Below are positions 1 to 32,000 of a stretch of DNA of 32,000 nucleotides, piece after piece (positions within the stretch are counted from its first letter, which is position 1; the number at the start of each line of letters is the position of its first letter). Source of the stretch: an uncultured Pelagibacteraceae bacterium (GTDB taxonomy: Bacteria > Pseudomonadota > Alphaproteobacteria > Pelagibacterales > Pelagibacteraceae); assembly GCA_902541285.1 (NCBI GenBank), contig CACBQD010000006.1:1-32000 (forward strand), written 5' to 3'. Made by a program: the position numbers and the translations under genes. The notes beneath the pieces were generated by a model. The model worked only from the letters and a program-made list of their open reading frames with translations. It was not told the DNA's origin and searched no databases.

Positions 1-12
1 AAAGAGGATGTA

Positions 13-1206
13 GTGATACTTAAAATTAATAAAAAAATTAATGTGATTGTAGGAAAAAAAAAAATTTCTGAAAAAGTCCATAAAATTTTTGATCAAAAAA
101 TCATAAATTTTTTAGATTATATATCTCAAGAAATATTTAAGGATAAGAAAAATTTTGAATTTAAAGATTTAGTAACTTTTGCGTTTTGGATTAGAAAAAA
201 AAATATTTTAAAAATTTCACTACAATATAATTTAAAAAATAAAATGTTAGGAAATGGCATCGTTTTTCACTTGTCACCTTCAAACATACCTATGAATTTT
301 GCGTATTCATTGGTTTTTGGATTGCTATCTGGAAATAACAATATCCTTAGACTTCCATCAAAAAAATTCATTCAAACCGAGATACTATGTAATATTTTAA
401 ATAGATCTTTAAAAAAAAAAAAATTCATTTTTTTACAAAATAAAATTTGTCTAATAAGATATGAAAAATCTGACGAAATATCACAGTATTTTTCAAAAAT
501 TGCAGATGCAAGATTAATATGGGGAGGGGATAACACCATTACTCAATTTAAAAAATTTTATACGTCTCCAGGCTGTGTCGATATAACCTTTCCTGATAGA
601 TATTCATTAGCAATTTTGGGAAGTGAGAAAATTATAAATTCAAGTAATTCAGAACTTAATAGGGTTGTAGAAAAATTTTATAATGACTCTTATATAATGG
701 ATCAAAAAGGTTGTTCATCACCTCAAGCAATAGTTTGGTTCGGAAAAAAAAAAAATGAGGCAAAAATAAAATTTTACAAATTTTTTTCGAAAATAATCGA
801 CAAAAAATTTGAATATGATCTAGCAATCACTAATGAAAAAATATCAAATTTATCTGTAATTGCAGCTAGATCAAAAATAAGATTTAAATCACAGTTTGAA
901 AAATTTAATTTAGTAAAAATAAAACTTAAAGAATTTAATACGGAAATAGAAAAAATTAGACCATACAACGGTTCATTTGTAGAAATAGATTTAAAAAAAA
1001 TGGGCGATATAAAAAAAATAATTTCAAAAAAATGTCAGACGATTAGTTTTTTTGGGTTAGATAAAGAGATGATAAACAGATCTATATTAGAAACTGGAGC
1101 TTTGGGAGTTTATAGAATAGTTCCAATAGGAAGATCTTTAGATATGAGTTTTGTTTGGGATGGAAAGGATCTAATTTATTCGCTCTCAAGAATTGTTGCT
1201 GATTAA
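13..1206 (+). CDS. LuxC-family acyl-CoA/acyl-thioester reductase (aldehyde-forming); 5' end uncertain
   Basis: 397-aa ORF. It has LuxC-like hallmarks VFHLSPSNIPMNFAYSLVFGLLSGNNNILRLPSK and a Cys-containing MDQKGCSSPQ. The GTG at 13 is preceded by an SD-like AAGAGGA (2-8), but the frame has no stop back to nt 1, so the gene could begin upstream of the window. Its stop overlaps the next start by 1 nt (TAATG). Confidence 0.6.
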   Translation: MILKINKKINVIVGKKKISEKVHKIFDQKIINFLDYISQEIFKDKKNFEFKDLVTFAFWIRKKNILKISLQYNLKNKMLGNGIVFHLSPSNIPMNFAYSLVFGLLSGNNNILRLPSKKFIQTEILCNILNRSLKKKKFIFLQNKICLIRYEKSDEISQYFSKIADARLIWGGDNTITQFKKFYTSPGCVDITFPDRYSLAILGSEKIINSSNSELNRVVEKFYNDSYIMDQKGCSSPQAIVWFGKKKNEAKIKFYKFFSKIIDKKFEYDLAITNEKISNLSVIAARSKIRFKSQFEKFNLVKIKLKEFNTEIEKIRPYNGSFVEIDLKKMGDIKKIISKKCQTISFFGLDKEMINRSILETGALGVYRIVPIGRSLDMSFVWDGKDLIYSLSRIVAD

Positions 1207-1652
1207 TGAAGAAAATCTATAAAAAATCTCAAATAAAAAATATTTTGAAAATTAATGATCCATTTTTAATGATTGATAAGATAAAAGTAATCCAGATGAA
1301 TAAAATCGCTGAGGGTGAAAAAAAAATAAAAAAAAAAGAATGGTTTTTTAAATCACATTTTTTTAATAATGATCCAGTTATGCCAGGTACTTTGCTAACA
1401 GAAGCAATGCTTCAAACAACTATAGTTAACCTTTATAAAGAAAATAAAAAAATAAAAAAATATTTCATTGTAAAATGTGAAAGCAATTATTTTTTTAAAA
1501 TATCTAAACCATGCACTATTAAAATAATTTCAAAAATAATCTCAAATAAACATGGAGTAATAATTGCAAAAAATTCAGTTTTTTTAAAAGATAAAATAAT
1601 TTCAAACGGTAAATTTAAATATATTGATCCAACAGCATTTAATTTAAACTAA
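1206..1652 (+). CDS. FabZ/FabA-like hotdog-fold 3-hydroxyacyl-thioester dehydratase
   Basis: 148 aa. SHFFNNDPVMPGTLLTEAMLQT matches the FabZ active-site block (HFPxxPVMPGVLxxEAxAQ). It is translationally coupled to the upstream gene. Confidence 0.65.
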   Translation: MKKIYKKSQIKNILKINDPFLMIDKIKVIQMNKIAEGEKKIKKKEWFFKSHFFNNDPVMPGTLLTEAMLQTTIVNLYKENKKIKKYFIVKCESNYFFKISKPCTIKIISKIISNKHGVIIAKNSVFLKDKIISNGKFKYIDPTAFNLN

Positions 1653-1655
1653 ATT

Positions 1656-2663
1656 ATGAAAGATTATAAAAATTTAGAATTATCATCAAAATCTTTAGTT
1701 ATTATAAAGAAAAAAAATACATATACTTATTCACTAAAAAAGTTAATTTTAAAAAATTTGAAAAAAGATGAAGTAATTATTAAAGTAGAATTTAATTCTT
1801 TTAATTATAAAGATATACTAATTGGTAAAGGAAACCCAGGTTTAGTAAGGTCATATCCACATGTACCAGGTATAGATTGCACAGGTAAAATATATTATTC
1901 AAATTCAAAAAAATTTAAATTTGGCGATAAAGTAATGGTTATTGCAAGGCCAGTAGGAATTAATTCTTTTGGAACAATGTCAAATTATTTTGTCGTTTCC
2001 TCTAAATTTGTAGAAAAAATACCTTCAAACATAAATATTAAACTGCCTGTTGTTTTTGGAACAGCTGGATTTACAGCAATGATTGCAATAAATGAGTTAA
2101 AAAATCTAAAAATAAATAAAAAATATCCAATTTTAATTACAGGTGCATCAGGAGGTGTCGGTTTATTTTCAACATTTATTTTAAATAAACTTGGTTATAA
2201 AATTACTGCAGCCACAACAAATATAAAAAAAAATAAAAAAAAATTAAAATTAGTGGGTGCAAATGAGATTATAAATTATGAAGAATTTGATAAAGCCATC
2301 AATCTACCACTATTAAAAAAAAAATACGGCGCAATAATAGATAATTTGGGAGGTAGCATACTTGCAAATAGTATAAAAACTTTACATTTAAACGGCGCTT
2401 TAATTTCAATTGGAAATATTAGAAGCAATCATTCAATAATAAATATTCTTCCTTTCATATTAAGACAAGTAAGAATAGTAGGTATAAATGCTGAAAGTGC
2501 AAATCTTGCAATTAGAAAGAAAATTTGGAAAAATATTTTTAGATATAACAATGATAAAAATTTAATTAATTTATACACTGAATATAAATTTAGTTTGTCC
2601 TCAAAAATTTTTAAAAAACTATTAAAAAATAATTATTCTGGAAGAGTAATTTTTAAAATTTAG
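1656..2663 (+). CDS. YhdH/AcuI-subfamily medium-chain NADPH-dependent enoyl (acrylyl)-CoA-type reductase
   Basis: 335 aa and collinear with E. coli YhdH as I recall it: FNSFNYKD, HVPGIDCTGK, GTAGFTAM, ITGASGGVG, KLGYKITA, LPFILRQVRIVGINA and a C-terminal GRVIFKI. Confidence 0.75.
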   Translation: MKDYKNLELSSKSLVIIKKKNTYTYSLKKLILKNLKKDEVIIKVEFNSFNYKDILIGKGNPGLVRSYPHVPGIDCTGKIYYSNSKKFKFGDKVMVIARPVGINSFGTMSNYFVVSSKFVEKIPSNINIKLPVVFGTAGFTAMIAINELKNLKINKKYPILITGASGGVGLFSTFILNKLGYKITAATTNIKKNKKKLKLVGANEIINYEEFDKAINLPLLKKKYGAIIDNLGGSILANSIKTLHLNGALISIGNIRSNHSIINILPFILRQVRIVGINAESANLAIRKKIWKNIFRYNNDKNLINLYTEYKFSLSSKIFKKLLKNNYSGRVIFKI

Positions 2664-2667
2664 TATT

Positions 2668-4431
2668 TTATTTAGATTTTCTATTTTTTTTTATAATTGA
2701 TGAATTCCAGATATAGTCATGATAGCGATCTATTGACCATGGGAGAATAATTGGTCTAAAATTTACACTAAATTTATTATATTCTTGATAATTTATTCTT
2801 TTCGCAGTCATTAGAGAATAAATTTCATTTTTTAACACATCAGCTTTAGACGCAACAACTAAATTTGATAAAAAACCTTTACTGGCATATAAGCTATTTT
2901 TTGAATTTAGAAAATCGGAATAAACTATACTCTCAGGGGTTTTGTTACGATTTGAAAAAACTTTTTCACCAAAATTCAAGTTTAAATTTGAAAAAATAAT
3001 TATTCCAAAAAATAAAATAAAAAAATTAAATTTATTATAATTATATTTGTTAAATGATTTGATAAGAAGGTATGTGAATAAAGCTGGTAGCACATATAAT
3101 ATATGAGCAACTTGTGAAGTGGTTTTATTGCCAAACATATTTTCATTTCTTAAAAAAATTATAATTAAAAGCGAGAAAATTAAAAAATAAGAAAAAATAT
3201 TATTTTTTTTAAAATTTTTCGTAATTAAATAAAAAGGAATTACAAAAAAATAAATAAAAACAATTAGTATTTTATATAAATCATAATTGATTTTGAGAAA
3301 ATTTATTTTGTAAGCTTCTAAAATATTTTTTAGGTTGGTTTCATTTTTCTCGAAATTTAAAATATATTGACTAGAGTTTGTAATATTTTCTATATTTTGA
3401 GTTATAAAACCTGAAGGTATCCAACCTACTATTAATAAAGATTGAAAATATTCACTTAAGTTAAAAGGATTAAAAAAGGCTATTTTTGAATTAGCAACAG
3501 GTGATTGGACTAATACCCATGTTAATAAATTTAGAAAAACTAAAAAAGATAAAATATAAAATAAAAAATCTTTTCTTATAAACTTATATTTGAAAAAATA
3601 GTAAATTGGGAAAATAAGAAAAATAAAAATTATACCTGGTTTTGTCACAGTAAGTATTAATGCCAAATATGAATTAAATTTAATATTTGGCTCATCGTCA
3701 TTATCAAAATTAAATAAAAAAATAAAAAAAATAATTAAAGAAAAAATGCCAGAAAATGATAACGAATATGAAAAAAAATTTTCAAATACAAACAATAAAA
3801 TTACAAATAATATAAATATTAATATATATTTTATTTTACTCATATTTTTATTAGCCTGGTAAAAGAAAAAACAAATTGCTGTAAGAATACTACATATTAA
3901 AAGGTATCTTGCTTCTAATAGAGAGATTAAATTTAAATCCGAAATTAAAATTGAAGATGCGGTAAGTACAGATGTTGGAAAAAGAGGATGCGCTGTTAAT
4001 CTTGATGGAAAATAAGTAAAATTTTTTATGTTACCTATATAATCAGAATAATAAAGTTCAATTGATGGACTCCAGTATACTACATCATGAGATTCATAAA
4101 CTAAGTTTTTAAAATGAAATTGATGTAATAATAATAGAAAAAAAACATTTATAATTAAAAAAATTATAATTTTTGTTTTATTTTTAATGATGTCTTGTAA
4201 AAAAAAAATGTATTTTTTTTTATAAATAAAAATAAATAAATTTAAAATTAACACTGCGTAAGTGATAAAATATACATAGCCAGGTAAAATTCGAAATAAA
4301 AAAGAGATAGATAATGCAATTGTAAATAAGGCTGTTAAGTATCCAATTACAGTTCTGTTGGTTAAATTATATCCAAAAAATAAAATTAAAAGTTGTGTAA
4401 AGAAATATTGTAAGTAAACATAATTATGCAT
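2668..4431 (-). CDS. Large polytopic integral membrane protein, family unknown (candidate GT-C-type glycosyltransferase or glycan polymerase)
   Basis: 587-aa ORF dominated by many hydrophobic F/I/L-rich segments separated by short polar loops. There is an acidic/aromatic loop (ESHDVVYWSPSIELYYSDY) after the first helices. I recognise no soluble-domain motifs. Confidence 0.55.
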   Translation of the reverse strand: MHNYVYLQYFFTQLLILFFGYNLTNRTVIGYLTALFTIALSISFLFRILPGYVYFITYAVLILNLFIFIYKKKYIFFLQDIIKNKTKIIIFLIINVFFLLLLHQFHFKNLVYESHDVVYWSPSIELYYSDYIGNIKNFTYFPSRLTAHPLFPTSVLTASSILISDLNLISLLEARYLLICSILTAICFFFYQANKNMSKIKYILIFILFVILLFVFENFFSYSLSFSGIFSLIIFFIFLFNFDNDDEPNIKFNSYLALILTVTKPGIIFIFLIFPIYYFFKYKFIRKDFLFYILSFLVFLNLLTWVLVQSPVANSKIAFFNPFNLSEYFQSLLIVGWIPSGFITQNIENITNSSQYILNFEKNETNLKNILEAYKINFLKINYDLYKILIVFIYFFVIPFYLITKNFKKNNIFSYFLIFSLLIIIFLRNENMFGNKTTSQVAHILYVLPALFTYLLIKSFNKYNYNKFNFFILFFGIIIFSNLNLNFGEKVFSNRNKTPESIVYSDFLNSKNSLYASKGFLSNLVVASKADVLKNEIYSLMTAKRINYQEYNKFSVNFRPIILPWSIDRYHDYIWNSSIIKKNRKSK

Positions 4432-4444
4432 AAATTAAGATCTA

Positions 4445-5494
4445 ATGTTGTTAAATACAAAATTTTGGAAAAACAAAAAAGTTTTAATTACTGGCTGTAC
4501 TGGTTTCAGCGGATCATGGCTGATAATTTTTTTAAATATTTTGAGGTCTAGAGTTATTGGATACTCTCTTTCACCACCTTCTAAACCCAATCTTTTTAAT
4601 GTGCTAGGCTTAAAAAATAATATTCGTTTACATAATGGAGACATTAATAATTACAATAACTTAAAAAAAATAATCTATAAAGAAAAACCTGATATTATTT
4701 TTCATTTAGCGGCAAATGCTATTGTATTAGATTGTCATCGAAACCCGATTAAAACTTATAAAACAAATTCATTTGGAGTTTTGAATCTTTTAGAAATATT
4801 AAGACATTACAAAAAAAAAATTACAGTTAATATAATTACATCAGATAAATGCTACACAAATAAACAAAAAAAAAATGCATTATTTAATGAAGAAAGTTCA
4901 TTAGGTGGAGATGATGTTTACAGTGCATCAAAGGCTGTTGCTGAAATAATGGTTAATTCTTATCAAAAATACTTTTCTAATAATATTAAAATTTCAACAA
5001 TACGTAGTGGTAATATAATTGGAGGTGGTGATTGGGGAAAATACAGATTAATCACAGATATTGTTCTTTCTAAGTATAAAAATAAAAAATTTAATATTAG
5101 AAATTTAAATGCAATTAGACCATGGCAACATGTATATGATGTCATTCATGCATATTTATTAATTGCTCAATATACTTATATGACAAATAAATTTCAAAAT
5201 TGGAATGTTGCGCCAAATAATACCAGAATTTCAGTTAAAAAAATATGTTCTTTCTTTTTAAAAAAAAAAGAGTTTAAAATTAAATCTAAATATAAAAATA
5301 ATATAGAAAAAAAATTTTTATTACTTAATAGTAAAAAAATTAGAAAAATTATTAAGTGGAAACCATCTTTCTCGTATAAAGAAATGATGTACGACATTGA
5401 AAAATGGTACCATCTTTATTATAATTCAAAAAACATAAAGCAGCATAGTTATGATACTGCCAAATTATTTTTGAAAAGTATAAAGCTTAAATGA
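4445..5494 (+). CDS. rfbG: CDP-glucose 4,6-dehydratase
   Basis: 349 aa. The N-terminus FWKNKKVLITGCTGFSGSWL is typical of RfbG/DdhB. It has the SDR catalytic YSASK and a PWQHV block. Its stop overlaps the next start (ATGA). Confidence 0.8.
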   Translation: MLLNTKFWKNKKVLITGCTGFSGSWLIIFLNILRSRVIGYSLSPPSKPNLFNVLGLKNNIRLHNGDINNYNNLKKIIYKEKPDIIFHLAANAIVLDCHRNPIKTYKTNSFGVLNLLEILRHYKKKITVNIITSDKCYTNKQKKNALFNEESSLGGDDVYSASKAVAEIMVNSYQKYFSNNIKISTIRSGNIIGGGDWGKYRLITDIVLSKYKNKKFNIRNLNAIRPWQHVYDVIHAYLLIAQYTYMTNKFQNWNVAPNNTRISVKKICSFFLKKKEFKIKSKYKNNIEKKFLLLNSKKIRKIIKWKPSFSYKEMMYDIEKWYHLYYNSKNIKQHSYDTAKLFLKSIKLK

Positions 5495-6237
5495 ATCAAA
5501 ATAATTATAATCAAAATAAAGAATTATTTTTTAAAAAAGGTTACTTTGTAGTTAGAAGTGTAATTAAAAAAAGTACAATTAAAAAATTATTGGTAGAGAT
5601 TTATAAAGCAAAAAATACTGATAAATATACTGACACCAGGGGCAACCTTAGAAGAATTGAAAGACTTTACAACAAAGGTAAAACTTTAAGTGATTTAAAT
5701 CATAAAATCTTATTAATATTAAAAAGAGTTTTTGCAGAAAAATTTGTAATTTTCAAAGATAAATTTAATGCAAAGCCACCAGGTGGTGATGGATTTTATG
5801 CTCATTTTGACGGAGTATTTAAATTTACTAACCAAAAAAATGAAAAAAAAAACGGATGGTATGAGTATACTGATTTTTTTGTAAATTGTTTAATTGCACT
5901 CGATAAATGCAACAAGCGTAATGGATCTATTGAACTTTCAAATTTTCATAAAGGTAGTTTTGAAGATTTATTTAAAAAAACAAAAATGGATGGAACTCCA
6001 GCTTTAAGTGAAAAGACTTTAAAAAAGACAAAGTTTAATCTTATTAATTTAAATGAGGGAGATATGGTTTTTTTTTCAAATAAATGTCCTCATCAGTCCA
6101 AAAAAAATAATACAAATCATAGCAGAAGAATTCTTTACTACACCTATACAAAACTAAAAGACAAATCAAAATATTCACAATATTATAAAGATAAAATAAG
6201 AAGTAAAAATAAACTTAAAGCTTTAGAAGAGAAATAG
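5491..6237 (+). CDS. Phytanoyl-CoA dioxygenase (PhyH)-family Fe(II)/2-oxoglutarate-dependent dioxygenase
   Basis: 248 aa. It has an HxD iron motif (YAHFDG), a distal His (KCPHQS) and a downstream Arg pair (HSRRILYYTY), as in PhyH-type 2OG oxygenases. It shows ATGA coupling to rfbG. Confidence 0.65.
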   Translation: MNQNNYNQNKELFFKKGYFVVRSVIKKSTIKKLLVEIYKAKNTDKYTDTRGNLRRIERLYNKGKTLSDLNHKILLILKRVFAEKFVIFKDKFNAKPPGGDGFYAHFDGVFKFTNQKNEKKNGWYEYTDFFVNCLIALDKCNKRNGSIELSNFHKGSFEDLFKKTKMDGTPALSEKTLKKTKFNLINLNEGDMVFFSNKCPHQSKKNNTNHSRRILYYTYTKLKDKSKYSQYYKDKIRSKNKLKALEEK

Positions 6238-6323
6238 TTTTAAATTTAATTAAAATTTACTTTATTACTGTCAAAAATTTATTATTTTGTATTTATCCAA
6301 TAAATAAATTAAAAACTTAGATA
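6238..6323 (+). promoter_or_regulatory. Possible internal promoter ahead of the pepM-ppd-adh unit
   Basis: An 86-bp gap sits inside an otherwise overlapping or abutting co-directional block. It is the only sizeable spacer upstream of pepM. Confidence 0.25.
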
Positions 6324-7625
6324 ATGAAAAAAAAAACTGTATATGTTGGTTTAGCTGCTGATATTCTCCATAAAGGACATATTAATATTCTTAAAACTGC
6401 CAATAGATATGGAAATGTTATTGTTGGACTTTTGACAGATCAGGCAATTGCAAGTTACAAAAATATTCCTTACTTAAATTATGAAAAAAGGAAAGTTGTA
6501 ATAGAAAATATTAGATATGTAAAAAAAGTAATACCTCAGGATACATTAGATTACATATATAATTTAAAATTAATAAAACCTGATTATGTGGTTCACGGAG
6601 ATGATTGGAAAACAGGTGTTCAAAAAAAAACAAGAGAAAGAGTAATAAAAACATTAAAAAAATGGTCTGGCAAACTAATAGAACCAAAATATACAAAAAA
6701 TATATCATCTACTTTAATCAAGAAAGAAATGAACAATTTAATTTATTCACCAGAAAATAGAGTTTCAAGATTAAAAAGATTGATTAATTCAAAAGAAATT
6801 GTAAGAATTTTAGAGTCTCATAATTCTCTTACCGGATTAATTATTGATAAAATTAATGTTGAAAAAAATAAAAAGGTTGTTGAATTTGATGGAATGTGGT
6901 CATCAAGTTTGACTGACTCTGCAACTAAAGGTCTTCCTGATAATTCCTCACTATCATTTTCTGCTCGGATTGCATCTTTAAACGATATGATGGATGTAAC
7001 AGCTAAACCACTAGTTTTTGACGCAGATAATGGTGGCCAGATAGAACATTTACCATTTTTAGTTAGATCTTTAGAGAGATCAGGGGCATCTGCAATTATT
7101 ATGGAGGATAAAGTAGGTCTTAAAAAAAATTCACTATTCAAAGATCAATCTGGGGCTAAACAAGATAAACCACAACTTTTTGCAAAAAAAATTAAAAAAA
7201 TTTGTAACTCAAGACAGTCACAAGATTTTATGGTTATAGCTAGAATTGAAAGTTTTATAGTGGGTAAAAGTCTAAAAGATGCTTTACACAGGGCAGAAAT
7301 TTACTCAAAAGCTGGAGCAGATGCTATTTTAATACACAGTAAGGAAAAAACACCTGCTCAAATTTTTTCATTTGCTAAAGAATTTAAAAAAAGTAAGAAT
7401 TTTAAACCTTTAGTTTCTGTTCCATCTACATATTCAAAAGTTTATGAAAAAGATTTAATAAAAAATGGCTTTAAATTAGTTATCTATGCCAATCAATTAT
7501 TAAGAGCTGCTTATCCCGCTATGCAAAATACAGCACGAACCATATTAAAAAATAAAAGAGCTTTCGAAGCTGATAAAAAAATTATTTCAATTAAAGAAAT
7601 AATTAATTTAGTTAAAAATGATTAA
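6324..7625 (+). CDS. pepM: Bifunctional HxGH-type cytidylyltransferase / phosphoenolpyruvate phosphomutase
   Basis: 433 aa. Residues 1 to about 135 carry VYVGLAADILHKGHINIL, RYVKKVI and VVHGDDW, as in TagD/ECT/CCT-class cytidylyltransferases. Residues from about 150 to 433 carry ESHNSLTGL, FDGMWSSSLTDSATKGLPD, DADNGGQ and EDKVGLKKNS. The last is an exact EDKX5NS PEP-mutase discriminator. Confidence 0.85.
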   Translation: MKKKTVYVGLAADILHKGHINILKTANRYGNVIVGLLTDQAIASYKNIPYLNYEKRKVVIENIRYVKKVIPQDTLDYIYNLKLIKPDYVVHGDDWKTGVQKKTRERVIKTLKKWSGKLIEPKYTKNISSTLIKKEMNNLIYSPENRVSRLKRLINSKEIVRILESHNSLTGLIIDKINVEKNKKVVEFDGMWSSSLTDSATKGLPDNSSLSFSARIASLNDMMDVTAKPLVFDADNGGQIEHLPFLVRSLERSGASAIIMEDKVGLKKNSLFKDQSGAKQDKPQLFAKKIKKICNSRQSQDFMVIARIESFIVGKSLKDALHRAEIYSKAGADAILIHSKEKTPAQIFSFAKEFKKSKNFKPLVSVPSTYSKVYEKDLIKNGFKLVIYANQLLRAAYPAMQNTARTILKNKRAFEADKKIISIKEIINLVKND

Positions 7626-8718
7626 AGTTACTACTTTAATTAATTTATTAAAAAAAAATGGTATAGATTTTTATACTGGAGTCCCAGACAGTATTTTAAA
7701 GGAACTTTCTTTTTCACTGCAAAGTAAAAATAAAAAAAAACATATTATTGCAACAAATGAAGGCTCAGCCGTCTCAATTGGTATTGGCCATTATCTATCT
7801 ACAAAAAAATTACCTGCTATTTACATGCAAAATTCTGGTTTATCTAATGCTTTAAACCCATTAATCTCAATAGCTCATAAAAAAGTATATTCCATTCCAT
7901 TAATTTTAATAATTGGATGGAGAGGCTCTCCACGAATTAAAGATGAACCTCAACATAATGTAAAAGGTAAAATTACTAAACAAATTTTAAAACTACTTAA
8001 TATAAAATATACCGTTTTACGATCAACTTCTGATTTAAATAAATTTCACAAACAAATTAAAGTAGCGAAAAAAGATAAATCCATAGTAGCTTGCTTAATA
8101 GAGCAGGGCACTCTTGAAAAAAATAAAAAAATTAAAGCAAAAAAGAATTTTTATAATTTAGACAAAGAGTTTTTTTTAAAAAATTTATTAAAGAATATAA
8201 AAAATCAAACAAAGATTATTTCTAGTACAGGATATAATTCAAGAGAATTAATGTATATAAAGGATAAATATAAATTCAAAAATAGTAAAGATTTTTATAT
8301 GGTTGGTGGCATGGGGCATACTTCTTCTGTAGCTCTTGGATATTCTCTGTTCAACAAAAAAAAAATTATTTGTATAGATGGTGACGGATCACTTATAATG
8401 CATTTAGGTTCAATAAAAACAGCAGGAACTTTTGCAAATAAAAATTTTAAATATATTTTGTTAAATAATAATACTCATGATTCTGTGGGTGGCCAAAGCA
8501 CTTACACAAATAATATTGATTTTGAAAAACTTTCGAAAAGTTTAGGATTTAAAAAATTTCATTCTATAAAAAGTAAAAAAAATTTAAATCAAAATATTAA
8601 AAAATTTCTGTACGAAAAAAATTTAGGTTTTTTAGAGGTACAAGTCTCTAAAAGTAAAATAAAAAAACTTCCTAGACCAACAGATTTGATTAAAATAAAA
8701 AATGAATTTATGAGTTAA
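7618..8718 (+). CDS. ppd: Phosphonopyruvate decarboxylase (ThDP-dependent)
   Basis: 366 aa. The N-terminus (GIDFYTGVPDS) is typical of Ppd/sulfopyruvate-decarboxylase-like enzymes. The ThDP motif is GDG-X25-NN (GDGSLIMH...ILLNNNTHDSVGGQ). An 8-nt overlap (ATGATTAA) links it to pepM. Confidence 0.8.
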   Translation: MIKVTTLINLLKKNGIDFYTGVPDSILKELSFSLQSKNKKKHIIATNEGSAVSIGIGHYLSTKKLPAIYMQNSGLSNALNPLISIAHKKVYSIPLILIIGWRGSPRIKDEPQHNVKGKITKQILKLLNIKYTVLRSTSDLNKFHKQIKVAKKDKSIVACLIEQGTLEKNKKIKAKKNFYNLDKEFFLKNLLKNIKNQTKIISSTGYNSRELMYIKDKYKFKNSKDFYMVGGMGHTSSVALGYSLFNKKKIICIDGDGSLIMHLGSIKTAGTFANKNFKYILLNNNTHDSVGGQSTYTNNIDFEKLSKSLGFKKFHSIKSKKNLNQNIKKFLYEKNLGFLEVQVSKSKIKKLPRPTDLIKIKNEFMS

Positions 8719-9822
8719 ATGATCAATTCTATTGAGGATATAAAAAAATTCATTAACGACAAAAAACATAAAAAAATATTTGTTTTGTGTGGAAAAAAAT
8801 CTTATGAAACCTCTGGTGCAAAAGAACTTTTTAAAGCAATGCTTTCTGAGAAAGAAATTAATATTTTTTACAAAAAATCCGAATTACCTATTCTTAAAGA
8901 ACTGATAGAAATTATTATAAATGTAAAAAATTTTAAACCAGATTTAATTTTAGCAGTTGGTGGTGGGGCGATTATTGATTATGCTAAAATAGCAAATGTC
9001 GTCGATGTAAGACCTGATCTTGCAGAACTAATAAAAAATTATGTATATCCATTTAAAAAAAAATATACAAAACTAGCAGTAATCCCAACTACTGCAGGAT
9101 CTGGAGCTGAGGTTACTTCAAATGCAGTAATTTATGTAGATGGAATTAAACATTCTTTTGAAAGTGAGTTATTAATACCAGATAATTTTTTTTTAATCCC
9201 AGAATTTTTAATTTCTGCACCAAAAAAAATTAAAGCATCAGCCGGGTTTGATGCTATCGCACAAGCTTTAGAATCATTGATTTCAAAAAAATCAAATTCT
9301 AAAAGTGTCGAATATGCAACAAAATCCTTAGAAATCTCAACGAAGAGTTTTATATCATTTTTAGACAATCCAAATAAAATAAACGCTACTGAAATGAGTA
9401 TAGCATCTAATTTGGCAGGAAAGGCGATTAGCATATCTAAAACAACTGCTCCACATGCAACATCATATCCATTTACATCTTTATTTCAAATTAGCCACGG
9501 TCATGCAGTAAGTCTTTTTTTTGAAAATTTTTTTAAATTTAATTTTGATAATTTAGAAAGATCAGAAACAAAATTTGACTTAAAAAAAAGGTTTGATTTA
9601 ATTTTCAGAATTTTTGAAGTAAAAAATATTGAAAATTTTACATCAAAAATTTCATCAATAAAAAAAAAAGCAAATCTTGAAGATAATTTGCTCAATTTAA
9701 ATATTAATTTAAAAAATAATTCTGAAGAAATAATAAAAGGCATAAATTTATTAAGATTAGGAAATAATCCAATAAAAATAGATGGAAAAGATATCTATGA
9801 CATAATTAAAAAAAATAATTAG
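8719..9822 (+). CDS. Group III iron-containing alcohol dehydrogenase, probable phosphonoacetaldehyde reductase (forms 2-hydroxyethylphosphonate)
   Basis: 367 aa. It has GGGAIIDYAK (the GGGSxxD nucleotide motif), PTTAGSGAEVT and His-rich metal motifs (APHATSYPF, SHGHAVS). It starts on the base after the ppd stop. Confidence 0.7.
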   Translation: MINSIEDIKKFINDKKHKKIFVLCGKKSYETSGAKELFKAMLSEKEINIFYKKSELPILKELIEIIINVKNFKPDLILAVGGGAIIDYAKIANVVDVRPDLAELIKNYVYPFKKKYTKLAVIPTTAGSGAEVTSNAVIYVDGIKHSFESELLIPDNFFLIPEFLISAPKKIKASAGFDAIAQALESLISKKSNSKSVEYATKSLEISTKSFISFLDNPNKINATEMSIASNLAGKAISISKTTAPHATSYPFTSLFQISHGHAVSLFFENFFKFNFDNLERSETKFDLKKRFDLIFRIFEVKNIENFTSKISSIKKKANLEDNLLNLNINLKNNSEEIIKGINLLRLGNNPIKIDGKDIYDIIKKNN

Positions 9823-9892
9823 GAGATGTCTGTAAATTTGAAATATATAAGTATAATATCTTTTAATTATTAAAAAATAAATTTTGAAATAT

Positions 9893-10672
9893 ATGAAATG
9901 TGTAATATTAGCAGGTGGACTCGGTACTAGATTATTTGAAGAGACACAAACTAAGCCTAAAGCTTTAGTAGAAGTAGGTGGCAAAACATTAATAGAGCAC
10001 ATCATAGATCAATTTTCTAAACATGGAATTAATGATTTTATTGTATGTCTCGGTTATAAGGGAAATCTTATAAAAAAATATTTTGTTGATTATTATAACA
10101 ATAATTTAGATTTTTCGATAGATTTTTCAAAAAACAAATTTTTTTTTGAAAAAAAGTTTAACAGAAAATGGAAAATAACTTTTGTAAATACAGGTCTAGA
10201 TACAGGAACCGCAGGCAGAATTAAGCTAATAAAAAATTATTTGAAAAATGAAAAATCTTTTTTTCTTACATATAGTGATGGGGTATCAAATATAAACTTA
10301 AAAAAACTCCTTAAATCCCACATTAAAAGTAAAAAAAAAGTTACAATGTGTGTGACCAGACCAAAAAATAGATATGGAATTGCTAACATAAAAAAAAACA
10401 TTCTTGTATCATTTAATGAAAAAAAAAGAGTCGATAAAAATAATAACTGGATAAATGCTGGTTTCTTCGTGTTAAATACAAATGTAATTAGTCAATTAAG
10501 TAGTGTTAAGGAATATTTTGAGGCCGAGCCACTCTCTCAACTTATAAAAAAAAATAACGTATCTATTTATAGACACAATGACTTTTGGAGATCTATTGAT
10601 ACTTTAAAAGATAAAACTGAGTTGGAAAAAATATGGAAAAAATATAAAACTTGGGATTTAAAGGGAATATAA
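9893..10672 (+). CDS. rfbF: Glucose-1-phosphate cytidylyltransferase
   Basis: MKCVILAGGLGTRLFEETQTKPKALVEVGGKTLIEHI...DFIVCLGYKG is nearly collinear with Salmonella RfbF/DdhA. I prefer the ATG at 9893 to the TTG at 9884 given in the ORF track. Confidence 0.8.
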   Translation: MKCVILAGGLGTRLFEETQTKPKALVEVGGKTLIEHIIDQFSKHGINDFIVCLGYKGNLIKKYFVDYYNNNLDFSIDFSKNKFFFEKKFNRKWKITFVNTGLDTGTAGRIKLIKNYLKNEKSFFLTYSDGVSNINLKKLLKSHIKSKKKVTMCVTRPKNRYGIANIKKNILVSFNEKKRVDKNNNWINAGFFVLNTNVISQLSSVKEYFEAEPLSQLIKKNNVSIYRHNDFWRSIDTLKDKTELEKIWKKYKTWDLKGI

Positions 10673-10677
10673 CTTTT

Positions 10678-11319
10678 TTATGACCTAAGATATGTATAAA
10701 TTAGTAAAATAAAATAATAGAGCAGAGTATAGACGCTCATCAACAGAAGATACTCCTTGTGAAGGTTTAAAATTATAAAGCATGATCCCCAAAATAACAT
10801 ATTTGTTCTTGTAAATATAAAATATTCAATTAATTTAAAAAAAGTACTCTTTCTTAAATTGTTTTGATCAAATTTAGGTAAAAAAACTATCATAGAAAAA
10901 TAAATATTATCTATACAAAATCTAAAACTAATAAAAATAAGTCCACAAATTAAAAAATAAATATTATTCTCGAATATATAATTTGAGGATATAATTGCTA
11001 AAATAAAAAAATTATCTGCAAGCCTATCTAATGTACAATCCAAATGAGCACCAAACGAAGACTGCAATTTTTTTTTAATTGCTAGATCTCCATCAGCACA
11101 ATCAAAAATAAGAGATAAATTTATTAAAATAAAACTAATTAAATTAAAATAATTATTTCCTTTAAAAATAATAAATGGCAGAGAAACAACTATTAAAAAA
11201 AATGATAAATAAGAAAGGTTATTTGGAGTTATTTTAGTATTTATTATTTTATTAACAATATATCTTGAAAAAATTCTATAAATTTTTTCTATACCTATAT
11301 CAGACCTTACCGCACTCAT
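10678..11319 (-). CDS. CDP-alcohol phosphatidyltransferase-family integral membrane transferase
   Basis: 213 aa with several hydrophobic helices. DCADGDLAIKKKLQSSFGAHLDCTLDRLAD fits D-x2-DG-x2-A(R)-x8-G-x3-D-x3-D, with Ile in place of the usual Arg. Confidence 0.75.
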   Translation of the reverse strand: MSAVRSDIGIEKIYRIFSRYIVNKIINTKITPNNLSYLSFFLIVVSLPFIIFKGNNYFNLISFILINLSLIFDCADGDLAIKKKLQSSFGAHLDCTLDRLADNFFILAIISSNYIFENNIYFLICGLIFISFRFCIDNIYFSMIVFLPKFDQNNLRKSTFFKLIEYFIFTRTNMLFWGSCFIILNLHKEYLLLMSVYTLLYYFILLIYTYLRS

Positions 11320-11339
11320 ATTTTTAATTTTTAAAAAAA

Positions 11340-12275
11340 TTATTCAATACTTTTTATAATTATTGTTTTATCAAATTTTTTTAATTGATTATAAATTTTT
11401 CCAACGTATTCTCCAATAATACCAATAAAAATACTGTTTAAAGCAAGTATTATCAGCATCAGAAAAACTAAAGTTGTAAAGCCTTGAGGACTACTAGCAG
11501 GGTCAAAAATTTTTTGAATAAAATAATAAATTAATCCTACTACAGAAAAAAAGGAAATCATTAATCCAAACAATGTAGCCATTCTTAGCGGGGCTATAGT
11601 ATGATTTGTAATATTTTTAAATGATTCCATTATATATTTAAAAAAATTAAATTTAGTCTTTCCAGCTTTTCTTTCCTCTCTTACATGCTCTATTCCATAA
11701 TTCTTAAAACCTAAAGAGTAAATAAATCCCCTTAAATAAGTGTCACGTTCATCCATAGATTTAATTATTTTGATAATTTTTTCATCAATTAACGAGAAAT
11801 CTCCAACATCATTTTTTAACTCAGAATGACTTAAAAAATTAATAGTTCTATAGAAAGCTTTTCTTAAATTTTTTATTATAAAATTTTCTTTTCTATTTTT
11901 TCTAATTCCATAAACATAATCATACCCTTCTTCCCATTTTTTTATGAATTCTTCAATCAATTCTGGAGGATCTTGTAAGTCGCAGTCTAATTGAATAGCT
12001 GCTGATCCGTTTGCTAATTTATATGCGTTTATTAATGATCTTTCTTTTCCTATATTATTTGAGAATGAAAAACATTTTACATTTTTATCAGTCAAGTTTA
12101 TTTTTTTTATAATTTCAAAACTATTATCTGAACTGTTATTATCTGTGAATATAATTTCATACTTATAAACTTTACTATATTTAACAAAAATATTTTTTAT
12201 TTTTTCATAAATTGATTTAATATTTTCTTCTTCGTTTAAGATAGGTATACAAATACTAATTATTTTTTTTTCCAT
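11340..12275 (-). CDS. GT2 polyprenyl-phosphate glycosyltransferase (ArnC/GtrB/DPM-synthase-like) with C-terminal membrane helices
   Basis: 311 aa. Motifs are ISICIPILNEEENI, IIFTDNNSSDNS, QLDCDLQDPPE, GIRKNRKE and VGDFSLID. Two C-terminal TM segments end in IGIIGEYVGKIY, which is typical of this subfamily. Confidence 0.8.
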   Translation of the reverse strand: MEKKIISICIPILNEEENIKSIYEKIKNIFVKYSKVYKYEIIFTDNNSSDNSFEIIKKINLTDKNVKCFSFSNNIGKERSLINAYKLANGSAAIQLDCDLQDPPELIEEFIKKWEEGYDYVYGIRKNRKENFIIKNLRKAFYRTINFLSHSELKNDVGDFSLIDEKIIKIIKSMDERDTYLRGFIYSLGFKNYGIEHVREERKAGKTKFNFFKYIMESFKNITNHTIAPLRMATLFGLMISFFSVVGLIYYFIQKIFDPASSPQGFTTLVFLMLIILALNSIFIGIIGEYVGKIYNQLKKFDKTIIIKSIE

Positions 12276-12319
12276 CTGGACAATATATAATTTTTTTAGA
12301 AGATATAAAAAGTAATTAA

Positions 12320-13228
12320 TTATTTTTTTCTAATCAAATATTCTATGTAAAAAAACACTCCCATTATAGCTGATGGAATACCTCTGCTTATAAAGAATAT
12401 TGAAATCAATATAATTTCCTCAGGAGACAATAATTTGCTAAAAATTAATAGGATAAAAAACTCTCTAAAACCAATACCATTATAAGTTATGGGTATAAAT
12501 CCAATTAGTGATATTAAGCTTACAAATGAAATGATTTTAAAAAATGAAAAATTATCAACTTCTAAAAATTTAACAAAAATATAGAAGTGAACAAAAGTTA
12601 AGAAAATAAATATTATATTTATAAATAAAATAACATGAAAATTTTTATTATTTTTTGTATATTTTAAAAATATTTTTCCCAATTTATATAATATGTTAAC
12701 TTTTATTAAGTTAAATAAATACTGAATATTTTTTAAAATTAAAAAATAGACCAAAACAAATAATATTGTTAAAAGTATGTAGGTTAACTTAATCTCATTT
12801 AAATAAAAAATAATGAAAATAGATAAAAAAACATAAACAGTTATCTCAAAAAACTTATCGACAATCATTATTTCTAAATTTTTTAAATAATTGATTTTAA
12901 AAAATTTCTTTAATAAATAAATTTTTTTTACTTCCCCTAATTTAAAAGGTAATATAAAATTTAAAAAACTTGAGATAAAAAATATTTTTAAAAGTTTTTG
13001 TTCTTTAATTTTTTTTCCTAAGAGTAAGGTAAATTTTTTAACATTTAGTAGTGTTTGGACTATACAAATTATATATGATGAAAAAAAAATATTATTATTT
13101 AGATTTATTAATAAAAGTTGAAATTTATCAAAATCAACTTTTTTAAGAAAAAAAAAAATTAAAATTAAGCTTATAATAAAAATAAAAAACGAAAAAAGAT
13201 TTTTTAGCGATTTAAAATAATAAAACAT
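12320..13228 (-). CDS. Polytopic membrane protein, possibly a flippase-like (LPG-synthase-TM/UPF0104-type) partner of the adjacent GT2
   Basis: 302 aa and almost entirely hydrophobic helices. The assignment rests only on size, topology and position directly downstream of the ArnC-like gene. Confidence 0.4.
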   Translation of the reverse strand: MFYYFKSLKNLFSFFIFIISLILIFFFLKKVDFDKFQLLLINLNNNIFFSSYIICIVQTLLNVKKFTLLLGKKIKEQKLLKIFFISSFLNFILPFKLGEVKKIYLLKKFFKINYLKNLEIMIVDKFFEITVYVFLSIFIIFYLNEIKLTYILLTILFVLVYFLILKNIQYLFNLIKVNILYKLGKIFLKYTKNNKNFHVILFINIIFIFLTFVHFYIFVKFLEVDNFSFFKIISFVSLISLIGFIPITYNGIGFREFFILLIFSKLLSPEEIILISIFFISRGIPSAIMGVFFYIEYLIRKK

Positions 13229-14056
13229 TTAATCTTTGTTAAAATCTCGATTTAAAGACATTTTCAAATAATTTATTAAATCATTACTATTACTTTTTAA
13301 GAAAATTTTTTGAAATGGTAATATAATTTTATTTTCTTCTATAGTATCTTTATTTTTTTTATTAAAAAGAATACTGATATTCTTAATTTTATTTAGATCA
13401 TTAACTTTGATAAATTTTTTATTGCATATACAAATCTTTTTATTGGAGAAATCCCAATTCCTATTACAAAGTTTAAAAATATGTTTTGTTAAATTACTTA
13501 CATTTATAAAATTAAGTTTTAATTTTTTATAGAATATTAATTTTTCATTAGGTTTTTTTATAAGTTTTGTATAAAATTTACTCCTATTATCATTATCTCC
13601 AAAAGTGTTGAAAAGATAAATACCAAGTATCCTCGTAAACTTTTTTCTTTTCGAAATGTAATTTGTAAATTTTTTTTTAGATAAGAGATATGGATATAGT
13701 TTGCTCTTATTTTTTTCATATTCATGAACTGAACCAAAGTAAACAAATTTTTTGATTAAATTTTTTTCACATATTTCAAAAAATTTTTTCGAATATATAT
13801 AATTCACTCTCATACACTTTTTTTTCTCAGAAAGTCCACGCTTATTAGAGAAATAAGTAGCTGCATGTATAACTATATCAGGTTTAAATTTAAAAAAAAT
13901 TTTTTCAATTTTGTTTTCAAATTCTTCTAGAGATAATTTTGTACAATTTTTGAAAAAAATTTTTTTAATTTTAGATTTTTTGAGAAATCTAGTGTATATA
14001 TTCTTTCCAATGAAACCTCTTTGTCCCGTTATTAATACATTCATTAAAAAATACAT
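13229..14056 (-). CDS. NAD(P)-dependent sugar epimerase/reductase (extended SDR)
   Basis: 275 aa. It has the Rossmann motif NVLITGQRGFIGKNI and YxxxK (YLLSK). The start may be Met5 (14044), which places GxxGxxG at the usual distance. Confidence 0.65.
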   Translation of the reverse strand: MYFLMNVLITGQRGFIGKNIYTRFLKKSKIKKIFFKNCTKLSLEEFENKIEKIFFKFKPDIVIHAATYFSNKRGLSEKKKCMRVNYIYSKKFFEICEKNLIKKFVYFGSVHEYEKNKSKLYPYLLSKKKFTNYISKRKKFTRILGIYLFNTFGDNDNRSKFYTKLIKKPNEKLIFYKKLKLNFINVSNLTKHIFKLCNRNWDFSNKKICICNKKFIKVNDLNKIKNISILFNKKNKDTIEENKIILPFQKIFLKSNSNDLINYLKMSLNRDFNKD

Positions 14057-14058
14057 AT

Positions 14059-14799
14059 ATGAAAAAGAAAATAATTTCTAGAAAACAGTTTTTTAAAAAC
14101 TCTGAACTTTATAAAAAAAAAATGTCAAACAACTCTAAAGTTCAAAAATTAGCAAATCAGCTAATTGTTCATTCCGATAGAAATAATTGGTCATACCAAC
14201 ACACTTGGATGAATGAACCAATGCTACAGACTCCTGAAGATATTATTAAAATCCAAGAAATTATATTTAAATACAAACCAACAATAATTTTTGAAATTGG
14301 TATCGCTTGGGGTGGTATGTTACTTTATTTGGATACAATTAAAGAAAAAGCTAATATTAAAAAAATTATTGGTGTTGATATTTTTATTCCAAAAGATTTA
14401 AGAGATAGACTAAATAAAAAAAAATCAAATTCTGTCCAAATTATAAAAACATCTTCTATCGACGAAAAATTGACAAAAAAATTTAAAAAAATTAAAGGTA
14501 ATAATAAATGCTTAGTTCATTTAGACTCAAATCATACTGAGGAGCATGTTTTAAACGAATTAAGATTTTATGATAAAATTTTAAATAAAAATGATCTAAT
14601 AATCGTTGGAGATACTGTAATAAATTATATTCCAATCCAAAAACATAGAATACGAGAATGGAATAAAAAAAAAAATCCTAAAACAGCATTGGATAAGTTT
14701 TTAAAAGAAAATAAGAATTACAAAATAATAAAAAATTTATCATTTAACTTACTTTTAACTAATAATAAATTTGGTCACATAATAAAAACTAGAAATTAA
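14059..14799 (+). CDS. CmcI/cephalosporin-hydroxylase-family SAM-dependent (sugar O-)methyltransferase
   Basis: 246 aa. YQHTWMNEPMLQTPEDIIKIQEIIFKYKPTIIFEIGIAWGG and HLDSNHTEEHV match the CmcI-type class I methyltransferase pattern. Confidence 0.6.
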   Translation: MKKKIISRKQFFKNSELYKKKMSNNSKVQKLANQLIVHSDRNNWSYQHTWMNEPMLQTPEDIIKIQEIIFKYKPTIIFEIGIAWGGMLLYLDTIKEKANIKKIIGVDIFIPKDLRDRLNKKKSNSVQIIKTSSIDEKLTKKFKKIKGNNKCLVHLDSNHTEEHVLNELRFYDKILNKNDLIIVGDTVINYIPIQKHRIREWNKKKNPKTALDKFLKENKNYKIIKNLSFNLLLTNNKFGHIIKTRN

Positions 14800-14854
14800 A
14801 AATAAAAAATTAAAAATATTTGAAAATAATTAATAAAACAGATTTTAAATTAAT

Positions 14855-15784
14855 ATGAATAAAATAGTAATTACTGGTGGACTAGGTCATATCGGAACAT
14901 CTTTAATACCCAAACTTTTATATAATAAAAAGAATAAAGTTGTAGTTATAGATAATTTGAGTACTTCAACGATAAATATTTTTTTCAAATTTCTAGAAAG
15001 AAAATATTTTAATAGATTGAACTTTATTAAAATTGATTTAAGTAAAAAATTTAAACCTGATATTTTTAAAAAATCGAATATAGTAATTCATTTATCGGGA
15101 TATACTGATCAAGAAAAAAGCTTTGATAAATCAGTTAATATTATAGAAAATAATTTTGGCTCTACAAAAAATATTGTATTAGCTTGCAAAAAATATAATA
15201 TTCCACTAATTTTTCCTTCAACAACCAGCTTATATACGCCAAGAAAAAAAAAAGATGTATTTCTAACTGAGGAAAGTACAGAATTATTCCCAAAAACACC
15301 ATATGCAAAATGTAAATTAAAAGAAGAAAATTATATAAAAAAAAAAATAAATAAATTTTTGATTTTAAGGCTAGCCACAGTTGTAGGATATTCTGAAGGT
15401 ATGAAATTTCATACAGTGGTAAATAAATTTTGTTTATATTCTAAATTAAACAAAAAACTTCCTGTATGGAGTACTGCATATAACCAGGTTAGACCTTATC
15501 TTTCTATAGAAGAGCTTGTTGAAAATATTTTGTTCTTTATAAAAAATAATTCAGTTCAAATAGACGGTAGAACTATAAACCTTTTAACTGAAAATCTATC
15601 TACTAAAGAAATAATTGACAAAATAAAAAAATTTATTCCTGCAAAAATAAAAATTATTAATTCAAAGTCTATGAATAAAACAAGTTTTGAATTAAAGAAA
15701 AATTTTTATGGAACTAACACAAATAAAAAATTTACTATAGAAAAATCTATTAAAAATTTGATTAAAATGCTAAATTTTATCTAA
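14855..15784 (+). CDS. NAD(P)-dependent sugar epimerase/dehydratase/reductase (extended SDR)
   Basis: 309 aa. It has KIVITGGLGHIGTSL (GxxGxxG) and YAKCK (YxxxK). Its 3' end overlaps the convergent fdtA-like gene by 15 bp. Confidence 0.65.
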   Translation: MNKIVITGGLGHIGTSLIPKLLYNKKNKVVVIDNLSTSTINIFFKFLERKYFNRLNFIKIDLSKKFKPDIFKKSNIVIHLSGYTDQEKSFDKSVNIIENNFGSTKNIVLACKKYNIPLIFPSTTSLYTPRKKKDVFLTEESTELFPKTPYAKCKLKEENYIKKKINKFLILRLATVVGYSEGMKFHTVVNKFCLYSKLNKKLPVWSTAYNQVRPYLSIEELVENILFFIKNNSVQIDGRTINLLTENLSTKEIIDKIKKFIPAKIKIINSKSMNKTSFELKKNFYGTNTNKKFTIEKSIKNLIKMLNFI

Positions 15785-16147
15785 ACTATAAAAATAATCC
15801 TTTTTATCAAAATCTTTATCACATAAAACAAGCAATTCAGAGTTATATTTTTTAAACTTGATACGTATCCAATTCTTCTTTGGCACAAATATTGAGTCAT
15901 ATTTTTTTAGTATGAAATTTTTTTTACTTATTTTATTTTCAACTTCTAACGTAATTGAGTCACATAGAGATAGAAATATTTGGTTACAATTTTTGTGTCC
16001 ATGCTCACCTCTTATAAGTTTTTTATCTGATTTAATTAAAAAAAATCTTTTTAAATTAAAATTTTTTAAAATATTTTTGTTAAGAATTAATGTACCTTTG
16101 TCATTAATTATTTTTTTTTTTTTTAATCGTTTTGTTTTTTTAATCAT
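15770..16147 (-). CDS. FdtA/QdtA/WxcM-like cupin, NDP-4-keto-6-deoxyhexose 3,4-ketoisomerase
   Basis: 125 aa. It has DKGTL, RGEHGHKNCNQIF (the RGxHAHK..Q core), WIRIKF and ELLVLCDKDFDKKDYF, which is the typical C-terminal block. Confidence 0.7.
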   Translation of the reverse strand: MIKKTKRLKKKKIINDKGTLILNKNILKNFNLKRFFLIKSDKKLIRGEHGHKNCNQIFLSLCDSITLEVENKISKKNFILKKYDSIFVPKKNWIRIKFKKYNSELLVLCDKDFDKKDYFYSLDKI

Positions 16148-16164
16148 CTGATATAAAATAATTT

Positions 16165-17142
16165 ATGAATATAATTGTTACAGGTGGTTTGGGTTTCATT
16201 GGCTCAACATTTATTAAAAAAGCAATTAAGAATAAAAATATTAATATATTTAATATTGATAAAAAAACTTATGCTTCATTTGATCACAATAAAAAATTAA
16301 TAAAAATTTCCTCGTATAAATTTTACAAAATAGATATATCAAATTATTTAAAATTAAAAAATATAATAAGTAAAATTAAACCTGATTATATTATTAATTT
16401 TGCTGCAGAAACACATGTAGATAGATCAATTGTGGATCCATCAGTTTTTATTAAATCAAATATTATTGGTACATTTAATATATTGAAATCTATTAAAAAT
16501 TTAAATTTGATAAAAAAAACTAAATTCGTTCAAATTTCAACAGATGAAGTATTTGGTTCAACTAAATCAAAAAAAACTTTTAACGAAAATTCAAAATACA
16601 CTCCAAATTCACCATATTCAGCATCTAAAGCTTCGGCAGATCATTTGGTAAGAAGTTTTAATAAAACTTATAATTTAAAAACTATTATTGTTCACCCTTC
16701 AAATAATTTTGGTCCATTTCAATATTTAGAAAAACTTATACCTGTAATAGTTACGTGCTGTATAAATAAAAAGAGAATTCCTATTTATGGTAGGGGAAAG
16801 CAAGTAAGAGATTGGTTATTTGTTGAAGATACGGCTGATGCAATATATAAAATTATACAAAACGGAAAAGTTGGCGAAAATTACAATATAACTACGCGAA
16901 ATCTACTGCCAAATATAAAGCTTGTGAAAATGATATGCACAATTTATGATAAAATCACAAACAGTAATCAAAATAGTTTCAAATTAGTCAAGTTTGTTAA
17001 AGATAGACCGGGTCATGACTTTAAGTATAATATTTCAAATAAAAAAATTATCGACCAACTTGGCTGGAAATTCAAAAAAAATTTTAAACAAAAATTAAAA
17101 ATAACAGTTAATTGGTACATACAAAATTATAAAAAAAAATAA
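16165..17142 (+). CDS. rfbB: dTDP-glucose 4,6-dehydratase
   Basis: 325 aa with NIIVTGGLGFIGSTF, FAAETHVDRSI, STDEVFGS and YSASKASADHLVRSF. Confidence 0.85.
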   Translation: MNIIVTGGLGFIGSTFIKKAIKNKNINIFNIDKKTYASFDHNKKLIKISSYKFYKIDISNYLKLKNIISKIKPDYIINFAAETHVDRSIVDPSVFIKSNIIGTFNILKSIKNLNLIKKTKFVQISTDEVFGSTKSKKTFNENSKYTPNSPYSASKASADHLVRSFNKTYNLKTIIVHPSNNFGPFQYLEKLIPVIVTCCINKKRIPIYGRGKQVRDWLFVEDTADAIYKIIQNGKVGENYNITTRNLLPNIKLVKMICTIYDKITNSNQNSFKLVKFVKDRPGHDFKYNISNKKIIDQLGWKFKKNFKQKLKITVNWYIQNYKKK

Positions 17143-18020
17143 TGAAAGGTATATTGTTAGCTGGTGGAGAAGGATCAAGATTTAGACCAATTACAAATTC
17201 TATATCTAAGCATTTTCTACCCATTTTTGATAAGCCTGTAATTTATTATTCTTTATCTCTACTATTTTTAGCAAAAATAAAAGACATTTTGATTATATGT
17301 AAAGAAAATGATTTAAAAAATTTTAAAAAAATTCTAGGTAATGGAGAAAATTTTGGTATCAAGATAAGTTACAGTATTCAAAAACATCCAAATGGAATCC
17401 CAGAAGCATTTAAAATTGGAAAAGAGTTTATTGGAAAAGAAAATGTGTGTCTCACTTTAGGTGACAATTTTTTTTATGGACAAAGTTTAGCTAAAACTAT
17501 TTTAAAAGCAAAAAATACAAAATCAGGAGCAAGAATACTAGCAATTCAAGTAAACAATCCTAAAGACTTTGGCGTTATAAACTTTAGAAAAAATAAAATT
17601 ATTTCTATTGATGAAAAACCAAAAAAACCAAAGTCAAATTTTATTATTCCAGGTATGTATTTTTACGAAAACAGTGTTGTAGATTATGTAAAAAAATTAA
17701 AACCTTCGAAAAGAAATGAATTAGAAATCAGTGATATTAACAAGATTTATTTAAAAAAAAAAAAATTAAAAGCCTTTAAAATGGGAAGAGGTATTGCATG
17801 GCTTGATACAGGAACCCCTGAAAGTTTAATATCAGCAAGTAATTTCGTTTACTCAGTTGAAAAGCTACAAGGTTTTAAGATCGCATGTTTAGAAGAAATA
17901 GCTCTTAATAATAAATGGATATCAAAAAATTTTTTAATTAAAATTTTAAAAAAACAAAAAATTAATACAAGTTATTACAATTATATAAAGAAAATAATTA
18001 ATAAAAATAATCAAAAATAG
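17142..18020 (+). CDS. rfbA: Glucose-1-phosphate thymidylyltransferase
   Basis: 292 aa. MKGILLAGGEGSRFRPITNSISKHFLPIFDKPVIYYSLSLL is collinear with RmlA. It overlaps rfbB by 1 nt (TAATG). Confidence 0.85.
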   Translation: MKGILLAGGEGSRFRPITNSISKHFLPIFDKPVIYYSLSLLFLAKIKDILIICKENDLKNFKKILGNGENFGIKISYSIQKHPNGIPEAFKIGKEFIGKENVCLTLGDNFFYGQSLAKTILKAKNTKSGARILAIQVNNPKDFGVINFRKNKIISIDEKPKKPKSNFIIPGMYFYENSVVDYVKKLKPSKRNELEISDINKIYLKKKKLKAFKMGRGIAWLDTGTPESLISASNFVYSVEKLQGFKIACLEEIALNNKWISKNFLIKILKKQKINTSYYNYIKKIINKNNQK

Positions 18021-19738
18021 TGTTTGAAAATTTAAAAAAAATTAATTTTATTTTAAAAAAAAAACAAAAAGTTAGACTTTTTCTCATTTCATTTGGTGGA
18101 ATTATTTCGTCTTTTTTTGAGGTAATTGGTATAGGTTCGGTAGGACCTATTATTTTAGGAATTTTAAGTCCAAATAACTTAGAAAATTATCTTTATAAAT
18201 TTGGATTTGAAAATTTAATTTCTTCCTATGATTTAAATATTATTATTATTTTTTTTTTTATATTGTTTGTTTTAGCATTCACTTTTAGATCGGTATTCTC
18301 TTATTTTATTGCGAGTAAAATTATTAAAGAAGGTACAGAAATTCAAAAACATTTAAGATTAAGATTTATAAAAAAATTTAATTCACTTACTTTAGAAAAA
18401 ATCTCTGAAATTAAATCATCGGAGGTTTTCCATCAAATAGGACATGTGACAAGAATTTTCGCACAAAATACTGTTGTAAAAATATTTACTTTAATTTCAG
18501 ACTCATTAATTTTTATAACAATTATTTTTTTAATGTTTATTACAAGTGTAAAGTTATTCTCTTTAATAATTTTGATTTTATTGGGTAGTTATTTTTTCTA
18601 TTTTATTTTTGTTAGAAGAAAAATAGAAATTTTTGGAAGTAATTTTGGTGAAGCTGATGAAAAGTTCGTTGAATTAACTAAGCAAATGATAAATGGTTTT
18701 AAAACTTTAAAAATTTTGCAACAACAAAATAAATTCCTAAGTTATTTCGAGGAAAATAATCAAAAATCTGGAAAATCAGAGTATAATTATGAGTCTATTC
18801 TTTTATTACCAAAAGTTATTTTAGAAATAAGTTTTATTATCATAATTGCCTCAATTTTTATTTTCTCAATTATTCTAGACGGATCCATTAATCCTAATAG
18901 TGTCACATTATTAGGTGTTTTTGGTATAGCATCAGCTAGATCTATACCATTAATTTACAATATATTTAATTCAATTGGAAATATTCTTGGCTCAACATAC
19001 AGTATAAACAAAATTTACGAACAAATTAAAATTGGAGATGAGTTTTTTGACACTCAATCAAATTTTGATGGAGAAGATATTTATTTTGAAAATTTGAACT
19101 TTGTTGATGTAAATTTCAATTTTAAAAATGGAAAAAAAGTTTTTGAAAATTTTAATATTAAAATAAAAAAAAATGAATTTGTTGCAATTGTTGGTCCTTC
19201 TGGAGTTGGTAAAACCACTTTGATTGATTTATTTTGCGGATTAATAAAACCAAAAACTGGCCAAATATTAATTGGTGATAAAATTAATATTCATAAAAAT
19301 TTATATCAATGGCAAAAGAAAATATCTTATATCCCTCAACAAAATTTTATATTTAAAGGTTCTATTCTAGAAAACATTACATTTAATAAAGAATTAAAAG
19401 ACACAGATGAAAGTAAGCTTAAAATAATATTAGAACAGGTTAAACTTGATAAATTTATCCAACAAAATAATTTAAATTATGATTACATAATTAGTGAAGA
19501 TGGGAAAAATTTATCTGGTGGTCAAGCTCAGAGAATTTCATTAGCAAGATCTTTATATTTTAATAAGGAGATAATAGTGCTAGATGAAAGTCTCAACTCA
19601 TTAAATGTTGAGTTACAAGAAGAAATATTACAAGAATTTTTAAAATTAAAAAAACAAATTACATTAATTCTCATTACTCATAATAAAGATAATTTAAGAT
19701 ACTTTGATCAGATAATTAATTTAGAGGAAATTAATTAA
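18020..19738 (+). CDS. ABC exporter half-transporter (fused TMD-NBD, MsbA/PglK-like)
   Basis: 572 aa. About 6 N-terminal hydrophobic helices are followed by Walker A GPSGVGKTT, the signature LSGGQAQR and Walker B IIVLDES. The GTG start overlaps the rfbA stop (TAGTG). Confidence 0.8.
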   Translation: MFENLKKINFILKKKQKVRLFLISFGGIISSFFEVIGIGSVGPIILGILSPNNLENYLYKFGFENLISSYDLNIIIIFFFILFVLAFTFRSVFSYFIASKIIKEGTEIQKHLRLRFIKKFNSLTLEKISEIKSSEVFHQIGHVTRIFAQNTVVKIFTLISDSLIFITIIFLMFITSVKLFSLIILILLGSYFFYFIFVRRKIEIFGSNFGEADEKFVELTKQMINGFKTLKILQQQNKFLSYFEENNQKSGKSEYNYESILLLPKVILEISFIIIIASIFIFSIILDGSINPNSVTLLGVFGIASARSIPLIYNIFNSIGNILGSTYSINKIYEQIKIGDEFFDTQSNFDGEDIYFENLNFVDVNFNFKNGKKVFENFNIKIKKNEFVAIVGPSGVGKTTLIDLFCGLIKPKTGQILIGDKINIHKNLYQWQKKISYIPQQNFIFKGSILENITFNKELKDTDESKLKIILEQVKLDKFIQQNNLNYDYIISEDGKNLSGGQAQRISLARSLYFNKEIIVLDESLNSLNVELQEEILQEFLKLKKQITLILITHNKDNLRYFDQIINLEEIN

Positions 19739-20636
19739 TAAATTTTTTGTAAATTCTCTTGTAAAATGCAAAATTATATATCTTTTTAAATTGCATCTTA
19801 ATGTCATCATTTTCTGTTAAGATTTTAATTTTTTTGGATAATTTGTAAGAATTAATTCTTTTGTGATTAAATTTGTCTGATTTAAATCTATTATTAGTTG
19901 GCATGTGTTTATAACCCTCTTCATTGACTAGTGTCTTAATTGGAAAAATGCAATATTTTGAGTTGAGAATATGATAAATCGTCCACTTTATAGCCCAAGA
20001 ATTTATTCTACCACTTAATGTGTCTCTCAATATGAATTCTAAATCGTTGCCATAATCCTCTAGCACCTTTAATTTACTTTTATTTTTGTAAATATTTTTA
20101 AATTTTTTATTACTAAAATTAACTTTGTTCCATTTTGAAGACCAAGTTGCCCAACCCCAAGAATTTGGTCTTTTACATAAAAAAATTGATTTATCCTTAT
20201 CTCTTAAACTAAAAATTTTTTTCGGAAAAACGTAACCTGAAATAGAGTATATTTGTTTGTCATTTTCATATTTATCTAAATTTTTTTGTATAAAATTTAT
20301 ATAGTTTTTTGAAACTCTTAAATCGTCTTCTAATAATATAAGTTTTTTATACTTTTTTTTTACATAATTAATCCCTTCAATTATATTTTTACTAAGTCCC
20401 AAATTTCTCTTCCTATATATTATTCTTACCTTTAATTTTTTTTTGAAATTTTTTATTATTTGAAATATTTGATCGTGTATATTTAAATTAATCTTCTCTT
20501 TAGGAATATCAATAAAAAAAAAATAAGAATATTTTTGATAATTATTATTTTTTTTTAAATCATTCAGTAAATTTTGCAGGCTAGTTACTCTATTACAGGC
20601 AAATATACAAATTACTGTATCATTAATATACTTCAT
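19731..20636 (-). CDS. Putative GT-A-fold glycosyltransferase (family uncertain)
   Basis: 301 aa and soluble. The N-terminal VICIFACNRVTSL...FFFIDIP and the acidic LILLEDDLRVS (a DxD-type motif) resemble GT-A enzymes, but I recognise no specific family. Confidence 0.45.
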   Translation of the reverse strand: MKYINDTVICIFACNRVTSLQNLLNDLKKNNNYQKYSYFFFIDIPKEKINLNIHDQIFQIIKNFKKKLKVRIIYRKRNLGLSKNIIEGINYVKKKYKKLILLEDDLRVSKNYINFIQKNLDKYENDKQIYSISGYVFPKKIFSLRDKDKSIFLCKRPNSWGWATWSSKWNKVNFSNKKFKNIYKNKSKLKVLEDYGNDLEFILRDTLSGRINSWAIKWTIYHILNSKYCIFPIKTLVNEEGYKHMPTNNRFKSDKFNHKRINSYKLSKKIKILTENDDIKMQFKKIYNFAFYKRIYKKFIN

Positions 20637-20724
20637 TTGTTTTGTATAAAAAAATAAATATTATATTTTTTGTGTTTAACTTATTAATTAAAATAGTTTA
20701 TTAAACAAATTAAATTTTATTACA
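20637..20724. promoter_or_regulatory. Divergent intergenic region, probable bidirectional promoter
   Basis: An 88-bp non-coding gap between the divergent starts at 20636 (-) and 20725 (+). AT-rich hexamers are too common here for a specific call. Confidence 0.25.
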
Positions 20725-21720
20725 ATGATTAGCAAAAAAAATATCATCAATCTATTCATATTTTTTATTATTTTAATTTTGTTATTTTTTAGAGAATATC
20801 TTTATACTTACAGAATGATGCTTACAAATTTTGTGCCTTACGATTTTTATCAAAATCAAGTTCTTTATTTTGCAACATCGGAAGAAATGTATAAACTAAC
20901 CTTGCCATCTGCAGTAAGATTAATACCTATATTTTTTTATTTTATTATTTATAAAACTTTTCCATGTTTAACTCTTACAAATATTAGCCAGGATCTTACA
21001 CAAGAATATATTTGCGCAACTAATGCAGTTGCAGTTGGCAATTATTTTATATTAGTTTTAATTTTAGTCACTTTTTTTGCTTATCAAACTATAAAGTTAG
21101 GTAAGTCTAAGGCCGAAGGGTACTTGAGTTTAATATTGTGTTATGCAATATTAAAATCCCTAGACCATTTTACAATAGACAGATTTGTAGTTTTATATTT
21201 TATATTTATATTATTTTTTTTAAATAATTTAAAAGTTTCTATACCGCTCATTATGTTATCTTTTTTAGTTAGTGAAAAAATATTTTATATTTTAGGAATT
21301 TTATTTTTTTTAAGAATTTTTACTCAACAAGATCAAAAAAAATATTTAATTCTTTTGGTCTCAGCTGTTATTACAAGTATATTTTATTATTTTTTAATTA
21401 AATTTGGAAAAAATTATTTCCAATTTTATGAATTTAAATTTGATTTTCATCAAATGTTAAAAATTTTTTATGATAAATCTGCTATATCTGGTAGTTTACT
21501 ACCTTTAATTATATCTGTATCTCCATATATATTTTGGAATTCAGATATAGAAAATATTTATAAAAATCAAAGAATAGAATTTTTGGTTCCAATATCTTTA
21601 ATTTTGTTTGGTTTTTTAGGTGGTATAGAAAATACAGCAAGATACATTACTCACAGTTTTCCTATATGGTTGCCAATATTAACCACAAGATTAAATCAAA
21701 TTTTAAATTTAAGGAATTAA
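20725..21720 (+). CDS. Polytopic membrane protein, unknown function (candidate glycan polymerase/transferase)
   Basis: 331-aa ORF of successive hydrophobic helices. It is the first gene of a co-directional block that continues into the UGM-like and heptose genes. Confidence 0.55.
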   Translation: MISKKNIINLFIFFIILILLFFREYLYTYRMMLTNFVPYDFYQNQVLYFATSEEMYKLTLPSAVRLIPIFFYFIIYKTFPCLTLTNISQDLTQEYICATNAVAVGNYFILVLILVTFFAYQTIKLGKSKAEGYLSLILCYAILKSLDHFTIDRFVVLYFIFILFFLNNLKVSIPLIMLSFLVSEKIFYILGILFFLRIFTQQDQKKYLILLVSAVITSIFYYFLIKFGKNYFQFYEFKFDFHQMLKIFYDKSAISGSLLPLIISVSPYIFWNSDIENIYKNQRIEFLVPISLILFGFLGGIENTARYITHSFPIWLPILTTRLNQILNLRN

Positions 21721-21721
21721 A

Positions 21722-23029
21722 ATGAGAATACTAATATTAGGTGGTGGAATAGCTTCAATTTCTTTAGCTAAATTTATCCAACAAAAAAAACAGATAAAAC
21801 AAATTACTATTTTAGAGAAAGAAGAAAAGGTTGGTGGATTACTCAGGTCATATGAAATAAATAAGATTTTTTATGATGTCGGACCACACATTATTTTTTC
21901 AAAAAATAAAAAAATTCTCAAATTAATTTTAAATATTTTGGGAAAAAATAAAAATTCTTTAAAACGTTCAAATAAGATTATTTATGACAAAAATACTTTA
22001 ATAAAATATCCATTTGAAAATGAATTATATAAACTACCAAAAAAAGATTTACAATTTGCATTAAATAAGTTTTTAAAAAATAAGTTTTCTAAAATAGCAC
22101 CAAAAACAATGAAAGATTTTTTTTTAAAAAATTTTGGGGAGGGTATATTTAAATTATATTTAGGACCATACAACAATAAGATATGGAAAATGAATCCATC
22201 AAAACTAGATACACAAATGGTAGAAAGAATACCTAGACCACCCAACGAGGATATAATAAAAAGTGCAAAAGGAATTATAACCGAGGGGTACAAACATCAA
22301 TTATATTTTCATTATCCAAAAAAAGGTGGAATTGAAAGTTTATTTACTGCATTTAAATCAAAATTAAATAGTAAAGTAAAAATACTTACTTCAACAAAGT
22401 TAATGAGTATTAAAACTAAGAATAAAAAATATTTAATAAAAACAAATAAAGGTATATTCAATTATGATAAAATATTTTCAACAATACCTTTAAATGAATT
22501 TTACAAATATTTAGAAAAAAATGATAAAATAAAAAAAATCTCAAGATCTCTTCAGTATAATTCAATTATTATTGCTATGTTTAATATTAAAGGGAATATA
22601 GCAGGAAAAAATTTTGCTTTAATGGTGCCGAATAAAAATATAATTTTTCATAGAATTTCAAAGTTAGATTTTCTTGGTAAAAATTACTCTTTAAAAGGAT
22701 CAACGACTTTCCAAATCGAAATAACTTTTAAAAAAAATAGTAAAATTGGAAAAATGAATAATCAGCAATTATTTAATAGAATCTATGAGGGTTTAAAAAA
22801 ATTAAATTTTGTAAATAAAAAAAAAGATATAAATTTCAAATCTATTAAAAAATTTAAATATGCGTATGTAATATACAATCTAAATCATAGAAAAAATGTC
22901 GATATGCTACTTAATTACTATGAAAAAAAAGGCTTTGATTTTCTTGGAAGATGGGGAAGTTGGGAATATTTAAATTCAGATCAAGTAATCGCACAGGCAT
23001 ATGAGAAAGCTAGAAAATTTTTAATATGA
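21722..23029 (+). CDS. FAD-dependent UDP-galactopyranose-mutase-like flavoenzyme (nucleotide-sugar pyranose/furanose mutase family or related oxidoreductase)
   Basis: 435 aa. It has the dinucleotide fold MRILILGGGIASISLA. ILEKEEKVGGLLRSY...YDVGPHIIFSKN parallels the UGM N-terminus, and the C-terminal GRWGSWEYLNSDQVIAQA parallels the UGM GRLxxYxYxxMDQVI block. Confidence 0.55.
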   Translation: MRILILGGGIASISLAKFIQQKKQIKQITILEKEEKVGGLLRSYEINKIFYDVGPHIIFSKNKKILKLILNILGKNKNSLKRSNKIIYDKNTLIKYPFENELYKLPKKDLQFALNKFLKNKFSKIAPKTMKDFFLKNFGEGIFKLYLGPYNNKIWKMNPSKLDTQMVERIPRPPNEDIIKSAKGIITEGYKHQLYFHYPKKGGIESLFTAFKSKLNSKVKILTSTKLMSIKTKNKKYLIKTNKGIFNYDKIFSTIPLNEFYKYLEKNDKIKKISRSLQYNSIIIAMFNIKGNIAGKNFALMVPNKNIIFHRISKLDFLGKNYSLKGSTTFQIEITFKKNSKIGKMNNQQLFNRIYEGLKKLNFVNKKKDINFKSIKKFKYAYVIYNLNHRKNVDMLLNYYEKKGFDFLGRWGSWEYLNSDQVIAQAYEKARKFLI

Positions 23030-23994
23030 AAAAAAAAACCATATTAGTAACTGGAGTAGCTGGAATGATCGGGTCTGAACTTTTGACAAGATTAATCAAA
23101 AATAATAAAAATTTTATTATTGGTATTGATAATTTTACTCTAGGTAAAAAATCAAATATTAAGGAGTATTTTAAACAAAAAAATTTTATATTTTTTAATA
23201 TTGATCTCAGTAAAAAAATACAAAACAAAAAATTATCAAAATTATTAAAAAAAAAAAAATTAGATGAAATTTGGCATCTAGCTGCTAATTCAGACATTAA
23301 AAGTGGAATTTTAAATTCAGAAATTGATTACAAAAATACTTTTATGACAACTTATTATATTTTAAATTTCATAAAAAAAAATTTGAAATATAAATCAAAA
23401 ATTATTTTTACGTCTTCCTCTGCGGTTTTTGGGGATGTAAAAAAAATGATAAATGAAAATATGCCAGCTTTATATTCATGTAGCAATTATGGTTCAATGA
23501 AACTTGCATCTGAAGCAATGTTATCTTCATTTTCGTATTTAAATAATGTTAAAAGTTTTATTTTTAGATTACCCAATGTTGTGGGAGAGAAACTTACGCA
23601 TGGTGTAATATTCGATTTATCAAATAAAATAAAAAATAAAAAAAGAAAGTATCTTCAAGTTCTTGGAAATGGAAAACAACGCAAACCTTATTCTCATGGA
23701 TCTGAAATAGTTGACTGTATGTTATATGTTAAAAATCATATGCATAAAAGTTTTGTGAATTACTACAACATTGGCAATAATGATAAGGGTGTAGAAGTAA
23801 ATAAAATTGTAGAGTTATTAGTTGAGAAATTTAATTATAAAAAAAAAATAAAATTTGAAAAAAAAAATTCTGGATGGAAAGGTGATGTACCTAAATACAG
23901 CTATTCAACAAAAAAAATTAATCAGCTTGGATATAAGTTTTCTTTAAGTTCATTAGATGCTATTAAAAAAACCATCTCTGAATTAGAAAAATAA
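23026..23994 (+). CDS. NAD(P)-dependent nucleotide-sugar epimerase/dehydratase (extended SDR)
   Basis: 322 aa with ILVTGVAGMIGSEL and YGSMKLASE (YxxxK). It shows ATGA coupling upstream and a 1-nt overlap downstream. Confidence 0.65.
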   Translation: MKKKTILVTGVAGMIGSELLTRLIKNNKNFIIGIDNFTLGKKSNIKEYFKQKNFIFFNIDLSKKIQNKKLSKLLKKKKLDEIWHLAANSDIKSGILNSEIDYKNTFMTTYYILNFIKKNLKYKSKIIFTSSSAVFGDVKKMINENMPALYSCSNYGSMKLASEAMLSSFSYLNNVKSFIFRLPNVVGEKLTHGVIFDLSNKIKNKKRKYLQVLGNGKQRKPYSHGSEIVDCMLYVKNHMHKSFVNYYNIGNNDKGVEVNKIVELLVEKFNYKKKIKFEKKNSGWKGDVPKYSYSTKKINQLGYKFSLSSLDAIKKTISELEK

Positions 23995-25259
23995 TGGATG
24001 TTCTGATTTTAGCAGGAGGAGATGGAAAAAGAATAAAATCATTATCTAAAAACAAACAAAAATCTTTATTAAAAATTAATAATAAAACATTATTAAAACA
24101 TCAAATAACAAAGATATCTAAAATTAATAAAAAAATTTTTTTATCTATTAAAGAAAATGATAAGAACATCTTTAATGAATTAAAATCAATTAAAAAAAAT
24201 AAGTTTATATTTATTAAAGAAAGTAAAAAGCTGGGTACAGCTGGTTGTTTAAAAGCTCTCAAAAACTATAAAATAAAAGATATTTTAGTAATATACAGTG
24301 ATATATTATTTAATATCGATCTAAAAAAATTTATTAAATTTCATAATTTTAAAAAGAGTGATCTTACATTATTTACCCATCCAAATAATCATCCTCATGA
24401 TAGTGATATAGTTGAAGTAAATGCAAATTCCCGAGTAACTAATTTTCATAACAAATATTCTAAAAAAAAATACGTTGGAAATTTATGTTTATCTGGAATC
24501 TACATTATTAAAAAAAAATTATTGCGCTATTTAGGTAAAAAAGATTATCAAGATTTTAGTAAAAATTTTTTACCAAAAATTTTAAAAAAAAAAAATATAA
24601 AAATCTTTAGTTATAAGAGCAGAGAATATGCAAAAGATATTGGTACTCCATATAGATACAAAACTGCTATTAAAGAATTTAATACAGATAAATTTAAAAA
24701 AGGAAACTTAAATTCTAAAATTCCTGCTGTATTTTTAGATAAAGATGGAGTTATAAATCCTGATAAATATAATTATAAATATCAAAGTCCTCATAAATTT
24801 ATAAATGGTACATTTGAAGCAATTAAAAAAATTAATGATAAAGGTTTTTTAGCAGTTTTAATAACAAATCAGCCAGCAGTCGCAAAGGGTTTTATCTCAA
24901 TAAATAAACTCATGAAAGATTTTAAAAAACTTGAGAGCTTACTTGGTTATAAGGGATCTTATTTAGATATGATCTATTATTGTCCATGTCATCCTGAAAA
25001 AGGTCATAAAGGCGAGATAAAAAAATTTAAAAGAACTTGTTCATGGCGAAAACCTAATAATGGAATGTTATTAAGGGCTATTAGTGATTTAAATATAAAT
25101 AAAAAAAAATCTTTTATGATAGGTGATACAGTAAATGATTTAATAGCTGCAAAAAAAACAAAAATTAAATTTATACAAGTTGGAGAAAAAATAAAATTAA
25201 ATAATATTATTAAATACAAAAATTTAAAAGACGCAATTGATAGTATTTTTAAAAATTAA
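23994..25259 (+). CDS. Bifunctional D-glycero-alpha-D-manno-heptose-1-phosphate nucleotidyl(guanylyl)transferase / D,D-heptose-1,7-bisphosphate phosphatase (HddC-GmhB fusion)
   Basis: 421 aa. The N-terminus has VLILAGGDGKRIKSLS...GTAGCL (sugar-1-P nucleotidyltransferase). The C-terminus has HAD-IIIA motifs FLDKDGVIN, LITNQPAVAKG, the Zn loop YYCPCHPE...CSWRKPNNGML and GDTVNDLIAA, which are typical of GmhB. Confidence 0.75.
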   Translation: MDVLILAGGDGKRIKSLSKNKQKSLLKINNKTLLKHQITKISKINKKIFLSIKENDKNIFNELKSIKKNKFIFIKESKKLGTAGCLKALKNYKIKDILVIYSDILFNIDLKKFIKFHNFKKSDLTLFTHPNNHPHDSDIVEVNANSRVTNFHNKYSKKKYVGNLCLSGIYIIKKKLLRYLGKKDYQDFSKNFLPKILKKKNIKIFSYKSREYAKDIGTPYRYKTAIKEFNTDKFKKGNLNSKIPAVFLDKDGVINPDKYNYKYQSPHKFINGTFEAIKKINDKGFLAVLITNQPAVAKGFISINKLMKDFKKLESLLGYKGSYLDMIYYCPCHPEKGHKGEIKKFKRTCSWRKPNNGMLLRAISDLNINKKKSFMIGDTVNDLIAAKKTKIKFIQVGEKIKLNNIIKYKNLKDAIDSIFKN

Positions 25260-25890
25260 TTTTATTTATTTTATTTTCATCAATTGCATTCAATTTTAGA
25301 TATTGTGATATGATATTTATCAAAGATTGATGATTAGCCTCTACAATGCCATAATTAGATGAATTGATGTGTAAATTAATCTTAGATATTTTTTTCGCTA
25401 TTCCTCCATCAAATCCTGTAAAGGATATTGTGGTCATTTCATTTTTATTTGCCCATTTTAATGCTTGAACAATATTTTGAGAGTTTCCAGATGAACTAAT
25501 TACTAATAAAATATCTTTCTTGCTTGCCATTTGTTTCAATTGCTCAGAAAAAACAGATTTATAATTCACATCATTAGAAATAGCTGTTCCGAGTGCAGAA
25601 TTAGATACTAGGCTTATAATACATGGCTTAAATTTTTTTGTTTCAAATAATATTTTTTGATGATCGCAAGCAAAATGTTCTGATAAAGCAGCTGACCCCC
25701 CATTTCCACATACAAATAATTTATTTTTTTCTTCAGTATAAGTTTTATTTAATAATTTTATTATTTTTTTTAAATTTATATAATTAATTGAAGAAAGACT
25801 AGAATTTAAACTAGTAAAATAATCTAAAAAAAAATCTTCCACATTTTTATATTTTTTCTTTGGAAATTTCATGATACTGATATTTAACAT
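25249..25890 (-). CDS. gmhA: Phosphoheptose (sedoheptulose-7-phosphate) isomerase
   Basis: 213 aa with a SIS domain: LFVCGNGGSAALSEHFACD and VISSSGNSQNIV. An alternative start at Met7 (25872) is possible. Its 3' end overlaps the convergent upstream gene by 11 bp. Confidence 0.8.
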   Translation of the reverse strand: MLNISIMKFPKKKYKNVEDFFLDYFTSLNSSLSSINYINLKKIIKLLNKTYTEEKNKLFVCGNGGSAALSEHFACDHQKILFETKKFKPCIISLVSNSALGTAISNDVNYKSVFSEQLKQMASKKDILLVISSSGNSQNIVQALKWANKNEMTTISFTGFDGGIAKKISKINLHINSSNYGIVEANHQSLINIISQYLKLNAIDENKINKINF

Positions 25891-25895
25891 TTATT

Positions 25896-26855
25896 ATGAT
25901 CTTGTCAAAAACACCTTTAAGAATGAGTTTTGTAGGTGGGGGTACTGACTATTTTACTAATTTTGAAGCTGACGGAAAAGTTATAGTTAGTTCAATCAAT
26001 AAATATCTTTATGTATTATTAAATAAAAAGCATGATCAAAATTTAAGGGTATCATACTCAGAAACTGAAAATGTATCTAACATAAATTTATTGAGACATG
26101 AATTAATAAGAGAAACACTTAAACATTTTAAATTAAATAAAGGCATAGAAGTAGTAACATCTGCAGATATTCCATCATCTGGTAGTGGTCTTGGATCATC
26201 AAGTGCACTGACCGTTGGTTTAGCAAATGCTGTAGGTAAATTTAAAAGCAAGAATTTTTCAAAATTAGAATTAGCGAAAATTGCATGTAAAATTGAAGTA
26301 GAAAAATGTAATAAGCCAATCGGTATGCAAGATCAATACTCCACTGCGTTTGGTGGCTTTAACAAAATAGAGTTTAAAAAAAAAGGTGTGATTGTAAAAA
26401 AACTGAGATTATCAAAAAATAGATTAAAATATTTTAAAAATAATATCATGATGTTTTATACAGGTATAAATAGAAGAGCAGACAAGATTTTGTTAAAAAT
26501 TAGGAGAAATAAAAAACAGTTTAAACATTTTTATAAATTAATAAATTTAGTAGACAATTTTGAAAAAGAACTTATTTCTGGCGAAATTAATAATTTAGGA
26601 AAAATACTAGATGAAAATTGGGCAATTAAAAAAGACCTTTCTAATAAAGTCTCAAATTTAAAGATTAATGAAATTTATGACACTGCAATAAAAGCTGGTG
26701 CAACAGGTGGTAAATTACTTGGTGCAGGTGGAGGAGGTTATTTTTTATTTTTTGTAGAAAAAAATAATCAAAGAAAAGTTAAAAAAAGCCTAGAAAAACT
26801 AGAACAAATTAATTTTGATTTTGAGGATTTTGGATCAAGAAGTTTTATTATCTAA
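25896..26855 (+). CDS. hddA: GHMP-family D-glycero-alpha-D-manno-heptose-7-phosphate kinase
   Basis: 319 aa. It has SKTPLRMSFVGGGTDY (an HddA-type N-terminus), the GHMP motif PSSGSGLGSSSALTV and C-terminal GGKLLGAGGGGYFLFF. It is adjacent to gmhA. Confidence 0.75.
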   Translation: MILSKTPLRMSFVGGGTDYFTNFEADGKVIVSSINKYLYVLLNKKHDQNLRVSYSETENVSNINLLRHELIRETLKHFKLNKGIEVVTSADIPSSGSGLGSSSALTVGLANAVGKFKSKNFSKLELAKIACKIEVEKCNKPIGMQDQYSTAFGGFNKIEFKKKGVIVKKLRLSKNRLKYFKNNIMMFYTGINRRADKILLKIRRNKKQFKHFYKLINLVDNFEKELISGEINNLGKILDENWAIKKDLSNKVSNLKINEIYDTAIKAGATGGKLLGAGGGGYFLFFVEKNNQRKVKKSLEKLEQINFDFEDFGSRSFII

Positions 26856-27542
26856 TCTTATTCTAATAAGATTAAATAAGGATCTTATTATAATTGGAAT
26901 TATTTTATTTGTAGGTATTCCTCTTGAGTTCCTATTTTTTTTTTCTTTATATTTAATTGGAAGTTGTAAAATATTAAATTTATTTTTTACAAAATATAAA
27001 AAAATTTGAGAAGTTATTAGATTTTTATCAAAATTATAGTTTTTTAAAATTTTAAGTAGTTTTGACCTATTAAAAATTTTAAATCCACAATCGTAATCTT
27101 TAAAATTTAAAAAAAAAATAGAATTAATTATAATTGTATAAAATAATGTTAAAATCCTTCTCAGCAATTTATCCTCCCTATCAATTCTATAACAAGCCAA
27201 TAAATCTAAATTTTTTTTTTCATAATATTTATAAAATTTTATAAAATTTTTATAATCATATTTTCCACCAGTATCAGAAAAAAATATTACATCTCCTTCA
27301 GACAATTCTACCCCTTTTCTGAAAGCATTATAATAACCCATTCTATCTCTTTTATTAAATAATCTTATATCCTTTTTGATCAATTTATTTAGTATTTCAT
27401 ATGTTCCATCACTACTACCGTCCTGGACTATTATTAATCTAAAGTTTATTTTTTTTTTTAATTTTAAAATATCAGAGATTTCTTTTTTTATAGTTTTTGC
27501 TTCATTATTTACCAGAATAAGAAAAGAAATTTTTTTTTTCAT
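26835..27542 (-). CDS. GT2-family glycosyltransferase (soluble GT-A)
   Basis: 235 aa with ISFLILVNNEAKTI, LIIVQDGSSDGT and VIFFSDTGGKYD. It has no C-terminal TM helices. Confidence 0.7.
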   Translation of the reverse strand: MKKKISFLILVNNEAKTIKKEISDILKLKKKINFRLIIVQDGSSDGTYEILNKLIKKDIRLFNKRDRMGYYNAFRKGVELSEGDVIFFSDTGGKYDYKNFIKFYKYYEKKNLDLLACYRIDREDKLLRRILTLFYTIIINSIFFLNFKDYDCGFKIFNRSKLLKILKNYNFDKNLITSQIFLYFVKNKFNILQLPIKYKEKKNRNSRGIPTNKIIPIIIRSLFNLIRIRLDNKTS

Positions 27543-27565
27543 AAATAACTTATTAAAAAATATTT

Positions 27566-28294
27566 TTAAGTTTTATTTTCTAGCCAAGATTGAGCTTTTC
27601 TATTTTCTTTATTTATAAAAAAACAGAACAAGTTTTTTTCTTTATAAAAAATCTTAAAATATAGCTTTGCAAAAACTTCAAAAATTGATAAGACTATTTT
27701 TTTATAACCTAGTTTTCTTACAGTTTTATAACCTTCGAAATCAATATCATAAAAATATTGTATTTTATGTTTATATTGTGGTTCATAACTTGAAATCAAT
27801 TTATATATCTCTCTTTCAGTCCACCTATAAACAAAGTTGGGTATATTTGTATTATCTACACCCCCTTTGTCATATGAATGATCTTTATTTATTACAGCAG
27901 ACAATTCATATTCTTGAGATATATTTAGATAATTAGCTAATTTTATGAAATAACTGTCATTACCTTCAATTACAATTATACCTTTTTTTGAAACTCTATA
28001 CATTTCTAAGACGGCTTGGTGAGGTCTTGATGTATGATGAATGCATGCATTTGCCACCACATAATCAAAACTATTATTTTCTAACTTTAAATTTCTCATA
28101 TCTTGTAATGAATGTTTGTGAGGCATGTAATTTGACTTTTCATCTAGGTTACCAATAGTCACATTTAAAAATTTATTTTCTTTAAAAATATTTGAATCAT
28201 ATTCAGTAGCACCGACAACTAGAATTTTAGAAGTTTTATCACTTATAACCTTATTTATGATCTTCTCGTAAAATTTTTTTCTATTTACTGACAT
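27566..28294 (-). CDS. Class I SAM-dependent methyltransferase (Methyltransf_11-like)
   Basis: 242 aa. FDYVVANACIHHTSRPHQAVLEMYRVSKKGIIVIEGN is the typical post-motif-I/II region. Motif I is degenerate (ILVVGATEYD). Confidence 0.55.
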   Translation of the reverse strand: MSVNRKKFYEKIINKVISDKTSKILVVGATEYDSNIFKENKFLNVTIGNLDEKSNYMPHKHSLQDMRNLKLENNSFDYVVANACIHHTSRPHQAVLEMYRVSKKGIIVIEGNDSYFIKLANYLNISQEYELSAVINKDHSYDKGGVDNTNIPNFVYRWTEREIYKLISSYEPQYKHKIQYFYDIDFEGYKTVRKLGYKKIVLSIFEVFAKLYFKIFYKEKNLFCFFINKENRKAQSWLENKT

Positions 28295-28392
28295 ATTGCA
28301 CTTTTCTTTAATTAACTGATAAAATAATTATAAATTCAATATACATATTTAAGAAATCAATATACATATTTAAGAAATAAAGTCATAAATTT
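28295..28392. promoter_or_regulatory. Divergent intergenic region, probable bidirectional promoter/operator
   Basis: At 98 bp this is the longest non-coding stretch in the window. It lies between the divergent starts at 28294 (-) and 28393 (+) and contains the 21-bp tandem repeat. I could not assign a confident -35/-10. Confidence 0.3.
28336..28378. repeat. Perfect tandem direct repeat, 2 x 21 bp (TCAATATACATATTTAAGAAA) plus 1 nt
   Basis: Counted base by base. Positions 28336-28356 and 28357-28377 are identical, and 28378 (T) begins a third unit. The repeat lies in the 98-bp divergent intergenic region, ending 15 nt before the ATG at 28393 (nt 28379-28392 lie between). Confidence 0.95.
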
Positions 28393-29853
28393 ATGAGACT
28401 ATATTTAGAAAAAAATAGTAAAGTTTATAAATTAATTTTAGGATCTTTTTGCTTATCTATATTATTTTTATTTATTCCAACATTAGTAAATTATCAGGGA
28501 AATAAGATTATATATATTCTTTTTACAATTTTGTTTAACCTACTAATTTTCAATATTATATTAAGAAAAACTTCTTTTTATGAGATATTTTTTGGATTAT
28601 TAATATGGCTAGGATTTTGGTTTAAATTCAGCATTTTTGAAAGCAATATATATAGATTTCACTCAATTTTTGACGGAAGAGCATTATGTGATTTTAATCA
28701 AAATAATTTTGATCTAATTCTTGTAATTTCCAGCATTGGATGTATGGGTTTCCTTTTAAGTATCTTAGTCTCCACTTTTTTTCATAATAAAAATTTAAGC
28801 ACTTTATTAATTGATAAGTTATTAATAAAAAAAAAAACCTTTTTTTTTTTATTATTTTTAATTTTAATTTCTTATTTAATTATTATTCTTATAAATATAA
28901 ATTTTAACTTTTACCAAAAAGGACTACTTCCTAGTAATACTTTTTTTTATTTAGAAAGCATTTTTCTGCCTTATTTATATAATGTGGGTTTTGGGGCAGC
29001 ATTATGTTTTATTATTTATAATTTGCATATTCTAAATCAAAAAAATATATATATCATATTATTTTTACTATGTGCTGAAGGTTTCATTACAAATACTTCT
29101 ATGCTGAGTAGAAATATGATTTTATACACAAGTTCAATTTTTCTTGGATATTTATTAGTTTTAACAAATGAAAAAAAATCAATAAAAATAAAAAATTTTT
29201 TTTTTATATCTGTTCTTTTTTTAGTTTTAACTTTTTTATTATCAAATTTTGTAACTAATAAATTAAGATCATCAGAATATGTTATGCATGAAAATAACAG
29301 ATCAACTAATAAAGAATATAAATGTAAAATTAGTGAAAATGAGAAATTCCTACGAGCACCAGAATTATTTAATCTTCTACTTACAAGATCGATAGGTATT
29401 GAGGGTATAATTACCACTTACAGCAACAAAAAAATTTTAGGTTTCGATCTTATTAAGAAATCTCTATCTGAAACAGGATTAGAAAAACAAAGTTTTTATG
29501 AAGAAAAATTCTTAGCAAAACAGAAAAGATTTAAATCTTATAAAAATTCAAATCAGGTAATTCTTCCAGGAATATTTGGTTATTTATATTATACAGGTTC
29601 TGGTTTTTTTTTATTCTTTGGTATTTTTTTTATTTCTCTAATTTTTATTATTTATGAAAAAATAACAATAATATTCACACGAAATACATTATTTGCTTCA
29701 TTTATATCATTTGTTGTAGTGTGGCGCTTGATCAATTTTGGATATCTTGTTTCAAATACTATAAATTTTATTATTGCAATAATTGTAACTACGCTTCTCA
29801 TCTTTTTTTTACAGAAATCGATAATTTTTAATAATCATCATAAAAAACTTTAA
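28393..29853 (+). CDS. Polytopic membrane protein, unknown function
   Basis: 486-aa ORF with many hydrophobic helices and one central hydrophilic region (about residues 290-390, SEYVMHENNRSTNKEYKCK...). I recognise no family motif. Confidence 0.55.
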   Translation: MRLYLEKNSKVYKLILGSFCLSILFLFIPTLVNYQGNKIIYILFTILFNLLIFNIILRKTSFYEIFFGLLIWLGFWFKFSIFESNIYRFHSIFDGRALCDFNQNNFDLILVISSIGCMGFLLSILVSTFFHNKNLSTLLIDKLLIKKKTFFFLLFLILISYLIIILININFNFYQKGLLPSNTFFYLESIFLPYLYNVGFGAALCFIIYNLHILNQKNIYIILFLLCAEGFITNTSMLSRNMILYTSSIFLGYLLVLTNEKKSIKIKNFFFISVLFLVLTFLLSNFVTNKLRSSEYVMHENNRSTNKEYKCKISENEKFLRAPELFNLLLTRSIGIEGIITTYSNKKILGFDLIKKSLSETGLEKQSFYEEKFLAKQKRFKSYKNSNQVILPGIFGYLYYTGSGFFLFFGIFFISLIFIIYEKITIIFTRNTLFASFISFVVVWRLINFGYLVSNTINFIIAIIVTTLLIFFLQKSIIFNNHHKKL

Positions 29854-29910
29854 ATTTTGTTTAGAAATTAAAAAATTAACTTAAAATCTATTAAAATAAA
29901 AATATATGTT

Positions 29911-31236
29911 ATGATTAATAATATGCTTAAAACTAATACTTATAATAAAATTACTATAATTTCTTTTTCAATATTTATTTTTTTTTTTGATTTTTTGAGA
30001 GATTATTTTGATTTTAGATTAATTATTTTCATACCTTTATTTTTAGCCTTTGTTGAGTTTATTTATTTAAAAAAAAAAATTAATTATTATTTAATTACTA
30101 TATATTTATCTTTAATATCACTATTAATTTTACAATCATTATTTCAGGAAATTAATTTTAAAGATAAAATCTATAGTTTTAAATCTATAATTTTTTTGGG
30201 GATATCTATATTTTCAATATGGTATTTTTCAGAATCTATAATTAAAAATATAAGCTTAATATTTAATTTTTTTTTAATCTTCTTTTATCTTTATATTATT
30301 TTTTATACATTTTTTAGAATTGATATGCATTTAGAAAACCACCAGTGTTATATAGGTTGTTTTTCGGTATTAAACGACAAATTTGAGTTTTTTAAAGAGA
30401 ATTCTCATCTTGGTTTTATTTCATCAACATTGATTGCTTATATGATTACTAAGGTAAAAAAAATTAATTTTTATCTTATATCTTTGATTATATTTTATAT
30501 TTTTATTATTCTGAATTTTAGTTTAACAATTTTTTTTACAATTTTTTTTATTTTTACTTATTTTATAATTTTTTACTTTAAAAAATTTAATATTATTCAA
30601 AAATTTTTAATATTTTTAATAATCGCTTCTAGTTTTTATAGTTTAAATATTAATGATGGAGCAATCGATAGATTATACAATCTAATTAAATTTGATAATT
30701 GGAAAGTAAATAATAATTTCGAATTACTTGAAGAAAATAAAAAAAATATCAATAAAGAAAATAAATTAGAAAATGTCAGTAAAAAAAATAATGAAAATAA
30801 AAAACAAAAAAAAAATCAACAAAAAAACACACAAGTAAAAAATTTGTCTAGTGAAGTATTTATAGTTTCATTAAATATAGCAAAATTATCAATATTAGAA
30901 AAGCCCTTTGGTTATGGCCTGAATAATTATCACTTAGCTTTTAAGAAAAATATTGATGATATTTCAGTCACAAATTCAATAACTAAAAGATTAAATATTT
31001 TTGATGCATCGAATAATCTGGCTAAAATGATAACAGAACTTGGAATTTTTAGCTTATTAATTTTCTTTATAATATTAAAATTTTTGTTCTCAGAAAAAAT
31101 TCCACATGAATATAAATTCATAATTTTCCCTTCTCTTTTTACCCAAATATTTATAAGGGGGGCAGGATATTTTAATGGTGGTTTTATATTTTTTTTAGTT
31201 TTAAGTTGCTATTTACTTTACAAATATAACGATTAG
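29911..31236 (+). CDS. O-antigen ligase/polymerase-like (Wzy_C-type) polytopic membrane protein
   Basis: 441 aa with multiple helices. A large hydrophilic loop is followed by EKPFGYGLNNYHLAF, which resembles the PxxGxGxxxF/Y block seen near the C-terminal part of WaaL/Wzy-family proteins. Confidence 0.45.
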   Translation: MINNMLKTNTYNKITIISFSIFIFFFDFLRDYFDFRLIIFIPLFLAFVEFIYLKKKINYYLITIYLSLISLLILQSLFQEINFKDKIYSFKSIIFLGISIFSIWYFSESIIKNISLIFNFFLIFFYLYIIFYTFFRIDMHLENHQCYIGCFSVLNDKFEFFKENSHLGFISSTLIAYMITKVKKINFYLISLIIFYIFIILNFSLTIFFTIFFIFTYFIIFYFKKFNIIQKFLIFLIIASSFYSLNINDGAIDRLYNLIKFDNWKVNNNFELLEENKKNINKENKLENVSKKNNENKKQKKNQQKNTQVKNLSSEVFIVSLNIAKLSILEKPFGYGLNNYHLAFKKNIDDISVTNSITKRLNIFDASNNLAKMITELGIFSLLIFFIILKFLFSEKIPHEYKFIIFPSLFTQIFIRGAGYFNGGFIFFLVLSCYLLYKYND

Positions 31237-31244
31237 TTAATGAT

Positions 31245-32000
31245 ATGGTATTATATTTTTTTCAATCAATATCAATACTTTTAATAATTTTATCAATTTG
31301 CAATTTTTTAACTAGTAATTTCAAAGTTGAAAATAATACAAAGTATATTTTCTCAGTTTTAATAATTATTTGCTCATGTTTTCTGTTATTAAAGATAATA
31401 AAATTTTTGAATTTAAATTCAAATTTGATTCTTGATTATATTTTTGTATTTAAATATCTATTTTTCATTTTACTAACATTTTCACTATTAAATTTTATAT
31501 TAAATAAATATAAAATTAATAATTTAGATCTCTGGTTTATTGGCACTTATCTCGCTGTAAGTATCTTATGCTATGATAGATATTTTTTAGATGAAGATGA
31601 ATTTACATACTGGGGTTTAAGAGTAAAAGATTTTTATTATTATGTTGATACTGAAAGTTTCAAAATAAACAAATATCACGAACCTCTTTTAACATCATGG
31701 CAATTATTCTTTATATCATACGCTGAATTTAAAGAGAATATTTTAATTTTTGCTAATAATGTAATTTTAATAGCTGGTTTTTTTTATATAGCTGATAATT
31801 CATTCAAAAAATTTAAAGTTTATACAAAATTATTTCCTGTATATTTTTTTTTATTTTACTTGCTTACAAATAACTTAAGTTTTGGATTTGTTTCTATATA
31901 TGCTGATCCAATTTTAGCTATTCTATCTTCATGTATTATAAAATTAATAATTGAGAATAGTTATGATCAAAAAAGAATAGTCTTACTCATTCTTTTAATT
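31245..32000 (+). CDS. Polytopic membrane protein, 3'-truncated by the window edge (candidate GT-C-type glycosyltransferase)
   Basis: This ORF is not in the supplied track because it has no stop. By my own translation, the ATG at 31245 opens a frame that runs uninterrupted to nt 32000 (252 codons): MVLYFFQSISILLIILS...YDRYFLDEDEFTYWGL... It has hydrophobic helices and an acidic loop after the early helices. Confidence 0.5.
   Translation, partial: MVLYFFQSISILLIILSICNFLTSNFKVENNTKYIFSVLIIICSCFLLLKIIKFLNLNSNLILDYIFVFKYLFFILLTFSLLNFILNKYKINNLDLWFIGTYLAVSILCYDRYFLDEDEFTYWGLRVKDFYYYVDTESFKINKYHEPLLTSWQLFFISYAEFKENILIFANNVILIAGFFYIADNSFKKFKVYTKLFPVYFFLFYLLTNNLSFGFVSIYADPILAILSSCIIKLIIENSYDQKRIVLLILLI

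Follow-up and report, generated by a model that had tools for sequence, protein, structure and literature searches.

A Fom1-type phosphonate cassette in a SAR11 glycan island that probably supplies CMP-activated 2-hydroxyethylphosphonate for cell-envelope decoration

Background

The first enzyme of the fosfomycin pathway, Fom1, has been reported to yield CMP-2-hydroxyethylphosphonate (CMP-HEP) (PMC6697681, citing Cho 2017). In marine bacteria the pepM-ppd-phpC gene set lacking mpnS is described in two studies as the common, indeed the majority, form in SAR11; they also refer to reported HEP esters on marine polysaccharides and propose surface phosphonoglycoconjugates for SAR11 and Prochlorococcus (PMC8931226, PMC9381506). 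The first further reports Wzy_C or O-antigen-ligase-like genes near pepM in SAR11 (PMC8931226). In the actinomycetes Stackebrandtia and Glycomyces, HEP is ester-linked to the exopolysaccharide (Yu et al. 2014, as cited in PMC8942020), and thus can serve as a terminal glycan decoration.

Here we analyze a 32-kb stretch of DNA (the window) that represents a glycan island from the genome of a SAR11 bacterium (Pelagibacteraceae). We estimate a probability of roughly 0.7 that its central operon makes CMP-activated HEP for decoration of the cell envelope. Given that the above studies had already recognized this type of cassette in SAR11 and proposed a surface phosphonoglycoconjugate, the initial annotation overstated its novelty.

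Gene organization of the island

Homology searches and comparison of gene-neighborhoods uphold the glycan-island setting and the SAR11 origin of the window (Table 1), which contains many sugar-nucleotide genes along with a PglK-like flippase and a Wzy_C-like protein, the latter a possible PglL-type transferase. In strain RS40 the cassette likewise lies in the SAR11 hypervariable glycan region, adjoining the 23S rRNA gene. The gene boundaries initially given for the cassette were recovered: the Ppd gene shares 8 nt with the mutase gene, and the alcohol dehydrogenase gene begins at 8719, directly after 8718. So were the motifs quoted for its products (ESHNSLTGL, FDGMWSSSLTDSATKGLPD, DADNGGQ, EDKVGLKKNS, GGGAIIDYAK and, by hand count, GDG-X25-NN), all of which are present in the translations. 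Upstream, the dioxygenase gene shares 4 nt with the stop of the RfbG-like gene, which opens the plus-strand operon.

Table 1. Features of the window discussed in the text, with positions counted from its first nucleotide
Feature	Coordinates	Strand	Evidence or remark
587-aa polytopic membrane protein, unclassified	2668..4431	-	often divergent from cassette
CDP-glucose 4,6-dehydratase (RfbG-like)	4445..5494	+	TIGR02622 331.8 bits vs cut-off 278.45
PhyH-family Fe(II)/2-oxoglutarate dioxygenase, PhnY*-like	5491..6237	+	PF05721 46.9 bits
Fom1-type bifunctional enzyme	6324..7625	+	cytidylyltransferase (CyTase) domain ~6324-6743; PEP phosphomutase domain ~6768-7625
Phosphonopyruvate decarboxylase (Ppd)	7618..8718	+	TIGR03297 372.8 bits vs cut-off 312.5; GDG-X25-NN ThDP motif
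Group III (Fe/Zn) alcohol dehydrogenase (Fe-ADH)	8719..9822	+	PF00465 90.2 bits; PF25137 63.3 bits
Glucose-1-phosphate cytidylyltransferase-like NTP transferase (RfbF-like)	9884..10672	+	TIGR02623 277.1 bits vs cut-off 300.25
AF2299/DIPPS-like six-helix CDP-alcohol phosphotransferase	10678..11319	-	CDP-OH_P_transf PF01066 45.5 bits
GT2 glycosyltransferase, ArnC/PgfS/GtrB type (polyprenyl-phosphate sugar synthase-like)	11340..12275	-	PF00535 83.5 bits
LPG_synthase_TM (MprF-flippase-like) membrane protein	12320..13228	-	PF03706 86.8 bits
PglK-like ABC flippase, lipid-linked oligosaccharide	18020..19738	+	NF050066 PglK 235.8 bits, below cut-off 1000
Wzy_C / O-antigen-ligase-like membrane protein	29911..31236	+	PF04932 24.7 bits, below cut-off 31.7

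The two CDP-glucose genes that flank the cassette vary between islands: the RfbG-like gene occurs in variants L003, L048 and L053, and both it and the RfbF-like gene are missing in L050-52. The RfbF-like frame probably starts at the ATG at 9893, and its product is called as a 259-aa protein in the near-identical contig L058. The 587-aa membrane protein found no match in Pfam, NCBIfam or PDB searches, including those with a family profile; it adjoins the PhyH gene in L003, L004, L043 and L050-52 and is possibly a transferase.

A Fom1-type core leading from PEP to CMP-HEP

The product of the bifunctional gene matches PF01467 over residues 13-134 and PF13714 over residues 150-408. Its identification as a true PEP phosphomutase is borne out by the NCBI equivalog model TIGR02320 (357.6 bits against a cut-off of 319.55), and the PEP mutase structure 1m1b matches it with an e-value of 3.5e-46; the protein contains the motifs EDKVGLKKNS, HKGH and ISST. 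As a phosphonopyruvate hydrolase (152 bits vs cut-off 374), methylisocitrate lyase (75 vs 354) or carboxy-PEP mutase (39 vs 420) it was rejected. The cytidylyltransferase domain initially placed among the neighbors of the cassette is indeed present; however, rather than a separate neighbor it constitutes the N-terminal ~140 residues of the mutase protein itself. This region recovers the CyTase domain of Fom1 (PDB: 5x3d; e-value = 1e-49, 172.9 bits) with ~57-58% identity (57% ungapped over 134 residues), and JGI names the protein 'PEP phosphomutase / 2-HEP cytidylyltransferase'. As the mutase gene carries this Fom1-like domain, the cassette encodes a route from PEP to CMP-HEP.

The profile matches in Table 1 likewise confirm the Ppd and the Fe-type alcohol dehydrogenase. 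The latter falls outside TIGR03405, the only curated phosphonate alcohol dehydrogenase model (109.6 vs 423.7 bits); we propose that it is a phosphonoacetaldehyde reductase of the PhpC/FomC/Pdh type based on its fold and conserved position, directly after Ppd in almost every related locus that extends far enough to reveal it. The same order is seen in a Kiritimatiellae and an Actinophytocola genome. These gene identities support the HEP route initially predicted from the mutase, Ppd and Fe-ADH, and strong homology argues for four steps: 1) the C-terminal domain of the bifunctional enzyme would convert PEP to phosphonopyruvate; 2) Ppd would decarboxylate this to phosphonoacetaldehyde, drawing the unfavorable equilibrium forward; 3) the Fe-ADH would reduce the aldehyde to HEP; 4) the Fom1-like N-terminal domain would combine HEP with CTP to give CMP-HEP.

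A PhyH-family dioxygenase adjoining pepM

The PF05721 match validates the PhyH-type dioxygenase noted beside the cassette. Its best curated family is the methylphosphonate hydroxylase PhnY* (NF052437; 68.8 bits, e-value = 5e-19), at a score far below the family cut-off of 500, and JGI labels its relatives '2-aminoethylphosphonate dioxygenase'. Both the HxD...H triad and R212 are strictly conserved, and the AlphaFold2 (AF2) model (pLDDT 89) displays a generic PhyH fold. In all seven places recovered by neighborhood look-ups seeded with this protein the gene is directly upstream of pepM, and the subfamily adjoins pepM in every context examined, including unrelated islands. From these sequence features and contexts we propose that it acts as a phosphonate C1 hydroxylase, so that the headgroup would become 1,2-dihydroxyethylphosphonate; hydroxylation would probably follow cytidylylation or transfer. 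A dihydroxy form of this kind is also reported for the actinomycete exopolysaccharides.

A CDP-alcohol phosphotransferase linked to the cassette

A CDP-alcohol-transferase-family enzyme had also been noted beside the cassette, and the PF01066 match bears this out; it lies on the strand opposite pepM, in a unit with the GT2 module. The profile of its subfamily matches AF2299 (e-value = 2.4e-21) and IPCT-DIPPS (5e-10), and PIP synthases only at ~1e-3. Its AF2 model (pLDDT 82) recovers AF2299 in a Foldseek search (TMq 0.73), and it retains seven of the eight signature residues, the canonical arginine not being conserved. AF2299 and DIPPS, its closest solved relatives, take soluble CDP-alcohols as donors and are not lipid-processing enzymes (PMC4634129). 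The subfamily is rare: 5.8 billion proteins yielded just 21 clusters of it. Each of the five island contexts retrieved has it beside the cassette, next to Ppd and the Fe-ADH; this co-occurrence may stem from the common descent of a single island lineage (63-99% identity). The transferase is kept in L050-52, where in the absence of the CDP-glucose genes CMP-HEP is the sole locally made donor of the CDP type. The enzyme is a candidate CMP-phosphonate:acceptor transferase, which would accept the CMP-phosphonate as its 'CDP-alcohol', release CMP and esterify a hydroxyl of the acceptor with the phosphonate. It was found in none of the 35 pepM loci of SAR11 in GTDB and hence cannot be a general attachment enzyme; other islands have LicD or sulfatase-family genes in its place.

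The GT2 protein scores 206.9 bits with PgfS (NF047588) and 137.7 bits with ArnC (NF007986), both under the cut-off. Its gene is syntenic with that of the transferase across all island variants, and the homologue of the MprF-flippase-like protein is syntenic with both in L003, L048, L050-52 and L055-57. These co-transcribed partners might supply and flip a lipid-linked sugar, with the PglK-like flippase and the Wzy_C-like ligase then delivering the decorated glycan to a polymer or protein at the cell surface.

A phosphonolipid product is an alternative, a reading we regard as doubtful but worth weighing, in which the transferase puts HEP or 1-hydroxy-HEP on a membrane lipid, or joins CDP-diacylglycerol to the HEP hydroxyl, and the MprF-flippase-like protein carries the product across to the outer leaflet. 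In its favor, the PF03706 domain denotes a lipid flippase, a diacylglycerol kinase adjoins the cassette in another island, NCBIfam ranks archaetidylinositol-phosphate and PIP synthases highest for the transferase, and the gene set resembles the 'Burkholderiales_CDP-OH' or Group 1 neighborhoods with PhpC replacing the AEP transaminase (PMC8942020). However, the profile and fold comparisons above place the transferase much nearer to AF2299 and DIPPS than to CDP-diacylglycerol enzymes, its gene shares a transcription unit with an ArnC-type GT2 inside a 30-kb glycan island, and no Burkholderia-type phosphonolipid has so far been isolated (PMC8942020).

Just as tentative is the notion that the transferase, GT2 and flippase-like proteins are unrelated to the phosphonate and act on a different CDP-alcohol (CDP-glycerol or a CDP-6-deoxyhexose product, for instance), with CMP-HEP moved by an unrecognized enzyme, perhaps the 587-aa membrane protein, perhaps the product of another locus. 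This would fit the separate transcription unit, the binding of CDP-glycerol by AF2299 (PMC4634129) and the RfbF/RfbG-like genes beside the cassette in most variants; moreover, another transferase must exist in the majority of SAR11 pepM loci, which do without this one. Against it stand the constant placement of this narrow subfamily next to Ppd and the Fe-ADH, its persistence in L050-52 despite the loss of rfbF and rfbG, and the absence from the window of any TagD/TarI-type CDP-glycerol or CDP-ribitol synthase besides the Fom1-like domain.

We thus favor transfer of a CMP-activated phosphonate to the envelope, and the Fom1-type fusion, the pepM-adjacent PhyH gene and the cassette-linked CDP-alcohol transferase strengthen the earlier suggestion of a bound, HEP-derived surface headgroup. 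We infer its chemistry to be HEP or 1-hydroxy-HEP, with a glycan or a lipid as the most likely surface acceptor.

Branch enzymes and the fate of HEP

No open reading frame of at least 140 residues in the window matched an aminotransferase family, and tblastn with SAR11's own MpnS and HepD homologues recovered nothing in the 32 kb. A hidden cupin among the three frames with no Pfam match was discounted, all three encoding polytopic membrane proteins. The initial finding that enzymes of the AEP and of the methylphosphonate or hydroxymethylphosphonate branches are absent from the window therefore stands, and the pathway as we envisage it would have no branch toward these compounds.

HEP could still be a mere intermediate if MpnS, HepD or an AEP transaminase were encoded elsewhere, given that the window covers only 32 kb of a ~1.3-Mb genome and that some SAR11 have MpnS (five loci) or a HepD/PhpD-like gene (one locus). 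We consider this improbable. The pepM-Ppd-Fe-ADH core is found in 35 Pelagibacteraceae species genomes, with MpnS or HepD beside it in only six, and where present these genes directly adjoin pepM; in our window both operon ends are included. The CyTase also differs distinctly: its identity to Fom1 is 54-63% in SAR11 loci lacking MpnS/HepD, including the window, and only 41-51% in those with either (Mann-Whitney p = 4.5e-4 for the gap in domain identity), and the domain is duplicated in four of the five MpnS loci. This split is consistent with the CyTase following the identity of the end-product phosphonate. In metagenomes mpnS and hepD are reported in <1.5% of surface communities, as against phpC at ~76% of pepM (PMC9381506). 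A diffusible phosphonate such as a fosfomycin-like antibiotic is least probable of all: the Fom1-type fusion, Ppd and Fe-ADH are counterparts of Fom1, Fom2 and FomC (PMC6697681), yet the 32 kb lack Fom3 (the radical-SAM/B12 methyltransferase), FomD, the HppE epoxidase, a kinase and a pathway exporter, and the neighbors are sugar-nucleotide, glycosyltransferase and flippase genes in a hypervariable glycan region.

Comparison with known systems

Close counterparts of this locus are the pepM islands of SAR11 and Prochlorococcus (Acker et al. 2022, PMC8931226; Lockwood et al. 2022, PMC9381506), which share the organism group, the pepM-ppd-pdh/phpC core, the proposed surface glycoconjugate and a hypervariable glycan setting in which flippase genes and O-oligosaccharyltransferase-like genes occur nearby. 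Relative to what their main text describes, the window adds the PhnY*-like dioxygenase, the AF2299-like transferase and its GT2 and flippase-like partners; we found no discussion of the dioxygenase and transferase accessories there. The Nitrosopumilus maritimus mpn cluster and the SAR11 MpnS loci share PepM, Ppd and Fe-ADH up to HEP, as well as nucleotidyl activation, but such methylphosphonate clusters have MpnS, and in the SAR11 ones the CyTase is further from Fom1.

The Burkholderiales_CDP-OH clusters (Li and Horsman 2022, PMC8942020) have in common with the window a mutase-fused cytidylyltransferase, a second nucleotidyltransferase, a CDP-alcohol transferase and a 2OG oxygenase predicted to yield a 1-hydroxy phosphonate. 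They differ in that an AEP transaminase leads to 1-hydroxy-AEP, whereas the PhpC-type reductase of the window leads to HEP, and in that the transferase of the window is AF2299-like and lies among glycan genes. The actinomycetes with HEP-bearing exopolysaccharides belong to a phylum unrelated to our host. Finally, Fom1, Fom2 and FomC of Streptomyces wedmorensis share with the window four reactions ending in HEP and CMP-HEP, and the genes display the same N-terminal fusion of PF01467 to the PEP mutase followed by Ppd and an Fe-ADH; Fom3, FomD and Fom4 are absent from the window. As the cassette lies among surface-glycan genes of a marine alphaproteobacterium, CMP-HEP most likely serves here as the final donor and not, as in fosfomycin synthesis, as a passing intermediate.

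The core cassette and the route to CMP-HEP

The three-gene cassette lies exactly where the initial annotation had placed it, in a window that is about 22% G+C throughout and densely coding: the mutase ORF overlaps the Ppd gene by 8 nt, and the Fe-dependent alcohol dehydrogenase (Fe-ADH) gene begins on the next base. On the other side of the mutase, the start of the dioxygenase gene overlaps the stop of the RfbG-like CDP-glucose gene by 4 nt. All the motifs quoted earlier are found in the translations, including EDKVGLKKNS in the mutase (EDKX5NS) and the ThDP motif GDG-X25-NN in Ppd. The C-terminal 285 residues of the mutase ORF score 357.6 bits on the PEP phosphomutase equivalog TIGR02320 (cut-off 319.55), and fall far below cut-off on the other isocitrate-lyase-superfamily models, namely phosphonopyruvate hydrolase (152 against 374), methylisocitrate lyase (75 against 354) and carboxy-PEP mutase (39 against 420). 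These scores settle, independently of a tree, the main doubt attached to the original assignment, that the domain might belong with such relatives instead. The best PDB matches of the mutase are likewise PEP mutases; by its equivalog score and motif the domain is predicted to convert PEP to phosphonopyruvate. Ppd, the phosphonopyruvate decarboxylase, scores 372.8 bits on equivalog TIGR03297 (cut-off 312.5).

The Fe-ADH matches both domains of the group III Fe/Zn-dependent enzymes (PF00465 and PF25137) and adjoins Ppd in almost every related locus whose length allows the position to be seen; it is a candidate phosphonoacetaldehyde reductase of the PhpC/FomC/Pdh type. It falls below the only curated phosphonate-associated dehydrogenase model, TIGR03405 (PsrA; 109.6 against 423.7 bits); great divergence is reported for enzymes of the PhpC type (PMC13576164). 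A catabolic role for it, as a 2-hydroxyethylphosphonate (HEP) dehydrogenase of the kind described in PMC13576164, was rejected, given that the locus has PepM and Ppd and that PhnX, PhnA and PhnY are absent.

The initial annotation recognized the PepM part of the mutase ORF and missed its N-terminus, a PF01467 cytidylyltransferase (CyTase) domain at residues 13-134 that carries the HxGH and ISTT-like motifs as HKGH and ISST. A search of solved structures with the whole protein recovered the isolated Fom1 CyTase domain as the best match (PDB: 5x3d; E = 1e-49), with 57% identity, ungapped over 134 residues. Fom1 is a bifunctional fosfomycin enzyme whose N-terminal domain, in the summary given in PMC6697681, converts HEP and CTP to CMP-HEP; fusions of a CyTase to a PEP mutase account for 23.6% of all PEP mutases (PMC6697681). 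Close relatives bear the JGI label 'phosphoenolpyruvate phosphomutase / 2-hydroxyethylphosphonate cytidylyltransferase'. With a Fom1-like domain in the mutase ORF the cassette encodes four steps, the last product being an activated donor, and it is very probable that the route runs to CMP-HEP.

The absence of the aminoethylphosphonate (AEP) and methylphosphonate branches, also proposed at the outset, was borne out. Aminotransferase Pfam families, among them the class V AEP transaminase, matched no ORF in the window. Across ORFs of at least 140 residues in the 32 kb, Pfam searches found no aminotransferase, radical-SAM or cupin family, nor any family expected of the fosfomycin cluster components Fom3 (radical-SAM methyltransferase), FomD and Fom4/HppE (epoxidase); the three ORFs that matched no family encode polytopic membrane proteins. 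Since Pfam barely recognizes MpnS and HepD, we used as queries the SAR11 proteins themselves, taken from related loci: an MpnS that matches methylphosphonate synthase (PDB: 6b9s; E = 2e-113) and a HepD-like protein that matches PhpD/HepD (PDB: 3g7d; E = 4e-72). Neither gave a tblastn match in the window.

An exact look-up of the mutase protein returned no match, and near-identical contigs were reached through the dioxygenase and Fe-ADH instead. Promoter and terminator scans yielded nothing informative (81 promoter-like sites against 82.8 expected in DNA this AT-rich), and RNA searches found no tRNA or Rfam family in the window.

Features of the window and of related loci (coordinates without a locus handle refer to the window)
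Feature	Location	Strand	Remarks
LuxC-like acyl-CoA reductase, FabA-like dehydratase, Zn-ADH	13-2663	+	
Polytopic membrane protein	2668-4431	-	587 aa; no Pfam or NCBIfam match
RfbG-like CDP-glucose gene	4445-5494		
PhyH (PhnY*-like) dioxygenase	5491-6237	+	248 aa
CyTase-PepM fusion (mutase ORF)	6324-7625	+	433 aa
Ppd	7618-8718	+	366 aa
Fe-ADH	8719-9822	+	367 aa
RfbF-like CDP-glucose gene	9884-10672	+	TTG start
CDP-alcohol phosphotransferase	10678-11319	-	213 aa
FdtA-like 3,4-ketoisomerase	15770-16147	-	PF05523, 66.5 bits
RmlB and RmlA	16165-18020	+	Both above cut-off; adjoin the FdtA-like gene
Heptose-nucleotide-like set	23994-26855		NTP-transferase fused to GmhB-like phosphatase (GmhB/HddC-like); GmhA-like isomerase (-); HddA-like GHMP kinase; all below curated cut-offs
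APS-kinase-like gene, RS40	L001:9413-9934		Also 5' of pepM in L011, L013, L016, L017, L019, L023, L033, L036, L041
rRNA operon, RS40	L001:13609-18254	-	16S, two tRNAs, 23S
Tandem CyTase, MpnS loci L022, L026, L028	about 9992-10390 and 10405-11703		Stand-alone ORF and PepM-fused
Tandem CyTase, MpnS locus L034	10001-10393 and 10438-11733		Stand-alone ORF and PepM-fused
Split Ppd	L003:11295-12396; L047:3914-5009; L014		Two pieces in L014
Split mutase gene	L043:8520-9816		

Distribution and end products among SAR11 genomes

The window mutase is 88% identical to its counterpart in Candidatus Pelagibacter sp. RS40, and thousands of relatives occur in marine metagenomes. A survey that took a single genome for each GTDB species yielded 37 loci, 35 of them of the SAR11 type (one of these, L007, is labelled SAR116). 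Wherever a locus is long enough to judge, the gene order is nearly always CyTase-PepM, Ppd, Fe-ADH. The same order recurs at 25-50% identity in genomes of Kiritimatiellae and Actinophytocola. Among the 35 SAR11-type loci five contain MpnS and one a HepD-like gene, in every case directly beside pepM, so that cassettes ending at HEP are the commoner kind in SAR11 species genomes (29 versus 6), a split which bears on which organisms feed the methane-yielding versus the ethylene-yielding phosphonate pools.

The CyTase domain follows this division. Where neither MpnS nor HepD is encoded, as in the window and in every dioxygenase-bearing locus, it is 54-63% identical to the Fom1 domain (162-183 bits), against 41-51% (122-153 bits) where one of these enzymes is present. 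Four of the five MpnS loci have a second, stand-alone CyTase, and both of the tandem copies are markedly farther from Fom1 (41-51%) than the single domain of the MpnS-free loci (54-63%). Relative to the window, the mutase domain of the MpnS/HepD loci is as conserved as elsewhere and the CyTase is not (Mann-Whitney p = 4.5e-4; the MpnS/HepD loci represent only about four independent lineages). This pattern of sequence divergence suggests that the substrate specificity of the CyTase may have moved along with the end product in the MpnS loci, and lends indirect support to the window CyTase being one that acts on HEP. The same comparison suggests that hydroxylation by the dioxygenase would not precede cytidylylation.

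In RS40 a gap of 98 bp separates the Fe-ADH gene end from the 23S rRNA gene at its 3' end, and the cassette therefore sits at the edge of an rRNA-flanked hypervariable region, which we take to be hypervariable region 2 of SAR11. About 10 of the 35 SAR11 loci, RS40 included, have a gene for a 173-residue adenylyl-sulfate-kinase-like (APS-kinase-like) protein directly 5' of the fused mutase (NF004041, 138.8 bits, cut-off 127); the window has none. Campylobacter, too, is noted to have an adenylylsulfate kinase beside ppm-ppd (PMC8942020). In several metagenome and single-cell contigs Ppd is split into two or three ORFs, and in one locus the mutase gene is split; these could be frameshift sequencing errors or genuine pseudogenization of the cassette.

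A PhnY*-like dioxygenase tied to the cassette

The protein encoded directly upstream of the mutase matches PF05721 (PhyH), and its HxD...H iron triad (H105, D107 and H201) and 2OG-binding R212 are invariant in all homologues. Its best curated match is NF052437, the PhnY*-type methylphosphonate hydroxylase (E = 5e-19), yet at 68.8 bits it stays far under the 500-bit cut-off; several relatives carry the JGI name '2-aminoethylphosphonate dioxygenase'. The AlphaFold2 model (pLDDT 89) has a PhyH-type fold. A single-sequence search of the PDB found no match, and profile and Foldseek searches recovered only generic PhyH-fold hydroxylases (among them proline hydroxylase H11, EctD and GriE) and no phosphonate-specific structure.

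In three look-ups from homologues of 57-70% identity the dioxygenase gene stood directly 5' of the fused mutase in seven of seven places, among them an island with quite different neighbors (ManC, LicD and a DAG kinase). The survey found the gene in 7 of the 35 SAR11-type loci. Of the cultured SAR11 strains with the core, RS40, HIMB2201 and Uisw_092 lack the dioxygenase gene and HIMB1420 has it. Enzymes of the PhnY*/FzmG type reportedly hydroxylate phosphonates at the alpha-carbon (PMC8942020), and by analogy this dioxygenase would hydroxylate C1 to give a 1,2-dihydroxyethylphosphonate headgroup, a reaction to which we give an even chance.

The CDP-alcohol phosphotransferase and its acceptor

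The gene for the CDP-alcohol phosphotransferase (PF01066, 45.5 bits, cut-off 22) is the last of a minus-strand operon in which it is preceded by an epimerase-like gene, an MprF-flippase-like PF03706 protein and an ArnC/PgfS-type GT2. Its subfamily is narrow, with 21 clusters among 5.8 billion proteins at 63-99% identity, beyond which the next relatives drop to 34%. It is absent from all 35 SAR11-type loci of the GTDB species genomes, and lies beside Ppd and Fe-ADH in all five island contexts retrieved (L003, L048, L050-52, L053-54 and L055-57). In the L050-52 context the flanking CDP-glucose genes are gone and the transferase module is kept, and CMP-HEP is the sole CDP-type donor made locally.

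The subfamily profile matches AF2299 (E = 2.4e-21) and IPCT-DIPPS (5e-10), with the PIP and PGP synthases appearing only near 1e-3, and the AlphaFold2 model (pLDDT 82) superposes on the six-helix architecture of AF2299 (Foldseek TMq 0.73). The CDP-alcohols used by AF2299 and DIPPS are soluble, and neither enzyme processes lipids (PMC4634129). Of the eight conserved residues of the class I signature D1xxD2G1xxAR...G2xxxD3xxxD4 (PMC4634129), seven are present and invariant; the exception is the canonical 'absolutely conserved' arginine, and the full signature is thus incomplete. At that position (residue 81) the subfamily has I, V, L, K, T or R, and the lysine two residues on is invariant. An equation of the near-invariant R133 and R171 with the acceptor-phosphate-binding R153 and R191 of PIP synthase was dropped, as the offsets from the catalytic aspartate disagree by about 25 residues and the pairing finds no support in any alignment.

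The transferase would move a phosphonyl-alcohol from CMP to an acceptor hydroxyl, and is the best candidate for the attaching enzyme, an assignment that we put forward tentatively and at somewhat less than even odds. Its linkage to the GT2 and flippase-like genes suggests that the acceptor is a lipid-linked sugar. In the main alternative the acceptor would be a membrane lipid: the uncharacterized 'Burkholderiales_CDP-OH' phosphonolipid neighborhoods share with the window a fused CyTase, a second nucleotidyltransferase, a 2OG oxygenase and a CDP-OH transferase, and differ from it in having an AEP transaminase (PMC8942020). Transfer to a lipid-linked sugar could at its fullest mean that an AF2299-like subfamily was recruited, with CMP-HEP or the 1-hydroxylated form made by the PhnY*-like enzyme as donor, for the long-sought step forming HEP esters in the sea. 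We consider this extended proposal unlikely as it stands; if true, the enzyme would be the first phosphonyl transferase of the CDP-alcohol phosphotransferase family and would give direct genetic access to the HEP esters of oceanic high-molecular-weight dissolved organic phosphorus. Most SAR11 pepM loci lack the transferase and have LicD-like or sulfatase-family genes instead, which makes it one of several attachment solutions rather than a general one.

The surrounding glycan island

The cassette had been read as part of a surface-glycan island, and the sugar-nucleotide, GT2, flippase and ligase-like genes across the rest of the window agree with this. The FdtA-like gene is without its partner aminotransferase in the window, and a 97-residue plus-strand ORF overlapping it is probably spurious. 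Further genes encode a CmcI-type methyltransferase, several GT2 enzymes, a PglK-like ABC flippase and a weak Wzy_C/O-antigen-ligase-like protein. At the 5' end, the LuxC/FabA/Zn-ADH set continues upstream in the syntenic locus L003 (1-6338), where LuxE, an AMP-binding enzyme and a transketolase in split form come before it; the set looks like an acyl-modification module for the glycan that travels with the island type. The RfbF-like gene probably starts at the ATG nine bases downstream of its TTG (9893), the start found in the near-identical contig L058 (259 aa).

Several island variants retain, beside the dioxygenase gene, the membrane protein that lies next to this set in the window, and the related locus L053 seems to have kept a short remnant of it near 8057. 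A full HMMER scan of 1.84 billion representatives recovered 62 relatives, none with a Pfam domain, and its family profile found no credible match in the PDB.

Comparison with known phosphonate systems

The island context of the window agrees with the published pepM islands of SAR11 and Prochlorococcus. Acker et al. report that 18% of SAR11 single cells have pepM, locate it in glycan regions acquired by horizontal transfer and propose surface phosphonoglycoproteins (PMC8931226). Lockwood et al. find phpC at about 76% of the abundance of pepM and mpnS and hepD below 1.5% in surface waters, with Pelagibacterales as the dominant group (PMC9381506). Li and Horsman place HEP-type clusters at 8.5% of all ppm neighborhoods and note PF01467-Ppm fusions (PMC8942020). 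In light of these reports the central claim of the initial annotation is correct but not new; the feature is real and was rightly interpreted, and we assign the explanation as a whole a probability of about 0.7. The Group 1 phosphonolipid ('CDP-OH') neighborhood is defined by Ppm, Ppd, an AEP transaminase, a 2OG oxygenase, two cytidylyltransferases and a CDP-OH transferase (PMC8942020); the window has Fe-ADH in place of the transaminase and falls outside this definition.

What may be new is the tight, exclusive tie of the PhnY*-like dioxygenase and the AF2299-like CDP-alcohol phosphotransferase to the HEP cassette, of which we found no description in the portions of literature text searched. 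With SAR11 being the most abundant candidate phosphonate producer, the locus adds to the known systems no new pathway but a compact, testable gene set, comprising a Fom1-type CMP-HEP synthase, a cassette-specific PhnY*-like hydroxylase and a cassette-specific CDP-alcohol phosphotransferase, which could define both the product (HEP or dihydroxyethylphosphonate) and the enzyme that attaches it.

Follow-up and report, generated by a model that had tools for sequence, protein, structure and literature searches.

A marine PhyH-type dioxygenase encoded at the head of phosphonate biosynthesis genes is a candidate phosphonate alpha-hydroxylase

Phosphonate alpha-hydroxylases are known from both biosynthetic and catabolic systems. 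DhpA (dehydrophos) and FzmG (fosfazinomycin) are Fe/2OG enzymes of this kind from Streptomyces, where they act in biosynthesis downstream of PepM, phosphonopyruvate decarboxylase (Ppd) and an Fe-dependent alcohol dehydrogenase (Fe-ADH). DhpA converts 2-hydroxyethylphosphonate (HEP) to 1,2-dihydroxyethylphosphonate in vitro, and FzmG, which is 45% identical to DhpA, does likewise (PMC4303578). FzmG has been described as a PhnY* homologue, alpha-carbon hydroxylation being the usual reaction of the group (PMC8942020). PhnY and PhnY* themselves are paired with PhnZ, for 2-AEP and methylphosphonate, respectively. Finally, the “Burkholderiales_CDP-OH” clusters of Li & Horsman (2022) have been proposed to yield a hydroxylated phosphonate headgroup on lipid (PMC8942020).

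The DNA analysed here (the window) is a 32,000-nucleotide stretch of an uncultured Pelagibacteraceae contig (CACBQD010000006.1). It carries a gene (5491..6237, + strand; ATG start, 248 aa), hereafter PhyH, for a predicted phosphonate alpha-hydroxylase. The kind of enzyme is known; what is new is the marine PhyH subfamily to which it belongs, which is abundant and uncharacterised.

The PhyH reading frame is a real gene and no chance ORF, as is evident from its Pfam score, its homologues, its invariant columns and a confident structural model. The protein matches Pfam PhyH (PF05721) with 46.9 bits (cutoff 22), residues 15-213 aligning to profile positions 3-212 of 213. A search of 5.8 billion proteins returned 290 homologues at E<=1e-3. 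Among 28 family members (54-84% identity), 70 alignment columns are invariant, including H105, D107, H201, R212 and R213, and the first three of these residues are also invariant in all 103 aligned relatives. The AF2 model (pLDDT 89.6, pTM 0.89) has a PhyH-type fold. Its best Foldseek matches are proline hydroxylase H11, GriE, AndA, SnoN, PHYH (2a1x) and EctD (probability 1.0, TM 0.6-0.68), structural neighbours whose reactions span hydroxylation, halogenation, epimerisation and carbocyclisation. By sequence, PDB searches gave a lone spurious match (0.14) with the single sequence and weak generic matches to PhyH, EctD and CurA with a profile. The PDB and Foldseek matches include no structure of a phosphonate hydroxylase.

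The first-pass annotation had described a 248-aa frame with an HxD motif, a distal His and a basic pair, and all are present as quoted: GFYAHFDG (H105-x-D107), KCPHQS (H201) and HSRRILYY (R212/R213). H105, D107 and H201 are the predicted Fe ligands and R212 the predicted 2OG-binding residue. R212 lies at H201+11, is invariant in the family alignment and presumably binds the C5 carboxylate of 2OG, by analogy with H264/R275 of human PHYH. The family profile, the HxD...H triad, the basic residue and the modelled fold all point to a PhyH-type Fe(II)/2OG dioxygenase. The protein also has conserved basic residues at R54, R55, K89, K91, K95 and K235, and a 13-residue insertion after HxD (approximately residues 109-121).

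PhyH lies between a sugar nucleotide gene and a phosphonate core. Upstream is rfbG, encoding CDP-glucose 4,6-dehydratase (4445..5494, +; TIGR02622, 331.8 bits, cutoff 278), whose closing TGA (5492-5494) overlaps the PhyH start (5491-5493) as ATGA. Downstream, an 86-nt spacer (6238..6323, +) precedes a Fom1-like cytidylyltransferase-PEP mutase fusion, CT-PepM (6324..7625, +; PF01467 and TIGR02320). The overlap at 5491-5494, the gap to pepM and the nature of both neighbours had been read correctly from the letters, and both neighbours are now identified by profile match. The PepM domain scores 357.6 bits on TIGR02320 (cutoff 319.6) and contains the EDKxxxxxNS motif as “EDKVGLKKNS”. The CT domain (residues 1-134 of the fusion) matches the Fom1 CyTase structure 5x3d with 173 bits (E 1e-49); close CT-PepM homologues carry the JGI name [quoted passage not shown]. 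The PF01467 domain of Fom1 makes CMP-HEP (PMC6697681), and the match thus implies a CMP-HEP intermediate. Ppd (7618..8718, +; TIGR03297, 372.8 bits, cutoff 312.5) and an Fe-ADH (8719..9822, +) follow. The latter is placed in the phosphonoacetaldehyde reductase position by family and location, and scores below every equivalog cutoff.

Beyond the core lie a glucose-1-phosphate cytidylyltransferase-like gene, rfbF (9884..10672, +), and three genes on the opposite strand: a CDP-alcohol phosphatidyltransferase family protein (10678..11319, -), a GT2 polyprenyl-phosphate glycosyltransferase of PgfS/ArnC type (11340..12275, -) and an LPG_synthase_TM-family membrane protein (12320..13228, -). The GT2 and LPG_synthase_TM genes are both kept with the CDP-alcohol phosphatidyltransferase in loci of the window type, and the phosphatidyltransferase is a candidate for moving the CMP-activated phosphonate to a lipid or alcohol acceptor. 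Around the phosphonate core, rfbF and rfbG are gained and lost together.

PhyH may be transcribed separately from the core. Apart from the PhyH/CT-PepM spacer, all core junctions overlap or abut, so the spacer may hold an internal promoter. Both the spacer and a promoter-like motif between PhyH and pepM are conserved, which suggests that PhyH need not share a transcript with the core. A consensus promoter scan of 4300-6500 found 11 sites in this DNA of 22% GC, with 16.9 expected from shuffled sequence. Rfam has no match in the spacer or elsewhere in the window.

Across homologous loci, PhyH is associated with pepM and not with rfbG. A genome contig search with one sequence as query found no relative, and the homologue loci were retrieved by an alignment-based scan. 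The 97 non-redundant loci that resulted belong to SAR11, Gammaproteobacteria, SAR86 and Marinimicrobia. In 21 of them the contig extends 5 kb or more in each direction, and 18 of these 21 have PepM no farther than 6 kb away; of the 69 loci whose contig continues for 1.5 kb or more downstream, 63 have the PepM/Ppd/Fe-ADH core. Counting truncated contigs, PepM is found in 72/97 loci, whereas rfbG adjoins PhyH in only 4-5/97. The usual place of PhyH is directly upstream of CT-PepM, while its upstream flank varies between an APS-kinase-like gene, ManC, rfbG, FkbM and a membrane protein. L024-L026, which are syntenic with the window, have PhyH-PepM-Ppd-FeADH but neither rfbG nor rfbF; at L120, PhyH adjoins a decayed 38-aa rfbG remnant; and some homologues directly precede pepM where no CDP-glucose genes lie close by. 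Thus, rfbG is a variable neighbour and not a conserved partner. Co-occurrence with pepM as against rfbG was the check set by the first-pass annotation, and its outcome supports the placement of PhyH in the phosphonate pathway, not in the CDP-sugar branch.

The remaining context is more variable. Three well-flanked loci have no pepM within 10 kb (L013, L117 and the viral L118), of which the last two retain LicD and cytidylyltransferase genes. The transferases that accompany PhyH differ by locus (CDP-OH phosphatidyltransferase, TagF-like or LicD), and a B12-radical-SAM gene occurs in gammaproteobacterial loci only. A phage collection searched for the PhyH protein gave no match; in IMG/VR, one contig encodes a relative of 35% identity. 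Some SAR11 loci adjoin phosphonate or phosphate ABC transporter genes. Unannotated ORFs with no Pfam or NCBIfam match are present in L003 (435 aa and 373 aa) and L011 (365 aa), the 435-aa ORF being restricted to that one locus; none of them is recognisable as MpnS or HepD.

By sequence, the nearest recognisable relatives of PhyH are PhnY-type phosphonate alpha-hydroxylases. The best NCBIfam match is the PhnY* methylphosphonate hydroxylase model NF052437 (68.8 bits, E 5e-19; next model 19 bits). This score is far under the equivalog cutoff of 500, and the protein is thus no equivalog; on the same model, relatives that are PhnZ-coupled or biosynthetic reach 105-261 bits. A Dietzia PhyH encoded directly upstream of a Phn-HD oxygenase gene aligns by BLASTP at 26% identity (E 2e-23), and HHalign against the clade that contains it gives 99.9% probability (E 1.4e-36, 210 columns). 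Although PhyH is only about 25% identical to PhnY-type proteins, it shares an extended signature with them: R55, E57, K89, K91, N93, K95, S203, N206, Y216, T218, Y231 and K235. Remoter relatives are fused to phosphonate enzymes (TPP-domain::PhyH, aminotransferase::PhyH and HD::PhyH) or adjoin them (PntC-PhyH-LicD and Ppd-AT-PhyH::AEPT). In a neighbour-joining tree the window clade separates from the others; its branches are long, and the tree is informative for that separation only. A tblastn search of 114 PhyH loci with the Dietzia Phn-HD protein found no PhnZ-type gene, and no HD domain is present among the annotated neighbours. This lack of a PhnZ partner at any locus points to a biosynthetic role.

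PhyH is an optional tailoring step, as otherwise identical SAR11 cassettes occur with and without the gene. L121 corresponds to L002/L029 minus PhyH, and L119 (Pelagibacter sp. RS40) to L005/L006 minus PhyH; L124 likewise has no PhyH, and all three are negative by tblastn. Among SAR11 HEP cassettes sampled without bias, PhyH heads roughly half (2/5 contexts). The first-pass annotation had given PhyH the fixed slot that MpnS or HepD occupies in other HEP pathways; its absence from isogenic cassettes makes it an accessory enzyme instead.

On balance, the sequence and its setting make it somewhat probable that PhyH is an active Fe(II)/2OG oxygenase that hydroxylates C1 of HEP or CMP-HEP, giving a 1,2-dihydroxyethylphosphonate headgroup. 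PepM would convert PEP to phosphonopyruvate, Ppd would form phosphonoacetaldehyde and Fe-ADH would reduce this to HEP, which the Fom1-like CT domain fused to PepM would activate to CMP-HEP. The ferryl intermediate of PhyH would then hydroxylate the phosphorus-bonded carbon of HEP or CMP-HEP, the chemistry of DhpA and FzmG. Transferases of the CDP-alcohol, LicD or TagF type would place the hydroxylated headgroup on a lipid or glycan. Cells would carry unmodified HEP where PhyH is absent and the hydroxylated form where it is present. In this scheme, what the enzyme acts on, which carbon it hydroxylates, whether this comes before or after cytidylylation and which acceptor receives the headgroup are all inferences.

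The substrate might nevertheless be broader or lie earlier in the pathway. PhyH could alpha-hydroxylate phosphonoacetaldehyde, with reduction or transamination afterwards, or could be indifferent to C2 and take both HEP and AEP. Two loci (L097/L099; 51% identity) adjoin PepM, Ppd and an AEP transaminase (TIGR03301, 366 bits, above cutoff) with no Fe-ADH, yet their PhyH proteins are identical to HEP-context members at all clade-specific positions, leaving no specificity determinant among these. Since every such residue is kept, AEP or a shared intermediate may be accepted, and PhyH may not be HEP-specific. FzmG also takes phosphonoacetaldehyde besides HEP, but the reaction is an oxidation to phosphonoacetate, not an alpha-hydroxylation (PMC4303578). 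Furthermore, pairing with Fe-ADH is seen in more than 60 non-redundant loci and pairing with the transaminase in one subgroup only. We thus regard this broader or earlier activity as unlikely. The phosphonate linkage and the PhnY-type kinship support the tailoring role originally suggested for PhyH, though specificity for HEP may not be strict.

PhyH could also act after transfer, on HEP that is already in ester linkage with a lipid or glycan, or on the acceptor itself. Optionality is common among late decorating enzymes, and PhyH shares it; the transferases around it also vary, and the family-specific insertion near the metal site could fit a larger substrate. Nonetheless, PhyH stays directly upstream of CT-PepM while the transferase and acceptor genes change, and this fixed position argues that its substrate comes from the invariant core. 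Action after transfer is accordingly improbable.

A different oxidation of HEP is given a similarly low probability. PhyH could work towards (hydroxy)phosphonoacetate as FzmG does, desaturate its substrate, or cleave a C-C bond in place of MpnS or HepD, neither of which is recognised in any of the loci. FzmG performs two different oxidations (PMC4303578), and the outcomes among PhyH-type structural neighbours are varied. Against this, the characterised relatives named in the literature all hydroxylate the alpha-carbon (PMC8942020, PMC4303578). An essential, product-defining step would also not be expected to be optional. To our knowledge, C-C cleavage of HEP occurs only in cupin enzymes that do not use 2OG. 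It is very unlikely that PhyH is a 2OG-dependent C-C cleaver, unrelated to MpnS and HepD, that turns HEP or CMP-HEP into methylphosphonate or hydroxymethylphosphonate; if it were, abundant SAR11 and gammaproteobacterial lineages would hold an unrecognised methane-precursor route. A milder proposal is that PhyH would make CMP-1,2-dihydroxyethylphosphonate as a mimic of CDP-glycerol for TagF, LicD or CDP-OH transferases. Such a mimic would imply phosphatase-resistant surface polymers and make dihydroxyethylphosphonate a major overlooked marine phosphonate.

A PhnY-like role in catabolism or salvage, priming phosphonate for oxidative C-P cleavage, has a very slim chance of being correct. Among curated models the catabolic PhnY* is the closest, some members bear the JGI automatic name “2-aminoethylphosphonate dioxygenase”, and the transporter genes beside some SAR11 loci would fit. 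We reject this role because PhnZ is missing (0/114 loci for a PhnZ-type HD oxygenase); in addition, the gene is nearly always within a biosynthetic PepM/Ppd/Fe-ADH cassette, and its clade, in which an insertion absent from the PhnZ-coupled enzymes is present, lies apart from theirs.

Least probable of all, and rejected, is modification of the CDP-4-keto-6-deoxyhexose branch, which the first-pass annotation had kept as an alternative on the strength of the rfbG coupling: the start-stop overlap recurs in L001, L027/L028 and L122, L013 has sugar genes within 5 kb and no pepM, and TIGR04324 (“sporadic carbohydrate cluster 2OG-Fe(II) oxygenase”) matches weakly (19.4 bits, under its cutoff of 150), but PhyH co-occurs with pepM and only rarely with rfbG, persists where rfbG and rfbF are gone or rfbG is a remnant, and precedes pepM where CDP-glucose genes are absent.

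PhyH most likely hydroxylates the cell-surface phosphonate of abundant marine bacteria, and this would change a main organic phosphorus compound of the ocean. The family occurs widely in marine metagenomes, Tara and JGI samples being represented throughout the 290 homologues, and two surveys of marine phosphonates make no mention of it. Should C1 hydroxylation prove true, 1,2-dihydroxyethylphosphonate would account for part of the presumed cell-surface and DOM HEP; it would give no ethylene via C-P lyase and, as an alpha-hydroxyphosphonate, could be a direct substrate for cleavage by PhnZ-type oxygenases. With PhyH present in some strains and absent from others, their surfaces would also vary more from strain to strain, which fits the anti-grazing and anti-phage role proposed for these phosphonates. 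Moreover, the JGI automatic name could lead surveys that rely on annotation to list a biosynthetic gene under phosphonate catabolism.

Compared with known systems, the window family most resembles PhnY and PhnY* in sequence, with the same fold, metal and 2OG ligands and extended signature. It differs in its biosynthetic context without PhnZ, its separate clade and the extra 13 residues after HxD; it also has D48 where PhnY-type relatives have E and Y228 where they have R. In context it is like DhpA and FzmG, being encoded with the HEP-forming trio, a likeness drawn through literature descriptions and not sequences; the best curated match of the window protein is also PhnY*, of which FzmG is a homologue. 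Unlike DhpA and FzmG, the family occurs in marine Proteobacteria and Marinimicrobia, in cell-surface (lipid/glycan) clusters with a CT-PepM fusion and not in antibiotic clusters. It is also optional, and the window has no downstream genes of the DhpB-D type. MpnS and HepD act on HEP that marine microbes likewise make with PepM, Ppd and Fe-ADH, but these cupin enzymes are of an unrelated family, use no 2OG and cleave the C1-C2 bond. The PhyH fold and the 2OG-binding Arg rule out membership of that group, and the window protein is, in addition, dispensable in otherwise identical cassettes.

The three genes after PhyH reproduce the Fom1-Fom2-FomC module of early fosfomycin biosynthesis. That pathway continues with methylation by Fom3 and epoxidation by HppE and has no PhyH-type enzyme, whereas the window combines the module with a PhyH oxygenase and membrane transferases. 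The “Burkholderiales_CDP-OH” clusters, whose oxygenase is likewise putative and uncharacterised, have an AEP transaminase, a predicted 1-hydroxy-AEP product and mostly a PF12804 PntC-type fusion (PMC8942020); the window has Fe-ADH, for HEP, and a PF01467 fusion of the Fom1 type. Nevertheless, these clusters share with the window a cytidylyltransferase-Ppm fusion, Ppd, an Fe/2OG oxygenase and a CDP-alcohol phosphatidyltransferase-type gene.

The PhyH gene (5491..6237, + strand) is an ATG-initiated ORF of 248 aa that, judged by its residues, profile match, and predicted fold, is a real and catalytically intact Fe/2OG oxygenase. Its start overlaps the TGA closing the ORF at 4445..5494 (ATGA at 5491-5494), and an 86-nt spacer separates it from the next ORF (start 6324). 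The protein carries the motifs GFYAHFDG (H105-x-D107), KCPHQS (H201), and HSRRILYY (R212, R213). The ORF, its overlap with rfbG, the 86-bp gap to pepM, and the HxD, distal His, and basic pair were all found as the first-pass annotation had described them. The Pfam PhyH match scores 46.9 bits (cutoff 22). A search of 5.8 billion proteins returned 290 homologues, nearly all of 245-250 aa and from marine metagenomes. Among 28 aligned sequences (54-84% identity), 70 columns are invariant, including H105, D107, H201, R212, and R213. The AlphaFold2 model (pLDDT 89.6, pTM 0.89) has as its Foldseek neighbours proline hydroxylase H11, GriE, AndA, SnoN, human PHYH, and EctD (probability 1.0, TM 0.6-0.68); no close sequence relative was found among solved structures.

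The neighbouring genes agree with the first-pass annotation. Upstream lies rfbG, a CDP-glucose 4,6-dehydratase gene (4445-5494; TIGR02622, 331.8 bits, cutoff 278). Downstream, from 6324, is CT-PepM, a PF01467 cytidylyltransferase fused to a PEP mutase (TIGR02320, 357.6 bits, cutoff 319.6; motif EDKVGLKKNS), followed by the phosphonopyruvate decarboxylase Ppd (TIGR03297, 372.8 bits, cutoff 312.5), an Fe-dependent alcohol dehydrogenase (Fe-ADH), and rfbF, a glucose-1-phosphate cytidylyltransferase-like gene (9884-10672). Beyond rfbF, the opposite strand encodes a CDP-alcohol phosphatidyltransferase, a GT2, and an LPG_synthase_TM protein. The other genes of the window form an island devoted to glycan and lipid biosynthesis. 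The window's GC content is ~22%, and among genomes it matches Pelagibacteraceae (SAR11) records best.

We find that the PhyH gene tracks the phosphonate core and not rfbG. Homologue loci were collected from genomes, metagenomes, one viral contig, and exact-protein look-ups, giving 114 loci that collapse into 97 non-redundant groups. PepM, Ppd, or Fe-ADH lies within 6 kb in 18 of the 21 loci with at least 5 kb on both sides, PepM itself being present in all 18, and in 63 of the 69 loci with at least 1.5 kb downstream. Loci without a nearby core are mostly contigs that end beside the PhyH gene. Most often, PhyH is followed after 40-110 nt by CT-PepM, Ppd, and Fe-ADH, an order seen repeatedly in SAR11, SAR86, and several Gammaproteobacteria; on a Marinimicrobia contig, Ppd is directly upstream of PhyH. 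The upstream gene varies: across the 97 groups it is an APS-kinase-like gene in 30, ManC in 20, an FkbM methyltransferase in 5, and rfbG in only 4-5. This co-occurrence check, which the first-pass annotation had called for, gives PepM in 18 of 21 well-flanked loci against rfbG in 4-5 of 97 groups and favors the phosphonate association that the first-pass annotation had put forward.

That annotation had also kept open a role in the CDP-4-keto-6-deoxyhexose branch, and two natural controls are decisive against it. In three loci (L024-L026; 71% identity in PhyH), synteny with the window extends to both flanks, with LuxE-LuxC-FabA-ZnADH and a membrane protein upstream and a CDP-OH transferase, GT2, and LPG_synthase_TM downstream, yet rfbG and rfbF are both missing. 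Locus L120 retains PhyH beside a 38-aa rfbG remnant (6061-6174), with rfbF present. Thus, the ATGA overlap is a local packing accident in a streamlined genome. The two sugar genes bracket the PhyH-PepM-Ppd-FeADH block, which can gain or lose them; the window, L001, L027, and L122 have the pair.

Some PhyH genes occur away from PepM. Two loci nested inside the PhyH family in the tree have no pepM within 10 kb: L013, whose neighbours are FkbM and sugar genes, and L117, with LicD and a cytidylyltransferase. On the viral contig L118 (IMG/VR UViG_3300013111_000325, 117 kb), a PhyH at 35% identity lies in a gene group at 9977-12505; behind it come a PF01467 cytidylyltransferase that is not fused to PepM, a short Fe-ADH-like gene, and LicD, and neither PepM nor Ppd occurs within 10 kb. 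The group may be a phage-encoded headgroup-tailoring module.

PhyH is optional within SAR11 cassettes. When loci were sampled via close CT-PepM homologues rather than via PhyH, the gene was present in two of five contexts (L120 and L122/L123) and absent from three. Locus L121 reads ValRS-IlvD-ManC-CT-PepM-Ppd-FeADH with a 36-nt ManC-to-PepM spacer, the arrangement of L002 and L029 minus PhyH. In the complete genome of Pelagibacter sp. RS40 (L119, CP020778.1), an APS-kinase-like gene directly precedes CT-PepM, as in L005 and L006 minus PhyH. L124 and L125 also lack PhyH, and all absences were tblastn-negative. This pattern fits a product-diversifying tailoring enzyme, not an obligatory step, and the proposed analogy to the cluster slot of MpnS or HepD needs correcting, since otherwise matching cassettes (L121, L119) do without the gene. 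Cultured strains with and without it appear to exist: RS40 lacks the gene, whereas the records named Pelagibacter sp. HIMB1427 (L001, 67% identical to the window copy) and HIMB1420 (L006) carry it.

The cassettes differ in their accessory genes. One of these, absent from the window, encodes a P-loop kinase resembling APS kinase (NF004041; score 142 bits, above cutoff); it directly adjoins PhyH in 30 of 97 non-redundant loci and often overlaps its start (L005 9436-9966; L006; L010 1705-2241; L011 12164-12694; L037 9469-10011); the L119 copy is at 7413-7934. The kinase could phosphorylate a nucleotide-activated phosphonate or a headgroup hydroxyl, following a DhpB-like logic, or make PAPS for sulfation. 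Gammaproteobacterial cassettes (L007, L008, L009, e.g., L009 14332-19263; L016, L080, L089, L094) carry further genes. One encodes a B12-binding radical SAM protein whose top match, the Sden_1168/PhpK P-methyltransferase family, scores 224 bits and stays below cutoff; the others encode a TagF-like CDP-glycerol-type phosphotransferase and a TupB-like oxyanion ABC transporter plus its PBP. These genes could provide C- or P-methylated phosphonates and teichoic-acid-like polymerisation. Some SAR11 cassettes (L029 14331-20744; L003) adjoin two diacylglycerol kinase genes, a PlcP-like metallophosphoesterase, a GT4, a histidine kinase, and pstS/pstC. Such phosphate-stress and lipid-remodelling genes hint that phosphonate headgroups are linked to P-limitation lipid biology.

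In many SAR11 loci, the 60-66 nt non-coding spacer before pepM contains a conserved motif, ATATTAATGGAWCTRTT-N9-10-ATATATAAG (e.g., L003 10721-10786; L002 10715-10777), while the remaining cassette junctions overlap. The motif resembles a regulator site or a promoter internal to the cassette. It is absent from the window's 86-nt spacer (6238-6323), which is of a different type, and the window has no Rfam match.

Upstream of the phosphonate core, the window encodes a LuxC acyl-CoA reductase, a FabZ-like dehydratase, and a Zn-ADH (13-2663, + strand), an arrangement whose synteny is kept in window-type loci. The upstream regions of related loci (L024-L028) add LuxE, an AMP-binding enzyme, a split transketolase, an SDR, and a GMC oxidoreductase. 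The CDP-alcohol phosphatidyltransferase may receive from the LuxC-type genes an acceptor of the fatty aldehyde or alcohol type; this would point to a phosphonolipid.

The relatives of the PhyH protein point to phosphonate chemistry. Its sole substantial NCBIfam match is the methylphosphonate hydroxylase PhnY* (68.8 bits, E 5e-19; second model 19 bits), a score that falls far short of the PhnY* cutoff (500). The closest annotated plasmid relatives (23-30% identity) lie in phosphonate contexts in every case: a Dietzia PhyH (261 bits on the PhnY* model) directly precedes a Phn-HD oxygenase as a PhnY/PhnZ-type pair, a Rhizobium PhyH sits between a PntC-like cytidylyltransferase and LicD, and an Azospirillum PhyH is fused to AEP transaminase with Ppd adjoining. 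Profile-profile comparison aligns the window family with the PhnZ-coupled clade over 210 columns (99.9% probability, E 1.4e-36), with a common signature beyond the metal ligands (R55, E57, K89, K91, N93, K95, S203, N206, Y216, T218, Y231, K235). However, the window family has a 13-residue insertion directly after HxD, absent from the PhnZ-coupled clade, and two switched residues, D48 where others have E and Y228 where others have R. It forms a separate clade in a quick neighbour-joining tree with long branches, and no PhnZ-type gene occurs in the 114 PhyH loci. By these comparisons, the protein belongs to the phosphonate hydroxylase group as a divergent member found in biosynthetic contexts; it is not a PhnY* equivalog.

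The 1,353 relatives from an exhaustive profile search include multi-domain TPP-domain::PhyH, aminotransferase::PhyH, and HD::PhyH proteins. Fusions among distant relatives (proteins P0174, P0229, and P0267; L022 7809-9548) join PhyH to a Ppd-like TPP enzyme, an aminotransferase, a PhnZ-like HD domain, or AEP transaminase, and provide Rosetta-stone-type links of the clade to phosphonate metabolism. JGI auto-names for family members are '2-aminoethylphosphonate dioxygenase' (P0011, P0025, P0049, P0085, and others) or 'ectoine hydroxylase-related'. The former denotes catabolic PhnY, and annotation-based metagenome surveys could score such members as phosphonate degradation. Within a few kb of the cassette, L120 (1-1051, - strand, 419 aa) and L121 (13205-14086, - strand, 293 aa) have other PhyH-domain genes, with no kinship to the window protein detectable by tblastn (E<=1e-3). 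Thus, SAR11 islands hold several unrelated PhyH-type oxygenases.

A subgroup of two loci offers a natural contrast case for substrate specificity. In L097 and L099, PhyH (51% identity) is divergently oriented beside CT-PepM-Ppd and a true AEP aminotransferase (TIGR03301, 366 bits, above cutoff), and Fe-ADH is absent (L099: PhyH 8768-9505 +, CT-PepM 7273-8586 -, Ppd 6135-7271 -, aminotransferase 5018-6121 -). Beside this AEP-type core, PhyH retains every clade-specific residue and the active-site signature, so the enzyme may tolerate AEP or act on a shared intermediate.

The three genes after PhyH in the window reproduce the Fom1-Fom2-FomC module. The window CT domain matches PDB 5x3d, a 160-residue chain named PEP phosphomutase, which we take to be the Fom1 cytidylyltransferase domain, over all 134 residues (173 bits, E 1e-49). 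JGI names close CT-PepM homologues 'PEP phosphomutase / 2-hydroxyethylphosphonate cytidylyltransferase'. According to Cho et al. 2017, as cited in PMC6697681, the PF01467 domain of Fom1 converts HEP and CTP to CMP-HEP. The module, structural match, and naming indicate that the cassette should make HEP and CMP-HEP. Cassette transferases vary by locus (CDP-alcohol phosphatidyltransferase, TagF-like, or LicD), and all three families use CDP- or CMP-activated donors. In the best model, whose substrate, regiochemistry, and step order we infer, PhyH would hydroxylate C1 of HEP or CMP-HEP, and the hydroxylated headgroup would then be transferred to lipid or glycan. PepM linkage and PhnY-type kinship both favor this phosphonate-tailoring role, which the first-pass annotation had proposed.

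We found no published mention of the gene, including in two marine phosphonate surveys and a branch-point inventory. Fe/2OG phosphonate alpha-hydroxylases are an established kind of enzyme, and the conversion of HEP to 1,2-DHEP predicted here is known chemistry. The novelty lies in the subfamily, which is marine, abundant, and uncharacterised, and whose gene heads the SAR11 HEP cassette as an optional member. The mechanism is unsurprising, but the gene matters directly for the question of which phosphonate is displayed and released by the most abundant heterotrophs in the ocean.

Precedents for the predicted reaction are DhpA, which converts HEP to 1,2-dihydroxyethylphosphonate, and FzmG, which is 45% identical to DhpA, performs the same hydroxylation, and does not accept 2-AEP (PMC4303578). 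FzmG is described as a PhnY* homologue, from a group that usually hydroxylates the phosphonate alpha-carbon (PMC8942020); the likeness of both enzymes to the PhyH protein is drawn from literature statements. The Burkholderiales 'CDP-OH' architecture combines a cytidylyltransferase-Ppm fusion, Ppd, AEP transaminase, an alpha-KG oxygenase, and phospholipid-type transferases (PMC8942020), and the window resembles a HEP version of it.

What the first reader, a model, noticed from the sequence alone, without database searches (positions are those of the whole stretch)
6324..7625. PEP mutase fused to an HxGH (TagD/ECT/CCT-class) cytidylyltransferase domain
Seen: residues 1 to about 135 carry VYVGLAADILHKGHINIL (HxGH), RYVKKVI and VVHGDDW. 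These are the motif set of glycerol-3-phosphate, phosphoethanolamine and phosphocholine cytidylyltransferases. A roughly 15-aa linker joins them to the mutase domain in one uninterrupted ORF. Established: CMP activation of phosphonates is a common step in bacterial phosphonate pathways. It is characterised for LicC-type PntC enzymes, and eukaryotic ECT/CCT enzymes handle AEP for phosphonolipids. Inference: here the activating enzyme belongs to the HIGH-motif cytidylyltransferase fold rather than the LicC fold. It is physically fused to the first enzyme of the pathway, which is thermodynamically unfavourable, although it should act on the last intermediate. This could mean a multienzyme complex or channel, or a substrate other than the end product.
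Basis: partly seen in the sequence, partly recalled or inferred. Interest (0 to 1): 0.7.

Follow-up and report, generated by a model that had tools for sequence, protein, structure and literature searches.

The report
Fom1-type PEP mutase/HEP cytidylyltransferase in SAR11
This is a real two-domain enzyme of a marine SAR11 bacterium that makes the first carbon-phosphorus bond and later attaches CMP to the pathway product 2-hydroxyethylphosphonate, but the fusion is already described (Fom1 of fosfomycin biosynthesis), common, and correctly named by public annotation pipelines.

Summary
Window 6324..7625 (+) is one uninterrupted 433-aa ORF. It has an N-terminal HxGH cytidylyltransferase domain (PF01467, aa 13-134) and a C-terminal PEP mutase domain (PF13714; TIGR02320 above its cutoff; EDKVGLKKNS present).

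The fusion is not new. The N-domain is 58% identical to the crystallised cytidylyltransferase domain of Fom1 (PDB 5x3d, solved with HEP-CMP bound). In Fom1 that domain converts 2-hydroxyethylphosphonate (HEP) plus CTP to CMP-HEP. Rice et al. 2019 reported PF01467 fused to 23.6% of non-redundant RefSeq PEP mutases. JGI already names proteins 87-92% identical to this one [quoted passage not shown].

The next two genes are phosphonopyruvate decarboxylase and an Fe-alcohol dehydrogenase, so the operon makes HEP, the domain's expected substrate. In the 80 closest genomes, from well over a dozen phyla including DPANN archaea, the fusion is present in 80/80. Ppd plus Fe-ADH are found within 6 kb, nearly always directly downstream, in 72/80.

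No fosfomycin tailoring genes are present. The setting is a SAR11 glycan island, so CMP-HEP is most likely a donor for decorating a surface glycan or lipid. That last step is inferred.

Verdict: already known, low interest.

The parts
6324..7625 (+). Bifunctional ORF (433 aa): Fom1-type HEP cytidylyltransferase domain + PEP mutase domain
   Evidence: Single ORF. PF01467 + PF13714. 100%-identical and 85-95%-identical full-length proteins exist in public data, some named 'phosphoenolpyruvate phosphomutase / 2-hydroxyethylphosphonate cytidylyltransferase' by JGI.
6324..6725 (+). N-terminal cytidylyltransferase (CyTase) domain, aa 1-134; HKGH at nt 6369-6380
   Evidence: Best solved relative is 5x3d (Fom1 CyTase domain with HEP-CMP bound), E 4e-51, 58% identity over 130 aa with no gaps. 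ECT 3elb scores 3e-18 and TagD 1coz 2e-11. 52 positions are >=95% conserved across 82 family members, 51 of them kept in the window protein (S11 is A here).
6726..6761 (+). Short fixed-length connector, aa 135-146 (EMNNLIYSPENR)
   Evidence: The inter-anchor distance is 11 aa in 74 of 80 loci. The E-I-G-T-T-P consensus continues into the natural N-terminus of PepM.
6762..7622 (+). PEP mutase domain, aa 147-433; EDKVGLKKNS at nt 7104-7133
   Evidence: TIGR02320 scores 357.6 bits, above the 319.55 cutoff. Mussel PepM 1m1b matches at E 3.5e-46 over aa 146-433. The EDKx5NS motif is read directly from the sequence.
7618..8718 (+). Phosphonopyruvate decarboxylase (Ppd); its start overlaps the fusion's stop by 8 nt
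   Evidence: TIGR03297 scores 372.8 bits, above the 312.5 cutoff. TPP_enzyme_N/C domains. Conserved next to the fusion, nearly always directly downstream.
8719..9822 (+). Fe-dependent alcohol dehydrogenase, predicted phosphonoacetaldehyde reductase (makes HEP)
   Evidence: PF00465 + PF25137. It starts 1 nt after the Ppd stop. A Ppd + Fe-ADH pair lies within 6 kb of the fusion in 72/80 related loci, including one Ppd-FeADH fusion. Its substrate is inferred from context, since no phosphonate-specific model reaches its cutoff.
10678..11319 (-). CDP-alcohol phosphotransferase-family membrane protein; candidate user of CMP-HEP (inferred)
   Evidence: PF01066, E 1.4e-11. The signature D-x2-DG-x2-A-(I)-x8-G-x3-D-x3-D has 7 of 8 residues. 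Homologues sit next to the fusion in 12 of 80 loci.
5491..6237 (+). PhyH-family Fe(II)/2OG dioxygenase directly upstream; possible phosphonate-tailoring hydroxylase (speculative)
   Evidence: PF05721, E 5e-12. Weak hit to methylphosphonate hydroxylase PhnY* NF052437, 68.8 bits against a cutoff of 500. A 56%-identical homologue lies upstream of the fusion in L009 only.

Best explanation
The ORF encodes a Fom1-type bifunctional enzyme of a SAR11 (Pelagibacter) bacterium.

The C-terminal domain is a PEP mutase that converts phosphoenolpyruvate to phosphonopyruvate. The next two genes in the operon carry the pathway forward. Phosphonopyruvate decarboxylase makes phosphonoacetaldehyde, which pulls the unfavourable mutase equilibrium. 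An Fe-alcohol dehydrogenase then reduces it to 2-hydroxyethylphosphonate (HEP).

The N-terminal HxGH domain then uses CTP to form CMP-5'-HEP plus pyrophosphate, as shown for Fom1.

Unlike in fosfomycin producers, nothing in the window resembles Fom3, FomD or HppE. The cluster lies in a glycan-biosynthesis island. CMP-HEP therefore most likely serves as an activated donor, a phosphonate analogue of CDP-glycerol or CDP-ethanolamine. A CDP-alcohol-type transferase would move its HEP-phosphonyl group onto a surface glycan, glycoprotein or lipid. The candidate here is the PF01066 protein at 10678-11319.

Shown here: domain identities, the fusion, operon structure and conservation. Taken from the literature: Fom1 chemistry. 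Inferred: HEP specificity of this orthologue, the role of the Fe-ADH, and the fate of CMP-HEP.
For: - **Domain calls and cutoffs:**
- **Similarity to Fom1:** 58% ungapped identity to the Fom1 CyTase domain, which was crystallised with HEP-CMP.
- **Fom1 biochemistry:** summarised in PMC6697681, PMC9088020 and PMC8158854.
- **Public naming:** JGI names 87-92%-identical proteins as PEP phosphomutase / HEP cytidylyltransferase.
- **Operon structure:** the fusion, Ppd and Fe-ADH have overlapping or abutting coding regions.
- **Conservation:** in the 80 most similar species-level genomes (Pelagibacteraceae, Gammaproteobacteria, Bacteroidota, Verrucomicrobiota, Kiritimatiellia, Spirochaetia, Desulfobacterota, Chloroflexota, Patescibacteria, Woesearchaeota, Nanoarchaeota and others), the fusion is present in 80/80 and EDKx5NS in 78/80. 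Ppd + Fe-ADH lie within 6 kb in 72/80, and 6 of the 8 exceptions are contigs that end within 2 kb.
- **Recurrent neighbours are CDP-alcohol-type or related phosphotransferases:** TagF-like Glyphos_transf (19+4 loci), CDP-OH_P_transf (12), LicD (6), Sulfatase-fold (6).
- **No competing pathway genes:** Pfam scans of the window ORFs of 100 aa or more, leaving out four short ORFs nested antisense inside larger genes, found no radical-SAM, cupin/HEPD/MpnS or aminotransferase gene.
- **Glycan setting:** the window encodes CDP-glucose, dTDP-sugar and heptose pathways, GT2s, an ABC exporter and a Wzy_C-like protein. This matches the SAR11 phosphonoglycoprotein hypothesis of Acker et al. 2022.
Against: - No enzymology exists for this orthologue or any SAR11 orthologue, so substrate specificity is by homology and context only.
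- The Fe-ADH matches no phosphonate-specific model above its cutoff.
- The candidate transferase is on the opposite strand in a separate operon, lacks the canonical Arg of the CDP-alcohol signature, and is not found next to the fusion in the other SAR11 loci examined.
- A PhyH-like dioxygenase lies immediately upstream, so the true head group could be a hydroxylated HEP.
- Published surveys note PF01467-Ppm fusions in AEP-type clusters as well. The domain class as a whole is therefore not strictly HEP-specific.
Confidence: 0.8

Rival explanations
1. The CyTase domain activates a hydroxylated derivative rather than HEP itself. The upstream PhyH-like dioxygenase would make this derivative (for example 1,2-dihydroxyethylphosphonate). 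Alternatively, CMP-HEP is hydroxylated after activation.
For: A PhyH-family Fe/2OG dioxygenase lies 86 nt upstream on the same strand. Its only named relative is a phosphonate hydroxylase, PhnY*, at 68.8 bits. A 56%-identical copy sits upstream of the fusion in L009. From my own knowledge, dioxygenases that hydroxylate HEP (DhpA) and HEP/DHEP-bearing phosphonoglycans are known.
Against: The dioxygenase is absent from the great majority of the related loci (only L009 carries a homologue of it next to the fusion), while the N-domain stays highly conserved. The score is far below the family cutoff of 500. The closest characterised N-domain homologue uses HEP.
Confidence: 0.1
2. As in fosfomycin biosynthesis, cytidylylation is transient. 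CMP-HEP would be a handle for further small-molecule tailoring and would later be hydrolysed, not a donor for surface decoration.
For: This is the only experimentally established role of a Fom1-type CyTase domain.
Against: The window has no cobalamin/radical-SAM methyltransferase, and nothing resembling FomD or HppE. The context is glycan biosynthesis. Across phyla the recurrent neighbours are TagF-like, CDP-OH, LicD and sulfatase-fold transferases and glycosyltransferases.
Confidence: 0.05
3. The N-domain is an ordinary glycerol-3-phosphate, phosphoethanolamine or phosphocholine cytidylyltransferase serving teichoic-acid-like or lipid synthesis, fused to PepM only by genomic accident.
For: It shares the fold and the HxGH, RYV and GDDW motifs with TagD, ECT and CCT.
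Against: TIGR01518 scores 66.4 bits against a cutoff of 165.4. E-values are 2e-11 (TagD) and 3e-18 (ECT) against 4e-51 for Fom1. The TagD substrate lysines K44 and K46 (numbering from my own knowledge of TagD) align to Y45 and N47, and the first residue of the C-terminal motif, Arg in TagD by my recollection, is Tyr here. The fusion and its Ppd/Fe-ADH partners are conserved across many phyla, which is not accidental.
Confidence: 0.03
4. The fusion is an assembly or sequencing artefact, for example a frameshift in a poly-A run joining two genes.
For: The ORF contains several A8-A10 runs.
Against: Full-length collinear homologues come from many independent assemblies and sources and from 80/80 genomes in many phyla. 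The connector length is fixed.
Confidence: 0.01

Closest known systems
Fom1 of Streptomyces wedmorensis / S. fradiae (bifunctional PEP mutase / 2-hydroxyethylphosphonate cytidylyltransferase; CyTase domain structure PDB 5x3d)
   Same: It has the same two domains in the same order. The N-domain is 58% identical without gaps, and the PepM domain carries EDKx5NS. It is partnered with a phosphonopyruvate decarboxylase and an Fe-ADH-type phosphonoacetaldehyde reductase, so HEP is the expected substrate.
   Different: Different organism and pathway setting. This is a SAR11 glycan island with no Fom3, FomD or HppE. CMP-HEP is therefore probably a transfer donor rather than a transient intermediate. 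This orthologue has not been characterised biochemically.
PntC phosphonyl-tailoring cytidylyltransferases (LicC-like, PF12804), often fused to Ppm (Rice et al. 2019)
   Same: The pathway logic is the same: CMP activation of a phosphonate for cell-surface tailoring, frequently fused to PEP mutase.
   Different: The fold is unrelated (PF12804, not PF01467). The characterised substrate is AEP, not HEP. The window protein has no PF12804 match.
TagD / GCT glycerol-3-phosphate cytidylyltransferase, and ECT/CCT
   Same: Same HxGH nucleotidyltransferase fold. It shares the HxGH, RYVxxVI and GDDW motifs and the ISST-type C-terminal motif.
   Different: The relationship is distant (E 2e-11 to 3e-18; TIGR01518 at 66.4 bits, far below the 165.4 cutoff). 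The substrate-side residues differ, and these enzymes are stand-alone or tandem rather than fused to PepM.
PhpF (phosphonoformate cytidylyltransferase, PF01467) and FrbH (PF12804 cytidylyltransferase-decarboxylase)
   Same: These are other precedents for CMP activation of phosphonates in natural-product pathways.
   Different: They have different substrates and are not fused to PepM. I did not compare them directly here.

Membership tests
Fom1-type bifunctional CyTase-PEP mutase | N-terminal PF01467 HxGH cytidylyltransferase domain closely related to the Fom1 CyTase domain | tested here: met
   PF01467 E 1e-15. 5x3d is the top PDB hit, E 4e-51, 58% identity over 130 aa with no gaps. The entry title was confirmed.
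Fom1-type bifunctional CyTase-PEP mutase | C-terminal true PEP mutase (EDKxxxxxNS motif; equivalog model above cutoff) in the same polypeptide | tested here: met
   EDKVGLKKNS at aa 261-270. TIGR02320 scores 357.6, above 319.55. Single ORF.
Fom1-type bifunctional CyTase-PEP mutase | Genomic partnership with phosphonopyruvate decarboxylase and phosphonoacetaldehyde reductase (an HEP-forming route) | tested here: met
   Ppd TIGR03297 scores 372.8, above 312.5, and an Fe-ADH lies directly downstream. The pair is conserved in 72/80 related loci.
Fom1-type bifunctional CyTase-PEP mutase | CTP + HEP -> CMP-HEP + PPi activity | not testable with these tools
   Requires enzymology. It is established only for Fom1.
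Fosfomycin (Streptomyces-type) biosynthetic cluster | Presence of Fom3 (B12/radical-SAM methyltransferase), FomD (CMP-HPP hydrolase) and Fom4/HppE | tested here: not met
   No radical-SAM or B12-binding protein, nor anything else resembling these three enzymes, was found among the window ORFs of 100 aa or more that were scanned with Pfam; four short antisense-nested ORFs were left out.
TagD/GCT glycerol-3-phosphate cytidylyltransferase | Score above the TIGR01518 equivalog cutoff; conserved substrate lysines and the Arg-initiated C-terminal motif (RTEGISTT as I recall it) | tested here: not met
   66.4 bits against a cutoff of 165.4. In the alignment to 1coz, K44 and K46 correspond to Y45 and N47. 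The motif reads YTKNISST. The TagD residue numbering and the TagD motif sequence are from my own knowledge.
PntC (LicC-like phosphonate cytidylyltransferase) | PF12804/PF00483-type nucleotidyltransferase fold | tested here: not met
   The fusion protein has no PF12804 or PF00483 match. The only such proteins nearby are sugar-1-phosphate nucleotidyltransferases, for example 9884-10672, which scores 277 bits on TIGR02623 (cutoff 300.25).

The most novel reading that the evidence does not exclude
The first novel reading is that, in SAR11, CMP-HEP made by this enzyme is the direct donor for the HEP esters on surface glycans or glycoproteins. [quoted passage not shown] Transfer would be carried out by strain-variable CDP-alcohol-type enzymes: here the atypical PF01066 protein at 10678-11319, elsewhere TagF-like, LicD or sulfatase-fold proteins.

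A second strand is that the fixed-length, conserved connector reflects an obligatory quaternary arrangement coupling the entry and exit steps of the pathway.
Probability: 0.4. Interest if true: 0.45.

Novelty: already known. Interest (0 to 1): 0.15.

Why it matters
The fusion itself adds nothing new. It is the Fom1 architecture, which has been catalogued at scale and is annotated automatically.

Its modest value is contextual. It places a complete PEP -> CMP-HEP module in a SAR11 surface-glycan island. That is consistent with proposals that abundant marine bacteria decorate their surfaces with phosphonates and so feed the oceanic phosphonate and methane cycle. The open question is which transferase uses CMP-HEP and on what acceptor. 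That question lies outside the finding as stated.

Tried and rejected
- **Structure prediction.** Only close homologues (85-100% identity) were eligible for the alignment. The model was poor (mean pLDDT 66.6, pTM 0.59). It recovers the PepM and 5x3d folds but cannot be used for inter-domain geometry, and the tool returns no coordinates or PAE.
- **Primary paper.** I tried to read Cho et al. 2017 for the HEP-binding residues, but it is not held. A text search for '5X3D' found nothing. The entry's identity was confirmed through the fold-search description instead.
- **PhyH-like neighbour.** A search against PDB sequences found no meaningful hit.
- **Frameshift artefact.** Considered and rejected.
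- **TagD/ECT/CCT orthology.** Considered and rejected.
- **Fosfomycin-type, MpnS-type and AEP-type pathways.** Considered and rejected for this window. No radical-SAM, cupin or aminotransferase gene was found in it.
- **Representative-library search with the N-domain**. It gave 4454 hits at E<=1e-3 and 174 at E<=1e-30. Many are gene fragments, so protein lengths could not be turned into clean architecture counts. A few have the domain at the C-terminus or in tandem. I did not follow these up.
Full report
**1. Observation**

Window 6324..7625 (+) is a single ATG-initiated ORF of 433 codons ending in TAA.

- VYVGLAADILHKGHINIL at aa 6-23
- RYVKKVI at aa 64-70
- VVHGDDW at aa 89-95

A fourth motif is also present, YTKNISST at aa 123-130. 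It corresponds to the TagD C-terminal motif that I recall as RTEGISTT (own knowledge).

Pfam places PF01467 (CTP_transf_like) at aa 13-134 (E 1e-15) and PF13714 (PEP_mutase) at aa 150-408 (E 4e-48). The C-domain passes the NCBIfam equivalog model for PEP mutase (TIGR02320, 357.6 bits, cutoff 319.55). It carries the diagnostic EDKxxxxxNS motif (EDKVGLKKNS, aa 261-270, nt 7104-7133). Both Rice et al. 2019 and Acker et al. 2022 use this motif to separate true PepM from other isocitrate-lyase-superfamily members.

The fusion is not a frameshift artefact. The best 120 database proteins are 85-100% identical and full-length. They come from NCBI, ENA, JGI and Tara, and all have both domains. So do 80 of 80 related genomic loci.

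**2. Source and setting**

The window has 22% G+C. Its closest relatives are Candidatus Pelagibacter / Pelagibacteraceae genomes.

The fusion's stop codon overlaps by 8 nt the start of a phosphonopyruvate decarboxylase (7618-8718; TIGR03297 372.8 bits, cutoff 312.5). That gene is followed after 0 nt by an Fe-dependent alcohol dehydrogenase (8719-9822). Together these are the three enzymes of the PEP -> phosphonopyruvate -> phosphonoacetaldehyde -> 2-hydroxyethylphosphonate (HEP) route, which the literature describes for Fom1/Fom2/FomC and PhpC.

The rest of the window is a glycan-biosynthesis island:

- CDP-glucose 4,6-dehydratase and glucose-1-phosphate cytidylyltransferase
- dTDP-sugar genes and heptose-activation genes
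- GT2 glycosyltransferases
- an ABC exporter
- a Wzy_C-like protein

In Pelagibacter sp. RS40 the same three-gene cassette abuts the 3' end of the 23S rRNA gene. From my own knowledge, this is the position of the SAR11 hypervariable region 2.

**3. What the N-domain is**

Its best solved relative by far is PDB 5x3d (E 4e-51; 58% identity over 130 residues without a gap). The entry is titled 'Crystal structure of HEP-CMP-bound form of cytidylyltransferase (CyTase) domain of Fom1 from Streptomyces wedmorensis'.

Other HxGH enzymes are much more distant:

| Enzyme | PDB | E-value |
|---|---|---|
| ECT | 3elb | 3e-18 |
| TagD | 1coz | 2e-11 |
| CCT | 9hsg / 9hsm / 4zcp | 6e-5 |

The TagD equivalog model scores 66.4 bits against a cutoff of 165.4.

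In the alignment to TagD, the positions of the substrate-side lysines K44 and K46 (numbering from my own knowledge) are Y45 and N47. The first residue of the C-terminal motif, Arg in TagD by my recollection, is Tyr here. Both features are shared with Fom1 and are >=95% conserved among 82 family members.

It belongs, however, to the Fom1 subfamily, not to the phospho-alcohol cytidylyltransferases.

**4. Prior knowledge**

Fom1 is a bifunctional enzyme. Its N-terminal CyTase domain converts HEP and CTP to CMP-HEP, and its C-terminal domain is the PEP mutase (Cho et al. 2017, as summarised in PMC6697681, PMC9088020 and PMC8158854).

Rice et al. 2019 then inventoried Ppm fusions in RefSeq. Of 1485 non-redundant Ppm proteins, 59.5% are fused. 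PF12804 accounts for about 33% and PF01467 for 23.6%, 'exemplified by the Fom1 CyTase'. Li and Horsman 2022 also list PF01467-Ppm fusions.

JGI already names proteins 87-92% identical to this one 'phosphoenolpyruvate phosphomutase / 2-hydroxyethylphosphonate cytidylyltransferase'.

**5. New comparative evidence gathered here**

I scanned one genome per GTDB species with two N-domain motifs. The best 80 were kept. They span Pelagibacteraceae, Gammaproteobacteria, Bacteroidota, Verrucomicrobiota/Kiritimatiellia, Spirochaetia, Desulfobacterota, Chloroflexota, Planctomycetota, Acidobacteria, Gemmatimonadetes, Campylobacterota, several candidate phyla, Patescibacteria, Woesearchaeota and Nanoarchaeota.

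In all 80 loci the N-domain is fused upstream of a PEP_mutase-family domain, and 78 have EDKx5NS.

- 71 loci have separate Ppd and Fe-ADH homologues within 6 kb, in all but two directly downstream.
- One more has them as a single Ppd-FeADH fusion.
- Six of the eight exceptions are contigs that end within 2 kb of the fusion.

This tight association with the HEP-forming reductase, rather than with an AEP transaminase, independently supports HEP as the substrate of this subfamily.

The connector between the domains is fixed in length (74/80) and partly conserved (E-I-G-T-T-P). It runs straight into the natural PepM N-terminus. This suggests a defined geometry rather than a floppy tether.

**6. 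Fate of CMP-HEP (inferred)**

Pfam scans of the window ORFs of 100 aa or more, leaving out four short ORFs nested antisense inside larger genes, found no radical-SAM/B12 methyltransferase, cupin (HEPD/MpnS-type) protein or aminotransferase. Nothing resembles FomD or HppE either. A fosfomycin-like or methylphosphonate pathway is therefore not encoded here.

Across the 80 loci, the recurrent non-core neighbours are enzymes that use CDP-alcohol donors or transfer phospho-alcohols:

| Neighbour family | Loci |
|---|---|
| TagF-like Glyphos_transf | 19 + 4 |
| CDP-OH_P_transf | 12 |
| LicD | 6 |
| Sulfatase-fold | 6 |

Glycosyltransferases also recur.

The window itself has a PF01066 protein at 10678-11319 (-). 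It keeps 7 of the 8 signature residues (D-x2-DG-x2-A-[I]-x8-G-x3-D-x3-D). It sits in an operon with a GT2 and an LPG_synthase_TM-type membrane protein.

The most economical reading is that CMP-HEP is a donor for HEP-phosphonylation of a surface glycan, glycoprotein or lipid. This agrees with the phosphonoglycoprotein hypothesis for SAR11 and Prochlorococcus. It is not demonstrated. The other SAR11 loci carry different candidate transferases, for example a Sulfatase/Phosphodiest protein in RS40.

**7. Why fuse the first and last enzyme?**

No tool result addresses this directly. The two intermediate steps are on separate polypeptides, so a simple two-site channel is unlikely. Stoichiometric co-production of the entry and exit activities, or a fixed PepM-tetramer / CyTase-dimer assembly, are possible explanations (inference).

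My AlphaFold2 attempt was too uncertain to say more (pLDDT 66.6, pTM 0.59).

**8. Verdict**

The fold, the fusion and action on a late intermediate are correct. The implied novelty is not.
- The feature is an uncharacterised orthologue of a known, structurally and biochemically defined, widely distributed and automatically annotated bifunctional enzyme.
- Novelty: already known.
- Interest: low (0.15).
- The residual interest lies in the unidentified CMP-HEP transferase and acceptor in SAR11, and in the upstream PhyH-like dioxygenase. Neither is part of the original claim.

Noticed in passing
window 5491-6237 (+): A PhyH-family Fe(II)/2OG dioxygenase lies 86 nt upstream of the fusion. Its only named relative is the methylphosphonate hydroxylase PhnY* (68.8 bits against a cutoff of 500), and it has no PDB sequence relative. 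A 56%-identical copy sits upstream of the fusion in SAR11 locus L009 only. It could hydroxylate HEP or CMP-HEP.
   Followed up: partly
window 10678-11319 (-), with 11340-12275 (-) and 12320-13228 (-): A CDP-alcohol phosphotransferase-family protein whose signature has Ile in place of the canonical Arg (DCADGDLAI...G...D...D). It shares an operon with a GT2 and an LPG_synthase_TM-type membrane protein. Homologues flank the fusion in 12 of 80 distant loci.
   Followed up: partly
window 2668-4431 (-): A 587-aa, very hydrophobic polytopic membrane ORF with no Pfam or NCBIfam match, inside the glycan island. It might be an uncharacterised glycan or phosphonyl transferase, or a polymerase.
   Followed up: no
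window 135-146 aa of the fusion (nt 6726-6761); alignment of 80 loci: The connector between the CyTase and PepM domains has a fixed length (11 aa between anchors in 74/80 loci) and a conserved E-I-G-T-T-P sequence across phyla. SAR11 has diverged to N-L-I-Y-S-P.
   Followed up: partly
L024 7312-9420 (+): In a gammaproteobacterial genome (Psp_hYS2021), phosphonopyruvate decarboxylase and the Fe-ADH are fused into one 702-aa ORF directly after the CyTase-PepM fusion. Four activities therefore sit on two polypeptides.
   Followed up: partly
L057 5998-7290 (+); L082 5575-7296 (+): These are atypical family members. L057 (Chitinophagaceae) has the Fom1-type CyTase fused to a PEP_mutase-family domain only 28% identical to the window's. 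That domain lacks EDKx5NS, and the locus has an Fe-ADH but no Ppd nearby. L082 lacks the motif, has neither Ppd nor Fe-ADH within 5 kb, and has an N-terminal extension of about 140 aa, which may be an ORF-calling artefact.
   Followed up: no
L001 13609-18254 (-): In Pelagibacter sp. RS40 the fusion-Ppd-FeADH cassette ends 98 nt from the 3' end of the 23S rRNA gene (23S, two tRNAs, 16S). This places the cassette at the rRNA-adjacent hypervariable region.
   Followed up: yes
one search hit list (e.g. P0143, P0153, P0168, P0225, P0231; P0121, P0122): Some close N-domain relatives carry the domain at the C-terminus of a 310-480-aa protein or as two tandem copies. These are architectures other than CyTase-PepM. 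Many entries are gene fragments, so I did not resolve this.
   Followed up: no

Follow-up and report, generated by a model that had tools for sequence, protein, structure and literature searches.

We propose that a small membrane protein encoded in a SAR11 genome attaches a phosphonate to a hydroxyl-bearing acceptor. The window, a 32,000-nucleotide stretch of an uncultured Pelagibacteraceae genome, carries a gene of the CDP-alcohol phosphotransferase family (PF01066) that converges on an operon predicted from its sequence to make 2-hydroxyethylphosphonate (HEP) by way of PEP mutase (PepM), phosphonopyruvate decarboxylase (Ppd) and an Fe-dependent alcohol dehydrogenase (Fe-ADH). We hold it moderately probable, given the family match, the structural model and the gene linkage, that the PF01066 enzyme would move the phosphonyl group of a cytidylylated phosphonate to a hydroxyl acceptor, releasing CMP; the identity of the donor, the activity and the acceptor are each what we infer from these comparisons.

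The HEP cassette lies on the plus strand. Its PepM (6324..7625) is a Fom1-type fusion in which a cytidylyltransferase domain (residues 1-134) precedes the PEP mutase (PF01467 plus PF13714; motif EDKVGLKKNS), with a TIGR02320 score of 357.6 against a cutoff of 319.55. It is followed on the same strand by Ppd (7618..8718; TIGR03297 score 372.8, cutoff 312.5) and by the Fe-ADH (8719..9822; PF00465 plus PF25137), likely a phosphonoacetaldehyde reductase that yields HEP; in Fulvitalea and Segatella the gene in the equivalent position carries the annotation phosphonoacetaldehyde reductase. The preliminary description had placed a cytidylyltransferase domain on PepM, and it is indeed there as the N-terminal PF01467 domain, residues 1-134 of which match the HEP cytidylyltransferase domain of Fom1 (PDB 5x3d) at E 1e-49, ECT at 1.6e-16 and TagD at 1e-10. 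Fom1 converts HEP and CTP to CMP-HEP (Rice 2019, PMC6697681), and the presence of a Fom1-type domain on PepM therefore makes CMP-HEP the likely product. The window thus combines the EDKxxxxxNS mutase motif and Ppd expected of a CMP-phosphonate pathway with a cytidylyltransferase that is phosphonate-specific by homology to 5x3d. It holds the Fe-ADH branch to HEP and a PF01467 domain, not the aminoethylphosphonate (AEP) branch with its AEP transaminase and PF12804 nucleotidyltransferase, and a Pfam scan found no aminotransferase among the 20 ORFs between positions 13 and 21720.

Three further plus-strand genes border the cassette. A 2OG/Fe(II) dioxygenase of the PhyH family (5491..6237; PF05721, E 5e-12) is weakly PhnY*-like, scoring 68.8 bits with the methylphosphonate hydroxylase model NF052437, far under its cutoff, and had no significant sequence match in the PDB. 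Its gene accompanies the HEP cassette in many loci, and the enzyme may hydroxylate HEP or CMP-HEP. The other two are optional accessories: a CDP-glucose 4,6-dehydratase (rfbG; 4445..5494; TIGR02622 score 331.8, cutoff 278) in the same operon, which is missing from locus L117 where the rest of the module is kept, and a glucose-1-phosphate cytidylyltransferase-like gene (rfbF; 9884..10672; TIGR02623 score 277.1, just under the cutoff of 300.25). The region is a hypervariable surface-glycan island, in which neighbours need not share one pathway.

The candidate transferase is encoded on the minus strand (10678..11319) as an ORF of 213 aa, and exceeds the PF01066 (CDP-OH_P_transf) gathering score of 22 with 45.5 bits (E 1.4e-11). 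The structurally solved AF2299 of Archaeoglobus fulgidus is a sequence match (HMMER, E 1.7e-11) and also the closest PDB fold in Foldseek (4o6m/4q7c; TM 0.80, rmsd 2.5 A over about 205 columns), followed by IPCT-DIPPS (TM 0.73), while the eukaryotic CHPT1 and CEPT1 are weak fold matches (TM 0.44-0.60). The AlphaFold model (pLDDT 91, pTM 0.88) is all-helical, with the juxtamembrane helix and six-helix transmembrane fold of the family, and the protein has no domain beyond the transmembrane one. The ORF and the model agree with the small multi-helix membrane protein reported earlier, and exactly 5 bp, as also reported, separate the gene from the stop codon of its convergent rfbF-like neighbour. 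The gene had further been said to head its minus-strand block; it is the 3'-most gene of that block and hence the last, not the first. A promoter and terminator scan, uninformative at the 22% G+C of this DNA, found 40 promoter-like sites where 35.6 were expected, and detected no terminators.

Membership in PF01066 and a small six-helix membrane architecture would also suit a housekeeping phospholipid synthase of the PgsA, PssA, Pcs or PIP-synthase type. We rejected this identity, which is extremely improbable, on the NCBIfam equivalog models, all of which score far under their cutoffs: 69.3 against 180 for archaetidylinositol-phosphate synthase, 41.1 against 170 for PIP synthase, 20.2 against 240 for ClsA and 30.8 against 350 for a further model of the AIP/PIP synthase, PgsA, PssA and ClsA set. 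The gene moreover lies in a variable island, its clade comprises some 20 sequence clusters that are all marine, and the fold of the protein comes closest to AF2299 and DIPPS rather than to PgsA or PSS. The protein does not fall within IPCT/DIPPS itself, for which an inositol-phosphate cytidylyltransferase, fused or adjacent, and a score above the equivalog cutoff would be expected; the DIPPS model gives 36.3 against 580.

The signature motif DCADGDLAIKKKLQSSFGAHLDCTLD (residues 73-98; 11026..11103, minus strand) aligns in register with AF2299 DGCDGEIARLKFMESKYGAWLDGVLD by HMMER, so that the motif reported earlier, with Ile in place of Arg, has been confirmed against a solved family member. D73, D76, G77, A80, G90, D94 and D98 correspond to D1, D2, G1, A, G2, D3 and D4, that is, seven of the eight signature residues, and the canonical Arg position is occupied by Ile81 (codon 11077..11079). 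In AF2299, whose structure has been solved with CMP or CDP bound, and in IPCT-DIPPS, the motif lies on TM2-TM3 in the same register as in the 213-aa protein; both archaeal proteins possess the canonical Arg and an additional cytoplasmic domain, neither of which is present in the SAR11 protein. The seven signature residues present (four Asp, two Gly and the Ala) do not vary in the ortholog alignment (63-99% identity) and full-length ORFs are retained, which argues for a working catalytic site; the protein is most likely, as judged from sequence and model, an active enzyme of the CDP-alcohol-phosphotransferase fold.

A catalytically impaired or non-enzymatic relative that has lost the residue positioning the CDP-alcohol appears very improbable. 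Such a reading would draw on the replacement of Arg in 21 of 21 sequences of the SAR11 clade (the window protein and 20 clusters) and on the severe loss of activity reported for R-to-A or R-to-M changes in yeast Cpt1 and IPCT-DIPPS, in work cited in PMC8727905. It is countered by the invariance of the other seven signature residues and by the Candida Cho1 R133A variant, which has wild-type activity and for which the authors propose compensation by neighbouring basic residues (PMC8727905). In the SAR11 protein Lys82-Lys84 directly follow Ile81; K83 is invariant among the orthologs and K82 and K84 are common, and by analogy with Cho1 the absent Arg is probably tolerated because these adjacent lysines compensate for it. 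A Bathyarchaeia/Thermoproteota clade likewise has L, A, V, I or K at the Arg site yet keeps an adjoining NTP_transferase gene.

The Arg-to-Ile change had been put forward in the preliminary description as suggestive of phosphonate use, on the grounds that a CMP-phosphonate would differ in charge and geometry where the beta-phosphate is contacted. This rationale was wrong, because a CMP-phosphonate retains the beta-phosphorus and carries the same net charge as a CDP-alcohol. The variant also does not track with pepM among the sequences compared. Across the SAR11 clade the site is I, V, L, T or K, whereas about 120 of 130 other representatives have Arg; Burkholderia cenocepacia retains Arg in its pepM-linked PF01066 protein; and no pepM was found near the Arg-less Bathyarchaeia/Thermoproteota genes in the sequence at hand, which spans the full 10 kb per side for some loci only. 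We therefore rejected a phosphonate-specific R-to-I adaptation, with which the activity of Cho1 R133A also disagrees, and the missing Arg is a feature of the SAR11 clade, which removes a tempting but wrong signature of phosphonate use. Further Arg-less relatives (P0061 with I, P0037 with A, P0063 with S) lie on contigs of just 0.9-1.8 kb, on which a LicC-like NTP_transferase gene comes after P0037 and P0063.

Linkage across genomes provides a tie between the transferase and phosphonate synthesis. In 11 of 11 loci (L001-L008, L097, L113 and L117) the ortholog lies directly after the HEP cassette in convergent orientation, and orthologs were found nowhere else, whether or not rfbF/rfbG are present, at 63-99% identity and with differing outer flanks; in L001, for instance, the glycine-cleavage genes gcvP/H/T replace the gene of a 587-aa membrane protein (2668..4431 in the window). 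In L097 and L117, which are without rfbF, the gene abuts the Fe-ADH gene directly, and in L117 no rfbF or rfbG homolog occurs within 10 kb on either side, even at E 0.01, which leaves the Fom1-type domain as the sole cytidylyltransferase found in that locus. The transferase is thus genetically tied to the phosphonate genes even though it is convergent to their operon and belongs to a separate transcription unit. These two loci also make CDP-glucose an unlikely donor, and as an obligatory donor we rejected it. Among 21 informative close relatives of the cassette, only about 3 carry the PF01066 gene, which is therefore dispensable to the cassette.

This distribution must be weighed against the unlikely alternative of an ordinary CDP-alcohol donor, namely CDP-glycerol, a CDP-polyol or a CDP-hexose made by rfbF/rfbG, which the enzyme would use together with a glycosyltransferase and a flippase-like protein on an O-antigen or capsule unit, the proximity of pepM reflecting a shared glycan island. 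That the gene is the last of a distinct minus-strand block containing the GT2, LPG_synthase_TM and epimerase genes, with an rfbF-like cytidylyltransferase gene ending 5 bp away, would fit such a donor, as would the habits of distant relatives. A related-locus search, for which the query was an alignment narrower than the 40-sequence set, found NTP_transferase within 2.5 kb in 33 of 61 distant relatives with a recognisable motif and a TagD-like cytidylyltransferase in the locus of another 14, several directly beside the match; the clade is therefore typically paired with a maker of its own CDP-linked donor, a habit that also speaks for the route favored here. No pepM was found near 80 distant relatives in the sequence at hand, at most 10 kb per side, and L014, from another SAR11 genome, has a paralog placed after a CBS-NTP_transferase gene. 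Of the non-orthologous relatives, the two best (P0024 and P0025) are on short contigs. Set against all this, the orthologs stay beside the HEP cassette in every locus despite their sequence divergence and differing outer flanks, and L097 and L117 keep the gene against Fe-ADH without rfbF, L117 also without rfbG. Nucleotide-sugar donors are not known for PF01066 enzymes, which also counts against this alternative.

The genes that travel with the transferase bear on its acceptor. The minus-strand block begins with a short SDR epimerase/reductase (13229..14056; PF01370, E 1e-15), conserved in L006-L008 and partly so in L117, and continues with an LPG_synthase_TM membrane protein resembling the flippase domain of MprF (12320..13228; PF03706, E 2.4e-24; no significant PDB sequence match), a GT2 glycosyltransferase (11340..12275; PF00535, E 2e-23) and finally the PF01066 gene. 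The PF00535 and PF03706 matches substantiate the ArnC/GtrB-like GT2 and flippase-like neighbours named earlier. The GT2, which resembles polyprenyl-phosphate glycosyltransferases (PgfS, E 4e-61; ArnC, E 4e-40; both under equivalog cutoffs), accompanies the PF01066 gene in every locus with enough flank. Also on the minus strand, at 2668..4431, an orphan polytopic membrane protein of 587 aa travels with the PF01066-type module, being present in L003, L004, L113, L117, L103 and L157 but lacking in L001 and in cassettes that have other partners. It had no Pfam match even at E 1 and no PDB profile match, and none of its 24 homolog clusters has a Pfam match, two being named only 'hypothetical protein'; in a Foldseek search of the PDB its AlphaFold model (pLDDT 70.6, moderate) matched nothing at better than E 0.19, where TM was about 0.1. 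A GT-C glycosyltransferase identity for this protein is unsupported by these searches.

The co-travelling GT2, MprF-like protein and 587-aa protein suggest a membrane-anchored acceptor, for which a polyprenyl-phosphate sugar or diacylglycerol would be candidates. In the mechanism we favor, CMP-HEP or a derivative hydroxylated by the PhyH-family dioxygenase would be the donor, transfer would take place at the cytoplasmic face of the inner membrane with release of CMP, and the product, once flipped to the periplasmic side, would be either displayed on a surface glycan, lipid or protein or handed over to one. A more specific version, in which 2668..14056 would encode a previously undescribed Arn/Gtr-like route (GT2 making the polyprenyl-phosphate sugar, the Arg-less PF01066 enzyme esterifying it with HEP, the MprF-like protein flipping it and the 587-aa protein delivering it to a periplasmic glycan or protein), strikes us as rather unlikely. 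HEP or the growing product could instead be the acceptor too, with CMP-HEP units joined through the free 2-hydroxyl, or a CDP-activated group added to HEP. The outcome would be a teichoic-acid-like poly(hydroxyethylphosphonate) or else a phosphodiester-phosphonate head group. HEP does combine a phosphonate with a free hydroxyl, a second hydroxyl could come from the PhyH-family dioxygenase, and the nearest solved relatives, AF2299 and IPCT-DIPPS, have small polar substrates, the donor and acceptor of DIPPS both being soluble and its donor being CDP-inositol. However, no precedent is known for poly(hydroxyethylphosphonate), and the GT2 and flippase-like genes that travel with the transferase favor a lipid or lipid-linked sugar as acceptor, which leaves this option quite improbable.

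The favored route, a phosphonyl transfer from CMP-HEP, recombines elements of several known systems. Fom1 of fosfomycin biosynthesis in Streptomyces wedmorensis has the same cytidylyltransferase-PepM domain order as the window protein, and CMP-HEP there serves as a temporary handle, methylated by Fom3 and hydrolysed later; the window is without Fom3 or FomD and has a PF01066 transferase after the cassette instead. In PntC/LicC-LicD systems a phosphonate is converted to its CMP conjugate and passed to a cell-surface glycan or lipid, a route explicitly likened to the Kennedy pathway in a study whose main text does not mention PF01066 (Rice et al. 2019, PMC6697681). Those systems use AEP-specific PF12804 cytidylyltransferases with LicD-like transferases nearby, whereas the window has PF01467, HEP and PF01066.

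A published counterpart in gene content is the Nostoc/Burkholderia 'phosphonolipid' cluster, which pairs pepM with PF01066 and includes an LPG_synthase_TM-family gene as hpnL (PMC5987646 Fig. 7). The Burkholderia cenocepacia locus L096, an independent recurrence of the pairing that speaks for the proposed role, matches that cluster: its PF01066, LPG_synthase_TM, NTase-PepM fusion, Ppd and AEPT genes all have the same orientation. Window and cluster share PF01066, LPG_synthase_TM, nucleotidyltransferase-PepM and Ppd in one locus, and a 2OG oxygenase besides, but the cluster follows the AEP branch (AEPT, no Fe-ADH), has PF12804 nucleotidyltransferases, is unidirectional and is without the GT2 and 587-aa genes; its Burkholderia PF01066 protein, with the motif Arg, shares just 27% identity over 84 residues with the window protein. 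As the pepM-PF01066 pairing is already in the literature, the SAR11 system is a HEP-type variant of a known design, and it is this HEP-type form that is new.

In Fulvitalea axinellae (L093) and Segatella copri (L094), which belong to other phyla, the cytidylyltransferase-PepM, Ppd and phosphonoacetaldehyde reductase genes stand in the same order as in the window (PepM identity 54% and 44%), but the transferase slot is filled by a convergent LicD and by a CDP-glycerol glycerophosphotransferase-family (TagF-like) gene, respectively. Both of these families use CDP-activated donors. Eukaryotic ethanolamine/choline phosphotransferases of the PF01066 superfamily accept CMP-AEP and form phosphonolipids, as known from the Tetrahymena literature; they differ from the small Ile81 protein in having roughly ten helices, a diacylglycerol acceptor and the canonical Arg, and we know of no bacterial PF01066 enzyme shown to use a CMP-phosphonate. 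The Kennedy-type route put forward in the preliminary description accordingly keeps the backing of the HEP cassette, the Fom1-type domain, the linkage in all 11 loci and the LicD and TagF-like equivalents in the transferase slot, and loses that of the Arg-to-Ile change.

Pelagibacterales are the reported dominant pepM carriers of the surface ocean, with pepM in about 18% of SAR11 cells, and SAR11 phosphonate production has never been shown (PMC8931226; PMC9381506). The compact module described here provides a plausible donor, CMP-HEP, together with a specific candidate transferase, which makes the attachment of the phosphonate directly testable. The HEP cassette itself is a portable unit that partners with at least three unrelated families of CMP-releasing transferases. 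The ecological interest of the system arises because SAR11 may be a main source of phosphonate esters in the sea.

The 213-aa protein encoded at 10678..11319(-) is a CDP-alcohol phosphotransferase, as the preliminary description had proposed: it matched PF01066 with an E-value of 1.4e-11 (45.5 bits; Pfam threshold 22), and its best solved relative by sequence was AF2299 (E 1.7e-11). DCADGDLAIKKKLQSSFGAHLDCTLD of the protein aligns in register with DGCDGEIARLKFMESKYGAWLDGVLD of AF2299, confirming seven of the eight signature residues and, as previously read, an Ile (Ile81) in place of the eighth, Arg. The AlphaFold model, built on 40 relatives, was confident (pLDDT 91, pTM 0.88), and AF2299 superposed on it with a TM of 0.80 and an rmsd of 2.5 Å, followed by IPCT-DIPPS (TM 0.73) and PIP synthases (0.62-0.72).

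The window has a G+C content of ~22%, the closest named relative of the protein is annotated as Candidatus Pelagibacter sp., and its other close relatives are all from marine metagenomes; the sequence is therefore of SAR11 type. Genes for dTDP- and CDP-sugars, multiple glycosyltransferases and an ABC exporter place the window in a surface-polysaccharide island. The PF01066 gene converges on an rfbF-like gene (9884..10672(+)) across a gap of exactly 5 bp, the value stated earlier, and closes, rather than heads as previously described, a minus-strand block transcribed in the order short SDR epimerase (13229..14056(-)), LPG_synthase_TM protein (12320..13228(-)), GT2 (11340..12275(-)) and PF01066 enzyme. 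A LuxC-like acyl-CoA reductase and a Zn-alcohol dehydrogenase (13..2663(+)) adjoin the module, with a FabA-like dehydratase also present at this site in comparison locus L003, which hints at chemistry of fatty aldehydes or alcohols next to the surface-glycan genes.

The plus-strand operon at 4445..10672 encodes six proteins: CDP-glucose 4,6-dehydratase (rfbG), a PhyH-family 2OG dioxygenase, a cytidylyltransferase-PEP mutase fusion (CyT-PepM), phosphonopyruvate decarboxylase (Ppd), Fe-ADH and the rfbF-like enzyme. PepM, Ppd and Fe-ADH form the standard route to 2-hydroxyethylphosphonate (HEP). Residues 1-134 of the PepM protein matched PDB 5x3d (E 1e-49), an entry named phosphoenolpyruvate phosphomutase that comprises the N-terminal domain of Fom1 on its own, and then ethanolamine-phosphate cytidylyltransferase (1.6e-16) and TagD (1e-10), bearing out the cytidylyltransferase domain noted earlier. 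In Fom1 this domain makes CMP-HEP from HEP and CTP (Rice et al. 2019, PMC6697681). CMP-HEP is thus a well-supported predicted product of the locus, given the HEP route genes and the homology to the Fom1-type domain. The start codon of the dioxygenase gene (5491..6237(+)) overlaps the 3' end of rfbG. The enzyme bears a weak resemblance to PhnY* (68.8 bits, cutoff 500) and may yield a hydroxylated HEP, e.g. 1,2-dihydroxyethylphosphonate; it accompanies the HEP cassette in many loci regardless of the transferase partner. The rfbF-like enzyme falls just under the NCBIfam glucose-1-phosphate cytidylyltransferase cutoff (277.1 vs 300.25), and its gene and rfbG bracket the phosphonate genes in one operon in some loci and are missing from others. 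The Ppd gene of L003 (GCA_001757525.1, 4429..5530) is split into ORFs of 266 and 106 aa and is intact in the near-identical contig of L004, which points to a pseudogene formed by frameshift or to an assembly error.

A word-indexed search for orthologs of the 213-aa protein recovered only ~20 clusters, at 63-99% identity. In all 11 loci with usable flanks (L001-L008, plus L097, L113 and L117, recovered independently by a PepM search), the PF01066 ortholog immediately follows the HEP cassette and converges on it. The outer flank differs in L001, which carries glycine-cleavage genes in place of the gene for a 587-aa protein. rfbF is absent from L097 and L117, where the PF01066 gene abuts the Fe-ADH gene; rfbG is also absent from L117, in which the Fom1-type domain is the only cytidylyltransferase detected within 10 kb on each side of PepM. 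Only ~3 of 21 close cassette relatives (PepM identity 78-91%, 0.9 kb or more of sequence beyond the Fe-ADH gene) carry the PF01066 gene. By gene neighborhood, the enzyme would depend on the cassette, but not the cassette on the enzyme.

Other cassette partners comprised a convergent 575-578-aa protein right after Fe-ADH, in the PF01066 slot (L101, 13590..15323; L110, L121 and L126), a sulfotransferase-like protein with a methyltransferase (L125, 13740..15942(+)), a GT2 with a radical-SAM enzyme (in L138, 10439..11920(-), a 494-aa protein, possibly Fom3-like) and a second, tandem CyT-PepM copy (L159, 6212..7507(+)). The 575-578-aa protein has a faint C-terminal sulfatase/alkaline-phosphatase-like match (E 7.5e-4, below the Pfam threshold) and would resemble EptA/LtaS-type head-group transferases. 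The radical-SAM, tandem CyT-PepM and sulfotransferase-methyltransferase partners suggest that SAR11 populations form several distinct phosphonate end products.

The nearest annotated CyT-PepM/Ppd/reductase cassettes, those of Fulvitalea and Segatella, differ in the slot held by PF01066 in the window, which contains a convergent LicD gene in the former and, in the latter, a gene of the CDP-glycerol glycerophosphotransferase family with O-antigen genes after it. LicD, this family and PF01066 are unrelated to one another, and each is known to work with CDP-activated donors, from which CMP is released. In Burkholderia cenocepacia, PF01066 and LPG_synthase_TM genes directly precede those for an NTase-PepM fusion, Ppd and AEP transaminase, the arrangement drawn for Nostoc and Burkholderia (PMC5987646 Fig. 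7). The sharing of one slot by three transferase families and the independent recurrence of PF01066 beside pepM are the strongest arguments for the putative function.

A profile search over 1.84 billion representative proteins gave 12,589 matches, among which the SAR11 clade is isolated (next best profile match E 3e-38). No pepM was found near 80 distant relatives from genomes in the available sequence, up to 10 kb on each side. NTP_transferase genes lie within 2.5 kb in 33 of 61 distant relatives with a recognisable motif. In another group, drawn mainly from Clostridia and other Bacillota, the locus contains a TagD-like cytidylyltransferase. In L014 (8848..12450, Pelagibacteraceae single-cell genome AG-422-B15), CBS-NTP_transferase, PF01066 and asparagine synthase genes follow KARI-like, SDR and GAPDH-like genes; in L009 an Asn-synthase-domain gene lies two genes downstream of PF01066. 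This second SAR11-type arrangement, whose sister-clade PF01066 paralog retains the Arg, appears to serve a different CDP-activated head group. The neighbors of the distant relatives and the CBS-NTP_transferase of L014 suggest that small enzymes of this branch are typically encoded beside the maker of their CDP-linked donor.

The Arg-to-Ile change had been read as suggestive of phosphonate use, on grounds of charge and geometry; the substitution is real but not diagnostic. Within the SAR11 clade the site holds I, V, L, T or K, never R, with the other signature residues invariant, and Arg is kept in ~120 of 130 representatives outside it. The pepM-linked Burkholderia protein keeps Arg (DHTDGELARISGKSSKIGHFYDLAAD), and a Bathyarchaeia/Thermoproteota clade of ~200-aa proteins lacks it (motif DGVDGDLA[L/A/V/I/K]; L017, L018, L019, L022, L027, L028, L032, L039, L044, L048 and L049), with no pepM in the available sequence (full 10 kb on each side for L022, L028 and L032). 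NTP_transferase occurs within 2.5 kb at 10 of these 11 loci and was not detected in L028. CMP-HEP and CMP-AEP differ from CDP-alcohols only by P-C in place of P-O-C and retain the beta-phosphorus and charge, so the original rationale fails. The variable site, the Burkholderia Arg, the Bathyarchaeia clade and this chemistry argue against Arg loss as a signature of phosphonate use. Published mutagenesis of the Arg is mixed: its replacement by Ala or Met severely impairs yeast Cpt1 and IPCT-DIPPS (as cited in PMC8727905), whereas Candida Cho1 R133A shows wild-type activity, for which its authors suggest that neighboring basic residues compensate (PMC8727905). Lys82-Lys84 directly follow Ile81, and Lys83 is invariant.

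The Kennedy-type route proposed earlier therefore loses its Arg-to-Ile rationale and retains the HEP genes, the Fom1-type domain, the linkage in every usable locus and the slot equivalents. We consider it fairly probable that the 213-aa enzyme is a CMP-HEP-type phosphonyl transferase to a hydroxyl acceptor. Its conserved di-metal Asp site would bind CMP-HEP or the PhyH-hydroxylated derivative, and the phosphonyl group would pass to a hydroxyl at the membrane surface with release of CMP.

The GT2 that travels with the gene resembles polyprenyl-phosphate glycosyltransferases (PgfS 4e-61, ArnC 4e-40), and the MprF-flippase-like LPG_synthase_TM protein and an orphan polytopic 587-aa membrane protein (2668..4431(-)), with many invariant His, Arg, Glu, Asp and Lys residues, travel with it as well; these partners suggest a candidate acceptor that is lipid-anchored and subsequently exported. 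The 587-aa protein matched nothing in Pfam and, by either sequence or fold, nothing in the PDB, including any GT-C fold, with a predicted model of moderate quality. Its gene accompanies the PF01066-type module in L003, L004, L113, L117, L103 and L157 and is absent from cassettes with other partners. After the module, 14059..19738 encodes RmlA, RmlB, an FdtA-like isomerase, a CmcI/rhamnosyl O-methyltransferase-family protein, an epimerase and an ABC exporter; the dTDP-sugar set and exporter are conserved in L006. These genes point to an ABC-transporter-dependent glycan, which could be the final acceptor.

Kennedy-like logic for phosphonates (Rice 2019, PMC6697681) and a pepM cluster that includes a CDP-alcohol phosphatidyltransferase (PMC5987646) have already been published. 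The pepM neighbors named in marine surveys include glycosyltransferase, LicD, choline kinase and sulfatase genes but not PF01066 (PMC8931226, PMC9381506). The HEP-based SAR11 module, its Fom1-type cytidylyltransferase, its Arg-less PF01066 clade and the GT2, flippase-like and orphan partners seem not to have been described before; the module follows a known overall design in a new form. It matters mainly because marine phosphonate esters may come in large part from SAR11.
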